DNA of 63,992 bases, counting the filler, from Craspedostauros australis (taxonomy: Eukaryota): NCBI GenBank assembly GCA_030167865.1. It is 11 parts of 11 records of this genome, joined end to end, with 100 filler letters (N's around TTAATTAATTAA, not from the genome) between each part and the next. Parts side by side here need not be neighbours in the genome. Positions count along the whole stretch, not along the records: positions 2,102 to 24,556 come from JALAGF010006005.1; 10 more parts are not named here. The stretch is one strand, 5' to 3'. Both the position numbers and the translations under genes were made by a program. Below are positions 1-63,992 of this stretch, piece by piece. Under the pieces are notes generated by a model. That model was not told the DNA's origin, did not search any database, and was given only the letters and a program-made list of their open reading frames with translations. Position 1 is the first letter of the stretch; each line of letters starts with the position of its first letter.

Positions 1-2001
1 CGGGATGTACCAGATAGTGGTGATACCACTCGGTTATTCGTGCACGTAAGCCTTTTGGTACAAATATCTTGTCCTTGTAATGTACGAGGGGGAGTCCTTC
101 GACATTCTTTGTCGTGTAGTCTGTGTTGCTATTAGTTTTCATGTGTTGTTGCAATATCTTATCTTTTTGTTGGTACTTCTGGACTGTTGTTGGTTTCATT
201 GGGAATTCCGCACTCTCAGTCTCTGTTGTGGACATGTATGATAGTGGGGTTCTTTCTTCCTCGGTAGTGCTGGACACATCGTCGTCACGATGTTCCATTG
301 GGAGGCGCGAGAGGGCATCTGCCACCACATTGTTCTCTCCCTTCACATGGACCACAGTGGGTCCGTATTCTTCCAGTAGTATTCACCATCGCTGGAGTCG
401 GTTAGACGATAGCGGCTTGTACAGCAGATTGAGATGATCTGTGTGTATTGTTACTTGCTGACCACGGAGAATGTTGTTGAATGCTTTCAGTGTTTCGACT
501 ATACTTAGCAGTTCTTTCTCTCCTGTGGTGTATCTAGTTTGGGCGGCATTTAGCTTGCGAGTATAGAATGCCAAGGGTTTCCCTTCTTGAGCAATCACTC
601 CACCAAGTTGGTAGTCACTCGCATCCGCATGCACATGGAACTCCTTGGAGAAGTCCGGGTATGCTAGAGCTGCTTCTCGCATTACCATTTGTTTGGCTTC
701 GCAGAATGCTACTTGTTGCGCTTTGCCCCAGTGCCATTTCGTATTCTTGGCTGCGAGGGTCGTGAGTGGTGCTAAGGTATGGCTCCTACGCTTCCACATA
801 TCGCGGTAGTAGTTAATCATGCCTAAGAAACGTCTTAGTTGTCGTTTATTCGACGGCGGCAGCACTCGCTGTATCGCTTCCACTTTCTTGGGCTGTGGCT
901 CTAGACCGCGTTGGGTCAGGTGATACCCGAGGTAGTCTAGTTCTTTCATCATGAAGAACGACTTGCGCANNNNNNNNNNNNNNNNNNNNNNNNNNNNNNN
1001 NNNNNNNNNNNNNNNNNNNNNNNNNNNNNNNNNNNNNNNNNNNNNNNNNNNNNNNNNNNNNNNNNNNNNNNNNNNNNNNNNNNNNNNNNNNNNNNNNNNN
1101 NNNNNNNNNNNNNNNNNNNNNNNNNNNNNNNNNNNNNNNNNNNNNNNNNNNNNNNNNNNNNNNNNNNNNNNNNNNNNNNNNNNNNNNNNNNNNNNNNNNN
1201 NNNNNNNNNNGTGGTACACAGATTTTGGCTGGGGACGTCCAGCGGAATGTGGTAGTAACCCATGGACAAATCAAATGCTGTCGCGTATTTGAACTGTTCC
1301 AATTTCTGGAGCATGTCCTGTATTTTTGGTAATGGGTACGGCCTTCGTTTAAGGTGTTTGTTGAGCTCGCGAAAGTCCGTGAGTACTCGCACATCACCGG
1401 TCTTCTTTGGTTGGATGAAACTGNGCGCTGCCCAGTCACTGTTGGAGAACTTCTCCCACACACCAATGCTCTCAAAGCGTTTGCTCTCTTTCTTTGTCAC
1501 TTGTTCATATGCCTTTGGAACAGGGAATGCCTTGCCATGGAATGGCTTGGCCCCTGCCTTGAGCTCTAGACGAACAGGTTTGATCTTCAACGTACCAAGT
1601 CCTCCTTTGAAGGTCTGTGGTGTCCGTTGCAAGGTAGCCAGCAATTGTTGTTGCTGTGACCGGTTGAGGTGGTTCAGTTGGGACACATAGGTGTCTAGTG
1701 CGATCTCACTATAGTCTGCATCCATGATACGCTTCTGTCTATCTTCTGCTTGATTGAGTAGTGTAGACTGCATTGCGACATGGTATGCGACATCCAACGC
1801 TTCCTTGTTGGTCAGCACCCCTCTGTTCTTCATTGGAATGGTGACGTTGTCCCATGTCATGGAGTTCATGGAGAACGACAAGTCGATTCCAAGCTCATGC
1901 ATGAGATCGGTCCCAACGATCATGTCGTACTGGGACTGTTGGGCTTGTGTCGTTTCATCGACGTGCATTGTCCACCGTATGGACTTGCGCCCGTGGAACT
2001 C
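1..2001 (-). mobile_element. Ty3/gypsy LTR retrotransposon pol fragment (protease end, RT, RNase H, start of integrase), inactivated
   Basis: Order is PR end (MIVGTDLMHELGIDL), RT (VRVLTDFRELNK, FDLSMGYYHI), RNase H (VHADASDYQLGGVI, YTTGEKELLSIV, HTDHLNL), then NVVADALSRL and WYHHYLVHP. In-frame TGA at 383-385 in RW*ILLEEY. Confidence 0.93.
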
Positions 2002-2101
2002 NNNNNNNNNNNNNNNNNNNNNNNNNNNNNNNNNNNNNNNNNNNNTTAATTAATTAANNNNNNNNNNNNNNNNNNNNNNNNNNNNNNNNNNNNNNNNNNN
2101 N
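2002..2101. other. Artificial scaffold spacer N44-TTAATTAATTAA-N44 (first of ten)
   Basis: Identical 100-nt spacers with stops in all six frames at 2002, 24557, 30160, 35449, 41179, 43636, 51599, 54712, 59470 and 62698. Confidence 0.97.
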
Positions 2102-3152
2102 AACGAACAAAGCACGGCACAACACGCTTCAAGCGTGAATAAAGTACAAATCGACACATGTGGTGTCTTTACCGCGCTTCCCGTGAGGATGTACTCCACT
2201 TTGGCACAAGCACGTTTCTTTACGACCAGGAGGCTTACTCCGATGATGGGACAATGCTCGTGATTGCAAAAGCGTGATATGTTTTGTGGCATGTATGTAT
2301 GTACGTATGTACGAGTACGGCAGAGATCTCGGTGCTTGATCTCCAAACTACCAATGCGCTTTGCATAGAGTCAAGTATCTCAGCGAACAACACATCCCTG
2401 CAAAGAGGCAGAAAAAAGAACTGGCGGTGTGTGTGTATTTATCCGAGCACAGTGTATGCTGGTACTCTTTGTTCGGTTTGGTCTTGGATTTGGTGACATC
2501 CATTACCTCCACACCGAAAAGGTTGGTGCTGTCTCTCCACGAGGGCTTGCGCCTGGGAATCGTCGCCTTGCGGAAGTCTCTGACAATAACGCACACACGT
2601 TGACGAACCACTCTTCACGGTTCACGCCGTGTAGCACCATCGCGGAGCCAGCGGTTTCGTTTCAGACTCACCTGTATTGTGTCCTTCCTTGTAGTCATAA
2701 ATGCCATTTCTGTTCCATCGAAATCGAAATCCAGCGGAATACTCTAATAGGCCAATTGGAATCAGATTTAAGCCTTTTGTGTGAGACGGAAGCAATACGG
2801 ACGGACTTTTGGATAAATTGTGTGCTACCACCAAGAACCAAGATGAAACTCGGGCGTACTCTTGTTCGCGCTCCGCTCCGCTCCGATGCTCTCTCTCTCT
2901 CTCTGGAGTCTTGTTCTTGCCCACAAAGCCCTGATCTAGACGTCTCTGAAAATTCCGTGTGGATTTATCACCGGCATTGGCGTCCCGTGCTTTCACTCAA
3001 CTCGGGCCAAGATTGTGGAGTTCTGCGCGTTTGTTAGTGTGGTTGTCTGGAGTATCATTCTCTATCTAGACGGCTATGACAGGTAGGACGTTTTGCTTCG
3101 GAAGTCGACTCACCTGATCGATGTGAATCAGCTGACCAGAAACTCGGTTTGT

Positions 3153-4461
3153 AAACCGATTCAGGGTTCGCAAGTACGATCATGCGGATTATTACGAAAA
3201 GAACTTTGACCATACTATTGATTCTTAGAGTACATGTGTGAAGTTACAAGATCCTGATCCATGTCGTTAATGAGTGCATGTTTTCGCATTCGTCTAGGAC
3301 TACACACGCCGAGCATGCGGATGCAGAGAGGCAACTGAAGATACGAATCTCCAGTCTTGCTTCAACTTGTGTCCAGTCGTGTCCATCATTGACACACTCA
3401 CATTTCGTGTGGGTGGGGCGGTTGGCTGCAAAACAATGTCAAGGATCGTGCAGTGGTGGAAGACATGATGAGGATGCTGCCTCGTCTAGGCCTTGGATCA
3501 GTGGAAGGCATGTGGAGAGCTGTGAATGCATTGGTTGGCAGGCTGCATGCTCCATGCTACCCATGGGTGGTACACCCCAATATAGCCTTTACCCTCACCT
3601 TAACTTGACCTGCACTCTGTGTTGTTCTCAGTTCTGCTGCTGTTCATGGCTGGACAGGTTGAGCTTTGTCCACTTCCCAATCAGCACACACTACCTCCCA
3701 CTCTATTCTGCAGTCTCATCCTAGTTTCAGGTCTATTCCCTGCCTGTGTATTTGGGTCTCCTCTCTGCTTGTCATCAACAACAGCCATTGTTGGCTTCTG
3801 GCTGTTGTTCATCTGCTCTCCTGTTGGTTTCTTGTTTTGGTGTCAATGAACCTGCAAGCACTTGAAGCACAACAGGAGAAACAACAAGGAAAACAACACC
3901 GCTGCCACCAGTCTCTTTCCGCACCATGCCAACAGCTCAACAGAAGACCTCGGCATCCCATGTCCAAGGGGAGCAAAGCAGGTTGCGCAGGACTTTGTAT
4001 GAACAAACTAAGTTCAGTGGTGAATAATATTATATTTTACATAACAAAGGATAAGTCACTGTGCTCCAATACATTACAAGTGTTGTGTGATATTCGCAAG
4101 TGTCGCTGTTGCCGTGGATGCGCAGGGATGCCACTACCAACACTGTGCTGTTTGACACAACACGCACAAAGGAGGAAACACCCAACCGAGCCAAATCACC
4201 AACAACGTGAGGAACCAACACGACACCGAACCTGCCGCAACTTCACCATCAACACTGTTGGGTACCATCTCAGTCTCACATCAACCGTCAATGACGTCAT
4301 CATTTTCGTCCGCGGGAGGACAAGCCAGCCATGCTTTTGTGTCGTAGAAGCTAGCTAAATCTATCAAACGCTAGTGAACAATACGAAAATCATGTTCTCA
4401 AAATATCACGTTTTACGCTGTGAAATCCGCAGGATACTACACGACTTCGCTGAATGGGGTC
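3153..4461. mobile_element. Degenerate TIR DNA element, copy 1 of 3
   Basis: Right end CTGAATGGGGTC (4450-4461) is the inverse of the GACCCCATTCAG terminus of the other two copies. Left end is degenerate (AAACCGATTCAG). The interior aligns with 33957-34485 and, inverted, with 46020-46897. Confidence 0.65.
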
Positions 4462-4959
4462 ATAGGGTCAAAAGAGGCATCGAGATGAACAGGAAGCGGA
4501 GACCGTTTGCCGACAATGAACACATCATCAGAGAGCTCTCACTCTCCTCTTTCCAATGATATGTAGATGTCAGTCAACGGCCATCAACTCATCGAATGGC
4601 AGCTTGTGCTGTCGGCGATAGGCCAATGGATACCAATAATTACCAAAAAGTGCCCAATAATCGGAAATTAGCCAATAGCCACTAGAATGAACACATTGAT
4701 CGGTCCATACAACCAAATTAACAGCTGAAAGATAACCCACATCGAAAAGACAAAGGGGATTTTGAATATGTGAATAGTTTGGAAATCCGTGAAAAGGCAG
4801 AATGCTCATTCCAAACAGTTGGTCGACTCGCTAACTGGACTCATCGTTGTAGTTTAGATAGCATCACAGACTGCTATTCGTTTGAGAAGAGAGTATTGTT
4901 GAATGCAGCCTGGTCTAATTGATCGTTGCCTGCCGCTTTCCGCCAAGGTGATATTCTAT

Positions 4960-6720
4960 TCAGGCAACCAGATGCGTCCCCATCCTGTACGCAATCCATA
5001 ATACGTACCATGCCAGACCATACTGTCTGTCTCGCTTCGTGGTTGCGACCAACATGGCAGCGCTGGTGCCAGCACCGACGCAGTTAACCAGCAGAAGCAT
5101 GGAGCCGACGCCGGCCCACTGACTGCCAGGTTGGATGGTTGCATCGCCGTCACCAGACGCGTTCGCAACCGCGATGCCCAGCAGGACGGGACCGGCGATG
5201 GACGCCATGCTCGCCAACGTGTTGCCGAACCCGCTGATGGAACCCGAGTGCTTGTCGTTCATCTCGAGGTAGAATGGGCGGTACCCGATGGAATGACCGC
5301 CGCTCGCCAGGGCGCTGATCATGAAACCAGCCACGGTCTGCCATATGGCGGCACTAGCGCCGAACGCGAACTTCAGCGCCATGGCCTGGACGACGAAGCT
5401 GGTCACGGAGACCGTGGCCCGATAGATGCCCATGGCGCGCTTGGATTTGAGCTCCCTGCCGGACATGTGGACGCTGAGGAAGATTCTGGAGAAGAAACCG
5501 ATCGCCTCCTGCATGCCCAGCAAGATGCCCACCCAGCTCGGTGACACGCCATGATGCTGCACCAGCATGGTGGCTGACCATGAACTGAGGGAGTACTTGG
5601 TGAAGTTATCGCATCCGTGGCACAGGTACGTGCCCAGCGCCATCGGGTGCATCAACGCTGAGAGCAATTCCCAGGAAGACGAAGATCCCGCCACATCAAC
5701 TGGGTTGGGTGATTGTCGATTGTGACGTTTTTGTTGCTGCAGCTGTTGATGTTGTTGATGACTTGGTTGAGACTGTTCTGGACGATGCGGAGACTGATGA
5801 TGACTCTCCATTCCCGTTGTCGAATCGAGCTTCTTTGCAGCAACGAGCGCCGCATCATCCAGGCGCTGCTTGCCGTTTGAATTCCAAAGCATGTAGGCGA
5901 TCATGAGCAGGCCCGCGGACGTGCACTGAAAGATCGGGCGCCATCCGCCAAAGTAGGTGGCCATCAACGGCGTCATCGCAGCCACGGTCGTTCCTGCAGC
6001 AGCAGCCGCATCCACGATGGCCGCGGCCGTCGCACGATCCTCACGCCGCACCTCGAGGGTGATGGCGGTCGATCCTGCCGGAAAGAGCGGCCCCGACACC
6101 AAGCCCAGCAGGAAGTAGATCTGAATCCACGTCGAGGCAGCTGTGGCGAATGCCATCGGCAGCGTGAGACAGAACACCAGCAGGGAGGACACGATTAGCG
6201 ACGCGGAGATCACGGATCGGTATCCGAATCGATCCGCGAAGTACCCACCGGCCACTTGCGTGAGGACGTAACCCGAGGAGAAGGCAGACAGCAAGGCCGG
6301 CGTGTCATGCTCAGAGAACTTGAGCGACGCCGTCAGCAGGGGCAGCAGTGGACCCAACGACAGCCTCGCGACGGCCGATGCGAAACGAGCGCATGACAGC
6401 ATAAACGTGGTCGACGGTTGTTGCCTCGTGTCCTCCATCATCGGCGCTTCACTTGCTTGCTTCCCCTCTACTTGTTCTCGATGCAATGGCAGTTGTTCCC
6501 GATGCTGCGTGTTCGTGCTTGTTCTGATGTCTTTGATCGTCCTCTGCTTTGTGTTCCCATCAATGCCACCCGCAGACACAGTGCTCACTCGTATCAATGG
6601 CAATGTCGACGACGATGGCAACGCAGAAGATGAGGAGGATGGGGCATCGCCTTGTGCAGCAGCCTCAGTATGCATGGCGATGCTGGTTGTTTCCGAGTAC
6701 CACGAAGTTGCCATGGTCAT
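4960..6720 (-). CDS. Major facilitator superfamily transporter (anion:cation symporter / SLC17-like)
   Basis: Multiple TM helices, LSAFSSGYVLTQVAGGYFADRFG (MFS motif A region) and KHSGSISGFGNTLASMASIAGP. First ATG at 6720; true start uncertain. Confidence 0.85.
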   Translation of the reverse strand: MTMATSWYSETTSIAMHTEAAAQGDAPSSSSSALPSSSTLPLIRVSTVSAGGIDGNTKQRTIKDIRTSTNTQHREQLPLHREQVEGKQASEAPMMEDTRQQPSTTFMLSCARFASAVARLSLGPLLPLLTASLKFSEHDTPALLSAFSSGYVLTQVAGGYFADRFGYRSVISASLIVSSLLVFCLTLPMAFATAASTWIQIYFLLGLVSGPLFPAGSTAITLEVRREDRATAAAIVDAAAAAGTTVAAMTPLMATYFGGWRPIFQCTSAGLLMIAYMLWNSNGKQRLDDAALVAAKKLDSTTGMESHHQSPHRPEQSQPSHQQHQQLQQQKRHNRQSPNPVDVAGSSSSWELLSALMHPMALGTYLCHGCDNFTKYSLSSWSATMLVQHHGVSPSWVGILLGMQEAIGFFSRIFLSVHMSGRELKSKRAMGIYRATVSVTSFVVQAMALKFAFGASAAIWQTVAGFMISALASGGHSIGYRPFYLEMNDKHSGSISGFGNTLASMASIAGPVLLGIAVANASGDGDATIQPGSQWAGVGSMLLLVNCVGAGTSAAMLVATTKRDRQYGLAWYVLWIAYRMGTHLVA

Positions 6721-7749
6721 TTCCAAACACTTCAAACCTCCAACATGCACACAAATAGCTCGTGCTGGTGCGTGCGCAGAGGCATTGCTGGTGTCGATGT
6801 CCTTGTTGTTCGTGAGGAATCGTTGCTGCTTGCGCAAGATTCCGTTTTCCCCTCTTGACTTTCGAGAAAGGAATCTTTTCGTGAAGTCGACCTGAGATCT
6901 TCTTTGATGTTCGTCGAAGCCTATGGTTGAGTCGACTGAATCAAGACACTGATTGATCTATTGAGTCGAAAATAGTCGTTGGAAGCGCTATTTTTCGACT
7001 CCGGGCCGTTGAGGTGCGAGATATCATGTCGCATCGGTTGTCACACACACGTTTACTGCGCAGCTCGTCGGTTGGTCACAATTTGGTTCGACGATTTTCA
7101 CATGGCGAATGGGGTCGCCCACACCAACGCCAATTTTTGCTTTTTTTTAATTGCGTGCCGTTGACAACCCCATCGCGAAGTGGGTGTGGCGCTATTCGAT
7201 TTGATGAGTTTAGTGAAGGGGTGAGCTGGATTCCGTCCAATTCAATCCAAGCTACACCATCTCGCCTCAGCGGAGCTTGGTTGCGCCGGATTGAACGTCG
7301 TGGACACAGTCAAAGAAGAAGAGCGGAGAGAAGGGAGACAACGTTTCCGTGATCACGATCAATACAAGACCATACCCGTACGACGCCACCACACACCAGA
7401 CTTGTACTCGCAGTTGCAATCGTTCGATCACTGTGTTCACTCAATCACTAAACGAGGGTTGCCTTCGTTCCAAGGAAATACTCATTCCTGTGCTCGAACT
7501 CAGGCCTCCATACCAACACCAACAACACTGCCAACACACAACTACATATCTATACCAGAAACAACGCGCATCCTTCACATACACAAGCATCCGCACTTAC
7601 AATCCACATCCACAAGTACCAGCATCAGCAACACTAACAATATCAAGTCCATTGAACTGCATCATATTGCATCACATCGCATCTGATCCATCATCATAAC
7701 GCAACACATCACGAGAAGACGAGACACAGAGAGAGTCGTGAAGCAGAGC

Positions 7750-10089
7750 ATGAAGCTGCAATTCCAATCGAGTCTGCTGACTCTGCTGCTGTCCAACACA
7801 GCGTTGGCCGCGGCGTCACAACGAAGGAGTGAAGATGATGAGTACGACGACAGCTACGCATCCGCTTATTCCCAGCAAAAGGAGCAGCACATGGCCACCA
7901 TGCAGGTAGGCGCCAGCGGCAACACCATGATCATGCCCAATGTTGGCGCTGCGACTGCTCCCTTGGTCAAAGAACGAGACATCATCAATACGTCAATACT
8001 TCATAGGAGTGATCCTGGGCTGGTACGCACACGCATCGATTCACTGGATGGCGACCACAACGACGCCGAAGATGAGACTACAGGCAGTGCGGATGGCAGC
8101 AGGAGCCGCGAGAGGGACAGCGTTGACGCACCGCTCGTCGATATTGGCATATTGCAACCTCGAAGAACGACGAAGAACCTCGGCAGGTTGAGAGGTAGTA
8201 CGCAGTTTGAGACTGCCACCGTATCACGACGACAGACGAAAAAGAAAACTACGGCCACCCGGCGGCAACAACCTGCGTGTGCTCCCACAAGCGGAAATCG
8301 CAAGCTGACCAAGGCCGGCACCACACGCAGCGGTTCACCAAAAGGTGCTGGTGGCACAAAGAAGAAGGCGAACTCGCCATCGGGCAGCGAAAGCGACAGT
8401 GACGATGAGGAAGATGAGACCGTACGAGAGCAAGCGCCGTTTGCCACGAAGAAAAAGAAGACCACAGCAACAAAGAAGCGCACTCGTAGCACGAAGTCGC
8501 CCAAATCCACGAAGTCTCCTAGGTCTACGAAGTCGCCTCGATCAACCAAATCTCCAAAGACAACAACATCCTCCGGATCCACAAAGTCTCCAAAGAATAT
8601 GAAGGGCTCAAGTTCATCTTCTTCCGCGAAGACCATGAAGGGATCGAAGTCGAGCAAGAAAATGAAAGAAGCTCCAGTGGACTGCCCGACAGATGAGAGC
8701 GATGATATGGGTGTCAATGCAACCGCCAGCGAAGCTCCATCGATGAGCTCGGCACCATCGCTAAGTGCTGTGCCAACGTTGATACTCGTTGAGGTAAATG
8801 GAACTGACACGAACAGCACTGTGAACGCAACCTCCGGCCTCCAGCCAGTGGAAGATTGGAATGATAACATCTTCGACCATGATCGGCCGGACAGTGAAAG
8901 CGGCGATGTGAGGATTACTACGACCACTGCCACGACAACGCAGCCTCCTCCGACGACGACGACTGCGACCACCACCACCACGACGACAACGACGCAGCCT
9001 CCCCCTCCAACTACTACTTCCACCACGACGACGACCACAACCACCGCAGCAACAACTATTGCTTCGACCCCTGATCAAGTTGACCCTGTACCTGATACGG
9101 CAATGCCAACGATGCAAACAAAACAGCCCACCATGTGGCCCACAAGGCGCCCCACGGCTTCGCCGACATCCAGACCGACGCACATGCCCACATCAAGGCC
9201 GACGAGAAGCCCAACCATATCACCTACAGCAAGGCCGACGGGGCAACCGGTGCCGTATCCCACACCCAGGCCGACACTAAATCCAACGATGAGTCCAACG
9301 AGCCATCCAACTGCAAGGCCCACGGACCATCCCACGTCTCACCCGACGATGACTCCAACGAGTCACCCCACAGCCAGTCCGACTCACATACCAACAAGCG
9401 CCCCAACCTGGAATCCAACGCCGAGACCCACGGCCATCCCGACCTTCGTGACAACGTTGGAACCCACGACGGGCTTGATTCCCTCCGATCAAGGCAGCGG
9501 CGGCGGCGACTGCATCACAGGCGACTACTACGTCGTGAACGACTGGTGCAAAACGCACGACTGCTGCACCGGCAAGCTGGCATGCTACTTCGAAGGCAGC
9601 ATCAGCGTCTGCGACAACACATGCAACGGTGATTACTCATGCTACTACGTCGAACCGGGCGTCGATATCGCAGTGAACTCCTGCAACGGCAACTTCGCCT
9701 GCGACCGCATGGCCACTGGCAATGTCATCCGTGCCGACTCTTGCAACGGGTACATGTCGTGTTCCAAACTAGCGAAGCCCATCACGATCGGTCCCGACTC
9801 GTGCAACGCTCGATGGGCCTGCGGTAAGGCGTATGGTAACATCGGGACGAACTCGTGCAACGGGCAGATCACGGGTGGTTCGAATTGCTTCGAGGTTGAT
9901 TACGACGTTGGGGACAACTCGTGCAACTACGTCGACAACGACCTCGCGAAGTACTACTACGGTGTGTACAGCTGCATGTACAGCGACATTCCAATCGAGG
10001 ACAACGCCTGCAATGGTTGGGCTGTATGCATGGGAGAAGCACGCCCGGCTGCCACAACCGAGGCCAGCGCAACCGCGGCGGCTGTTTAG
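7750..10089 (+). CDS. Secreted mucin-like protein: signal peptide, Lys/Ser-rich region, poly-Thr and PT repeats, C-terminal Cys-repeat domain
   Basis: Signal MKLQFQSSLLTLLLSNTALA, STKSP[KR] x4, Thr tracts, PTxxPT repeats and about seven SCNG-type repeats. Confidence 0.88.
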   Translation: MKLQFQSSLLTLLLSNTALAAASQRRSEDDEYDDSYASAYSQQKEQHMATMQVGASGNTMIMPNVGAATAPLVKERDIINTSILHRSDPGLVRTRIDSLDGDHNDAEDETTGSADGSRSRERDSVDAPLVDIGILQPRRTTKNLGRLRGSTQFETATVSRRQTKKKTTATRRQQPACAPTSGNRKLTKAGTTRSGSPKGAGGTKKKANSPSGSESDSDDEEDETVREQAPFATKKKKTTATKKRTRSTKSPKSTKSPRSTKSPRSTKSPKTTTSSGSTKSPKNMKGSSSSSSAKTMKGSKSSKKMKEAPVDCPTDESDDMGVNATASEAPSMSSAPSLSAVPTLILVEVNGTDTNSTVNATSGLQPVEDWNDNIFDHDRPDSESGDVRITTTTATTTQPPPTTTTATTTTTTTTTQPPPPTTTSTTTTTTTTAATTIASTPDQVDPVPDTAMPTMQTKQPTMWPTRRPTASPTSRPTHMPTSRPTRSPTISPTARPTGQPVPYPTPRPTLNPTMSPTSHPTARPTDHPTSHPTMTPTSHPTASPTHIPTSAPTWNPTPRPTAIPTFVTTLEPTTGLIPSDQGSGGGDCITGDYYVVNDWCKTHDCCTGKLACYFEGSISVCDNTCNGDYSCYYVEPGVDIAVNSCNGNFACDRMATGNVIRADSCNGYMSCSKLAKPITIGPDSCNARWACGKAYGNIGTNSCNGQITGGSNCFEVDYDVGDNSCNYVDNDLAKYYYGVYSCMYSDIPIEDNACNGWAVCMGEARPAATTEASATAAAV

Positions 10090-11062
10090 ACGGTGGGGAC
10101 AGCGGATGGTGTGGCAACGCCACGGACGAAGATAGGGACGGGGATTGAAGTGCGAATATAATAATAGAATCAATGTATGGTAAGCTTGCGAGCTATGAGT
10201 ATTGGCACAACATGATACGTACGTGTGCGTGTACGGTATGGACAGGAGTGCTGAGAGCAACGACACACAGAAACAGACAGGCGCGGGTGTGGGTGTGGGT
10301 GTGAGTGATGTCACGTGATGTGATGTGTTGAAATTGTGGCGTCAGTTTGTCCCAAAATCGTGGAGCGACATAGCTACAAATATCGCACACTCATGGTTTG
10401 GTCCCGTATAGTACGTATTGTGCGCCCAATGTCCACTTGTTGTCCCAAGTCGAGACAACTCACACCAAGCCGCAAAAGGCAAAACAGGTCGCCAAAAATC
10501 GATCTATGAACAAAGTGAGCTATATCTCTCATCTTGGCACACACTCTCCGCCATTGCCCCACACTTTCCACTTGGTTCCAAGAAGTGCATGGGGCACTTG
10601 GCAATGGTATCACAGATACATGCCAGTGGAGCAGAGCCGAGACAGGAAGAGACAGGCAGAGCTGAGTGGAATCATTTAGCAGTACCCACTATCTAGCATC
10701 CAGTCTGAACAGGATCGGAGTATCTTCAACGAAGATCAAACACCAGCGCATTTGGTCAATTGCAAAAAGTACTCCTACTTCTACTCCAGTGCGTTCCTCG
10801 AACTTCAAGGATCAGCAACAACAAGCACCACTCCATGTCATCCTGCACCAGCCCATTCAAGTTGATCTGTGCTGTTTTGTGGTACCGGTGCAACCAATCA
10901 TGATAGTGGTGATCGGGGATGGGTGATGGGCGGATTGTACATGGAGATGTGCAGATTCCATTCCCTCTCCCTTCCATCTCACAAAATCAAATCGCATCCA
11001 ATTCATCAAACAACAAAACCAATATATACCCATACACACACAACCAACTACCCACTTCCAAC

Positions 11063-11637
11063 ATGACAGTCTTCCCAAACCAAACCATCCCAGCCCTCAC
11101 TATCCCAACCATCTCTGGTGGCACATTCAACCTACATGAGACCATCACAAAGAACGATGCCAAGGCCACATCCAACTCGGACACTGCCAACCACAACTAC
11201 ACCCTCTTTGTCTTCTACTGTGGCATTCACCACCCCATCTGCATCACTCAACTCAAGCAGATCGAGGCCTACTACTCTGATCTCCTCAAGGCCAACATGA
11301 CTATCGTTGCCATCTCCATGGACACAAAGGAGACAGCGATTGCCATGAAGGAAGAAATCATCAGCAAGAGCAGGGCAAAGCTGAAGCTTCCATCAGAATA
11401 TAGTCTTGCCATGGAGAAGGCCAAGGAATGGGGACTGTAGATGTTGGTTGGTTGTCCTGATACTGCCAAGCCCAGCACATTTTCAGAACCAAGTCTGTTT
11501 GTGGTGGATTGCAACAAGAATCAATTCTTGGGGTGACTCAGTTGGTGCTGTTCAGCCATCCAAACATTGAGGAGTTTGTTGGTGGTCTCTTGTGGGCCCG
11601 TTCCAACTACTACCCTGCCCGCGGTCAGATGCGCTAA
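11063..11637 (+). pseudogene. AhpC/TSA peroxiredoxin-like pseudogene
   Basis: VFYCGIHHPIC (family consensus FYRGxHCPxC), VAISMD, EWGL* (TAG at 11438), FSEPSLFVV, a frameshift near 11520, then YPARG and TAA at 11635-11637. Confidence 0.82.
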
Positions 11638-12714
11638 GCTGCAATGAATTGAAGGCACAGGTGGACCGCAAGCATTGCATGTGAGTATTCAGGACCTTAT
11701 TCCACACCAAATGGATTGAATAGGAAGTAGATGTGCACAAGGCAGTGAACGAAGTGCTCCTGCAAGTTCATGTGCATTCATGAAGGATGAAATGAACGAT
11801 TGGATGAACGGACCACCTGACGAGGCAGCGTACGAATGACGCAATGAAGTACCGAAGCAACAAATGAAACAACGAGTAAGGTAACACATGAAGTAACCAA
11901 TGAAGTGTAATGAAAGATGTAGTGAGAATCACACGGAGATTGGATGACCATACTCTCATGGCTGCGGAAAGCAGGACGATAGCCGCGAGGAGAGAGAGAA
12001 AAGATGCGAATTCGACTAGATGGACTACAACATGCAATTAAGTCGACTAACTGAAAATAATGAGTAATCACCGCAACTCCGTTATCTTGTTCTCCCACGA
12101 TCACTTTCCTTCGTTTGGGAATCCCAAACTTGAAGAGCACCGCAAGGTCCAATGATGTCGGCGTGACATGATCGTCAGAGATGATACAGCTCTATGAGGA
12201 AACATGAGAAAGTGCGAAACTCACGAAACAAGATCAAAGGAAATGAAATGACAGAACAGAGAGGGATGCGAGTGTGGGGAAGCAGAGGAGCATCCTCTCT
12301 GATGTGAAGTGAAATGTCTCTCTGTCAACTAACTCTCTCTACCAACTCTCTGTGAGCATCAACGCGCAAACTCGTAGATGTCGATCGTCCTCGTGGCTGA
12401 CCTTGACCATGCATTTCAAGACGTCGCAGAATGGATTCCACGATGAGTGGAGACACACCTGAACTCAACTGAACTCAAGCCAACCAGCCAGCCAGGTACG
12501 GCATGGCGCACAGCACCAACAGTATGCGCTCCACAACTCCAACCTGCGGGGTCCCTTGGCTTTTGGCATCGTTTGAAGGTGGGACGGGAGGAAGGAGCAC
12601 CATCATCATCGCTCTCCTCACAAAATCAACAAGCTCCAATTCGAATTGAAAACGACAGCACCAGCAAACTCCACCACTGCACCATTCAACGACAAATAAT
12701 CCATCACTGCAATC

Positions 12715-15450
12715 ATGATGATCAGCACCAAGACAATCGCAACCACCGCTACTCTCCTTGTCATCTTCATGGCAATGACCGAAGCTCGCCTCAATGGACG
12801 CAAGATTACAGATGCAGCTGATGAAATGCACCTGGCATTGCGAGCCACCCGCAAGCTCAGGACTGATCTCGACGTCGGCAACATCAAGACTGGGAAAACA
12901 ACAAGTTCAACCACGAGTCACCATCGGCTCAGCCGACTGACACAGAGTTGTCCGAACTAACCTCATCGCCGACTGGACCACCAACCGCCAGCCCGACCAC
13001 TACCAGCTCCACGGGTCCCCCGACCTCATCTCCCATAGATGAGGCGGGCGCGTCACCAACAGGCCCACCGACCACCTCGCCAACCGAGATGCCCTCGATG
13101 CCACCGGCCACCCAAACAGTCTCTTCTCCCACCTCCCAGCCCACTCTCATGCCAACATCCAAGCCATCAGCTGCCCCAATCGCAATCACCTTCGACTCCA
13201 CCATCGAAGTCTCTTGCCAACCAGATGGCGACACCGCTCTCACGCCAGAAGAAGCCAGTACCAAGACCATCATCTGCAATGCCGCCAAGCCATCCTGCCG
13301 CGAGGCCGTCACCGCCGTCAAGGAGTCCGCAGATTTGCAGAACTTCTTCGGATGCGCAGGAGACCTCGGCGAAGGAGCCGCACGCAAGCTCTTCAACCAA
13401 TACGCATCCAATGACATGCTCGCTGGTCAATTGGCGTTGATCGCTGCCACCAAGCCGACCCTCATCACCGAGCGACCGGACGCAATGCAGGCGACCTGCA
13501 TGGCCATCGGGATGGCCCAGTCGCCACCCGCAATCGATCCATGCTGCCAAGGATCTTCGGGATGCACCTCTGTCACCGGTTCTGCCTCCGACTCTCCTCC
13601 ATTCATGACCATCGCAGTCACTGCATGTACCGGCGACAGCGCTTGCAAGGACATGGGCCCCAATCCTCTCATTCTCGATTCCTCCTGCACTGGCGTGAGT
13701 GCATGTGAATTGATGAATGAGAACGAGATCAATCCCTTCATCACAGGAGTCACCTTCGTTGGCGAGATGGCGTGCATCAGCCCTCGATCTTGCGAGGGAG
13801 TGGGACGTCGATCCCATGGTGATGTGACCATCCAGACTGGCGCATGCATCGGATCCGAAGCATGTAACTCAGCTGGACGCCGTGTGGAACAATCAGGCTC
13901 GTCCTTCCGCTTCCGCAGCCACATCCACATTGGCTCGAATGCTTGTGTTGGCAGCAACGCCTGCAAGGATGCCCATTCAAGCGTGAATCACGGCGCTGGT
14001 GGCAAGCTTGCAGGTAGCTTGACCATCGGCGATGGTGGCTGCACCGCTGATGGGTCATGCGAGAAGATGGGTTTCAACGACAGGATGAAAACGGACATCA
14101 TTGTCCCTCCTGATGGATGCGGCGCTGTTGAGAGCTGCAGAGGATGCATGACGAACACTGAATGCGCTATTGATGAGGTGTACCTGATCAGTGACGTTGA
14201 TGGTGCCTGTCCCAAGGGAGGAAGCGACACCAACTACAATCCAACAGGAGACAAGGTGGATGAGTACTGTGTTGGCAAGGATACCTTGCCCACAGACTGT
14301 CCGACTTTTTCCCCCACTCCTTTTCCAACACCTCTCACATCCAGTCCAACGAGTAGCCCCACCAATTTGGCATCTGCTGTGCCAAGCGCCCAGCCAATCG
14401 TCCCCCCGAACCTCTTTGGAAGTTGGATGTCTCGCCGGTCCGGGAGATACAGGATCGACGTTCAATACCATTACCACTGGTGAGGTCTTCTGCGATGGTA
14501 CAACGGGCACATGTGCAGAGTTTGTGGCCGCAATCGACAGTCTTGGTGACAAGGGGAAGATGATCAAGAGCATCTTTGGATGCAACGATGAAGCAACTCC
14601 CAACATCGTGACGTTGGATGTGGCTCAGAAACGCTTCAACAAGATCAAGAACGATGCGGGTGTGACCAATGCGTTGTTGGACACAGTGGCGACCATGAAG
14701 CTCTACACTGGAAGTGGGCCTGCGGTGAGTGCAGCTTGCAATGGCTCATGCTGTGACGGTAGCAATGTGTGCACCACCTTGCCTACAACTGGCGTGATGA
14801 CGGTGAGCGACGGGTCTTGCAATGGCTCCCGTGCCTGCGGCGTGATGCGCCCCGACACAATCATACTCGAAAGCTGCAGTGGCAATCGACCTTGTGAGGC
14901 ACTAGGCTGGTTTGACCCGATAGAGCCAGCTGCTGATGTCGAAGTCGGATACAGGGTGATTGGACCACGAGCCTGCAACAATGCATTGCATGCTTGCATC
15001 GGGGTTGGAAAGAATGTCTTTGGCAACATACGAGTGGAAGAAGGAGCATGCATTGATGAAAGCGCATGCAACGATGTGGGTTCCCGCGCCAGCCAAGGGG
15101 CTACCACGTCACCGATCGTGGCAAATATCTTCATTGGAAAGAATGCATGCCAAGCGTTTTTCGCTTGCAATGGGTTGCATACAGCGCCCGGGGTTAGTTC
15201 AAAAACCGCAGGAAATTTGATCGTTGAGGAGGATGCATGTAACGGAGAAGAAGCGTGCAGATACCTTGCCCAAAATGACGCCGCAGTCAATGATATCCTT
15301 ATCAAGAAGGATACCTGCACAGCAAGCAACGGATGTAATAGTTGTGCACAGGCAGAGCTGTGTGGTGGAGATGTGGCAAAGACGTACGTGATCGACGACG
15401 CAAGCGATGACTGCCCTGGGCCAAACCCAAACGCTTGCGAAGTCCTGTAA
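12715..15450 (+). CDS. Secreted mucin-like protein with two PT-linker plus Cys-repeat modules, split by two frameshifts (pseudogene or assembly indels)
   Basis: Signal peptide ORF at 12715. Module 1 is in the -1 frame (about 12888-14405) and module 2 returns to the first frame. The modules align: STIEVSC/TSLEVGC, NFFGC/SIFGC, HIHIGSNAC/NIFIGKNAC, GKLAGSLTI/SKTAGNLIV. Confidence 0.75.
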
Positions 15451-15564
15451 AGTCTCGTAAAAGTAGAATGAGTGATAAGTTTAGAATTGACCGAAAATGA
15501 TGCAGTCCGCCCTCTCTCTCCCTAGAAACTCAATGAGAGTGTACCATGTGCTTTGCAGCGCCCG

Positions 15565-17709
15565 CTAGTTCGTTTTGGCCTCCGAGTGAATGCCAAGCGC
15601 CTGCTCGCGAGAGACTTCCCACACCTTGACGAGACTGTGGAATTCACCATTCTCACCAAATCCATCGACGCCCGCCTCGACGGCCTTGGTGTAAAAGTCG
15701 CGTGTGAATTGAACACCGGGTGTGATGAACGGAATCTCCACCGTCGATGCGGAGACCTCGCATGGCACACCGGAGGCATCGAGATCATCGAGAAGGTCGG
15801 GATATGGGATTTTCCAGATGGGATACTGCAGGGGACATTGAAATTTGCCCATCTCGGAATCCCTCCATGCCTTGATGTGGTCGAGATGCAGATCGCCAAA
15901 GGCCATGGTGATGGGAACGTCGGGGTAGGCCTTGCGCACGACGGCGAGGCCTTGCGCGATGCGTTCGGGGTAGGTTTCGCCGCTCGAACGGCGCAGGGGG
16001 ACGCCGACGAGGGAGAGCTTGAGATGTTTGGCCTGTTCCACGACCTTGTCGATGGGAATGTCCTGGTTGGCAATGATGCGGTCCCTGGCATCGAAGGAGG
16101 TGAGGAGAACGAGACCGAATCGTTGCGATGGCTCACACTGCTGATACGTCTTGGCGAGCGAACGGATGGTGAGGAAGGAATCCTTGCCACCGCTGAAGGA
16201 GAGGATAGTGATCTTGTCATGCGCGGCAGGGTGTAGGAAGGAGGAGGCTTCCTCCGAATCGAGCTCATCGTGCACCAACCACGCCGGCTGCTGGATGCGA
16301 GATGCTTTCGATCCGGGCCTGACGTTCTCGTGACTGTACGGACAATGCCGACAGCCGGAACCACAGCACTTGCCGCGATTCGTGTGGGCCAGCTCAGTCA
16401 TGACGGAGAATCCCGTCGCGGGATCTTTGTAGCTGAGCTCTCCCTTGTCACAGGCTTCCTTGTGGATCTCCGCAAACCCGGCAATGTCCTCTATGTCGGC
16501 GATCGCCGTGCCGATAATCCTGGATGGCTTCTCCTGCAGCAGATCGACGATGTCCCAATTGTCCTCGCGCGGTGGCAGAAACCCAAGCTTCGTGAGGTCC
16601 TGAATGACGCCGGGATGCGCCTGGCCATGCGCGCACGCCGCCATGATGGCCGTGCCGGCCAGGAGATGCGGCCCCGGCTGGGCGATGTAGATGTTGCCGT
16701 TGCAGGCGTAGAGGTTGCTCTGCTGGCACGAACGCAGCGGCAGCAGCTGCCGGCGCGACAACCACGTGTCACGAATGTTGCGCTGCAGATCAAAGCCACA
16801 GCATCCCACGAGGATGCAGTCGGGATCGGTCTTGTAGACCGTGTCCCACGTAAGCTGATGGGACTTTGGATCGCGCTGGGGATCCTTGTCCTTGCGGGCA
16901 AGCTGGATGCCGGCGTAGTCCATCATCTGGTAGGTCCAGTGTCCGCCGTCGAAGGGTGGTGCAAGCCATTCCAGGATGAGCATGCTGGGCCGTTTGTCGT
17001 GTTGATTGTCATCATCGTTGCTGGTGTTGTCGACAACCTCAGCTCCGCGGTACTTGCGCACTACGGACTGGATGCGCTCCAGATCGGCCACGAAGTCCCT
17101 GCGCATGTTGATTCCGCGCTGTTCCACGCCGCAGGCCTTGGCGACAGTCACGTAGCTGTCCGCCACATCGTCCATCGTGGTGGGTGTCAGGGAGACGACA
17201 TGAATGTCCGTCGCTTTGCCGTCTTTCGTCTGTCCCATGACGCGGTAGACGTCGGTGGTCGTCGGCGCGCAGACGCTGCACAGATCCTGCGTGAAGACGA
17301 CGGTGGGTCTGGCCAGCACGAACTCCTCCTTGACCAATCCGTACAGCGTTGGAATGTCATCCAGTTCTCGCAGTGGCGGTTCCTTGTCCGCATCACCTGG
17401 CAGATCGCAGACCTTGTTGGCCAGGTCGTATTCCCTGCGGGCCTTGGAGGTCTCCGTCACGGCATCGTGGATGGCGCTCTGCGATTCCATCTGCTCGGCC
17501 GTCAATCCATTCTTCGTCAACGTGCGGATCGCCTCCTCGCCATCTTTGGCACCATCACCGAACAGCACTTCCTCTCCCACCAGCTCATGGCATTCGTGGG
17601 TGATGCCAACGATGTATTGTCTCAGTCCCAACGCGAGGCAGATGGCCGTGGCCGATGGCTCCAGACACGCGATGCGCAGCTCCTGCTCTTGGTCTTTCGT
17701 TTCTGTCAT
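15565..17709 (-). CDS. Fusion protein: BtuF/TroA-like binding domain, DUF5522-like Cys-rich domain, Dph6/MJ0570-like PP-loop ATP pyrophosphatase
   Basis: LEPSATAICLALGL..VGITHEC, VFTQDLCSVCA, ILEWLAPPFDGGHW; then HKEAC..YKDPATG..RGKCCGSGCRHCPY; then SFSGGKDS, AFGDLHL, YPIW, GVDGFGENGEFHS. Intact 714-aa ORF with no introns needed. Confidence 0.87.
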   Translation of the reverse strand: MTETKDQEQELRIACLEPSATAICLALGLRQYIVGITHECHELVGEEVLFGDGAKDGEEAIRTLTKNGLTAEQMESQSAIHDAVTETSKARREYDLANKVCDLPGDADKEPPLRELDDIPTLYGLVKEEFVLARPTVVFTQDLCSVCAPTTTDVYRVMGQTKDGKATDIHVVSLTPTTMDDVADSYVTVAKACGVEQRGINMRRDFVADLERIQSVVRKYRGAEVVDNTSNDDDNQHDKRPSMLILEWLAPPFDGGHWTYQMMDYAGIQLARKDKDPQRDPKSHQLTWDTVYKTDPDCILVGCCGFDLQRNIRDTWLSRRQLLPLRSCQQSNLYACNGNIYIAQPGPHLLAGTAIMAACAHGQAHPGVIQDLTKLGFLPPREDNWDIVDLLQEKPSRIIGTAIADIEDIAGFAEIHKEACDKGELSYKDPATGFSVMTELAHTNRGKCCGSGCRHCPYSHENVRPGSKASRIQQPAWLVHDELDSEEASSFLHPAAHDKITILSFSGGKDSFLTIRSLAKTYQQCEPSQRFGLVLLTSFDARDRIIANQDIPIDKVVEQAKHLKLSLVGVPLRRSSGETYPERIAQGLAVVRKAYPDVPITMAFGDLHLDHIKAWRDSEMGKFQCPLQYPIWKIPYPDLLDDLDASGVPCEVSASTVEIPFITPGVQFTRDFYTKAVEAGVDGFGENGEFHSLVKVWEVSREQALGIHSEAKTN

Positions 17710-18212
17710 TCTGGCTGGGACAGCAGTGCACTCTGTTGCTGTATATTGCTGTATGTTGTACTGTGTTGCTATTGCGATTGCGATTGCTATTGCTGTTCGA
17801 TGTATGGTAATAGATTCCCGCTGAATGTTACACTTTGTGGCTCCAACAAGGAAAAACGCGCAGAAACGAGATCCCTGATGCGGGTTGTTGCGTGGCGCGA
17901 GAGAACCTCACAAATTGTGCCGATCTTTGGCGCTCTTGAAGAACGTGCTTCGCATTCTAGTTTCGTTCTGTAGACTTTAGTGTACATGATGCGCAGAACA
18001 AGAGGATGGGTTGGGTACGCAGAGTCACTGTATTGGTACCGACAGAGCGATTCTAAACTAACCTGTCCAGATTATTCAGTTGTTGAATTGATAGAGTGTC
18101 TCTGAATCTGCATCTTCATCCATGCCTCGCTGCTACCTCCATCACAGGCACCCTAACAAGCCACGGCGGCTTGTCCATACCATGCCTTTGCATGGTCTCA
18201 ATCCATCATAAC

Positions 18213-20777
18213 TTAATTCATCTCCTTTTGCTTGCACTTCCAGCACTGGCACGGCCCGGGGTTGCCGTCGGTGACGCCCATCTGACGACGGATCTGCCCC
18301 CAGTTCGTGTTGAGCTCGTTCGTGCGCACGAGATCGCCCTGGTTCACGATCACGGTACCGCGAGGACGCGCCAGCTTGGTGGCGTAGCCCGGCAGCGGCG
18401 TGAGGTCCCAGTCCTCCGTGTTGGGCACGAGGAAGGAGCCGTATCCCAGCTTCTGCATGGTGTCGACGATACCGACGTTGAGCTTTTGGAGCAGCTCGGG
18501 CGAGTACTTCTTCAGAGCCTTTCCGATACCACCGGAACGCGGCTTGTACGAACCGAGCTTCTCGATGGTCTCCGCGGCGAAGCAGTGCTCGATGCGACGG
18601 CAGAAGAAGTGCATGTGATCGACGTCGAGGGCGTGTTCCAGCACGCGTGCCATGACGCGGTCGGTGTGGCGCGTGAGATCTTCGTATCGCACGAGCAGGG
18701 TGGGGATTTCCTGGGCCAGCCAGTACTCGTGGAAGTCGCGCCAGACCTGGATCTCCTTCATGGCCATCTCCTCGAAGGCGGCGCGATTCTTGGCGCGGAC
18801 CTCCTCCGACACGGACGTGGTATGCGTTCTGGTCATCATGAGGTTAAAGTAAGAGTCGATGGCATCGTAAGGGTTGCGCACCAGCAGGATGACGCTGGAG
18901 GCCTTGAAGGGTGGCACACCACGGCGTTCGGGGAAATGCGTCTTGACGAACTGCACCATGCCGTTGCCGACGGCGGCCTCTCCGACGAGATCGTGCTTCG
19001 CCAGACCTCCACGCATGTCGGATCCCGTGACACGCACGGTGGTGCGTTCGTAGAGGGTTCTCATGAGGGAGTTTCCGGAACGCGGGTAGGATGCGAGGAT
19101 GGCCACGGGCTGGTTGATGGGAGAAAATAGCATGAGCTCGTACTTTGGCGGGTTGGGGAATGGCTTGCTCTCCCTGGAGCACACGAGCACTCTCTCCCAC
19201 TCGTCGTTGGCCAGCGTTGAAGTGGACTTGTTCTTGTCGTAGGTGAGGTTGGGAAAGTCCTTGGCGTTGGCACGCTTGTAGAGCCTGCGGGAATTCAATC
19301 GTTCCAGGAGGGTGTGGGGGTCGACGATCCCGAGCTGGCTGTTGAGCTGGATGCGGGGGCGTGCCGGGAAGACGAGGTTCGCCGGCGGCACCACCTGGCC
19401 CTGCTGCTCGGCGGGCTTGCCTGTTTTGGTGTCGAGCATCTTGGTGGAGACCGGGCGTGACATCTTGGTTGGATCCGTCGTTGCATAATTGGGCAATACA
19501 TCTGGGTTGGCGACACCCGCTTTTGTTGCTGCGTCGTTGTCGGCACCAGCCGTAGCATCAGTGGCATCTGGATCCTTGCACTCTTCCACCTTGGTTTCAG
19601 CCTCGGCACCAGCGTCAGCCGTAGTAGTAGCAACGGTGGCGTCTGCATCCTTGCTGTCTTCCACCTTGGTTTCAGCCTCGGCTTCTGGCGTGGCAGCTGC
19701 AGGATCTGCTTCGGAATCCTTCTTGTCATCGGCAGTTGGTGCTTCCACCGCAGCTTCAGCTTCTGGTTTAGCCTCAGCGCTTGCCTCTCCAGTCTTCTCC
19801 TTCTCCTTCTCGGCCAGGGCCATGAGCCGCATGTGCTCCGCGACGGTCTGCGGCTCGCTGTTGGCGTTAGCGTCGGCAGCAGCAACCGCGTCCTCCTTGG
19901 GCTCCTCCTGAGCATCCTTCTTCTCATCCACGGGAAGCATGCGCAGGACCTGACCGCGACGCGGCATCTCTCCCTGCTTGACGACCTCCTGCGCGAACTT
20001 CTCGTTCTGCCGCATCCTCATGCGCTGCTGGTTGACCTGCTGCAGGTACCTCTGACGCTGCTGCGGTTGCTGCAGGCGGTTGAAGATCTGCTGCTCCTTG
20101 GGGTTTAGGTTGACCATGACCTGTCCCTGCGCGTTGAGGGTGGCCCCGTTGGCGATGAGCTGCTCGCGGTGCTTCTGCTTCTGGATCTCCTGCTGCTTGA
20201 TGGACATGCCCCAGTTGGCCGGGTGCATGGTCTGCGGGCGCTTGCCGAAGTCCGGATGTCCCGGCGGCGGCGAGTTGGGCACGAAGAGCGGCCCCAGCAT
20301 GGCGGCGTGCAGCCAGTTCTGGCGTTCCCAGTCCTGCAGGAAGGGCATGATGACGAAGACGATGTGCGGGCGCAGGTACTCCGTCATGAACCGGATCTGC
20401 GGGTGGTGCGGCTGGTTGGTGCCGAGCGGCGTGCGGAAGGGCGGACGCGGGTAGCTGCGCTGGGCGATGTCGCGCACGTCCGACTGGTCCACGTGCGGGT
20501 ACTTCTCGTCGTTGATCTTGGTGAGCCGCTGCAGCTCGGCCTGGATCTTCTGGTTCTCCTGGATGGCCTTGGCGCGCTTCTCGGCCATCTCCTTCTTCGC
20601 GGCCTCCTGCCGTCGCATCTCCTTGAGGCGCTGGATGTGCCGATCGGCCTCGCTCGAGATCTCCGTCTGCAGCTCGTTGTCGGCCTTGGCGATCTTCTTG
20701 CCGGATTCGGAGGCCTTCGGTTCCGGTGGGCGGGCGGCCGCCATGGCCGTCGCGGCTTGTTCAGCGGCAGTCGCCAT
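18213..20777 (-). CDS. PAPS-dependent sulfotransferase domain protein with long coiled-coil/low-complexity N-terminus
   Basis: LASYPRSGNSLMR (5'-PSB loop), FVKTHFP, LLVRNPYDAIDSY (3'-PB motif), LLVRYEDL. Confidence 0.87.
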   Translation of the reverse strand: MATAAEQAATAMAAARPPEPKASESGKKIAKADNELQTEISSEADRHIQRLKEMRRQEAAKKEMAEKRAKAIQENQKIQAELQRLTKINDEKYPHVDQSDVRDIAQRSYPRPPFRTPLGTNQPHHPQIRFMTEYLRPHIVFVIMPFLQDWERQNWLHAAMLGPLFVPNSPPPGHPDFGKRPQTMHPANWGMSIKQQEIQKQKHREQLIANGATLNAQGQVMVNLNPKEQQIFNRLQQPQQRQRYLQQVNQQRMRMRQNEKFAQEVVKQGEMPRRGQVLRMLPVDEKKDAQEEPKEDAVAAADANANSEPQTVAEHMRLMALAEKEKEKTGEASAEAKPEAEAAVEAPTADDKKDSEADPAAATPEAEAETKVEDSKDADATVATTTADAGAEAETKVEECKDPDATDATAGADNDAATKAGVANPDVLPNYATTDPTKMSRPVSTKMLDTKTGKPAEQQGQVVPPANLVFPARPRIQLNSQLGIVDPHTLLERLNSRRLYKRANAKDFPNLTYDKNKSTSTLANDEWERVLVCSRESKPFPNPPKYELMLFSPINQPVAILASYPRSGNSLMRTLYERTTVRVTGSDMRGGLAKHDLVGEAAVGNGMVQFVKTHFPERRGVPPFKASSVILLVRNPYDAIDSYFNLMMTRTHTTSVSEEVRAKNRAAFEEMAMKEIQVWRDFHEYWLAQEIPTLLVRYEDLTRHTDRVMARVLEHALDVDHMHFFCRRIEHCFAAETIEKLGSYKPRSGGIGKALKKYSPELLQKLNVGIVDTMQKLGYGSFLVPNTEDWDLTPLPGYATKLARPRGTVIVNQGDLVRTNELNTNWGQIRRQMGVTDGNPGPCQCWKCKQKEMN

Positions 20778-21381
20778 GCTTGCGTTGCTGTTTGCTTGGT
20801 TGCTTAGTTACCTGGCTGCTGAATGTGGAGAGAACTGGCGTTCGTTTTGGAGCCGAATCTAATACAATAATATGATATGATATGATATGGTGCAGCAATG
20901 CTTGTGGAGAAGCTGTTGTGGAGTATCACTACTGCCTGATCTCGAGCTGCAGTTCCATGCGTTCTGATGCGCTCGATGTTCAACTTGTGTCGTCGTTCGG
21001 ATTGTGAGTTGCCTTGCGCCTTTGTCTTCTGTTGTGTTCGTCCGTTGCGTCGGAACGTTCCAGTGGGATGCGGCAGCCCTGCGACGAGTTCCGGTGAGGT
21101 GGCGAAGCTGGTGAGGAGAAGGACGATCCAAACTGTCGCCACTAACCGCGATCACACTCGTTCGCACCAACTTTCACTGGTTCTTGGGAAGAGTGCACCT
21201 ACTCGCACATTGCGTGCGAGACGGAACTGCGCGAAGCTTCGCGCACCCCAGATTGTGACAACAATGACACTTTCGACCGTTGAGATTGTCCGTGTCGCTG
21301 TGACACAAATGCGGACATTGTAGGTTTGGGGCTGATTAAGTACTAATGCAGAGCACTTCGTTGACTTCTCCTCCAAACACA

Positions 21382-21580
21382 GGCAAACACGAAGATGTCG
21401 TCGCACAAAGACAGAAAGGGAACTGTGCGAACAAGACCACGACACACACACGCAAACACACGCAAACACACGCAAACACACGCAAACACGCACAAACACA
21501 CGCAAACACACGCAAACACGAAGATGCTTGTGCACAAAGAGAGAAAGAGAGAACTGTGCGAACAAGACAACAACACACAC
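21382..21580. repeat. Tandem ACACGCAAAC-type 10-mers flanked by an approximately 68-nt direct repeat
   Basis: About seven 10-mer units at 21446-21520. GCAAACACGAAGATG...GAACTGTGCGAACAAGAC occurs twice. Confidence 0.85.
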
Positions 21581-21800
21581 CGCTCAACCCCATACTCCAG
21601 CACATCAACAACAGACATCGAATTGCCGCTCATAATCATCACACAGTGTATGGTACTCATACTGATACAAGCTATTGAAGACACACCATCGATATCTCTG
21701 CCATAGGCATAATAGCTCAGACCACACACTTCCTCGACAGCCAATCCAACATCAATCGTCCAGCAACCATCGTCCAGCAACCATCGACCATCCTCTCAAA

Positions 21801-23579
21801 ATGCCGAATGTCACAGACGAACAACTCATTGATGCTGCCGAGGCAGGTGACTTGTGGGTGTTGAAGGAATGGAAGAAGCAGAACAAGACACAGAATGAAG
21901 GAGCTGACATCAACCGCCAAGACATGTTTGGTCACACTCCCCTTCATAAGGCATGCCGCAACGGCCACCTGGAGTGTGTGAAGTACCTCATCGAATCATG
22001 TGGGGCCCACATCGACGGCAAGTTTAGTTCCTCTCCCGCATATACCCCAACCAGCCCATGCTACAACGACGGTTCCTCTCCCGCATATACCCCACGCAAC
22101 AACTTTGAATACACTCCTGATTATAGCCCACGCATCAACTACGATGACACTCCCCTTCATTTGGCATGCGCCAACGGCAAGCTGGAGTGTGTGAAGTACC
22201 TCATCGAATCAGGTGGAGCAAACGTCAACTGCCAAAACTACTATGGTTCCACTCCCCTTCATGGCGCATGCAACAATGGCCACCTGGAGTGTGTGGAGTA
22301 CCTCATCAAATCATGTGGGGCTGACGTCAACTGCAAAGGCATGTTTGGTCACACTCCCCTTCATGACGCATGCAACAATGGCCACATGGAGCGTGTGGAG
22401 TACCTCATCAAATCATGTGGGGCTGACGTCAACTGCCGAAACTACTATGGTTCCACTCCCCTTCATGGCGCATGCGACAAAGACCACCTGGAGTGTGTGG
22501 AGTACCTCATCAAATCATGTGGGGCAAACATCAACTGCCAAAACAACAATGGTGACACTCCCCTTCATTGGGCATGCCGCAACAGCAAGCTGGAGTGTGT
22601 GAAGTACCTCATCGAATCAGGTGGAGCAAACGTCAACTGCCGAAACCACTATGGTTCCACTCCCCTTCATGGCGCATGCGACAAAGACCACCTGGAGTGT
22701 GTGGAGTACCTCATCAAATCATGTGGGGCAAACATCAACTGCCAAAACAACAATGGTGACACTCCCCTTCATTGGGCATGCCGCAAGAGCAAGCTGGAGT
22801 GTGTGAAGTACCTCATCGAATCAGGTGGAGCAAACGTCAACTGCCGAAACTGCTATGGTTCCACTCCCCTTCATGGCGCATGCGACAAAGACCACCTGGA
22901 GTGTGTGGAGTACCTCATCAAATCATGTGGGGCGAACATCAACTGCAAAGACGACGATGGTGACACTCCCCTTCATGACGCATGCCGCTACGGCCAGCTG
23001 GAGTGTGTGAAGTACCTCATCGAATCAGGTGGAGCAAACGTCAACTGCCGAAACTGCTATGGTTCCACTCCCCTTCATGGCGCATGCGACAAAGACCACC
23101 TGGAGTGTGTGGAGTACCTCATCAAATCATGTGGGGCAAACATCAACTGCCAAAACAACAATGGTGACACTCCCCTTCATTGGGCATGCCGCAAGAGCAA
23201 GCTGGAGTGTGTGAAGTACCTCATCAAATCAGGTGGAGCAAACGTCAACTGCCGAAACTGCTATGGTTCCACTCCCCTTCATGGCGCATGCGACAAAGAC
23301 CACCTGGAGTNNNNNNNNNNNNNNNNNNNNNNNNNNNNNNNNNNNNNNNNNNNNNNNNNNNNNNNNNNNNNNNNNNNNNNNNNNNNNNNNNNNNNNNNNN
23401 NNCCCCTTCATGTGGCGTGCGCCAACGGCAAGCTAGAGTGTATCGAGTCCCTCATTAGAGGACTTTCGCCTTCAGCTCACCCACAACTGCAACAATGCTT
23501 ACAACAAAACGAACAAGCAAATGAACAGCCACAAGAACAGTTGAGACAGCAGTTGAAACGAAAAGAAGCAAGAGAATGA
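21801..23579 (+). CDS. Ankyrin-repeat protein with 34-aa (102-nt) near-identical units
   Basis: At least 14 TPLHxAC..LECVxYLI.S.GA.(V/I)N units, with an N gap at 23311-23402. Confidence 0.9.
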   Translation: MPNVTDEQLIDAAEAGDLWVLKEWKKQNKTQNEGADINRQDMFGHTPLHKACRNGHLECVKYLIESCGAHIDGKFSSSPAYTPTSPCYNDGSSPAYTPRNNFEYTPDYSPRINYDDTPLHLACANGKLECVKYLIESGGANVNCQNYYGSTPLHGACNNGHLECVEYLIKSCGADVNCKGMFGHTPLHDACNNGHMERVEYLIKSCGADVNCRNYYGSTPLHGACDKDHLECVEYLIKSCGANINCQNNNGDTPLHWACRNSKLECVKYLIESGGANVNCRNHYGSTPLHGACDKDHLECVEYLIKSCGANINCQNNNGDTPLHWACRKSKLECVKYLIESGGANVNCRNCYGSTPLHGACDKDHLECVEYLIKSCGANINCKDDDGDTPLHDACRYGQLECVKYLIESGGANVNCRNCYGSTPLHGACDKDHLECVEYLIKSCGANINCQNNNGDTPLHWACRKSKLECVKYLIKSGGANVNCRNCYGSTPLHGACDKDHLEXXXXXXXXXXXXXXXXXXXXXXXXXXXXXXXPLHVACANGKLECIESLIRGLSPSAHPQLQQCLQQNEQANEQPQEQLRQQLKRKEARE

Positions 23580-24078
23580 ACACAAGCACAGTAGCCACAA
23601 GAGGACCAACGTCAGCATTGGAGAAGACCGACTCAATCCTTCTAAACTGGGAACAGGACAGACACCATCTTCTTGTGTGGACAGGGCAACTAACAGCAAC
23701 NAANCAAGNCAAACNCCGAAGTCCTGATGATCACCATCCCATCCATTGAGACACTGATCGACAAAGGAATCCAACATCAATGCGTTCACGATGGCGCTCA
23801 CGATAGAACTGAACGCATCCACACAACCATTCCTCTTCCCAATCTTCAACCAAAACACGTCCGACACGTCCTCCAATGCATCTACACAGGTGAGATATCC
23901 TTTGATGACAGCCCTCGTGACAACGCCAACGCTCACCACGATACAGATGCCTCTCACCAGCCAACTCCCATCCTCACTGGGCAGGATGATCTGCAACAGC
24001 TGATCCTTGTGGCCAACAAGTTCGGCTTCTGGCGACTCAAGCTTGTTCTGGAAGCAGACAGTCCCGTGACTCTTCCAC
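23580..24078 (+). pseudogene. BTB/POZ domain, in frame with the ankyrin ORF but behind four stop codons and truncated by an insertion
   Basis: TDTIFLCG...IPLPNLQPKHVRHVLQCIYTGEI...LQQLILVANKFGFWRLKLVLE. Stops at 23577, 23592, 23643 and 23691. Confidence 0.72.
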
Positions 24079-24556
24079 TGTTGATGACGTACGTAGGACC
24101 AGTACAAAAACTTTTACGTAGAACACGTAGAAACACTACTAGCACAAAGTTGTTGACAATGGTGCGCACAGACGACCAAAACGATGTTGGCAAAGCCAAC
24201 CAGACCCCTCGAAAGCAATCGACAATGGGACGAGGACGTTCAGGAAGAGGAGGCCGTCAGGCCCGTGGTAAAGGCGCTCATGGGGGAGGCCGAGGAGGGA
24301 AGAGGCAGGCCAGAGACTCACCGACCAAAAAGTCTCCAAAAAAGGGTGCGATCCAAAACGAGAACCGTTGGATTTGGAGCCACCAGCACGAAAGAAGCTG
24401 GGGAGACATCCTCAGAGAGAGAAACTTGATGACCCGCGGAACAGAGCCGTTCACTGCAACCACCGGTGAAGATGGAGCGCTTGACGAGTCGATCGCCTTC
24501 GTGAGAGAGATGAGCGACGAGCTAGCAGACGGAGCAACCTTGGAACAATGGAAGGT
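24079..24556 (+). mobile_element. 5' end of a probable Ty3/gypsy element: short LTR candidate, tRNA primer-binding site, gag start
   Basis: TGT...ACA at 24079-24158, then TGGTGCGCACAGACG (24160-24174), complementary to a CCA-ended tRNA. ORF MVRT... has an RG-rich segment. Confidence 0.6.
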
Positions 24557-24656
24557 NNNNNNNNNNNNNNNNNNNNNNNNNNNNNNNNNNNNNNNNNNNN
24601 TTAATTAATTAANNNNNNNNNNNNNNNNNNNNNNNNNNNNNNNNNNNNNNNNNNNN

Positions 24657-27600
24657 CACGAGTGCGCAGTCCATCTTCTGCAGCATCATGATCACCATCA
24701 TCACACGGTACGTGACGTCGTGGATGACAGGCGAGTGGTGTTCTTGGTAGTCCACTCCTGCAATCTGCGAGTAGCCACACGCCACCAGACGCGCTCGATA
24801 GGTTCCATTGCGCTTTAATTTAAACACCCATTTGCACTTGCAGCATCTGCGGTCTCTCGGAATGGATGAGCGCTTGATTTTGCTGTAGACGGATCGAGCA
24901 TCCATCGAACCGAACTCCTTTGCGATGGCAGCTCTGTAGCCCTTCCGGTGTGTTGCATTCGGATGGTTGAATGCTTGGTCGAAGGTTGATGGCTCGATGT
25001 GCGTCGATGTCTCTCCTGTCTCATCTTGGGTGGTTGCGCAGATCTCTGTCTCGAAGTCGTCGGTACTTATTGCGTTGTTACCGAATAGAGCATCTGTGAC
25101 TGCGTTGGTGATGTCCGATGGAGGAGAATCGCTGTCTTCGTCGTCCGTAGCTTCGTCGTTTTCCTCATTCTCGTCGGTGGTGTCGTCATTGGTTTCGTCA
25201 TCGTTGTTGGTCTCCTCGCTGCTGTCCTGATCGTTGTTTGTGTTGCTTTCGTCGTCGTCGCTGTCGCTTCCCCTATTGAAGACGGATAGGTTGGTTGTAA
25301 ACCGCTTGCCTTCATGCTTCTCTTTCTTTCCTGGCTTGTTGTAGTTCGCAAGGTTGCGCAATTCGCTCTTTCCTTTCACGTTGGATGGCAGCGATGCACG
25401 CGACTTCGCATTCGTTTTTGCTTGATGCTTGCTTCGCTCGATGTACCGCTGTTGTCGTTCGCTGCGAGTGATATCGCGCTTACTTGGTCGTCTTGGGGGA
25501 ACAGCTGTCGTGGTGCGACTAGTTTTCGAATCGTCGTTCGCTTCGTGCGAACGCTTGCGTGATGTTGGCGGAGTGCGGAGGATGCTTGGCGGGACGTTCG
25601 GTGGGGCGACATCTTCAATGTCGGTCACTGTGTCGTCGTCGACTGGAATCGCGTCAACCTCTTCTTCGGACACGGTCCCTTCGTCCACTGGTGTGGTCGT
25701 CGTCTCGCTCGCGAGACCTGGTGAGTCCTCCTTCGCACTCGTGTTGTTGTTGGTGTCGTCATCGTCCTCATCGTCGTCATCTGAGAGGACGTGGTAGGAG
25801 TTCGCGTCGGCGAATGACACAGAGCGTCGCTTTGGCTTGGTTCGAGCTGTGTGGGACGGCGCTGTCCCTTCCCTTCCGACCAGGATGAATCCATCATCGT
25901 CAGTCTCCGTTGGGTGCTCGGCGTCGGTTGCGACAATCTGACTCCCTTCCGGTTTCCCATCGTCCGTGCTGTAGGTCCAACCCTTGAAGTGCCCGTACGA
26001 TCTGTTGAGCCACTTCACGTCTCTGGTGCAGACGATGGACTTGGTGGATGGGTGGTACATGTTGTAGACGCCGGATCCATGCTGTGGAGCATATCCAACG
26101 AACAACATCGCCTCGCCTCTGTTCTGGAGTTTCGCCGTCATGCCTCCGTAGGCCGTCTTGACGACTCCGACTTCGCCGAAGGTACGGAGTCCGCTCGCGT
26201 ACTTCGGATCCTCTCCGAAGAATAGATGGTGTGGCGANNNNNNNNNNNNNNNNGCCACAGTGATGTTGGCGACCGCGGTCGCGACGTTGGCTGCTGCAGC
26301 CCATAGACCATGTCTGTGCTCTTCGTTGAGCTGGGCGCCGTTCAGCATGGATCGCATCTTCGTGTACAAGTATGCAAACTTGCGCTCGACCCTGCCGTTC
26401 TGCTGTGGTGTGTTGGATGCCGTGTATTCGAATGTGACGTCGAATCCGGCTTCAAGCAGATAGACCTCGGATGCCTTGTTCTCTCCGCTGTTGTCGCCAC
26501 GGAAGATGATTGGCTTGCCGTCCATGTGTGCACGGATCTTCTGAAGNNNNNNNNNNNNNNNNNNNNNNNNNNNNNNNNNNNNNNNNNNNNNNNNNNGTAC
26601 AAGTATGCAAACTTGCGCTCGACCCTGCCGTTCTGCTGTGGTGTGTTGGATGCCGTGTATTCGAATGTGACGTCGAATCCAGCTTCGAGCAGATGGACCT
26701 CGGATGCCTTGTTCTCTCCGCTGTTGTCTCCACGGAAGATGATTGGCTTGCCGTCCGTGTGTGCACGGATCTTCTGAAGGAATCGCTTCAGGAAGGCNGG
26801 TTGGTCACNCTTGTTGGTGAGGAAGATGCTCCAGCAGTAATCTGTGTGGTCGTCTACGATCAACACCCAGTACCGCTTGTTTCCGAAGCTCGTGTGCTTN
26901 GTGTAGCTGATGTCGATGAAGAATCGCTCACATCGTCGCGATGCTCTCGCGATGGTCGCCTTCGGGACGTTCTTCACTCGTGCGTTGGCGATGGCACAGT
27001 GCTTGCATGGCGGCATGGTGCCAATGATGCTCCATCCGTGGTGCGATGCGGTCCGTTGCATTGCCTCCAGTGGGGCGTGTCCCAACATGCGATGGAGTGT
27101 GGATGCGTTGATGCCTTTCGGTGGATCCGATGTGACGGCCGCAGCCGTGATGTCTGTGCGTGGCTTGACTGCATGCATCTGCACGCCAGTCACAAAGCCA
27201 TTTCGCGTGCGGAACACTCGATCGAACACGATCTTGTTCCCGTTACCGTTTGCGATGTCCATGATGATACCGTTGTTTCCGATCTGGTACCCATTCTCCA
27301 GCGCCTTGTTCGTTGAGAACAGATTCACCCACATCTTGGGTGCGAACTTNACGTCGTTCAGTCTGATGGTGCGCTGTGTGTTGTCGCGTTGCTTCACTCG
27401 GAGATAGATGGACCCCATCTTTGGTGAGTTGAGTTGCGTGTTGTCACCGACCTTCACAAAGGATTGGATGTGGCGGATGTTGAACATCCCCTTATCCGAA
27501 TTCACAATGTGGCATGAGGCTCCACTGTCGGCGAGCCATGTGTGTTGATCGGGTGTGTCGGTGTGGTGGTTGGATGCACGAAAGCGTGTGCGATCCACAA

Positions 27601-30159
27601 CCATGATTGCCAACTCGTCGTCATAGGAGGAGTCGTCGTCGTCGGATGACTCATCCGTGCTGGAATCGTCCCAGTTGATTGGAGGGCGCATTGGTTCTGC
27701 TTGCTGTGGCGGCTCCGGTCTTGCCTGTCGCGGTGGCTCAGGTCGCCTCTCCTGTGGTCGNNNNNNNNNNNNNNNNNNNNNNNNNNNNNNNNNNNNNNNN
27801 NNNNNNNNNNGCGATCCACGACCATGATTGCCAACTCGTCGTCGTAGGAGGAATCGTCGTCGTCGGATGACTCACCCGTGCTGGAATCGTCCCAGTTGAT
27901 TGGAGGGCGCATTGGTTCTACTTGCTGTGGCGGCTCCGGTCTTGCTTGTCGCGGTGGCTCAGGTCGCCTCTCCTGTGGTCGGTGGTGAAGGAGTGCCGCC
28001 ATGCATCCTCCGAGGATGAAGTGCCGCTCCATGATGCTCAGTGGTGGTTGGCCGTGACGCTCAAGGATCCTGTTGAGAATCATGCTGTTTGCCAGGATCT
28101 CTTCGATTGACAGCAGCTCTGCCATGATGAACATTCCTGACACTCGCCCGACGAATGCCATCTGGATGCGTCGATTGTTGGGGAACAGGTTGCGGGCCCC
28201 ACAGAAAATGGCGTTGCTGATGATTTCGCGTTGTCTGATCTCGGCCGTGAATGTGGGGTACGGCACAGTGTCGTGCCTGCCGTGCGCTCCTTGTTGGTTG
28301 AAGAAGTCCGTGGGCCCAAAGCGTAGGCCGGTTGGGAAGATCACGTCTTCGTGGTGGTTCATGACTCGTTGACCCTCTGGTCTGGGAGGACGGAATCTGT
28401 TCCGGACGTAGAGTGGACGAGTTGCGTCGCTGTCGTCATCTCCGTCATCTTGAGCGATCTCTTCTTCGGCGGAGCCAGCGGCTGACGCCTCTTCGAAGAG
28501 ATTGTCGTCCAGGAGCATGTCTTGCTCAATCGGGGGCTCCCCGGCTTCCTCCATAGCGAGGATATCGATATCCTCCTCGGGGTCTTCTTCTCGGTTGCCG
28601 TTGCTTGGCAAATCGTGTGTGTTGAGGCAGTAATCGAAATCGAGATCAAAACGAGGCTCGTTGTCGAGCGTCACCTCGTGGATGATTGGTCCGTCGTTGA
28701 GCCATTCTGGGATGCTCGTGTCGTCGTGGACCTTGTCTATTCCTGGACGGTGTTGGAAGGTATCAAAGAATGAATCATCGACGACGTAGGCGGTGTGAGT
28801 GTTCGTGGGTGTGTCGAGCATGGTCATCACCATCTCGAATCTGTCGTCGGTGCCGTCCTGTGCCGTGCTTCCTTGCTCTTCCTGCTTTCTCTTTTCGTTG
28901 AACTTTTTCTTCCTGCAGTCTGCCTCTCGATGTCCTGGGATGCCACAGTAATGGCACTTCCCGCTGAAACCGTTGCCTCGACCTCTTCCTCTGTTGCCGC
29001 GGTTGCCTTGATTGTCGCGCTGATCTCCTCTTCTGTTGCCTCTGTTGTTGTAGCCTCCTCGTCGGCCGTTGTTGGATTGATGGTTGTTGTTGTTGTCGGC
29101 CGCTTGCTTTCTGTCTGGACAATTTGCAGACCGATGGCCGTACTTTCCGCAGTTGTGGCAGTTGCCTTTGAATCCGCCTGTCGCAGCCATCGCCGCGTCG
29201 TCGCGCTTGCTGCCCGTGTCTGCGAAGTCGTCCACGTACGCCTTTCCGCCTTGGAGCTTGGAGTATCTGTAGTTCAGCACATTTCGGATGGCCTCGATCG
29301 TCACCTTCTCTGGACCCATCTGCAGTTGGTATTCGAAGTTGCTCACTTCGTCATCGTAGTCTTTGCTGAGGCTGCTGAGCACTTGCATGATCAGCTCTCT
29401 CTCACTGATCTCGTATTTCACCTCTTGGAGGCGAGTGCGGAGCAGCTCAAGCCGTGTGACGNAGATGTCGGGATCCGTATCCCTCGCCATGCGTTCCGTG
29501 TTGAANTGGCGCTTCAGNCGCAGCACCGTGGATGCGTCGGTNGGCTGGTACTTCTCCTTCAGCATCTTCCATGCTGCTGCTGGGTTCCCCTCGGGGTGCT
29601 GCTCGTCACAGCATTGGTTGATCAGCTGGATCGCCTGCTTCCCAGTTCCTTGCTCTGCATCCATCATCAGGATCAGATCGCTGAAGCAGTCCAGCGCTAG
29701 TTCGCGCGTCTCTTCGAGGGCCTCCCTCTTCTCTTCGTCACTCTCTCTCTCGACGTCTTCTTTCGTTGGGATGGGCTTCTCTCCCATCATGATGTCCTTG
29801 AATCGCTGTGTACGCGCGTACGCCTTTGCTTGCGACTCCCACGCATTGTAGTCTTCCTTCTTTCCGCTGAAGGATGGGGCCTTGCGCCTCTTGTAGGTTT
29901 CCTTCGTCATCTTCTTTTTCGTTGTTGTCTGCTTGCTCGTGCCTCGTGTGCTGCCTGTCGATTGGCTCTCTTCTCTCTCTTCTTCTCTCTCTGACTCCTC
30001 GTTGTCGTTGGATGCGAGGGGATCGATGCCGCTGTCTCTCTCTGACGCGCTACCCCTGCCTTCTGTTTCCGTCTGCTGTACTTCTGTCTCGTACGCTTCC
30101 ACTTTGAACACTCGCTGTGATGGAGTCGATGTGGGTTGTCCTGTTGATGCCGATGTCGG
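24657..30159 (-). mobile_element. Ty1/copia (CoDi-type) retrotransposon: gag, extra domain, protease, integrase, RT start
   Basis: Two CCHC knuckles (CHNCGKYGHRSANC, CHYCGIPGHREADC), WLADSGASCH, LHRMLGH..CKHC, TPQQNGRVER, KWVFKLKRNGTYRARLVACGYSQ. Confidence 0.95.
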
Positions 30160-30259
30160 NNNNNNNNNNNNNNNNNNNNNNNNNNNNNNNNNNNNNNNNN
30201 NNNTTAATTAATTAANNNNNNNNNNNNNNNNNNNNNNNNNNNNNNNNNNNNNNNNNNNN

Positions 30260-33200
30260 TATGTGTTAAGCTTACTGTTGACAGGACGATCGAGTAAAAG
30301 GGCAGGGTTCATGCTGTCGTGCTTGAGCCGTTTGTGTTGTACAGCAACATGTCGTGGTGGTTCTGCGCATACTCAGCTGTTCAGTAGCCCCATCCGTAGA
30401 GCAGTACTTGATCCACGGGTATGGATATGCTTCAAGATGCCTGCAGGATTTGCAAGATGGTTAGCTGAACAGGTGGCGCAGTTGCATGAGCTGGAGGACG
30501 AGCAGAGCATGGATTGTGGTTCAACTATACACCATGCGNNNNNNNNNNNNNNNNNNNNNNNNNNNNNNNNNNNNNNNNNNNNNNNNNNNNNNNNNNNNNN
30601 NNNNNNGTCCCGAGTGGATCCCGGACCAAGTCTGTCCCAACTCTCCCTCTCGGCGTAGTGCGAAGCATGTCCCTGGAGTAAAAACCTCCATCGTTCGATC
30701 AACAGTTCACAATTTGTGATGCCCTCACCACCCCATAAGCATACGGCGCAGATGCTCAAACGCGTCCCGCGCGAGGCCTTTGGTGAAGATGTCGGCAATT
30801 TGGTGGGGTGTCGGCACGTGAAGGATCCGGATGAAACCCTCCTTGACCCAGTGCCAGAAGAAGTGCCACTTGGTTAGGAAATGCTTGGTTCGTGCCGTGA
30901 CCTTGTGCTTCGTTGCCAGTGAGATACACGCCTCGTTATCCTCAAACACGGTGCACTGGATGTTGGTTTGCAGCGATTGGTTGAGGCTGGTTGTTGCTTT
31001 CACTTCGTTGATGAGTTGTTGCATCGGGATGAGGGCGCGCATAGCGAGAGACAGCGCGGCGTACTCCGATTCCATTGTGGACAAGGCGATTTCTGTCTGC
31101 AGCTTCGATTTCCACACAAGTGGACAGCCACCGAGGATGATGACATACCCTGTGCGGGAGCGTACTGCGTTTGGAGAGTCGTCGGTCTCGCGCTTGTACA
31201 GGCCTGCGAAATCGGCATCAACGTAGCATTCCAGGTTGAGTTGACCCGTCGGACGCACGATGGTTCCCATGGTGTTGGTGTGGCGAAGGTAGCGCACTAT
31301 CATCTTGATTGCCTTTGCGTGTGGTTGGCGAGGGTCGTTGCTGAATCGCGCCACTTGAGAGACGGCGAAAGCCAGGTCGGGGCGTGTATTCGTAGTCAAG
31401 TAGAGTAGCATGCCAACGACGGAGCGATAGTTCCATGCCTCCTTCATTGGGGGTTGATCATTCGATGCTCCAAGGGCAAGTTGTGTTTTGGGTGTCACGT
31501 TGGGTTTGCAGTCTTGCATGCCTGTAGCGTCGATGATCTTGTTGATGAGGCCGGTTTGTTTGAGGTGGATGGTGTTGTTCTTGGGATCTCTGTGTAGCAA
31601 TATTCCCAGAAATTCCGTGAAGGTGCCTTCTTGTGTGAGATCAAATCCGCGCTTACGCATGGACTCAATGAATGCGTCTGCTTCTTCTTCCGTGCGCGAA
31701 GCAATGCCGGCATCGTCCACATAGAGGACGATCATCATCCCATCGCGCATGAACAGGCACCGTTCTTGATCACACGCGTGAAATCCTTCCGCGAGGAGAG
31801 CACGCACAAGGTGTTGGTACCATAGCTTGGGAGCTATAGTTAACCCATAGAGGCTTTTGATCAGCTTGAGGCATGTATCGGGTCCGTTGGTTGATCGGAA
31901 TCCGCGTGGAAGGTGTAGGTATACCGGACGANNNNNNNNNNNNNNNNNNNNNNNNNNNNNNNNNNNNNNNNNNNNNNNNNNGGAATCCGCGTGGAAGGTG
32001 TAGGTATACCGGACGATGGATGTCGGCTTGTACGAACGCGTTTGAGAAATCGATTGATGTCGTGATCCAGCGAAGCAAAATGGAGAGGATGAGGAAGACG
32101 CGAACAGAGGACCAGGCAACGACCGGGGCGTAAGTTGCTTCCGTTTCGGTCATCATGTCGCCTCTGCAGCACCACCGCCCCTTGTACTTCTTTACCGTGC
32201 CGTCGGGCATCCGCTTGCGCCGAAACACCCACGTGCCAGGGAAGATGCGATCAGTAGTGGTGGATTTTGGCACCTCAATCCAAGTTCCCTTTTTGGTAAG
32301 GTAATGAATTTCTTTGTGTGCGGCTGCCATCCATTCTTGTTTGTTGTCATCGTTCATCGCCTTGCTGAAGGAGAGGGTGTCGGGATCGGTCTTGGATGCT
32401 TTGTAGCTGACGTGTCGATCCGAGATGCTGAGATCGCCCCCGGTCGTGAAGAAGTTGAGCAAGTCGTACGTGATGAAGGCGCGGTGGTCGTCGATGTGGT
32501 CGTCACCATCGTGCTCAAGGGTTGCAGCCAACGCGTAGTGTTCGTCGGACTCGTCATTCTCATGTTGGCGTGGAAAGTGAGCGTTTGTCGGAGCTGAAGC
32601 ACGGTGTTCGGCCGGTTCGAATTCGCTTGGCGGAGCCATGATTGTCGGTGGTACCTCCGGCGCGACGCCGAGTTGGATGTGCAGGTGCAGTATACCGATT
32701 TCAAAACGCTCGTCGTGCGTAATGAGGTGCCAGGCGAAACCCGCTCGTCGCATGAAGTCCTGCACCCGTTCGTCTTCGTCCGGTGGTCGTAGGCCATTTT
32801 CCATGGCGGCGATGGCCCGTTCCAGGGTGTATCGCTGACCTTGCGTTCTTGGTATGAAGCTGAAGTATGAGACGGGGAGGTGGTATTCGCCTGTTTCGAG
32901 CATTTCTTCGACGGCATCGACGAATCGGCGAATGGCGTAGTAAACGCACTGGCTCCTTGCGGCTTCCGTTGGAAATCGAAATTGCACTACATGATCGAAG
33001 TATTGGCCGATGTGTCGAGTGATGTTGACATGGTGTGGCCAAAGGTGGCTGATGTCGATGGGGTGCATTGTGGTGCCTGGAAGTGGATCGTCGTCCTCCG
33101 AGGACGAGTCGGAGTGGTTGCTCATCATGAGGATGTGGTGCTCGTTGGTTGGCGTTCCTCCGCTTGCTGCCGCCTCTTCTTGTTCCTTGCGCATTCTGGC

Positions 33201-33956
33201 TCGGATTTCGAGTTGTTGGATGCGAAGCATCCTTTCCATCTCGAGGTCGCCCTGCGCCCAGCGCCGTTCTTCCCGGGTCAATTCTGTGGTGTCGATTGTC
33301 GCTAGATCTCGGAGCATGGAGTCAGTGTCGCGCACCAGAGCGTTTGTCTTCTGTGTTACTGCGCCATCTTGATGAGTAGCGTACTGCCTGAGTGTCGCAC
33401 GACAGGTTTGGAGAGCGTGCTTCATGTTTTCCATGGCTTGGTCTTTGCTGGGTTCACTCGTCGCGATGGTGGTTACGTTTGCGCTGGTTTTTGATGGTTG
33501 TGTGATGTCGTCGACCCAAACCACTTTTCCACCCAACGTGTCGTAGGTGAGGCGCTCGACGGTCCGTCGTTCTCGTGGTGTGCGCTTGTTGATGCGTTCA
33601 GAGCGGCGTAGTGGAGGCGGTTTTGCCTTTCTAATCGTCGGTTGCTCTGTCGGTGCGGTGATGGGTTTGCGCAGCGGTGAAGTCGGAGGAGAGTCGATTG
33701 GTGGTTGTACGTTGTTGTCACTGTTTTCGTTGACGACTCCCTCTGCTGGCGGCAACGGTTCAGCGTGATTTGGTGGACCTTCTCCGGCTCCCTCTGTCAG
33801 CGACATTGTTGGCGTCGGCTTATTGATATCGATGGTTGTTGGCGAGCGGCTAATTTACTGAGGTGGTTGCACTTGGTCGATTGGGGTGGCATCGATTTTC
33901 GTGTGTGATGTCACGGGTTGCCTCAAAATGTGAGTTGGTGAATTTTGTTCACTTAC
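30260..33956 (-). mobile_element. Ty1/copia (CoDi-type) 3' half: long IN-RT linker, RT, RNase H, PPT and probable LTR
   Basis: GTWVFRRKRMPDG..YKGRWCCRGD, LYVDD, CYVDADFAG, VFEDNEAC, QIADIFTK, stop at 30725. Purine tract GAGAGGGAGAG near 30641-30651. Confidence 0.93.
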
Positions 33957-34485
33957 GACCCCATTCAGGATACGATAGTACATTCTTGCCGATTTTTACT
34001 TTGAGGGCCATTATCATCCTATTATGTTGTGGAGGGTATATGTGTGAAATATTAGACGCCTGGACCTTATAGTTAAAAAGTTTATATTTTTCGCATTAAT
34101 CTACGACTACAAACGAAAGGCATGCGGACGCAGAAGGGCACATTGTGTTGGGAATCACCAGTCGTGCTTCAGCTTGCTGTCCAGTCGTGCCCTTGATTGA
34201 CAGACTCACATTTCGCGTGGGCAAGGCGGTTGGGTGCGAAGAGATGTTGAGGATTGCGCGGTAGCAGTAGGCAAGGTGATGATGATGCATCATCTGGGCT
34301 GTGGATCAGTGGTCGAAATCCAGAGTTGTGGGTTGGTGGGTAATCCAGATCTTCACCCCCGCCTTGACTTTCACACTGCCTTGTTCTCGGTTCTGCTCCC
34401 GTTGATGCCCTGGGACGTTGAGCTTCGTCCATGTCTCAAGCAGCACACACTGCCTTCCCTCCATATGCACACTCTATCCCTTCAT
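33957..34485. mobile_element. TIR DNA element, copy 2 (one end), abutting the copia polyprotein
   Basis: Starts GACCCCATTCAGGATACGATAGTA, identical over 24 nt to the inverted terminus at 46874-46897. Confidence 0.72.
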
Positions 34486-35235
34486 NNNNNNNNGATAATT
34501 CTACTATTATATCGTATATCTCGACACCGTGTTAATTTTTGAACGCGTTTGTCCTACCACGGCCTACGTGAAAACTAAACTGGCACCATTGTTTACTAGT
34601 GCTATCGTCAGGAACCACTGAATTTTTGTTTTACCATACTTCATCACCTTCCATGGTATATAACCCAATGGTCTTTGCAGACATGGACTCTACACAAGCT
34701 GCAGATCCGTTTGACCCTCTTGGGAGTGTTTTCTTCTAGGCCAGTAATNNNNNNNNNNNNNNNNNNNNNNNNNNNNNNNNNNNNNNNNNNNNNNNNNNNN
34801 NNNNNNNGATTATCTGTCTGTGGTCTTTATACACACCCATGAACCTATCCTTGCTCAACACTGGTTGATTATTGTTCATCCTTATCCTTGTTCTTATCTC
34901 CTTTGGGATTCTCCTTGCCCTCCTTGTGCCACGGACTTTGCAGGTCCTCACTTTCAACACCAGTGCTTCCACCATTGCCAAGCCATATGATTTGTGATCC
35001 ATTCAATCCTCCTCCTCCACAAGGTGACTGTGTGTGATCCATGAGTTCACCCTCAGTATGTCAAGTAGGTGAAACATGATTGGCATCCATACCCTTCAAC
35101 ACCGCAGATTTGGTTGANNNNNNNNNNNNNNNNNNNNNNNNNNNNNNNNNNNNNNNNNNNNNNNNNNNNNNNNNNNNNNNNNNNNNNNNNNNNNNNNNNN
35201 NNNNNNNNNNNNNNNNNNNNNNNNNNNNNNNNNNA

Positions 35236-35448
35236 TTCCAGTCATCACCCCAGACAGTCTTCAGATGGTTCTTGTTCGTTGTGGTCTGTTGTGGTCAATG
35301 TCAATTCTTTGCGACTGTCTCATTTGCATAGTGGACTGTACTCACCATGAGCACCACATTGCTATCCACCCATCAAGTAATGACATACTTGTCACTCTCT
35401 GTCCAGATGTACAGAGAGTTGAAGCAATCATCTTCGATGTCCTTCATT
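35236..35448 (-). pseudogene. piggyBac-like transposase fragment
   Basis: Manual translation gives FNSLY..IT*WVDSNVVLMVSTVH..V.KN*H*PQQTTTNKNHLKTVWG, matching the WxDxxxVxxxSTxH motif of DDE_Tnp_1_7. Confidence 0.55.
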
Positions 35449-36367
35449 NNNNNNNNNNNNNNNNNNNNNNNNNNNNNNNNNNNNNNNNNNNNTTAATTAA
35501 TTAANNNNNNNNNNNNNNNNNNNNNNNNNNNNNNNNNNNNNNNNNNNNACTGTGCTGTGCCCTCGATCTCCAAATGATCGGCACTCCTTGTAGTAGGACG
35601 ATATGTCCTCTCATGCTGATGCGATTGTCCTTGTCACCACCGAATTCGTTGTTGGTGTAGATCACAACCTTTCATGCATCGTTCTCCAATGGACTTGGCT
35701 TCATCCGTAGTCCATATTCTTTNNNNNNNNNNNNGGCTTCATCCGTAGTCCATATTCTTTCCTGTGTCCGACATGCACTTCATGATCCTCAGAATTTCCT
35801 TGTATGCTGCGGCAGTTGTCTCCATCCAACACCTTGGTCAGTCCGTGCACTGCGTTGGCGATGTTGGGTTGCGAGTGCTTCATTTGATATAGCAGCATAC
35901 CTACTCCACTTCAGTATCTGCTGTGTTGGTCTCTGTCCTCCTTGGGCGAATCGCTATCCCTTGTTGGATGCCTTGCCCTGGTGTTCCTGGTGTACCATAC
36001 CATTGCAGTTTTATCACGTCGCGGTTGGATACGATCTCGCAGCTGATGTGGTCTTCCAGATCATCCTCCACCTTGATACCGAACCGCTCTGCTTTGATAT
36101 CTTCCATGAGTTTCTTCAACTCTTGTTCATCCTTGATGCATAGGCAGTCGTCGACATGGGTTCTGATCAATAGCAGTCTCCCTTCTTTGATTCCAAATCA
36201 GAAGGCATGGATCAACTCGGCTTGGTCCGAATCCCAATTCGAGTAGGATGTCAACCAGCTTCTTCCATTGTCTTGCCCTTTGCACGAGTCCGTTGATCGT
36301 CTTCTGGATGGTTGCCATGGTTGGTGCGGTATCGGGACCTCCTGATCCGCCATAGGTGTCGTCCTTG

Positions 36368-36608
36368 TGTTACTGGAGGACAGGCTATCCTCCTCGCGGT
36401 AGTACAGGTGTTAATCACGTCCGTACCCTTAGTCATAGTCATAATGACATGGCATATAAAGGTGTGACAAATAGTCTCCGAACATGTGACGAATAGNNNN
36501 NNNNNNNNNNNNNNNNNNNNNNNNNNNNNNNNNNNNNNNNNNNNNNTAATGTTGGGAGGTGCGGCAATCACGGGTATTCCGACAAAGTCGTACCCTCGAT
36601 TCCTAACA
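36368..36608. mobile_element. LTR-like insertion (TGTTA...TAACA) inside the copia RT
   Basis: 5-bp terminal inverted repeat. Removing it restores the host frame GMEHKDDT. Contains an N gap. Confidence 0.55.
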
Positions 36609-39600
36609 TGCTCCATGCCCTTCCGGCAAAAGCATGTAGACCTCCTCTTCGAGATGTCCATGTAGAAATTCTGTCTCAAGGTTGATAGTGGTGCTGTCCA
36701 ATGTTCAGTAGCATCTTCATTGTGAGCATTCTGCGGTAGGTTGCNTCATGNATCATGGGTGTGTTGCGTTGAGGAGTCGACTCCTGCGATCTGTGAGTAT
36801 CCGCATGCAATGAGTCTGGCGATGAATACGCTGTTCCTCTTCTCCTTGAATACCCCCTTTTTCTTCACGCATCGCCGATCTCTCGGCATCTCACTCTTCT
36901 TGATCTTCTGCCAGACTCCTTGTCTGACCATAGCGTAGAACTCCTTGTTGATGGTCTCCTGCCATTTCTTTCGTTTCGCTGGATCCGCATGATCCCAGCA
37001 TTCTTCGAATGTAGTGGGGTCCAGCATCATAGCCATGTATGCATGCTCGGACGTCTCATCCCTTCTCTCGTGGTTGCTGGGGTCTTCTCAGATACCTCAG
37101 CCGACTCACCATCTCCACTGCTTGAATCTGAGTAGGAGTGGTGTTCTGGCGTGTTGTTGTGCGGTGCCAAGCCGCGTATCATCCGTGGCATCCTCGCCAC
37201 TGGTCTCATGGGATAGTACTCGAGGTCCGTGCCTTCAGCAGGTTGCCTCCGAGTCACTCGTACTTCGTCCCTTCCGCTAGTCAGGATCCACATGATCCTA
37301 TCATTCCTTAGGCGCATATAGACTCGGCATCATTCCAGTGTTGATGTGCACGAATCTCTCTCGCCGTCGCGTTCGCTCTCAACATCATGACTCGCAGCGA
37401 TGAAGTCGATCACTCTCATCCTTCATTGGATAGCATCGATCCTCGTGCCTGCGACGTTCTTGTTGATGATTGACCCGTCTGTTTCGAAGTTGGGTCCGTC
37501 TGTTGCCACTGGAGCGGTCATTGTCTCCTGTGCAGTTGCGTAGCCATCGTCATCTCCTGATTCTGATGCTTCATTCGTCACCCTCGTTGGGTATTGGTAC
37601 ATTGTGGTCAGCTGCCAGCTCTGTCGTCGTGTTGCCTTGCAACCATGTTGTCGATCGCCTTCATCCTCTTCTGGATAGCATCGATTCATCATGCTGCAGC
37701 TTCTTTGTCATGGGAGTTGTTGGTGGCCTCCTGCCATTCATCCTTCATTCATCTGAGGTTCCTCCCTTCCGGCTCTGTCATTGGATTCTTCATCCGACAT
37801 GCCCGCGTTTCTCATTGCTTGTGTATCGACGTATCTTGACTCACTGTATCTAGAGTCTGCCTTCCGTGGCTTTTGGTCTCATAGCTTGGTCCTCTCCAGA
37901 TCCGAGTCTCTCTCGTCGATTTCATTCTCATCGCACACCGATTTCATATCTGTGCTTGTGGTATCTCGCCAATCATTCGGCGTCCGGTTCCTCTTGATCA
38001 TCTACCATGCTCATGCTGTGGCCATATTACTGAACCGTTCTATCATGGCCTCCCGCCATTCATTGCTCTTCTCGGGATCCACATGACCCCGTCATTTGTT
38101 AATTGTGGTTGGATCCAGCATCATTGCGACATTTGGTTGCTCGGATCCCTCTTTGTTCTGTTGATAGTTCAATGCTTGGTTCGCAGTGATGAAGTCACCC
38201 AAGCTCATCCTCTCATGAGTGGTGCCAATCATCATGCCTGCGATATCTCTGTTGAATGTTGACCCTTCTGTGTGAATGTTGGGTCCTCCTGTCGCCGGTA
38301 GTGTGGTAGTCGTCTCTTGAGTGGTCTCATAACCCTCATCATCCTTCTGATTCTGATTCTCCACTTGATCCAAGTTCTCGCTCCTCCTTTGGATGGGTGT
38401 ATTATTGTACCCCGCGAGAGCACTTAGCATCCTCGGCATGCGCGCAACAGGTTCTGCGATTGGGACCGTGCTTGGTTCGTCTTCGACCATATCGTCTCGT
38501 CCCGTCTCATCGTCCCTTCCGGATTCATCGCCGTCGTCATCGTACGATTCATCATCCCCTTGGGTAGGGAGCAAGTCATCTTGCCCGCGAGCAGCGTCTT
38601 CTGTATCTATATCTTCTCCGGCTCTTCTGCTCTGATCAGCGTCGTCGGTCTCCATGCTTCGGATGGTATCCGATCGTCGCTCCCAAGTCACTCTTCTATC
38701 TGGGGAACCGTCCCCTGATGTAGAGTCGTCATCTCCCAGGTCTATCAGTACTGACCTGTTGGCATTCTTAATACTCTCGAATCGCCCATATGACTTATCC
38801 GCCCATATCATGTCTCTCATGGTTAGGATTCTGGTCGTTGCCAGGTTCACTCGTGCGGTCCATACCGCTTGCTTGCAACTCATGTATCCAATCAGCATCT
38901 GTTGGATCAGATTGAGGTTGCTGTTCTTCAGCATGTCGCTAATTGCGTACGCGTTGCGAGCCACATCCAGTGTGCTCCGCACGCCAATCTCATGCATCAT
39001 CTAGTGCAACGCGCGTGTGTACACGCACCTGCACAGTCAACTTTCGAAGTCATCGATCGCATCATAGTAGATCGTCGAAGACTCGAAGTGCACATCGTTG
39101 GCNNNNNNNNNNNNNNNNNNNNNNNNNNNNNNNNNNNNNNNNNNNNNNNNNNGTTCTCCAGCATGTCGTTGATTGCGTACGCGTTGCGAGCCACATCGAG
39201 TGTGCTCCGCACACCAATCTCATGCATCATCTAGTGCAACGCGCGTGAGTGCACGCACCTGCACGGTCAGCTTTCGAAGTCATCGATCGCATCATAGTAG
39301 ATCGTCGAAGACTCGAAGTGCACATCGTTGGCAAGCATCATGTTGCTCAACGGATATCGAACCGAGAGGCAGATCGGATCTGCATCCATGAGCAGTCCTC
39401 TGCACTCCTCCCTTTCCGCTTCGGTCCGTGGGATCGCTCCTCTTGGACCGTCCGGAATCTGAATAGAGAATGGGATCTCTGGGTAGTCTATGCGCCATGC
39501 ATTCGATGGTCCGCGCTTAGAGCGACGGACACCATGTGTATTATTCATGTCCCAGTGCGACGCCTCATCGATCTTCCTGTCGGGGAAGCTCCGAATTTGG

Positions 39601-39974
39601 GTGAGATTCTGTACCGGCACTTGGATGGCGCGGTCAATCTCCTCGTCCGCGTTCACTCCATTCAATTCCATTTCAATCTCGTCTGCGCCCACTTCACTTG
39701 ATACGCCTTCGTAGTACTTGGCATCCTCCTCGTTGTCNNNNNNNNNNNNNNNNNNNNNNNNNNNNNNNNNNNNNNNNNNNTCTCGGTTGATCAACTCTTC
39801 GTGGTCGATCGTAGATCCGTAGTAGCCATGCACTCCCGAAGTGTACTCGGCTGTCTCCTCCCTGGTCCACTCATAGTCGTTGAATGGTGTTCCGCTGTCA
39901 AAGTCGGAGACATCATCATTGTCAGTTGTCACGAGTATCCATCGTTTAGTTTCCCGTGGTCACATTATTATTTT

Positions 39975-40200
39975 GTTGTTCGCGATTTCGGTGATGACCA
40001 CGAATTTCGCGTTGGTCATCGCGCATCATCGCGTGGTTTCTGATGATCACATTTTTGATTTGCTGTTCGCGATTTCGGTGGTGACCACGAATTACGTGCT
40101 GGTCACATTTTTGATGTCGACCGCGTCTTTGTTGTTCGCGATTTCGGTGGTGACCACAAATTACGTGTTGGTCATATTTTTGATGTCGACCGCGTTTTTG
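39975..40200. repeat. Three imperfect tandem units containing GTTCGCGATTTCGGTG
   Basis: Units start near 39977, 40064 and 40133 and read HHRNREQQ in one minus-strand frame. Confidence 0.8.
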
Positions 40201-41278
40201 TTGATGGCCGCACACATCAACTCGTCAATGATGAGAGCGATGTCATCCATCCTGTCAATCGCGACGTTGGTCGACTCAGCCTCCTGCATCGCAGCCTTTG
40301 TTTGTCATCGCGGTTGCTCTGCCTCTTGGCATCACCGCTATTCTTGCCTTTGCCTTTCATTGTTGGCAAACGCTGATCCGTCATCTCACTGTCGTGGGCA
40401 TCGCGGTGAGGACAGTTGGTCACAAACCGATCGATCCTTAGTCAGCGTCATCTCTCTCTCACTGTTGTTGCCTCGTGCGCGCTTATAACCGTTTTTGATA
40501 CGGTGGCGGTCGTAGATGAGGCTCACAGCTTCGTGGATGTCTTGAATCATCATCGTGATTGATGGCGAGGATACCTCCTGTTCCTCGTCTTTCGTCTTGA
40601 GCCTGGGAATTAAGCGCAGCGGAACCTCCTGTCCAGCTTGTTGCAGCGCTGTCCCTTCTCATCGAAGCACACACTGCCTGTGTTGCTATTTTCATTGTTG
40701 TCGCCACTTCATGGCTGGTAGGTTACATCCTTACCTCCGCGATCATATCGCAGCAGTATTCGCAGCCAGCACTCGAACCTGTATCACACGATGGCCAACA
40801 GCGCCATGTGATCATCTCGGTGCTTCCATTGCTGCTCCTCGATTGCATCTCGTTGAGCTCCTTCAGCTATCTCGCCTTCATGGCGCAGTCTGCTGAGTCT
40901 GATGCGTCCGAGAGCGTGGTCAGCTGCGTTCGAATCTCTTCTTGCGTGCAGCTTGCTCTCGTGCTCCAACCTAGCCGTGAAGGTCTCCGTGCCTTCCTCG
41001 ACTTCATGGTCCCATGACCATGGACAGTTCTTCCAATGCGTGTGTCGAGCGCCTCCTTGCTTCCAGTAGTACATGCTGTGCTTGCGCTTACCTCAGCTGC
41101 GGTCTCCACTCTGCTGGTGGACTTGCGGGGGCGCTCGATTCGATCATCATCATCATCTCGACGTCGTCGCTCGTGTGGNNNNNNNNNNNNNNNNNNNNNN
41201 NNNNNNNNNNNNNNNNNNNNNNTTAATTAATTAANNNNNNNNNNNNNNNNNNNNNNNNNNNNNNNNNNNNNNNNNNNN

Positions 41279-43635
41279 CATTCGATGCAAGTTCACAGCG
41301 CTCACCTCCTTGGATGGGCTCTTGATGATGGCTGTGGAAGCCTTGTCATCCTCAGTTGGCATAATGGGATGCATCTGCACTCCTGTGATGAATCTGTTGG
41401 ATGTTGGGAAGATGCGATCGAAGATGATCTTCTTCCCAGCTCTGTTGACGATGTCCATCAGAATGCCATTGTTTCCAATCTGGTAACTGTTGTATAGTGC
41501 CTTGTTTGTAGAGAAAAGGTTCACCACCATCTTGGGTGNGTACTTCACATTATTGAGCTGGATAATGTGGCAAGTGTTGTCATGTTGCTTGACCTTCAAG
41601 CGGATGGATCCGATCTTGGGAGAGTCCAGCTTTGTGCTGTCTCCCACTTGGACGAAGGACTTGATGTGCCGCACGTTGAAGAGGCCGGCGTCTGAGTTCA
41701 CGATGTGACACAAGGCTCCGCTGTCGGCAAGCCAGGTATTCTTGTTGACCTTGTCCTTGCATTTGGCGCTCAGCTCGTGAAGCTGTTCCATGGGAGCTGC
41801 TGCCATGTCGTCGTCGTGATCTTCTTCGTTCCCGTCGTCCATCCTGTGGTAGTCCATGCCGTCGTAGTACGGTTCTCTGACTGCTGGAGTCATGTCTTCT
41901 AGGTGAGTTCCTGTCACCGAATCGTATGGCGTGACTTGTGGTCGCTCGCGCAGGAGTACTTGCATACATCCTCCAAGGACGTAGTGCAATTCCGTCTCTG
42001 GAATGAGCTCGTCTTTCCTCCAACAGCCGCTTGAGGATCACTGTGTTGGCGAGAATCTCTTCGATTGATCGGAAATTGTCGGACAGTATGGTGCCAATCA
42101 CGCGCACCCATATGTGTTGCAGTCCCCTGTTGATCATCCCTGGGAAGAGCCGCATGCCTGCTACCATCACGGCGTCGTGGATGAGCTGTCGTTGCATTGT
42201 CTCTACTGCCAATGTAGGATATGGGATCGTATCATGCCTGTGTATGGTGTTGAAGCCTCTGGCGTTCTGGACTGGTGGGAACGAGATGTCTGTTGGATAG
42301 ATGACTCTCTTGTTTGGATTGAATCTGTCCACTTCTTGTTCTGATTCATCACTGCTGTCTTCATGGAAGATACCCATTCTGTTGTTCCTTGCCACTGGAG
42401 GAGGCGGCGCCACACCGCCGTTTGTCTTGTCGCCAGAGACGTCTTCGTTGTCTTGATCCGCGCTGTTCTCGTTGGTGTCGGCATCGTCTGCATTCGCGGC
42501 CGCTTCCAACTCAATGGCGATGGTCTCTGCTCCCATCTCAGCTGCGTCGCCGGACAGATCAATGATGTCGTTCACATTGAAGCAGTACTTGTAGCTGACT
42601 TCGCGACGTCGGTCGACTTCATGGATGATTGGCTCGTCGCTGAGCCACGCTGGCACGACCTCGTCGTCGTGTACTTCGTCATCGTTTTCGAAGTGTTGGA
42701 AGTGATCGAAGAATGAATCCTTGATGTCGTCGGATACCTCCAAGCAGAGCATCATGTCCAGTATAGAGAGCATCATCTCATGGCCGCTCTTCTCATGTCT
42801 TTCCTTCGCTGTGTTGGCCTGCTTGTTGGCCTTCTTCTTTTTGTTGAACTTCTTCTTTCGGCACTCTACCTCGCGATGTCCGATGATGCTGCAGTAGTGG
42901 CACTTTCCGTTGAATCTGCTTCCCTTGCCTTTATTGTTTCGGTTTCCGTTCTTTCTGTTGTTGTTGGCGTTTTTCTTGTTGTTTGCCTTCTTCCGTTCGG
43001 GACAAATCGCAGATCGATGACCATACACACCACAGTTGTGTCAGATTCCCTTGAAGTTGCCGGTGCTCGCAAAGCCAGCGTCGTTAGTCTTCATGCTGCT
43101 GTCTTGAAATTTGTCGATGTAGGCCTTCCCTCCTTGGTTGGTTGTGTATGATGTGCGAAGCAGTGCTCTGATTGTGTTGATTGTGACAACAGTTGGGTTG
43201 AATGTGAGTTGATGTTTGAAGTTGATGACTTGTGCTTTGTACTCGGCACTCACTGTGCTGAGGATCTGCATAATCATTTCCTTGTTGCTGATCTTGTGCC
43301 CGACGTCTTGAAGGCAGGAGCGCAGTAGCTTGAGCTATGCAATGTAGACATCTAGATCAGTGTCCTTCTTCATCTTCTTGTTGTTGAACTGCCTCTTGAG
43401 CTTGATCTTGGTGGCGGCATCGGACGGCTTGTACTTCTCCGTGAGAAGTTTCCACACCTCGTGTGGGTTCCCCTCAGGGAATATGTTGGAGATGCATTGG
43501 TTGTTGTATTGGATGGCTTGCTTGCCTGTACCCTTCTCTGCATCCATCATAAGGATCAGATTGCTGAAGCAGTTGGCTGCCAGCTCGTAGGGCTCCTCCA
43601 ATACTTCCTTGTCTGCTTCTGTGGCAGCTCCGATT
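41279..43635 (-). mobile_element. Degenerate copia gag-protease, same family as 24657-30159
   Basis: CFSNLILMMDAEKGTGKQAIQ vs CFSDLILMMDAEQGTGKQAIQ; WLADSGALCHIVNSD. Stops and frameshifts present. Confidence 0.92.
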
Positions 43636-43735
43636 NNNNNNNNNNNNNNNNNNNNNNNNNNNNNNNNNNNNNNNNNNNNTTAATTAATTAANNNNNNNNN
43701 NNNNNNNNNNNNNNNNNNNNNNNNNNNNNNNNNNN

Positions 43736-45820
43736 GTCGAAGGTCAATGAAGTTGTTCTGGATGTCTGAGATCGTTTCGGCGGACAGAACAGGCATTCTG
43801 AAGGCGGTCCTTGAAGATGGAGCGATGGTGGAAGCCAGTGAAGTGAACGTGCCTAGAGTTGGGCGGCTCAAGTAAGCGTATTGGGCAACATGGAGGTCCA
43901 AGCTCAAGGAGATGCTGGGTCGGAATAGCGTGCTTCAGGATCGTTTACGGCTGGGCAAGTGGAGCAAGNCAGGCAGTGCAACCTCCATGAGGTAGAATGA
44001 GCAAACTGGGAGGCTTCAGGTCCATGGCGATGGATGGATGGAATGGAGGGAGGTTCCAATGAAGTCAAGAAGGAAGCTGCTTTGGCAAGTGCCGGGAGTG
44101 GTGGGAAATGGAGAAGGGTCCCTTTGGATAGCTACAAGCAAGGAGATGGCATACTGATGCTGACAGTTGGCGAATGGGATGATACCGTGGTGGCAGATAC
44201 CCAGGGGATGGAGAATGTCTGGGAAGGTCTTGGCAAGGCCAAGTCGTGGGCTGTGAAACACATCAGATGCGAGGTCGACTGGAGAGATATGGCCCAGAGT
44301 ATACAAGAAGAGACAGCAGTTGGCAGAAGTGACAGGTCTGCCAGAAATGGCAAGGGAATGGTGGCATGGGCGATGACCACTAATGAGACTCTGAAGGTGA
44401 CAGTGTTTAGAACCTTTGAGGCTCCATGGAGGGAGGACCTGACATCGTCCCAGCAAGTAGAGTTGGCAGGAATCTACAGTGCGCCGATGACGGTTCAGGA
44501 AATGGAGGAGAGGTTTGGAATACAAGGCAGACGGGGGCGCTGAAGCTGTGACAACCTGTAAGCCCTGAAGGTGCTGGAGTGGGTACATGAACCGGATCTG
44601 GCGAGTCCTGGTCACGACATGATGGTGGCTGCCATGAGGGTCCAAAGCCAGCTGAGTACAACGTTTGTGGGATGACACGCGTGTGGGCATCAGGACAAGC
44701 ACAAGAAGCCTGACGAACTTGATGTGTGGGAGCGTATGAATGTCATTACGGACCGGATCGCAGTACAGCGATGACGAATGCTCGAAGAGGGCGATGCGTG
44801 AAGCTCTCACCAGAACACAGGGACGTGATCATGGCACATTGCAAGACAAGGCATTCGCAGGTCGAGCATCACATATGTCAGTGTCGTTGGAGATGTGGTG
44901 GAGGCGGACATGGCGAGGGTTAGGTGGGAGCGAGGCATGAAGGTGATTGGTGGTGATGCCAACAAAAGCGCGCAACAACAGGTGGCAGGCGAGCTCACCA
45001 ATACACAGAGGGTGCTCACCATGGACCTCACAATACAGGAGGTGGCTGTGGGAATGCAGATGGTTTGGTAGAAGGCAAGGACGAGTGACAGCTGCCCCAG
45101 GTGCGGCAAGATGGAAACTCATGGCCACTTCTGGGTCTGCTGCTCACCGGAATCGATGGCGTTTTGGAAAGTGCAGCGGAAACGGCTGAGGAGCACGATG
45201 CAGAAGATGCCAACTCATCCTGCCATTGCGAAAATACAGTTGAGCAATGTCAACCAAGTGTTGAGAGGGCTGGGACCTGTTGGACGCATATGCACAAACT
45301 GGGCTGAGGCAAAGCTGATGGACAATCAACAGGAGGCAGGATGGGATTGGCTGGTCACAGGCGTGATCGTGGGGTCATGGACCGAGTTACAGGAGCAGTA
45401 CTACGCGCAAATCGGTCGGAGGCTGTCCACAGCAAGGTGGGCGGCACGGATCGTGTGCAAGCTCTGGAAGGTGGCATGGGAGCATTGGCACCAACGCAAT
45501 CAGGCGATGCATCGCACTGATGAGGGGCCAGAGGCTCACATGAGGCAGGTGTTGCGAGACTACAGCTCAACCCTGCAAGACGCAGTGCAACTACGAGGGG
45601 CAAGCATGGTTATGTGGGCCTGACTACAGCTGTCAGGCAAAGGAGCCACAGATATGGGAACGGTCGCAATATGGTTTGGACAAGTGCACCGAGTGCTGCA
45701 GATACCAGGCAATAAAGTTACTGTTGAAGTCCAAACTTGGCTCCGCCGATGGCGGTAGCTGGCCATCGTGAACGAGGCTGTCCCTGAATTTCCCTGCATG
45801 AGTACGCAAATACATACACC
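43736..45820 (+). mobile_element. Degenerate non-LTR (LINE-like) retrotransposon 3' region with RNase H-like remnant and CCHC finger
   Basis: LDVWERMNVITDRIA, CPRCGKMETHGHFWVC, QQEAGWDWLVTG..W..LQEQYY, LWKVAWEHWHQRN. Frames are broken. Confidence 0.72.
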
Positions 45821-46019
45821 TTACATATTACCAGAGAGCCACGAATAGTGGAGAGCAGGATAGGTGGAGGCCGTCGTGATCCCCTGAGCGTGCATACATA
45901 TTGACTTGATAGCCGTTCTGCCTCGTGCCCTCCACGAGATAAAAGCGGGTGGCATAAAAAAGTCTACGGCGCAGGCTGGGCACACACTAATAAACTTAAT
46001 CCATGGGTTATATATATAG

Positions 46020-46897
46020 TGCAATGAAGCACAGTGACTTATCCTTTGGTATGAAAAATATATTTTATTGAACACTTAGGTTTGTTTGTAAATACAAAGT
46101 CCTGCTGAACCTGCTTTGCTCTCATGGACATGGGATGCCATGGCCATCTACTGAGCCGTTGGCATGGTGTGGAAAGAGACTGGTGGCGGCAGTGGTTTTA
46201 CTTGTTGTTTCTGGTGTTGTNNNNNNNNNNNNNNNNNNNNNNNNNNNNNNNNNNNNNNNNNNNNNNNNNNNNNNNNNNNNNNNNNNNNNNNNNNNNNNNN
46301 NNNNNNNNNNNNNNNNNNNNNNNNNNNNNNNNNNNNNNNNNNNNNNNNNNNNNNNNNNNNNNNNNNNNNNNNNNNNNNNNNAGTGGGTACATGGAGGGAA
46401 GGCAATGTGTGCTGAATGGGACGTGGACGAAGCTCAACCTGTTGGGCCATGAACGGTGGCAGAACTGAGAACAAGGCAGTGTGACAGTCTTGGTGGGGGT
46501 CAGGCTTTGGATTACACACCAACCCACAACTCTGGATCTCGACAACTGATCCACNNCCCAGATAAAGCAGCAACTTCAGCATGCCTACTGCCACTGCCCA
46601 ATCCTCGACATTGTTTCGCAACAACCCGCCTCACCCACGCGAAATGTGAGTGTGTCGATGAAGGACACGACTGGACATTGGTCGAAGCACGACTGAGAAT
46701 TTCGAATCCAAGTTGCCCCTTTACGTTCGCATGCCTCACGTGTTTAGTCGTAGACTAATGCGAAAAATATAAACTTTATAACTACAAGGCCCAGAAGCTC
46801 GTAACTTAACCCATATACTATCTACAACATAATAGGATTATTTAAGTAAAAATATTAAAAATCCGCATTTGTATACTATCGTATCCTGAATGGGGTC
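46020..46897. mobile_element. TIR DNA element, copy 3 (inverted relative to copies 1 and 2)
   Basis: Ends TACTATCGTATCCTGAATGGGGTC. 46020-46220 matches about 3870-4070 inverted; 46382-46897 matches copies 1 and 2. Confidence 0.75.
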
Positions 46898-47299
46898 CTA
46901 TGCTAGCGCGGAAAGCGAGCCCGAGGCGCTCACAACATCGTGCCAAAACTCGACACCCAAGTGATCGACACCCGTGGCGAGGAAGAGGGTGAGAACTATC
47001 TTTGCGTTGCCACCGCCACTGTGGCAGAGCGAATTTCTATCCTGGTCTCGCCACTCCGCAGACATGGGCATGGCTTGATGACATCCGCAGCGACATGGAT
47101 ATGGACATGCATATGGACAGAAGGGCAGCCTCCAACCTGATGCAGCGCGGCACAGCGCAACAGCGCGGTTGCAAACGATGTATCCCAAGCGGTCCATAAA
47201 TCCAACGATCATCGAAAGTGGGGGAGGACGACAGAGCAATACTTACAATTCCACATCGCACCATATCATACATCACCCCATCCTGTTGCACAGACCACG

Positions 47300-50200
47300 A
47301 TGACAAACCATGACGACATGGGCGATACTGACGAAATGAGTGACAAGGTCTCCCTGGAAACAACCTCATATTCCGGCGGTGTGGAGGAAGACAGTATCGA
47401 TGACGTGCAGCAGGTTCGAAATGCTTCCAAGTCAGAGACCGCCCACGTCCAGATATGGCGCACCGTGGTGACCTTTGTGTTACTCGCCACGGCCATTGCC
47501 ATCACCTTCATCACGTATAAGGTGAGTGCTGCGCTACGCATTGACTTTTGTCCAGGCCTTGAAGCAGCCGGTCAACATGCTCCACCGTTCGACCGCAACC
47601 CCATTCGCCATCTCGTCGTGAAATCGGTCTCCACATACCCACTCACATTATCATCTCCTTTGTCTTGCACTGTTCTATTGCAACCGAGAACATTACGCAA
47701 TGTGTCCACCTGCACTATTCTTCCTGTTCCGCAGTACCTCGACAATGAACAGATCGAGAACTTCGAAGTTGCGGTAAGTTGAAACACGAAGTCGTGCAAA
47801 CATCCCACAAACTGTCTCGCCCTCGTCAACGAACTGTTCGTGCGCACACTCGTGCCTGCATGCTTGGCCATTGACATGTTCGTGAGACGACGGATGGCAC
47901 CGCGGTATCGCGGTGTATCGCATTCCACTCCGTTGCATTCCATTCAACCAAAGACCCACTGACAGACCGTTGTACCCTACTTTATATGCCTTTCCCATTG
48001 CGCCATCATGTGGATGCAGTACGAGCAATTCTCTCGGGCAGTGGGCAGTGCCGTCACGGATCAGCAACTCTCCATCCGCACCAACATTCGGCAGGCATGC
48101 AAGATCATAGCATCGCAGGCTGAGGCCACCAATCAAACATGGCCATTTGTGACGATCCCACACATCGTCACAAGTTTCGTCCCGTCCCTTCAGGAAGCCA
48201 AATTAGAATGGATGAACGTGAATCACGCCGTCAAGGGCGATCAGGTCGAGGCGTGGTTGGATTATGCCAACAACAACTATGAGAAAATGATCAAAGAAGG
48301 TCACATGGACGAGCACGGGGACCTCCACGAGCTGATCCCAACAGGATACACACCCTACTTGAAGGAGTTCAATGTTCGACGGATCTTCCCAGGCGGCGAG
48401 AACGAGCCAGTCTTCATCCCCCAACAGAAACTACGGGATCTCAACTTCGCTTCCTTCCAGCATGTCGATGCCATGCTAACGTACGGTTACATCAACTACA
48501 ACACATACGCATCCGACGAGATCCAGGTGTTCTTGGATGAGCTGCTTTTGCTGCAGGAAGAGCTCCTGTTCTTTGCATCGAGCCCGTACGGGATCCCGCC
48601 CGGCATCTCATACTCGGAAGAGGAGCATGAAGCACGCCACGACAAGACTTCCTCCGTCGACCATCCGCACTTCGTGTTTCAAACACCAGTGCAAAAGGAC
48701 CCAAACGACCCCTCGTCAGAGGTCGTTGCTGTGGTGGCTGGAGGCGGAGCCTGGGACACAGTGCTGTACGATCTCCTTCCAGAAAACGTCAACGGTTTGT
48801 ACGCCATCCTCGAAAACGATTGCAACCAAGCGCAAACGTTCGTCATCGACGGAAGGAAGACAGTATACCTCGGAGGAGGTAAGTTGTATCATTGCTGAAC
48901 GAACATGAAATCCTCGCACTGTATCAATCATGACGCATGCACGAAGGGCTTCACCATGTTGCTGGCAGGATGCTGTTGCTGCCATCATGAGGTCCACCAA
49001 ACGATAGTACGAGAGACAGCCTTCCAAAATGATTGCCTACTTGTGGCTGCTTGTCTAAATGTTTGGATGCATGTGCGGATGGATGTACACATGTATTGGG
49101 TGCTTCCGTACCTCACGCCACCACTTCGATCCTTTTGCTCTCCCTACATGCTCATTCGCACAACACATCAACAGAGGACTTCCATGAGAAAAAGTACGAC
49201 AAATACGTGCACTTTATCAACCTGGCGCTCCACAAACACCCCAAATTCAACGAGACGGTGAATCATTGCAAGTATTCCATGAAGTTGTACCCATCCCAAC
49301 AATTCCAGGATCAGTACAGCAACAACACACCGAAGATCTTCGCTATCGCAGTGTTCGTGACATTCATGGTCATCATCTTGGTCTTCTTCGTCTACGACAT
49401 GTTCGTGCACCGCCGCAACGAGAAGCTGATTAACAATGCCGCCCGCACCAACGCCATCGTGTCATCCATGTTCCCCACGCAGATTCGCGAGCGTCTGATC
49501 TTGAATGGAAAGACCGGGAACGGCAAGAAGGGCACCCATCGGATCACCGACCTGAAGAGCTATCTCAATGGAACTTCCAACGAGTCGGCGATGAGCAACA
49601 AACCCTTGGCTGACTTGTTCCTTGAGACAACCATCCTGTTTGCCGATATTGCTGGGTTCACCGCCTGGAGTTCTGTGAGAGGTAAGGCACCGAGCGGCTG
49701 CTTCGCTGGTGGCGACTATTCTAACTTTGGCGATGGCTGTATGTGCCCACGTTGTTATGAGTGCGCTTGGGCTCGCCACGCCATCATGTCATCTCGCTTT
49801 CGCCTGCAAACCCACTACCGCACAACTTTACTCATCCTTGTACGCGTACCGCATACTCTATACGTACCAACCATGGTACCAACTATTATGTGAACACATG
49901 GCATCATCATACACAGAACCATCGCAAGTCTTCACTCTACTTGAGACCGTCTTCTCGGCTTTCGACCAGATTGCAAAGCTCCGCCGTGTGTTCAAAGTCG
50001 AGACTGTGGGTGATTGCTACGTGGCCGCAGCTGGAATCCCAGAGCAGCGGGCCGACCATGCCATCATCATGGTTCGTTTTGCCCGCGACATTCTGACTCG
50101 CATGGACAGTCTGGTGAAGGAGCTGGAAATCACGCTCGGTCCTGACACTGGCGACCTGTCGCTTCGCTGCGGTCTCCACTCTGGCCCTGTGACTGCGGGC

Positions 50201-51598
50201 GTTCTTCGCGGAGAAAGGGCACGATTCCAACTCTTCGGGGATACAATGAACACAGCAGCACGTGTGGAACACACGGGACAGGTTGGGCGCATCCACGTGT
50301 CATCCGACACGGCCGAAGCCTTGCGCGCGACTGGCAAAGCTGGTTGGTTAATCAAGCGTGATCGGACCGTCGAGGCCAAGGGAAAAGGTGACATGCAGAC
50401 CTACTGGATCCATCCTGGTCTCGATGCACGGAAGAGGAATAGTCATGCAAGTCACAGCGAGCATAGTGAGCTTGTTGATGTGGCCTTGGAGCGCGAGGCC
50501 GAGGATAGCACGAAGAAGAGAGATGCGAACGGTCCCGCTGAAAGGACCAACCGCATGGTCGATTGGAACGTGGAGATTCTTCTCCACATCCTTCGACAGA
50601 TCCTCGCCCGTCGCGATGCCATGTCGAAGATCGGCCATTCTACTGCGGCCGACGGACAACACCACAGCGACCATCGCAGAACCCCAAACAGCACCTTCCG
50701 TCCGCTTGACGAGGTGAAGGAGATCATCCACCTCCCAGACTTTGACAAGAAGGTGGCAACACGTCAGCAAAATTCTGACCTCGTTGAGGTTGCTCCCCAC
50801 ATCATCGAGCAGCTGCGTTCCCTCGTTGCCACCATCGCCAGCATGTATCGCGAAAACTCCTTCCACAATTTCGAGCATGCTTCGCACGTTACCATGTCCG
50901 TCATCAAGCTCCTCGCTCGCATCGTCGCGCCGACCGATATTCCATTAACCAACAGCAAAGGAGATACCGACGAGCCGGCCTTGGCTGCCACGCTGCACGA
51001 TCACACCTACGGCATCACCTCGGATCCGTTGACTCAGTTCGCTTGCGCCTTCTCAGCGTTGATTCATGACGTGGATCATGTCGGCGTGCCCAATGCCCAG
51101 CTCGTTAAAGAGAAGGTCCGCATCGCCGAGATTTACGACAACCGATCGGTCGCGGAGCAGAACTCGGTCGCCTTGTCATGGGATCTGTTCATGTCCGATG
51201 AGTACAGGGAGCTAAGGGAATGCATCTGCCCCACGAAGGTCGAGCTGAACCGTTTCCGCGAGCTCATGGTGAATGCTGTCATGGCAACTGATATCGTCGA
51301 CAAGGAGCTGAAGGTTCTACGCAACGGACGCTGGGACAAGGCCTTCAAGGGACATGATGAGTCGGCAGATGACGCGGTTAACCGCAAGGCTACCATCGTG
51401 ATCGAGCACTTGATCCAAGCATCGGATGTGTCTCACACCATGCAGCACTGGCACGTATACCGCAAGTGGAACGAAAAGTTCTTCCGCGAATGTTACAAAG
51501 CGTACCAGGATGGGCGCGCGGAGCAGAACCCGGTGGATGGTTGGTACAAGGGCGAGATAGGATTCTTCGACTTCTACATCATCCCGCTGGCGAAGAAG
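47300..51598 (+). CDS. Membrane-anchored class III nucleotide cyclase / cyclic-nucleotide phosphodiesterase fusion (3' truncated by scaffold end)
   Basis: GT-AG exons 47300-47521, 47735-47773, 48020-48878, 49175-49681 and 49917-51598 join in frame. Two TM helices. Cyclase FADIAGFT, KVETVGDCY, LFGDTMNTAAR; PDE FHNFEHASHV, ALIHDVDH, MATD, IQASDVSH. Confidence 0.92.
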
Positions 51599-51698
51599 NN
51601 NNNNNNNNNNNNNNNNNNNNNNNNNNNNNNNNNNNNNNNNNNTTAATTAATTAANNNNNNNNNNNNNNNNNNNNNNNNNNNNNNNNNNNNNNNNNNNN

Positions 51699-54275
51699 AC
51701 CATCCAACAGAATACACCGAACCGAACACATTCAACGAAGCATACCACCACCCAATCGAAGAACACCGAAATGGATTCAGAGTGCCTTATGCCGGCGTAC
51801 GATTGAAGTTGTATTTTTTTCTACGATTGATTTTGTACTTGATACGATTGAGGTTGTTGTTGATGATGTAATTCCAAAAANNNNNNNNNNNNNNNNNNNN
51901 NNNNNNNNNNNNNNNNNNNNNNNNNNNNNNNNNNNNNNNNNNNNNNNNTTGAGCTATCTCTCTCTCTTCTGCTGTCTGCACCTCTTGGTCGATCGTATCT
52001 CAAGATGATTCGGTTTGCACCTCTTGGTCAATTGTATTCATGCATTTCGAGATTATTCGGTTTGCACCTCTTGGTCAATTTCTATTAGCCTTCTTGTTTT
52101 GAATGGAGGTCAATGGTTGGTTGAAGAGGTGTCTTCTCATATGCAAATATTTCTTTACGATTGAATCTTGACTCATCTGACTTCAGTTTGAGTCTTGACT
52201 AATACGACTTCAGTTCGAATCTTGACTGATCCGACTGGATGGATTGTTAACACGACTTGTAGGTGAGACTAACAATGTGATTGCTTGGGTGACATTATTC
52301 ATGACTAGTATCTATTGTGCACAAGTCTAGGTCTTGTGTCACCAATAGTCTATCTAGCCAGCCGTCTAGGGCACAGAGCCGCAATCAAGAAGGAGCTGAA
52401 GTCCATGATCGATCGGGGTGTCTACAGGAAGATCAAGAGATCTGCTATCCCTCGCGACAGACGATGCTGCAAATGCAACTGGGTGTTCAAGCTCAAGCGG
52501 AATGTCATGTACCGCGCCAGACTTGTGGCATGCGGATACTCGCAGATCGGAGGGATCGACTACCAAGAGCACACTCCCCAGTGATCCACGACGTCACCTA
52601 TCGAATTATGATGGTGGTCATGCTGCTGAAGCAGATGGACTGCGCACTGGTCGATGTCGTTGGCGCCTTCCTTCATGGCAAACTGGAAGAGGAGGTATAC
52701 ATGAACTGCCCACAAGGAATGGACAGTACCAGAGAGGAAGCGCTCCTCCTACTGAAGCCAATCTNNNNNNNNNNNNNNNNNNNNNNNNNNNNNNNNNNNN
52801 NNNNNNNNNNNNNNNNNNNNNNNNNNNNNNNNNNNNNNNNNNNNNNNNNNNNNNNNNNNNNNNNNNNNNNNNNNNNNNNNNNTTACCAACATCCAGAAGA
52901 GCAAGTTTGGTGTGACCATCGAACGAGGACTTGGCGACTACCTCAGCTGCAACATCGAGCTGAACGTCGACAAGACCAAGGCCGTCCTTCGGCAACCGCA
53001 TCTGATCAAGAACCTGATCGCAGAGTTTGGTGAAGCAGTGAGCAAGCTGCAACGCTACAACACACCAGGAACACCAAACCAAGGAATTGTTCGACCATCA
53101 GAGACCAATGGCCTTGAGAAGGTGAACGAGGCCGACCACGCGAACTACCGGAAGGGCGTGGGGATGCTGCTGTTCCTCATCAAGCACTCACGGCCGGACA
53201 TCGCCAACCCAGTCAGAGAATTAACCAAGGTGCTAGATGGACCGACTCTAGCAGCCACGAAGGAGATGCACCGTATCATCAAATACGTCATCGATACCAA
53301 GCACTACGGTCTCAAGATCTATCCAATCAAACCGGATGAGGACGCATGGAGCATGGAAATGTTCTGCAACAGTGAGTATGCAGGAGACAGAGATACCCGC
53401 ATCAGTGTGGGAGGGTTCATCCTGTACTTGTGCGGAGTACCAATCCTGTGGAGATCCAAGGCCCAGAAGGCGGTCACACTGAGCTTATCGGAGGCAGAGT
53501 ACGTCGCCTTGTCTGAGGCAGCCAAGGAGATCTTCTTCGTTGTGCAATTGCTTGAAAGCATTGACATGAAAGTGAAGACACCGGTCAAGGTCAGAGTTGA
53601 CAACATCGGCGCGATCTTCATCGCAAAGAATCCATCGACATCACAGCGCTCTCGCCATATCGACGTCCGGCACCACTACGTGCGGAACATGGTGACCAAG
53701 CGCATCATCGAGATCATCTTCGTACGATCGGAGAACAACAACAGCGACGGCTTCACAAAGAACATCAAAGGAGAGTTGCAACGAGAGCACGAGAAGACGT
53801 ACTTACACACAGGCAACGAAGGCAATTGAAGCGACGCAGGAAGGGTGTCGAAATGTGTGTGTTCAATGCTTCGCTCCAATCACCGTGACACTGATGTGTG
53901 TGTCGGTGACGACCAAACGAGAAAATGTGAGACTGTGAACTCGTGACTCATAACTCGTGACTCAAGGAGGAAAACAACAAAAGGTGACCAAGACGACCAT
54001 GTGACGTGGTATGAAGAAGATTCCAATNCTGACGTGGAATCTTCGTGTCAAGAGAAGAACAATGACTTAGTACTGAAGTCTACAGAAGAATGAAACTTTT
54101 AATGTTGATGCGAATCTCAGAAGAAATTGATGAAGAAACAACACGGAAATGTGCGATGAACAGACCGAAACAACACGCAACATCATGGAGGAATTGTCGA
54201 GTGAAAGAGCAATTCGAGATGGTTGTGAACCGCACCAAATTCAGGAAAGATGTGTGCCATCCGCAATATGACGTG
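51699..54275 (+). mobile_element. Copia RT-RNase H with PPT and start of 3' LTR, inactivated
   Basis: WVFKLKRN..YRARLVACGYSQ, SRPDIANPVREL, VRVDNIGAIF, stop at 53829. AGGAAGGG is followed by TG at 53846. Frameshift near 52570. Confidence 0.92.
51783..52373. mobile_element. Solo-LTR-like insertion with 5-bp target-site duplication
   Basis: TGCCTTA...TAGGGCA flanked by CAGAG at 51778-51782 and 52374-52378. Removal restores NGFRAAIKKE. Confidence 0.85.
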
Positions 54276-54711
54276 TGTTGGAAATCCGGGGTATAGATAC
54301 TGTAGTTTAATGTTTATCAAACTGTACCGTTTTAGAACTGTGAGAACAACATATTCATTTCTCAAGTCCTCGACTCGTTTGCCCATGATGATGCTGGTGG
54401 GCCTCCTGTAGTTGCCCCTCACAATCATCATTACAGACTCTCTCCATCATGCACATCTTATTGCTCATGACAGGTGCATCTTCACCATGCTTGTCTGTTG
54501 AGGTGTCCGTCTACTCTCCTGAGATACATGCATGCCGATGCTTGATTCATTCTCTTCTCATCAGGCATCCATCATTCATTCAGTACACTCTTCCGTGTTG
54601 TTCACTCACTCTTCTCACATGTTCACTGACAATCACACTTGGTCAGAACATGGAGTTCTGGCACGATCAGTCCAGTCCTTCGATGTTGTTCCAGTCCGCG
54701 CTTTGTTCTCC
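54276..54711 (-). mobile_element. LTR end of another copia family, inserted in the preceding LTR
   Basis: Begins TGTTGGAAATCCGGGGT, the same 17 nt as the LTRs at 61093 and 61886, then diverges. Confidence 0.6.
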
Positions 54712-55191
54712 NNNNNNNNNNNNNNNNNNNNNNNNNNNNNNNNNNNNNNNNNNNNTTAATTAATTAANNNNNNNNNNNNNNNNNNNNNNNNNNNNNNNNN
54801 NNNNNNNNNNNTCGCGCCAAAACGCACTCAACCAAGACCTTCCATCAGCAACCTGTGCGCTGAGAAGGTGCCTTGCACATCCAACGCATGGTCCGCTCGT
54901 GGGACCATGCCCTAAGTGCTAAGCTTCGTACGGATGGCAACGCAACAAAGAAGTCGTTCGTCTATCTAAGTTCGTTCATGGAGCGTTATCCTGTCAAGGT
55001 CATCTTGCTGAGCTCAACAAACTTCGGCCAGCGAAATTTTCCCAATCTCGCTCCATCTCGATCAACAGCTTCCTCTCTCTCTGTTTGCCCGCAATCACTC
55101 GCACAGCACCGCGATACACCGCACTGAACCTCGCCATGCATCCTGCACCTCAAGCAACTAATCATAAATCACTCGTTATCAGTTTACAAGA

Positions 55192-55202
55192 GGTTATGAG
55201 CC
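55192..55202 (+). promoter_or_regulatory. Primer-binding site for the initiator tRNA-Met anticodon arm (half-tRNA type)
   Basis: GGTTATGAGCC lies 3 nt after the CA end and is complementary to GGCUCAUAACC. Confidence 0.7.
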
Positions 55203-55505
55203 TGGATTCACATCCCTGCTAATCGCATCTTCCGTTCATCGTCTTCCGTCAGTTCCATCAGCTCTCAGCCGTCGCTCGTGCTTCACAGCCCCGACCGCTC
55301 ATCTGATCTCCCCTCGCAGTCAGCTCTCAACCGTCGCTCGTGCNCACCAAGCCCCGACCGTTCAACCTGNCTCCANCAGCCCGACATCGCTCTCAGATCT
55401 CTTTCTCAGCGATCCTCCGCTCCCCGTCTCCCATCAGCCATCAGCAGACTGCCACCCATCCGCGTGCCAGCCTCCCATCTACCGACCCTCAACTCAGCCA
55501 TCTGA

Positions 55506-56897
55506 ATGTCCGCCAGCGTCTCCGGTGATATCAGCTCCACTCCGTCAGACGAGACTACCCCACGCTTGCCATCAGACTCAGCTTCCACTCCGGACCCTCC
55601 TTCGCTTCTCACGCCGCCGGTCCCCGCCATGTTTCAAGCCACCCGTCGCGCCTCCGTCGCATCCAAGAAGTGCCATGTGTTCTTAACCAAGGCACAGCGC
55701 GCCGCCCTCAGCGACAAGGATCGCATCCCTGTGCTTGAAAAGGCATCGAAGTCCATCGACGATGTCCAATTCATGGTGCAGGACCTCTCCTCCGACATCA
55801 AGTCGAACGACTTCTTGGAGAAGAACCATGACCTCAACGCCATCCTCAGTCGCGTTGAAGAACACCTCGCGGCGTACGACATGACCGATGTCTTCGACAT
55901 TGTCACACGCCCAGTCCTTTCCTCTGAGGGTACCCCGTCCTTCTCTTCCGACACCCCACGGAAGCTGTTCTCGGAGTACCTGAAGTGTACCGAAGCCGAC
56001 GTCCGTGGATCCAATTGGACGTACCACAACTTCGCAAGCAGCGATGAGATCGCGACCGACCTCGAGGTCTCTCAGCGTTTCATCCTGAGCTCCTGCACCG
56101 AGGAGCTCCGCGCGGTCGTCGCCAACCGCCTCCGCCTTGTGCCCTATGACGAAAAGGGTGGACCGCTCGCGCTCTTCTACATCGTCGAGTTGGTGGCCCG
56201 CACCAACTCCGATACGGCCCGCGAGATCCTCAACCGGATCCAGCATTTCAAGGTCAGCCAGATTGAGGGCGAGAACATCGAAGTGGCGTGTGCCTACCTC
56301 CGCTCGGCCATCTCCCGCATTGCGGCATCCACCATCGACGTCCCCACCGACATGCCGCAGATCCTCATTCGGGTCTTCCACACGTGCACCTGCCAGGCCT
56401 TCAAAACCCACCTGGGTTTCATGGAGATGTCCATGGAGATTGGAACGTCGTCCACCTTGGACACCTGGGAGGGCGTCCTTGACGTCTCCCTGGGCAAGTA
56501 CCGCAAGCTTGTTGCCACGGACGCCTGGCACATCCGCCGTCGCCACCCCGCTGCTGCCAACAACACCACCGGATCTGGGTCGGGCACCAAGCCCTCGGTC
56601 GACCGTCGGGGCAACCCCATCGACCGCACTCCTCCTCAAGAGGGCGAGAGCCACACCCGGGACCGCGCCAGCGGATCCGGAACGGAGCACTGGTGCGGCA
56701 ACCCTCGCTGCCAGCGCTGGGGCAACCACGAGACCGACGGCCACGACGCCTGGTTCCAGGAGTTCAAGCGCAAGCGNGGCGAGCGCCAGGCCTCCGCTGA
56801 GGCCAAAGCCACCGCCGTCGACGACTCCGCTTCCGTGGCCGCGCCTCCCCCGACCACCCTTCGTGTCCGCATGGCCGATGATGCCTCGGGTTTTTAA
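55506..56897 (+). CDS. gag: Retrotransposon gag
   Basis: KGGPLALFYI, IEGENIEVAC, atypical knuckle WCGNPRCQRWGNHETDGH. Confidence 0.85.
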   Translation: MSASVSGDISSTPSDETTPRLPSDSASTPDPPSLLTPPVPAMFQATRRASVASKKCHVFLTKAQRAALSDKDRIPVLEKASKSIDDVQFMVQDLSSDIKSNDFLEKNHDLNAILSRVEEHLAAYDMTDVFDIVTRPVLSSEGTPSFSSDTPRKLFSEYLKCTEADVRGSNWTYHNFASSDEIATDLEVSQRFILSSCTEELRAVVANRLRLVPYDEKGGPLALFYIVELVARTNSDTAREILNRIQHFKVSQIEGENIEVACAYLRSAISRIAASTIDVPTDMPQILIRVFHTCTCQAFKTHLGFMEMSMEIGTSSTLDTWEGVLDVSLGKYRKLVATDAWHIRRRHPAAANNTTGSGSGTKPSVDRRGNPIDRTPPQEGESHTRDRASGSGTEHWCGNPRCQRWGNHETDGHDAWFQEFKRKXGERQASAEAKATAVDDSASVAAPPPTTLRVRMADDASGF

Positions 56898-59469
56898 AGG
56901 CGGCCCTTCCTCGCGTAAGCCCTCTCCTCTGCTTGCCAGTCATCCTGCTCTTCCTCATTGAGGGGGTGGTAGGGTGCCTGGGGCTCTTCATTGAGCAACT
57001 CGCAGTCTCGACTACTTGGGTCCTTCAGTGGGTGCTCCCCGCCGATGCTTGGGTCGTCACCACCCTCCGGCACCTCCTCCGTCGTCCAGGCGGATCCAGC
57101 CTTCCCTCCGTCCCTCGCCATGTCGTCCGGCACTCCAGCCGCCTCGGCCTTGGCCTCCCCGCCCGCCTGATGGTCCTATCCTACCTGACCATCCCGGCGT
57201 CTACTCTCCGATACTTCGAGTATGCGCAAGTCCGGTCCAGCCGCCTTGTACATGCTCGAGGTCCCCCTCTCCCAGTCCTCGCTCCCTGCCGCATCCTGCG
57301 GGAAGTCGGGGCCCGCTCCTCCTCTCTTGGTGCCGCTCCTCCCTCTCCATCCTCTATACTCCACCTATCCGGGTTCGGGCACCAGTTCGACGATCTCATG
57401 GCCCATCGCCATGCCTCCGCCGCCGTCCAGGCATCACGCCTACCTGCTCCGGAGTCCGCTACCGCCACTGACGACGTCATCCCGCCGGATCTCTTTCGCC
57501 TCATCAGTCGGGCCTCAGGCCCTTTCCGCCCTGTCTCCAAGGGTCCCCTCACCATCTCCGCTCCGCTGGACCTTCATCCGCTTGCCTTCCAAGCCTCATC
57601 CTTCAACGTCGACCACCAGTTCATGTCGCAGCTCATCCACAACGCCTACCACTCGCCAAAGGGCACTCACAAGAACCTCGTTCCCATCATCATGGACACT
57701 GGCTGCTCCTTCGCCATGACCTATGATGTTGACGACTTCCTGGATGCGCCCATCTTCGGGTCCTACGGCAAGGTGCACACCGCCAGCGGGTCCATGAATA
57801 TCACCGCCATCGGAACCGTGTCGTACGATATCATGTCGATCGACGGTACCTTCGATACTGTGGTCATGCCCGGCCATCTCATCCCCGGCAGCAACGTTCG
57901 CCTCGTTTCCCCTCAGGACTACGCCAAGACCGCTCGCCTCTACGACGCGGAAACGTTCGGCGGAAACAGCCGGCAGTTCTGGATGAAGACCGCCGACAAG
58001 GGCACCATCACCGTCCCGGTCCACCCGCACTCCAACATCCCGACTGCGCTTGGCCGCCCGTCTGCTAAGCCGTCCTGCGGCTCCGCCCATCGCTCCGCCG
58101 CCCATCTCACCGAGTCCACCGCTCTGGCCGGCGTCGAAGCCCTCGAGCCAGCCAACACCAACCTTTCCACCGCGCAGAAGGCTCTCCTGCATGCCCATCT
58201 CCAGCTTGGCCATCTCGGCATGGCTCATGTGCAGCAGCTGTTCCGCGCCCACGAGGTCCTGGACCCGGCGGACGAAGTGCCACAGTCCCATCTCGTCCCA
58301 TCTGTCTCCGGCATGAAGCGGTGCCCCCTGCCGAAGTGCGCCTCCTGCGTCCTCGCGAAGTCCCGCAAGCAGCGCCTCCCCAACCGTCGCTCCGCTCCCG
58401 CCGGCGATATCCGTCCCATCGCTCCCGGAACTGCGTTTCCGGGCGAGCACGTGTCTGTCGATCAGTTCGAGAGCAGTGTTCGTGGCCGGCGTCTCAACAC
58501 CTTCGGCCTGGAGCCCCAGACCCAGCGCTACGTCGGTGGGACCATCTTCGTTGACTCGCACACTGGCTTCATCTCCATCCACCACCAGGTCTCCTTCGGT
58601 GCCTCCGACACCATTGCGTCCAAGCGTGTCTTCGAGCAGTCCGCCCGCGCCCACGGGGTTCAAGTCCAACACTACCACACCGACCGTGGTGTCTTCACCT
58701 CTGCTGCCTGGCGTGACAGCCTCGATGCCGACCAGCGCCTCACCTTCGGTGCTGTCGGTGCCCATCACCAGAATGGAGCGGCCGAGCGCGCCATCCTCAC
58801 CTGTACCCTTCGCGCCAGGGCCATGATGGTCCACGCCCAGCTTCACTGGCCTAAGGAGTTCGCCACCGACTTGTGGCCGACCGCCATGTCGCACGCTGCA
58901 TGGTTGTACAACCACACGCCGCGCCGCGCCTCCTGCACCACTCCACATGACGCCTTCACTGGCTCCTCCGTCGGGTCCCAGTACCTCCCTCGCTCTCGCG
59001 TCTGGGGGTGCCCCGCCTACGTCCTCGACCCTCGGCTGCAGGCCGACAAGTCCATCCCTCGCTGGGANCCACGGGCCCGGCTCGGCCAGTACCTTGGCTT
59101 CGATCCCGAGCACTCGTCCTCGGTTGGCCTCATCCGCAGCATCCAGACCGGATGGGTCTCCCGGCAGTATCATGTGGTGTACGACGAGACGTTCTCCACT
59201 GTCTCCAATGCCTCCTCCGGTGACCTGGACCCGCTCTGGCACGATCTCTTCCGCACCTCTCGCGAGCACGTGCTGGAGTTCCATGACGCTGCTATTGATG
59301 GCCCGCTTCCGCCGCCCGACCCGCATTTCTTTCCCGCCGACCCGCCCGCTCTTCCTTTCTCTGGCCCCCCTCCTGGTGTCGGCGTTGAGGGCGAGGTGGT
59401 GGTACCTGCGGTAGAGAACAACGCCGATCCCCAGGACGTCGGACCCCAGGACGCCGCCCCAGCTGAGGC
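56888..59469 (+). CDS. pol: Retrotransposon pol (protease, integrase), in the -1 frame relative to gag
   Basis: Frame is open from the GGGTTTT site. IMDTGCSFAMT, HLQLGH..CASC, VSVDQ, IFVD, YHTDRGVF, AHHQNGAAER. Confidence 0.88.
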
Positions 59470-59569
59470 NNNNNNNNNNNNNNNNNNNNNNNNNNNNNNN
59501 NNNNNNNNNNNNNTTAATTAATTAANNNNNNNNNNNNNNNNNNNNNNNNNNNNNNNNNNNNNNNNNNNN

Positions 59570-61014
59570 AGGAAACGACTCCATGATTTCGAAGAGATCC
59601 TCTTCGAGTCCATCCTCGAGTTCGATCTCATCAAGATCGTCGATCTCAATGAAATCACCGTCTGCGATGACGAGTGCCATATCGTCCATCGCGTCGTCGC
59701 CATCCATCGCCATATTGGCGCTCTCGGCTTCCTTCATTGCTGCCTTCAGCTTGAAGCATTGGATGATCTTGTGCCCTGCCTTTCCACAGTAGTTGCACTT
59801 NNNNNNNNNNNNNNNNNNNNNNNNNNNNNNNNNNNNNNNNNNNNNNNNGCCCTTCTTCTTGGACCCACCGCCTTTCTTGTTGTTGCCTCCCTTGGCTGGC
59901 GCACGACAGTCCGCCTTCTTGTGCCCGTAGGCACCGCAGTTGTGACAGTTTCCCTTGAACTGTCCAGCTCCGAACAGAGCGAGCTCCTCGTTGCTGCTGT
60001 TGCCCGCGCGCTTATAACCATATTTGAGATGGTGGCGGTCGTAGGTAAGGCTCACAGCTTCGCGGATGTCGCCCACGGTCATCTCTCGTTCCTTTCCGTG
60101 GAACTTGAGTTCGAGCAGCTTCACGTCCATCTCGTACTCGCGGCAGAGTGCGTTGAGCACGAGCATGTTGAACTGCTCCGCATCGATGATCACCTCCTGG
60201 TCGATCAGTCGGTTGCGAAGGACCTCCATGTCCGTCAAGAAGAGATCCGCATTCTCTCCCTTCTTCAATCGCATCGCATTGAGCTCCGCCAGCAACTTTG
60301 CCTTCATAGGCGCAGTGCGCTGCTCGTAGATGCGTCCGAGGGCCACCCAAGCTGCGTGAGGATCTCCTCCTCCATTCAGCATGCCCTCGCATCCCCACAC
60401 CGCCTCGAAGGCGATNNNNNNNNNNNNNNNNNNNNNNNNNNNNNNNNNNNNNNNNNNNNNNNNNNTCGGTTGCGAAGGACCTCCATGTCCGTCAAGAAGA
60501 GATCCGGATTCTCTCCCTTCTTCAATCGCATCGCATTGAGCTCCGCCAGCAACTTTGCCTTCATAGGCGCAGTGCGCTGCTCNNNNNNNNNNNNNNNNNN
60601 NNNNNNNNNNNNNNNNNNNNNNNNNNNNNNNNNNNNNNNNNNNNNNNNNNNNNNNNNNNNNNNNNNNNNNNNNNNNNNNNNNNNNNNNNNNNNNNNNNNN
60701 NNNNNNNNNNNNNNNNNNNNNNNNNNNNTTGCCATTGCTGCCTTGTACTCCGCTAGATCCGCAGCGCTTGGTTTGGTACCAGACTTGGTACTCGCCTTGA
60801 GTTTGGCGCCTGGATCAGGCTTGATCGTTGCGACCAGGGACTCGGCTGCGGCGGAGAGAGCAGTCACCTTCACATCGGAGTAGGGCTTCAAGAGCATGTC
60901 GCGGTAACCACGACGGTTAGCGCGACAGAGGAACTTGGCGTGCCAGAACTTCCAGTTCTCCTTTTTACCGTCNAAGTAGACGATCTTGTCNGACTTGGTC
61001 TNGTAGGTACTCAT
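59570..61014 (-). CDS. gag: Copia gag (gapped)
   Basis: DGKKENWKFWHAKF, CHNCGAYGHKKADC, CNYCGKAGHKIIQC. ATG at 61014. Confidence 0.85.
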
Positions 61015-61092
61015 GATGATGATGATGAAGGTGGATGATGGCTTGTTGGTGCGGGGTGAAACGTAGGATTTCAATCGTAACGTTTCGAAACG

Positions 61093-61381
61093 TGTTGGAA
61101 ATCCGGGGTGGTATGATAGTAGAGAACTAATCGTTTGTTAGAATCTACTTCTCTGAACTGTGTGCTCTTCATTGCTCTGAATTGCAAAGTCCAATCTCCT
61201 CCTAAGATTGCCATGGGTCCCTCTGTTGGTCTAGCAGGCATCCATCTTGCATTCATCGCAAATTCACCATGGACATGCATACACCACCGAGTACCCCATG
61301 TTCGTGCACATTAGCACGTTGTCCTCCGCTGATAGTTTCGATGCCTTAGACATCACCGAGTCGTAGGCATGACACAGATCG
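61093..61381 (-). repeat. 5' LTR (partial) of the minus-strand copia element
   Basis: Apparently identical to 61886-62174 and lies directly upstream of gag. Confidence 0.88.
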
Positions 61382-61431
61382 NNNNNNNNNNNNNNNNNNN
61401 NNNNNNNNNNNNNNNNNNNNNNNNNNNNNNN

Positions 61432-61885
61432 CACCTACGACGCACGTCACATCAAGCAAGGAAGCAACCGCCGCGAGAGCGACACCAAAGAGGAAATGGC
61501 TCTCGCTGCCACGGGTGACTTCAAAGGGTACTGCCGTAACTGCGGTGCCTACGGGCACAAGAAGGCGGACTGCCGCTCTCCCCCAAAGAACAAAAACAAC
61601 AAGGCCTTGAAGAAGAACAACAAGAGAGGTGACACNNNNNNNNNNNNNNNNNNNNNNNNNNNNNNNNNNNNNNNNNNNNNNNNNNNNNNNNNNNNNNNNN
61701 NNNNNNNNNNNNNNNNNNNNNNNNNNNNAGAAGCCGAGGCCGCAAACGTGGCGACCGACGGCATGGAGGAAGAGACAGACGTCGCCCTCGTGATGGTCGA
61801 AGAACACATGTGGCGGACTACCGAGGACGATGTGGCTGGCTACGACTCCTTCGTTGAAGTTGACGAAGAGATGTGGTTACCTACC
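61432..61885 (+). mobile_element. Copia gag fragment cut by an LTR
   Basis: FKGYCRNCGAYGHKKADC. The frame runs into the LTR at 61886. Confidence 0.8.
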
Positions 61886-62475
61886 TGTTGGAAATCCGGG
61901 GTGGTATGATAGTAGAGAACTAATCGTTTGTTAGAATCTACTTCTCTGAACTGTGTGCTCTTCATTGCTCTGAATTGCAAAGTCCAATCTCCTCCTAAGA
62001 TTGCCATGGGTCCCTCTGTTGGTCTAGCAGGCATCCATCTTGCATTCATCGCAAATTCACCATGGACATGCATACACCACCGAGTACCCCATGTTCGTGC
62101 ACATTAGCACGTTGTCCTCCGCTGATAGTTTCGATGCCTTAGACATCACCGAGTCGTAGGCATGACACAGATCGGCTCATTCGATCAGATCACGATCTCC
62201 CATGCGTTGCGGGAACGCATTGGTCGGGAGCTCGTTCAGCTCCTTGATCATCAGACATCTCCGATCATCTCCGATCAACTCCGGTCGACTCCGATCGTTT
62301 CTGATTGTTTCTTCGCCGATCACTTCACCGGCTTCCTGGANNNNNNNNNNNNNNNNNNNNNNNNNNNNNNNNNNNNNNNNNNNNNNNNNNNNNCTTCCTC
62401 CAGTACTCTTTTCTCATTGGTTGCGACATGGGGGCCGTAGTCGCTCGTATCGTGATGTTGGTCACGATTCCAACA
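61886..62475 (-). repeat. Complete 3' LTR with upstream polypurine tract
   Basis: Termini TGTTGGAA...TTCCAACA. Minus-strand AGGAGGCGGGGA at 62476-62487 abuts it. Confidence 0.85.
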
Positions 62476-62797
62476 TCCCCGCCTCCTGCGACATACACGT
62501 GTGATTCGCATTCCTGCATTGGAGTCATGAACGTCAAGGCATGGTTCGCATTCGGCACGTGGCGTTCTCCACCGCAAGTAACGTGCAGCTCACATTTTTC
62601 TGTGTCACAATGGTCAAACGTGGGAGTTGCGGTAATGTAGAATATCCCGACGTTCGGCTCCTTACTCTTGGGAGGTGCGGCAATATGGTGTTTCAGANNN
62701 NNNNNNNNNNNNNNNNNNNNNNNNNNNNNNNNNNNNNNNNNTTAATTAATTAANNNNNNNNNNNNNNNNNNNNNNNNNNNNNNNNNNNNNNNNNNNN

Positions 62798-63992
62798 TCG
62801 AATGATCGAAGAGTCGTCCCGCAATGGAGGGAGCACCGCAGGATGGTGCCCGCTGTGTTTTCAGCGCGGCCCTCTCTACGCAATGTGCAAGACCTGCCGT
62901 AACTCGCCGTTCCTCATTCAACTGGCAAACCCCCCTGCAAGAGCGGTGCCAACAACGATCCAAGACATCATGACGCGCCGCCAGAAGCTCTGGACTGCAG
63001 GACCTCTGCATGTCGCAATGAGATACTCTCTCAGCAACATGATGGTTGCTGATGAAGTNNNNNNNNNNNNNNNNNNNNNNNNNNNNNNNNNNNNNNNNNN
63101 NNNNACCGAAGGAGGAGGAGAAAGCCTGAACCCTCGCACGCTCTACTACATGATGCACCGCATCGATGTGTTCACGCCAATGCAATTGGTGCAAGCCGTG
63201 CAACACATCAACGCAAGACTTGAAGAACTCAACCTGCCACCCATCCACAGAGGGCTCATCGACAGCCTGGTTCAGCATGCCGCAGAGATGCTGATGTGGA
63301 TGCATCATCCANNNNNNNNNNNNNNNNNNNNNNNNNNNNNNNNNNNNNNNNNNNNNNNNNNCCTGGTTCAGCATGCCGCAGAGATGCTGATGTGGATGCA
63401 TCATCCAAGTGACCAAGGAGTCCGAGACCCAGAGGAGTTCAACCAACTCCCCATCTACCGAGTGGCTGATGCTCAACCAGACATGGCCATGGTGATCGGT
63501 GACCACCAAGACGCTCAACCAGACATGGCCATGGTGATCAGTGACCTCGACGATGCAAGCGCACTCCGCCACACCATCGCCCCCGACCACCACGAAGCAA
63601 ACACGTGGCTGGGTGACTCCGGTGCCTCATGCCACCTCACCAATAGCGAAGAGGGAATGATTAACGTNNNNNNNNNNNNNNNNNNNNNNNNNNNNNNNNN
63701 NNNNNNNNNNNNNNNNNNNNNNNNNNNNNNNNNNNNNNNNNNNNNNGTGATGCAGAAGAACGGGAACCAAGCTACCATCGTGCTCAAGCAAGTGAAGTTC
63801 GTGCCCAACCTGTGGGTGAACCTCTTGAGCATCAACAAGGCTCTCGAGAACGGCTTCGACATCAGTAACCAAGGTGTTGTGATGAGCTTGGAGAAGCGCG
63901 GGCAACGTATCACGTTCGACAGACTCATGGCAACCCATAGCGGTTTCGTGAGTGGAGTGAACATGATCAGCGCCCCTCCCCACAAAGACCAA
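62798..63992 (+). mobile_element. Degenerate copia fragment: extra domain and protease
   Basis: TWLGDSGASCHLTNS, VKFVPNLWVNLLSINKAL, GFVSGV. Confidence 0.85.

Follow-up and report, generated by a model that had tools for sequence, protein, structure and literature searches.

The window analysed here, a composite stretch of 63,992 nucleotides of Craspedostauros australis DNA (assembly GCA_030167865.1), carries on its reverse strand a single-exon gene for a fusion protein of three domains, whose features are collected in Table 1. The original prediction had claimed one intact ORF, and this was found as one uninterrupted reading frame of 714 aa, with the closest in-frame stop 5' of the ATG located 67 codons upstream. 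The domain positions it had proposed were likewise borne out when each part was examined by HMM and structure: DUF5522 passes its Pfam model, the N-terminal part has a class-III binding-protein fold according to AlphaFold2 and Foldseek, and the C-terminal part combines the expected motifs with the fold of PF0828. We found 238 full-length homologues with E<=0.001 that are colinear with the protein, the top ones reaching an E-value of about 1e-200 at 98-99% coverage. Given these homologues, the three-domain match is, judged from sequence, not a chance one, and the architecture of binder, DUF5522 and PP-loop domain is kept across diatoms, with Thalassiosira species among the carriers (P0102 and P0116). 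The names given to the homologues in their source databases conflict, namely ABC substrate-binding protein (the NCBI name of the Nitzschia homologue), diphthine-ammonia ligase (also as 'Diphthine--ammonia ligase' and 'diphthamide synthase') and C1orf53. In one RNA run, reads covered positions 15300-15520 and 33 bases near 17765-17797, both outside the gene and thus uninformative on its expression.

Table 1. Features of the three-domain fusion gene, in coordinates of the window
Feature	Residues	Position	Strand	Basis or remark
Whole gene		15565..17709	-	ORF in one exon, coding for a 714-aa fusion protein of three domains
Class-III (BtuF/TroA-like) binding-protein domain without leader	11-392	16534..17679	-	AlphaFold2, Foldseek, bacterial homology
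THEC motif (H38, C40)		17590..17601	-	Invariant in diatom and bacterial binders
DLCSVCA motif (C144-x2-C147)		17266..17286	-	Invariant in diatom and bacterial binders
CCGFD motif (C304)		16789..16803	-	C304 kept in 20/21 bacterial and 12/12 diatom sequences
Flexible linker	398-410	16480..16518	-	pLDDT <50 in AlphaFold2 model
DUF5522 domain	416-462	16324..16464	-	Pfam PF17653
CCGSGCRHCPY	448-458	16336-16368	-	Within DUF5522
DUF71-type PP-loop ATP pyrophosphatase domain	497-706	15592..16221	-	PF0828 fold match, Foldseek, profile search
SGGKDS PP-loop motif	506-511	16177..16194	-	ATP phosphate binding, according to the accessible part of PMC3541065
GENGEFH	685-691	15637..15657	-	DUF71-B12 signature at the place of Dph6 EGGExE

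The N-terminal domain is homologous to bacterial leaderless Peripla_BP_2 proteins. Its sole sequence match, to Peripla_BP_2 (PF01497), is below threshold (15.6 bits, cut-off 27.5), and many of the homologues score above this cut-off. The AlphaFold2 model of the domain (mean pLDDT 86.8) was matched by Foldseek to the class-III binders RhuT, PhuT, ShuT and BtuF with TMt about 0.7-0.75; the heme binders RhuT, PhuT and ShuT come ahead of BtuF (E=1e-10 and TMt 0.75 for RhuT 5y8b, E=1.7e-6 and TMt 0.75 for BtuF 1n2z), and fold likeness among class-III binders does not discriminate their ligands. With BtuF (1n2z, 1n4a, 5ysc) the domain has in common the two-lobe fold and the backbone helix (TMt 0.71-0.75), but it differs in having neither a signal peptide nor a BtuCD partner, in scoring far under the BtuF cut-off, and in its invariant His and four Cys, which BtuF is not known to have. 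The curated BtuF model (NF002894) does not match the window protein, and one bacterial binder (L015) reaches 33.7 bits against a cut-off of 234; the bacterial binders' NCBIfam matches, each far under the cut-off of its model, are scattered over models for F420-0, heme, enterobactin and BtuF. The first beta-strand of the window protein begins at residue 12, and no signal peptide or membrane anchor is present in 35 of 37 aligned homologues, in which at most 25 residues precede this strand (median 11). Hence the absence of an obvious signal peptide, as originally claimed, holds for the family, and because of it the BtuF-like domain would be expected to stay in the cytoplasm, so that the proposed intracellular location is also supported by the leaderless sequences of the window protein and its homologues.

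The middle domain matches PF17653 with E=1.8e-22 (79.6 bits, cut-off 25) and has the CC-x3-C-x-H-C-P motif; its C-C-x3-C-x2-C and His are invariant across the alignments, bacteria included. In a two-domain model (pTM 0.89) DUF5522 packs against the PP-loop domain. A search of the ESM Atlas returned only other DUF5522 clusters, with scores <=0.86. No literature on DUF5522 was found, and C1orf53 appears in the accessible literature only in gene lists. A simple amidation would have no use for the four Cys of DUF5522 or for the conserved Cys and His of the binder (H38, C40, C144, C147 and C304), and both sets of residues suggest a chemistry that involves a metal, Fe-S or Co-S.

The C-terminal domain belongs to the DUF71 type of PP-loop enzymes, of which PF0828 and PH1257 are the solved members. 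Structure comparison (VIA) of the model of this part with PF0828 (3rjz) gave Z=16.0 and rmsd 2.8 over 176 residues, the runner-up having Z=9.8; Foldseek matched the model to 2d13 with E=1.8e-7, and the family profile found 3rjz among PDB sequences with E=2.2e-7. The structure comparison also returned QueC (Z 9.5) and NH3-dependent NAD synthetase (Z 7.4), which have in common with the domain the superfamily fold and, as proposed for it, an ATP-dependent carboxylate-to-amide conversion; they differ in their substrates, and the Cys-rich part of the window protein is a separate N-terminal DUF5522 domain. SGGKDS and ENGEFH are intact in the window protein and invariant in the homologue alignments. 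When aligned with PF0828 (AGEGGEFE), the protein has N at the G position and H at E188. Because ENGEFH stands where EGGExE should, the domain is not of the Dph6 type, in agreement with the original prediction. With Dph6 (3rjz/3rk1; yeast DPH6) it shares the fold, the ATP-binding loop and, by analogy, probably the type of chemistry, in which a carboxylate is adenylated and then amidated; the sequence relation is nevertheless remote, as the profile E-value above indicates, and there are no RidA domains. The Pfam model PF01902 (Diphthami_syn_2) does not match the window protein at E<=1, while it passes on bacterial orthologues (39.8-55.1 bits, cut-off 23.2), and a precomputed PF01902 assignment exists for four diatom homologues. 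The Dph6 model TIGR03679 does not match the window protein, and a bacterial orthologue obtains 31.9 bits against a cut-off of 197.3. An exhaustive phmmer search gave only 744 representatives with E<=0.001, and the best 150 of these 744 are all members of the window-protein family.

In the accessible part of the 2012 study of de Crecy-Lagard (PMC3541065), ENGEF/YH in place of EGGE/DxE is the defining motif of a DUF71-B12 subgroup, 75 of whose 102 members adjoin B12 transporter genes, and which is anticorrelated with bacterial CbiZ and co-occurs with CbiB. A CbiZ-like role in B12 salvage was predicted for it in 2012, and the authors argued that the reaction may differ where His takes the place of Glu188 of Dph6. 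The window family agrees with that subgroup in SGGKDS, in the replacement of EGGExE and in having bacterial members in B12-uptake contexts. It differs in that DUF5522 always lies N-terminal to the enzyme, that the leaderless binder is also fused in diatoms and in one Myxococcales MAG, and that this form of DUF71-B12 occurs in eukaryotes. Among the accessible literature on DUF71-B12, COG2102 and cobamides, no biochemical study of DUF71-B12 was found. The earlier statement that no characterised pathway has this architecture holds, but the B12 link of the PP-loop branch was already published in 2012.

Bacterial relatives are about 44% identical, and from 549 of them (one genome per species) 80 loci were taken for neighbourhood analysis. 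A homologue of the N-terminal domain was found beside the DUF5522-PP-loop gene in 26 of these loci, in 24 as a gene of its own that lies directly upstream in the same orientation, in one fused (L078) and in one 2.4 kb downstream; all 26 bacterial binders lack a leader and start straight at the first strand. This occurrence of the same parts in bacteria, as neighbouring genes and once as a fusion, is new here. The remaining 54 loci have no adjacent binder, and in three of five such genomes none was found elsewhere either, with one query. In L078, from a Myxococcales MAG, all three parts lie in a single ORF of 654 aa, which clusters with the eukaryote clade in a quick tree (SH-aLRT 99). Six further candidate fusions (L020, L022, L024, L032, L038 and L044) were rejected as adjacent genes, an in-frame stop being present between the two genes. 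Because the parts are fused in diatoms and in L078, these fusions constitute Rosetta-stone evidence that three uncharacterised parts, the PP-loop enzyme, DUF5522 and the binder without leader, act as one unit.

The first gene of the bacterial operons encodes DUF6580, a small hydrophobic membrane protein of about 176 aa; the other recurrent neighbours are lineage-specific and are not B12 genes. DUF6580 thus opens the operons at a place where an importer like BtuM would be expected, BtuM being described in the accessible part of PMC6072759 as a solitary S-component-like B12 transporter and decyanase. As a relative of BtuM, however, DUF6580 was rejected, since no match was obtained against the sequences of all solved chains, BtuM included, and the diatom gene has no DUF6580 partner in the window. 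Neither a FecCD permease nor an ATPase is present in the bacterial operons, and no btuCD or cbiB is adjacent to the bacterial loci.

An Rfam riboswitch search was run on 32 of the 80 loci. In 10 of them a same-strand cobalamin riboswitch heads the DUF6580-binder genes, and in nine of these 10 the DUF5522-PP-loop gene follows within the riboswitch-headed operon. Two of the 10 (L060 and L052) have a further cobalamin riboswitch, which controls a convergent TonB-dependent receptor. Among the 32 loci, riboswitch-headed operons are confined to the Pseudomonadota operon type, and the other 22 have no operon-heading riboswitch by Rfam. These 22 comprise 15 loci whose binder is adjacent or fused (the Nitrospinota, Gemmatimonadota and Myxococcota types account for 14, and the other is L004, which has little upstream DNA), six without a binder, and L009, where the riboswitch sits on the opposite strand. 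B12 riboswitches also govern B12-independent substitutes, so that riboswitch control alone is no proof of B12 handling. The B12 link originally claimed is thus supported by the cobalamin riboswitches ahead of the bacterial counterparts in 10 of 32 loci; in the bacterial orthologues, clustering with B12 uptake or salvage functions is seen in these riboswitch-headed operons and in the TonB receptors beside two of them.

The B12 gene content of the carrier genomes bears on which substrate is probable. MetH was found in all five carrier genomes tested, whereas CbiB was found in one of 10, CbiZ in none of 10, CobS in two of five and a strong CobQ match in one of five. Carrier genomes thus use B12 and are unable to rebuild it, and therefore the substrate should be a complete cobamide. 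Of the co-occurrence pattern reported for DUF71-B12 (accessible part of PMC3541065), the absence of CbiZ fits the carriers and the presence of CbiB does not, and this scarcity of CbiB and CbiZ argues against the CbiZ-like idea of 2012 and for action on complete cobamides.

Because a leaderless binder-like domain is joined to an enzyme of the branch predicted to act in B12 salvage, the diatom fusion is probably an intracellular processor of imported B12, and a B12-linked intracellular function is one that we hold with good confidence. Beyond the observed anatomy, family relations, operons and riboswitches, we infer a corrinoid ligand, its adenylation and its amidation. The leaderless BtuF-like domain would capture a cobamide already inside the cell, and the short flexible linker would keep the binder beside the unit of DUF5522 and PP-loop domain, which would bind ATP at SGGKDS and adenylate a carboxylate of the corrinoid. 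Ammonia would most likely displace AMP, by which a cobalamin that is deamidated and inactive would become usable B12 again, and the reaction would be one of repair or salvage, not of synthesis. In Dph6, NadE and QueC, which are PP-loop enzymes, a carboxylate is first adenylated and then amidated with ammonia. By analogy with this chemistry, re-amidation as the actual reaction is a tentative proposal, while the whole explanation, a cytosolic corrinoid-handling and ATP-dependent repair or salvage enzyme, seems to us evenly balanced between true and false. It is conceivable, though less likely than not, that the proteins form an unrecognised B12 repair or proof-reading system of marine bacteria and diatoms, in which the cytoplasmic binder would hold the imported cobamide by a Cys-cobalt bond and the DUF5522-PP-loop enzyme would restore hydrolysed side-chain amides at the expense of ATP and ammonia.

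Three other readings keep some weight. In the first, which we think unlikely, the protein would be a B12 processing and trafficking chaperone, the Cys and His of the binder cleft and the Cys of DUF5522 ligating cobalt (Co-S); the upper ligand would be stripped or exchanged, or the cofactor reduced, before hand-over to methionine synthase, with ATP spent on a coupled step, and the protein would correspond in function to MMACHC/MMADHC of animals or to BtuM with its decyanating activity. The invariance of these residues from bacteria to diatoms is consistent with this, as is the carriers' need for complete B12 only, and Cys-cobalt ligation is documented in the accessible sources for BtuM (PMC6072759) and for MMADHC/MMACHC. 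It would, however, leave the fully conserved adenylating PP-loop site without a role, and there is no sequence likeness to MMACHC or BtuM. QueC holds a four-Cys zinc site, and the Cys of the window protein may likewise merely hold structural zinc.

The second, a rather improbable one, is the remodelling proposed in 2012, whereby pseudo-B12 or other unsuitable cobamides would be cut as by CbiZ and a new lower ligand attached. For it speak the association of DUF71-B12 with CbiB and its anticorrelation with CbiZ, the absence of CbiZ from the carriers, and, in the accessible part of a 2026 preprint (10.64898/2026.08.07.738727), a P. tricornutum metE mutant that is reported to remodel pseudocobalamin, although neither CbiZ nor genes of the late pathway turned up there. 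But CbiB, required to use the cleavage product, is missing in nine of 10 carriers and CobS in three of five; Thalassiosira species carry the fusion, yet T. pseudonana, which like P. tricornutum may have it too, cannot remodel according to the same part of that preprint; and hydrolysis would mean a PP-loop enzyme run in reverse.

Third, and also of low probability in our judgement, the ligand might be heme, another metal-tetrapyrrole or a metal chelate, and the riboswitch would reflect B12 sparing or an unrelated co-regulated function. The lead of heme-binding proteins among the fold matches would agree with this, as would the Cys and His, which could ligate iron, the 22 loci lacking a riboswitch and the scattered, weak NCBIfam matches of the bacterial binders. 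Yet class-III binders with different ligands cannot be distinguished by their fold, ENGEFH as a signature links the enzyme with a B12-linked subgroup, and the riboswitch-headed operons, in two cases with an adjacent riboswitch-driven TonB receptor, point to B12. That the protein is the organism's diphthine-ammonia ligase with extra domains, as some database names and the fold shared with PF0828 would have it, is scarcely credible in view of the altered EGGExE, the TIGR03679 scores, the narrow phmmer yield, and close orthologues under B12 riboswitches in bacteria, which make no diphthamide (accessible part of PMC3541065). Equally hard to believe is a substrate-binding part of an ABC importer, which the binding-protein fold and the source names would suggest and the original prediction had discounted, as signal peptides and anchors are missing in 35 of 37 homologues and in the bacterial forms, a soluble enzyme is joined to the binder, and neither FecCD permease nor ATPase is present in the operons of bacteria.

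About half of the algae surveyed depend on bacterial B12 (accessible parts of 10.64898/2026.08.07.738727 and of a preprint on diatom HGT), and for the fate of B12 inside algal cells the accessible literature names only the uptake protein CBA1 and proteins homologous to COBT, COBS and COBC. No literature was found that joins diatom cobalamin to diphthamide synthase, and the main text of the diatom HGT preprint contains none of the terms BtuF, periplasmic and diphth, while its supplements may list the gene family. DUF71-B12 enzymes have had a predicted function in B12 salvage since 2012, and the diatom fusion occurs in organisms for which genetic tools and B12 bioassays are available; the lack of CbiB in nine of 10 carriers and of CbiZ in all 10 narrows the possible reaction, which makes the question of 2012 directly testable. 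Moreover, three clashing database names for the same protein are corrected. If such a repair or proof-reading system exists, inactive or inhibitory breakdown products of B12 in seawater would become usable vitamin for these organisms, and a first function would be at hand for DUF71-B12, for DUF5522, with a lead for human C1orf53, and for the leaderless BtuF-like proteins.

On the minus strand of the window, the predicted gene is a single open frame of 714 codons, with the closest in-frame stop 67 codons upstream of the ATG, and rechecking on the protein showed that the original prediction had positioned all three parts correctly. The protein aligned end to end with 238 proteins (E<=0.001) at 98-99% coverage and a top identity of 49%; the 120 matches listed included sequences from Nitzschia, Cylindrotheca, Seminavis, Pseudo-nitzschia, Cyclotella/Stephanocyclus, Thalassiosira and Skeletonema, and among them the transcriptome ORFs P0023, P0041 and P0094 were flagged complete. 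Thus one transcript holds all three parts in other diatoms, and the claim of a single protein in one intact ORF is borne out. Public names of the homologues conflict (ABC substrate-binding protein, diphthine-ammonia ligase or C1orf53); one diatom homologue carries the name of human C1orf53, which in the accessible parts of the literature searched appeared in gene lists only. No B12 gene was found elsewhere in the window, and the remainder is ordinary eukaryotic nuclear DNA with an MFS transporter, a sulfotransferase-like ORF, ankyrin repeats, a cyclase-phosphodiesterase fusion and copia-type retroelement pieces, the last in several ORFs (gag, zinc knuckle, Pol beta-barrel and RVT_2 domains) that are broken across frames and resemble LTR retrotransposon copies that have decayed or are nested.

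Outside DUF5522, the Pfam scan gave only a Peripla_BP_2 signal below threshold for the N-terminal part and no family for the C-terminal part, and the NCBIfam scan gave a single weak PP-loop match. The full-length AlphaFold2 model (37 sequences; mean pLDDT 86.8, pTM 0.60) contained a disordered linker at residues 398-410, and residues 405-714 modelled alone reached a pLDDT of 90.8 and a pTM of 0.89, so that DUF5522 and the PP-loop domain make up a single compact unit. DUF5522 also occurs alone, as proteins of 53-70 aa, in Actinomycetota and tailed phages (ESM Atlas clusters).

With the PP-loop domain as query, 540 proteins were found, among them bacterial proteins of 270-300 aa, ~44% identical, that consist of DUF5522 and the PP-loop domain, as well as eukaryotic two-domain forms from Chromera, Rhodella and others. 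Scanning prokaryotes at one genome per species gave 549 relatives, and we examined 80 loci from Erythrobacteraceae, Pseudomonadales, Woeseiaceae, Gemmatimonadota/Longimicrobiales, Verrucomicrobiota, Nitrospinota and Myxococcota. A homologue of the N-domain, hereafter the binder, was present in 26 of these 80 (tblastn with the window N-domain, E 2e-53 to 3e-8), and in 24 of the 26 it was a separate gene immediately upstream of the DUF5522-PP-loop gene on the same strand. The others were L015, where it lies 2.4 kb downstream, and L078, a Myxococcales MAG in which the three domains share one 654-aa ORF, the sole true bacterial fusion; six other apparent fusions were rejected, as an in-frame stop separates the adjacent binder and PP-loop genes. 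Two of five genomes without an adjacent binder had a homologue elsewhere, and its short flanks held no riboswitch. In a quick, unrooted IQ-TREE tree of the DUF5522 and PP-loop domains (103 rows; L014 and L039 excluded for stops), all 25 eukaryote rows fell with Myxococcota L070, L076 and L078 in one clade (SH-aLRT 99).

We searched 32 loci out of the 80 with Rfam, namely all 26 with a binder and six without, and in 10 of the 32 the binder genes are led by a cobalamin riboswitch on their own strand. Nine of these (L002, L008, L021, L029, L040, L052, L058, L060 and L065) share the order riboswitch-DUF6580-binder-DUF5522-PP-loop with genes that abut or overlap; in L015 the riboswitch leads DUF6580 and the binder only, and the PP-loop gene lies ~1.6 kb upstream of it, past an MFS gene. 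The other 22 loci lacked a same-strand riboswitch: L004, which has nearly no upstream DNA, L009, 14 further binder-type loci (Nitrospinota-like, Gemmatimonadota and Myxococcota) and the six binderless ones. The L009 riboswitch is on the other strand and precedes a protein of 379 aa that combines a BLUF blue-light domain with a weak match to a B12-binding domain (E=7e-4); this protein may be a regulator that senses light and B12. The neighbours beyond DUF6580, binder and receptor genes were lineage-specific and had no relation to B12. DUF6580 is a hydrophobic protein of ~176 aa whose sequence matched no solved chain, BtuM included, and it is a candidate inner-membrane B12 importer because, of the 12 loci that carry its gene, 10 have it in first place after the cobalamin riboswitch. 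L060 and L052 each have one more cobalamin riboswitch, which controls a TonB-dependent receptor convergent to the DUF5522-PP-loop gene, and receptor and operon would together form a compact island for B12 uptake. In L015, a TonB-dependent receptor that lies a few kb away from the B12 operon follows a TPP riboswitch and may be a thiamine-related uptake gene.

Coordinates of features in the window, the bacterial loci (L) and one carrier genome (G002)
Feature	Location	Strand	Remark
DUF5522 (residues 416-462)	window 16324-16464	-	Pfam E=1.8e-22
Three-domain gene	window 15565-17709	-	
Cys-rich 416-aa ORF, flanking	window 14200-15450	+	no Pfam family; not B12-related
854-aa ORF, flanking	window 18213-20777	-	C-terminal sulfotransferase domain; not B12-related
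Copia-type ORFs	window 24609-33806, 62802-63992		
Guanylate/adenylate cyclase catalytic domain fused to cyclic-nucleotide phosphodiesterase domain	window 49733-51646	+	
DUF6580 gene	L029:8679-9209; L015:12666-13187		also L002, L004, L008, L009, L021, L040, L052, L058, L060, L065
Second cobalamin riboswitch and TonB-dependent receptor, 646 aa	L060:10827-13156; L052 ~10.8-13.15 kb	-	Plug + barrel
Cobalamin riboswitch and BLUF-domain protein	L009:473-1859	-	
TPP riboswitch and TonB-dependent receptor	L015:15141-17393	-	
CobS, FecCD permease, CobQ-type gene	G002, contig 8, ~18.6-24.9 kb		

MetH was matched in five of five carrier genomes (those with the DUF5522-PP-loop gene), CbiB in one of 10 and CobS in two of five, and therefore the carriers use B12 and are mostly unable to rebuild the nucleotide loop; FecCD permease was matched in 5/5, a strong CobQ-type gene in 1/5 and CbiZ in 0/10. 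Among these assemblies, several consist of a single chromosome (3-5.7 Mb), completeness not stated. In G002, CobS, FecCD permease and CobQ-type genes lie close together and seem to make up part of a cluster for late B12 salvage, lacking in the other four genomes. CbiZ-like cleavage, proposed cautiously for DUF71-B12 in the available part of the 2012 paper (PMC3541065), would yield a dead-end product in carriers because the loop is mostly not rebuildable there, and an enzyme whose substrate is a complete cobamide is the better fit. Amidation is the best reading of its reaction; rivals include a Co-S processing chaperone and a remodelling enzyme. Bearing on the first rival are one invariant His and four Cys of the binder common to bacteria and diatoms (H38, C40, C144, C147 and C304, the last present in 32/33 sequences) and the invariant C-C-x3-C-x-H-C-P motif of DUF5522, which point to ligation of cobalt, to zinc or to an Fe-S cluster. 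As to remodelling, in the sections seen of 10.64898/2026.08.07.738727 and of a diatom HGT preprint, T. pseudonana is unable to remodel cobamides and late-pathway genes were not found in P. tricornutum, and as far as this literature says most diatoms are likewise B12 users mostly without nucleotide-loop rebuilding.

The ligand could also be a non-corrinoid one: Foldseek placed the N-domain model among class-III binding proteins with heme binders leading (RhuT, E=1e-10, TMt 0.75, then PhuT and ShuT), followed by BtuF (5ysc, E=4.3e-8; 1n2z, E=1.7e-6, TMt 0.75). The H-x-C loop of the binder presumably corresponds to a loop in the cleft of E. coli BtuF that is in contact with B12, and the riboswitches of the bacterial operons are cobalamin riboswitches. 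Dph6 shares the fold family, since the PP-loop part resembled PF0828 (3rjz; Z=16.0, rmsd 2.8, 176 residues; runners-up Z 9.8 and, for QueC, 9.5), with which Foldseek was consistent. DUF71 is divided in the consulted portion of PMC3541065 into Dph6 (EGGE/DxE) and DUF71-B12 (ENGEF/YH), 75 of whose 102 members adjoin B12 transporter genes. The window protein reads GENGEFH; when the family profile was aligned to PF0828 with HMMER, N took the place of G and H that of Glu188, and the Dph6 model TIGR03679 did not match the window protein and gave a bacterial orthologue 31.9 bits (cut-off 197.3). An exhaustive phmmer search over 1.84 billion representatives returned only 744 at E<=0.001, and the single PF01902 gene in each of five carrier genomes was the DUF5522-PP-loop gene. 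On these sequence grounds the window enzyme is not Dph6, as originally predicted, and by motif is a member of the B12-linked DUF71 branch. An ABC importer part is a very unlikely rival: bacterial binders pass Peripla_BP_2 and have no leader ahead of their first strand, the first beta-strand of the window protein begins at residue 12, and 35 of 37 aligned full-length homologues have <=25 residues before it (median 11), in keeping with the predicted lack of a signal peptide.

The B12 link of the DUF71-B12 branch was published in 2012 (PMC3541065), and no biochemical test of it was found in the literature searched; the DUF5522-bearing subfamily, the three-domain fusion conserved across diatoms and the absence of CbiB in nine of 10 carriers were not found there either, and appear new. 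The analysis shows the identities of the domains, their fusion or adjacency, control by riboswitches and the lack of genes for loop assembly; as the best reading, we infer a corrinoid ligand, adenylation and amidation. In bacteria, a cobamide would be imported via the TonB receptor and then DUF6580, and in diatoms, from the portion of the literature seen, by a route that probably depends on CBA1. The leaderless binder would capture the imported cobamide and hand it to the DUF5522-PP-loop enzyme, tethered in the diatom and neighbouring in bacteria, which would adenylate and then amidate a corrinoid carboxylate.
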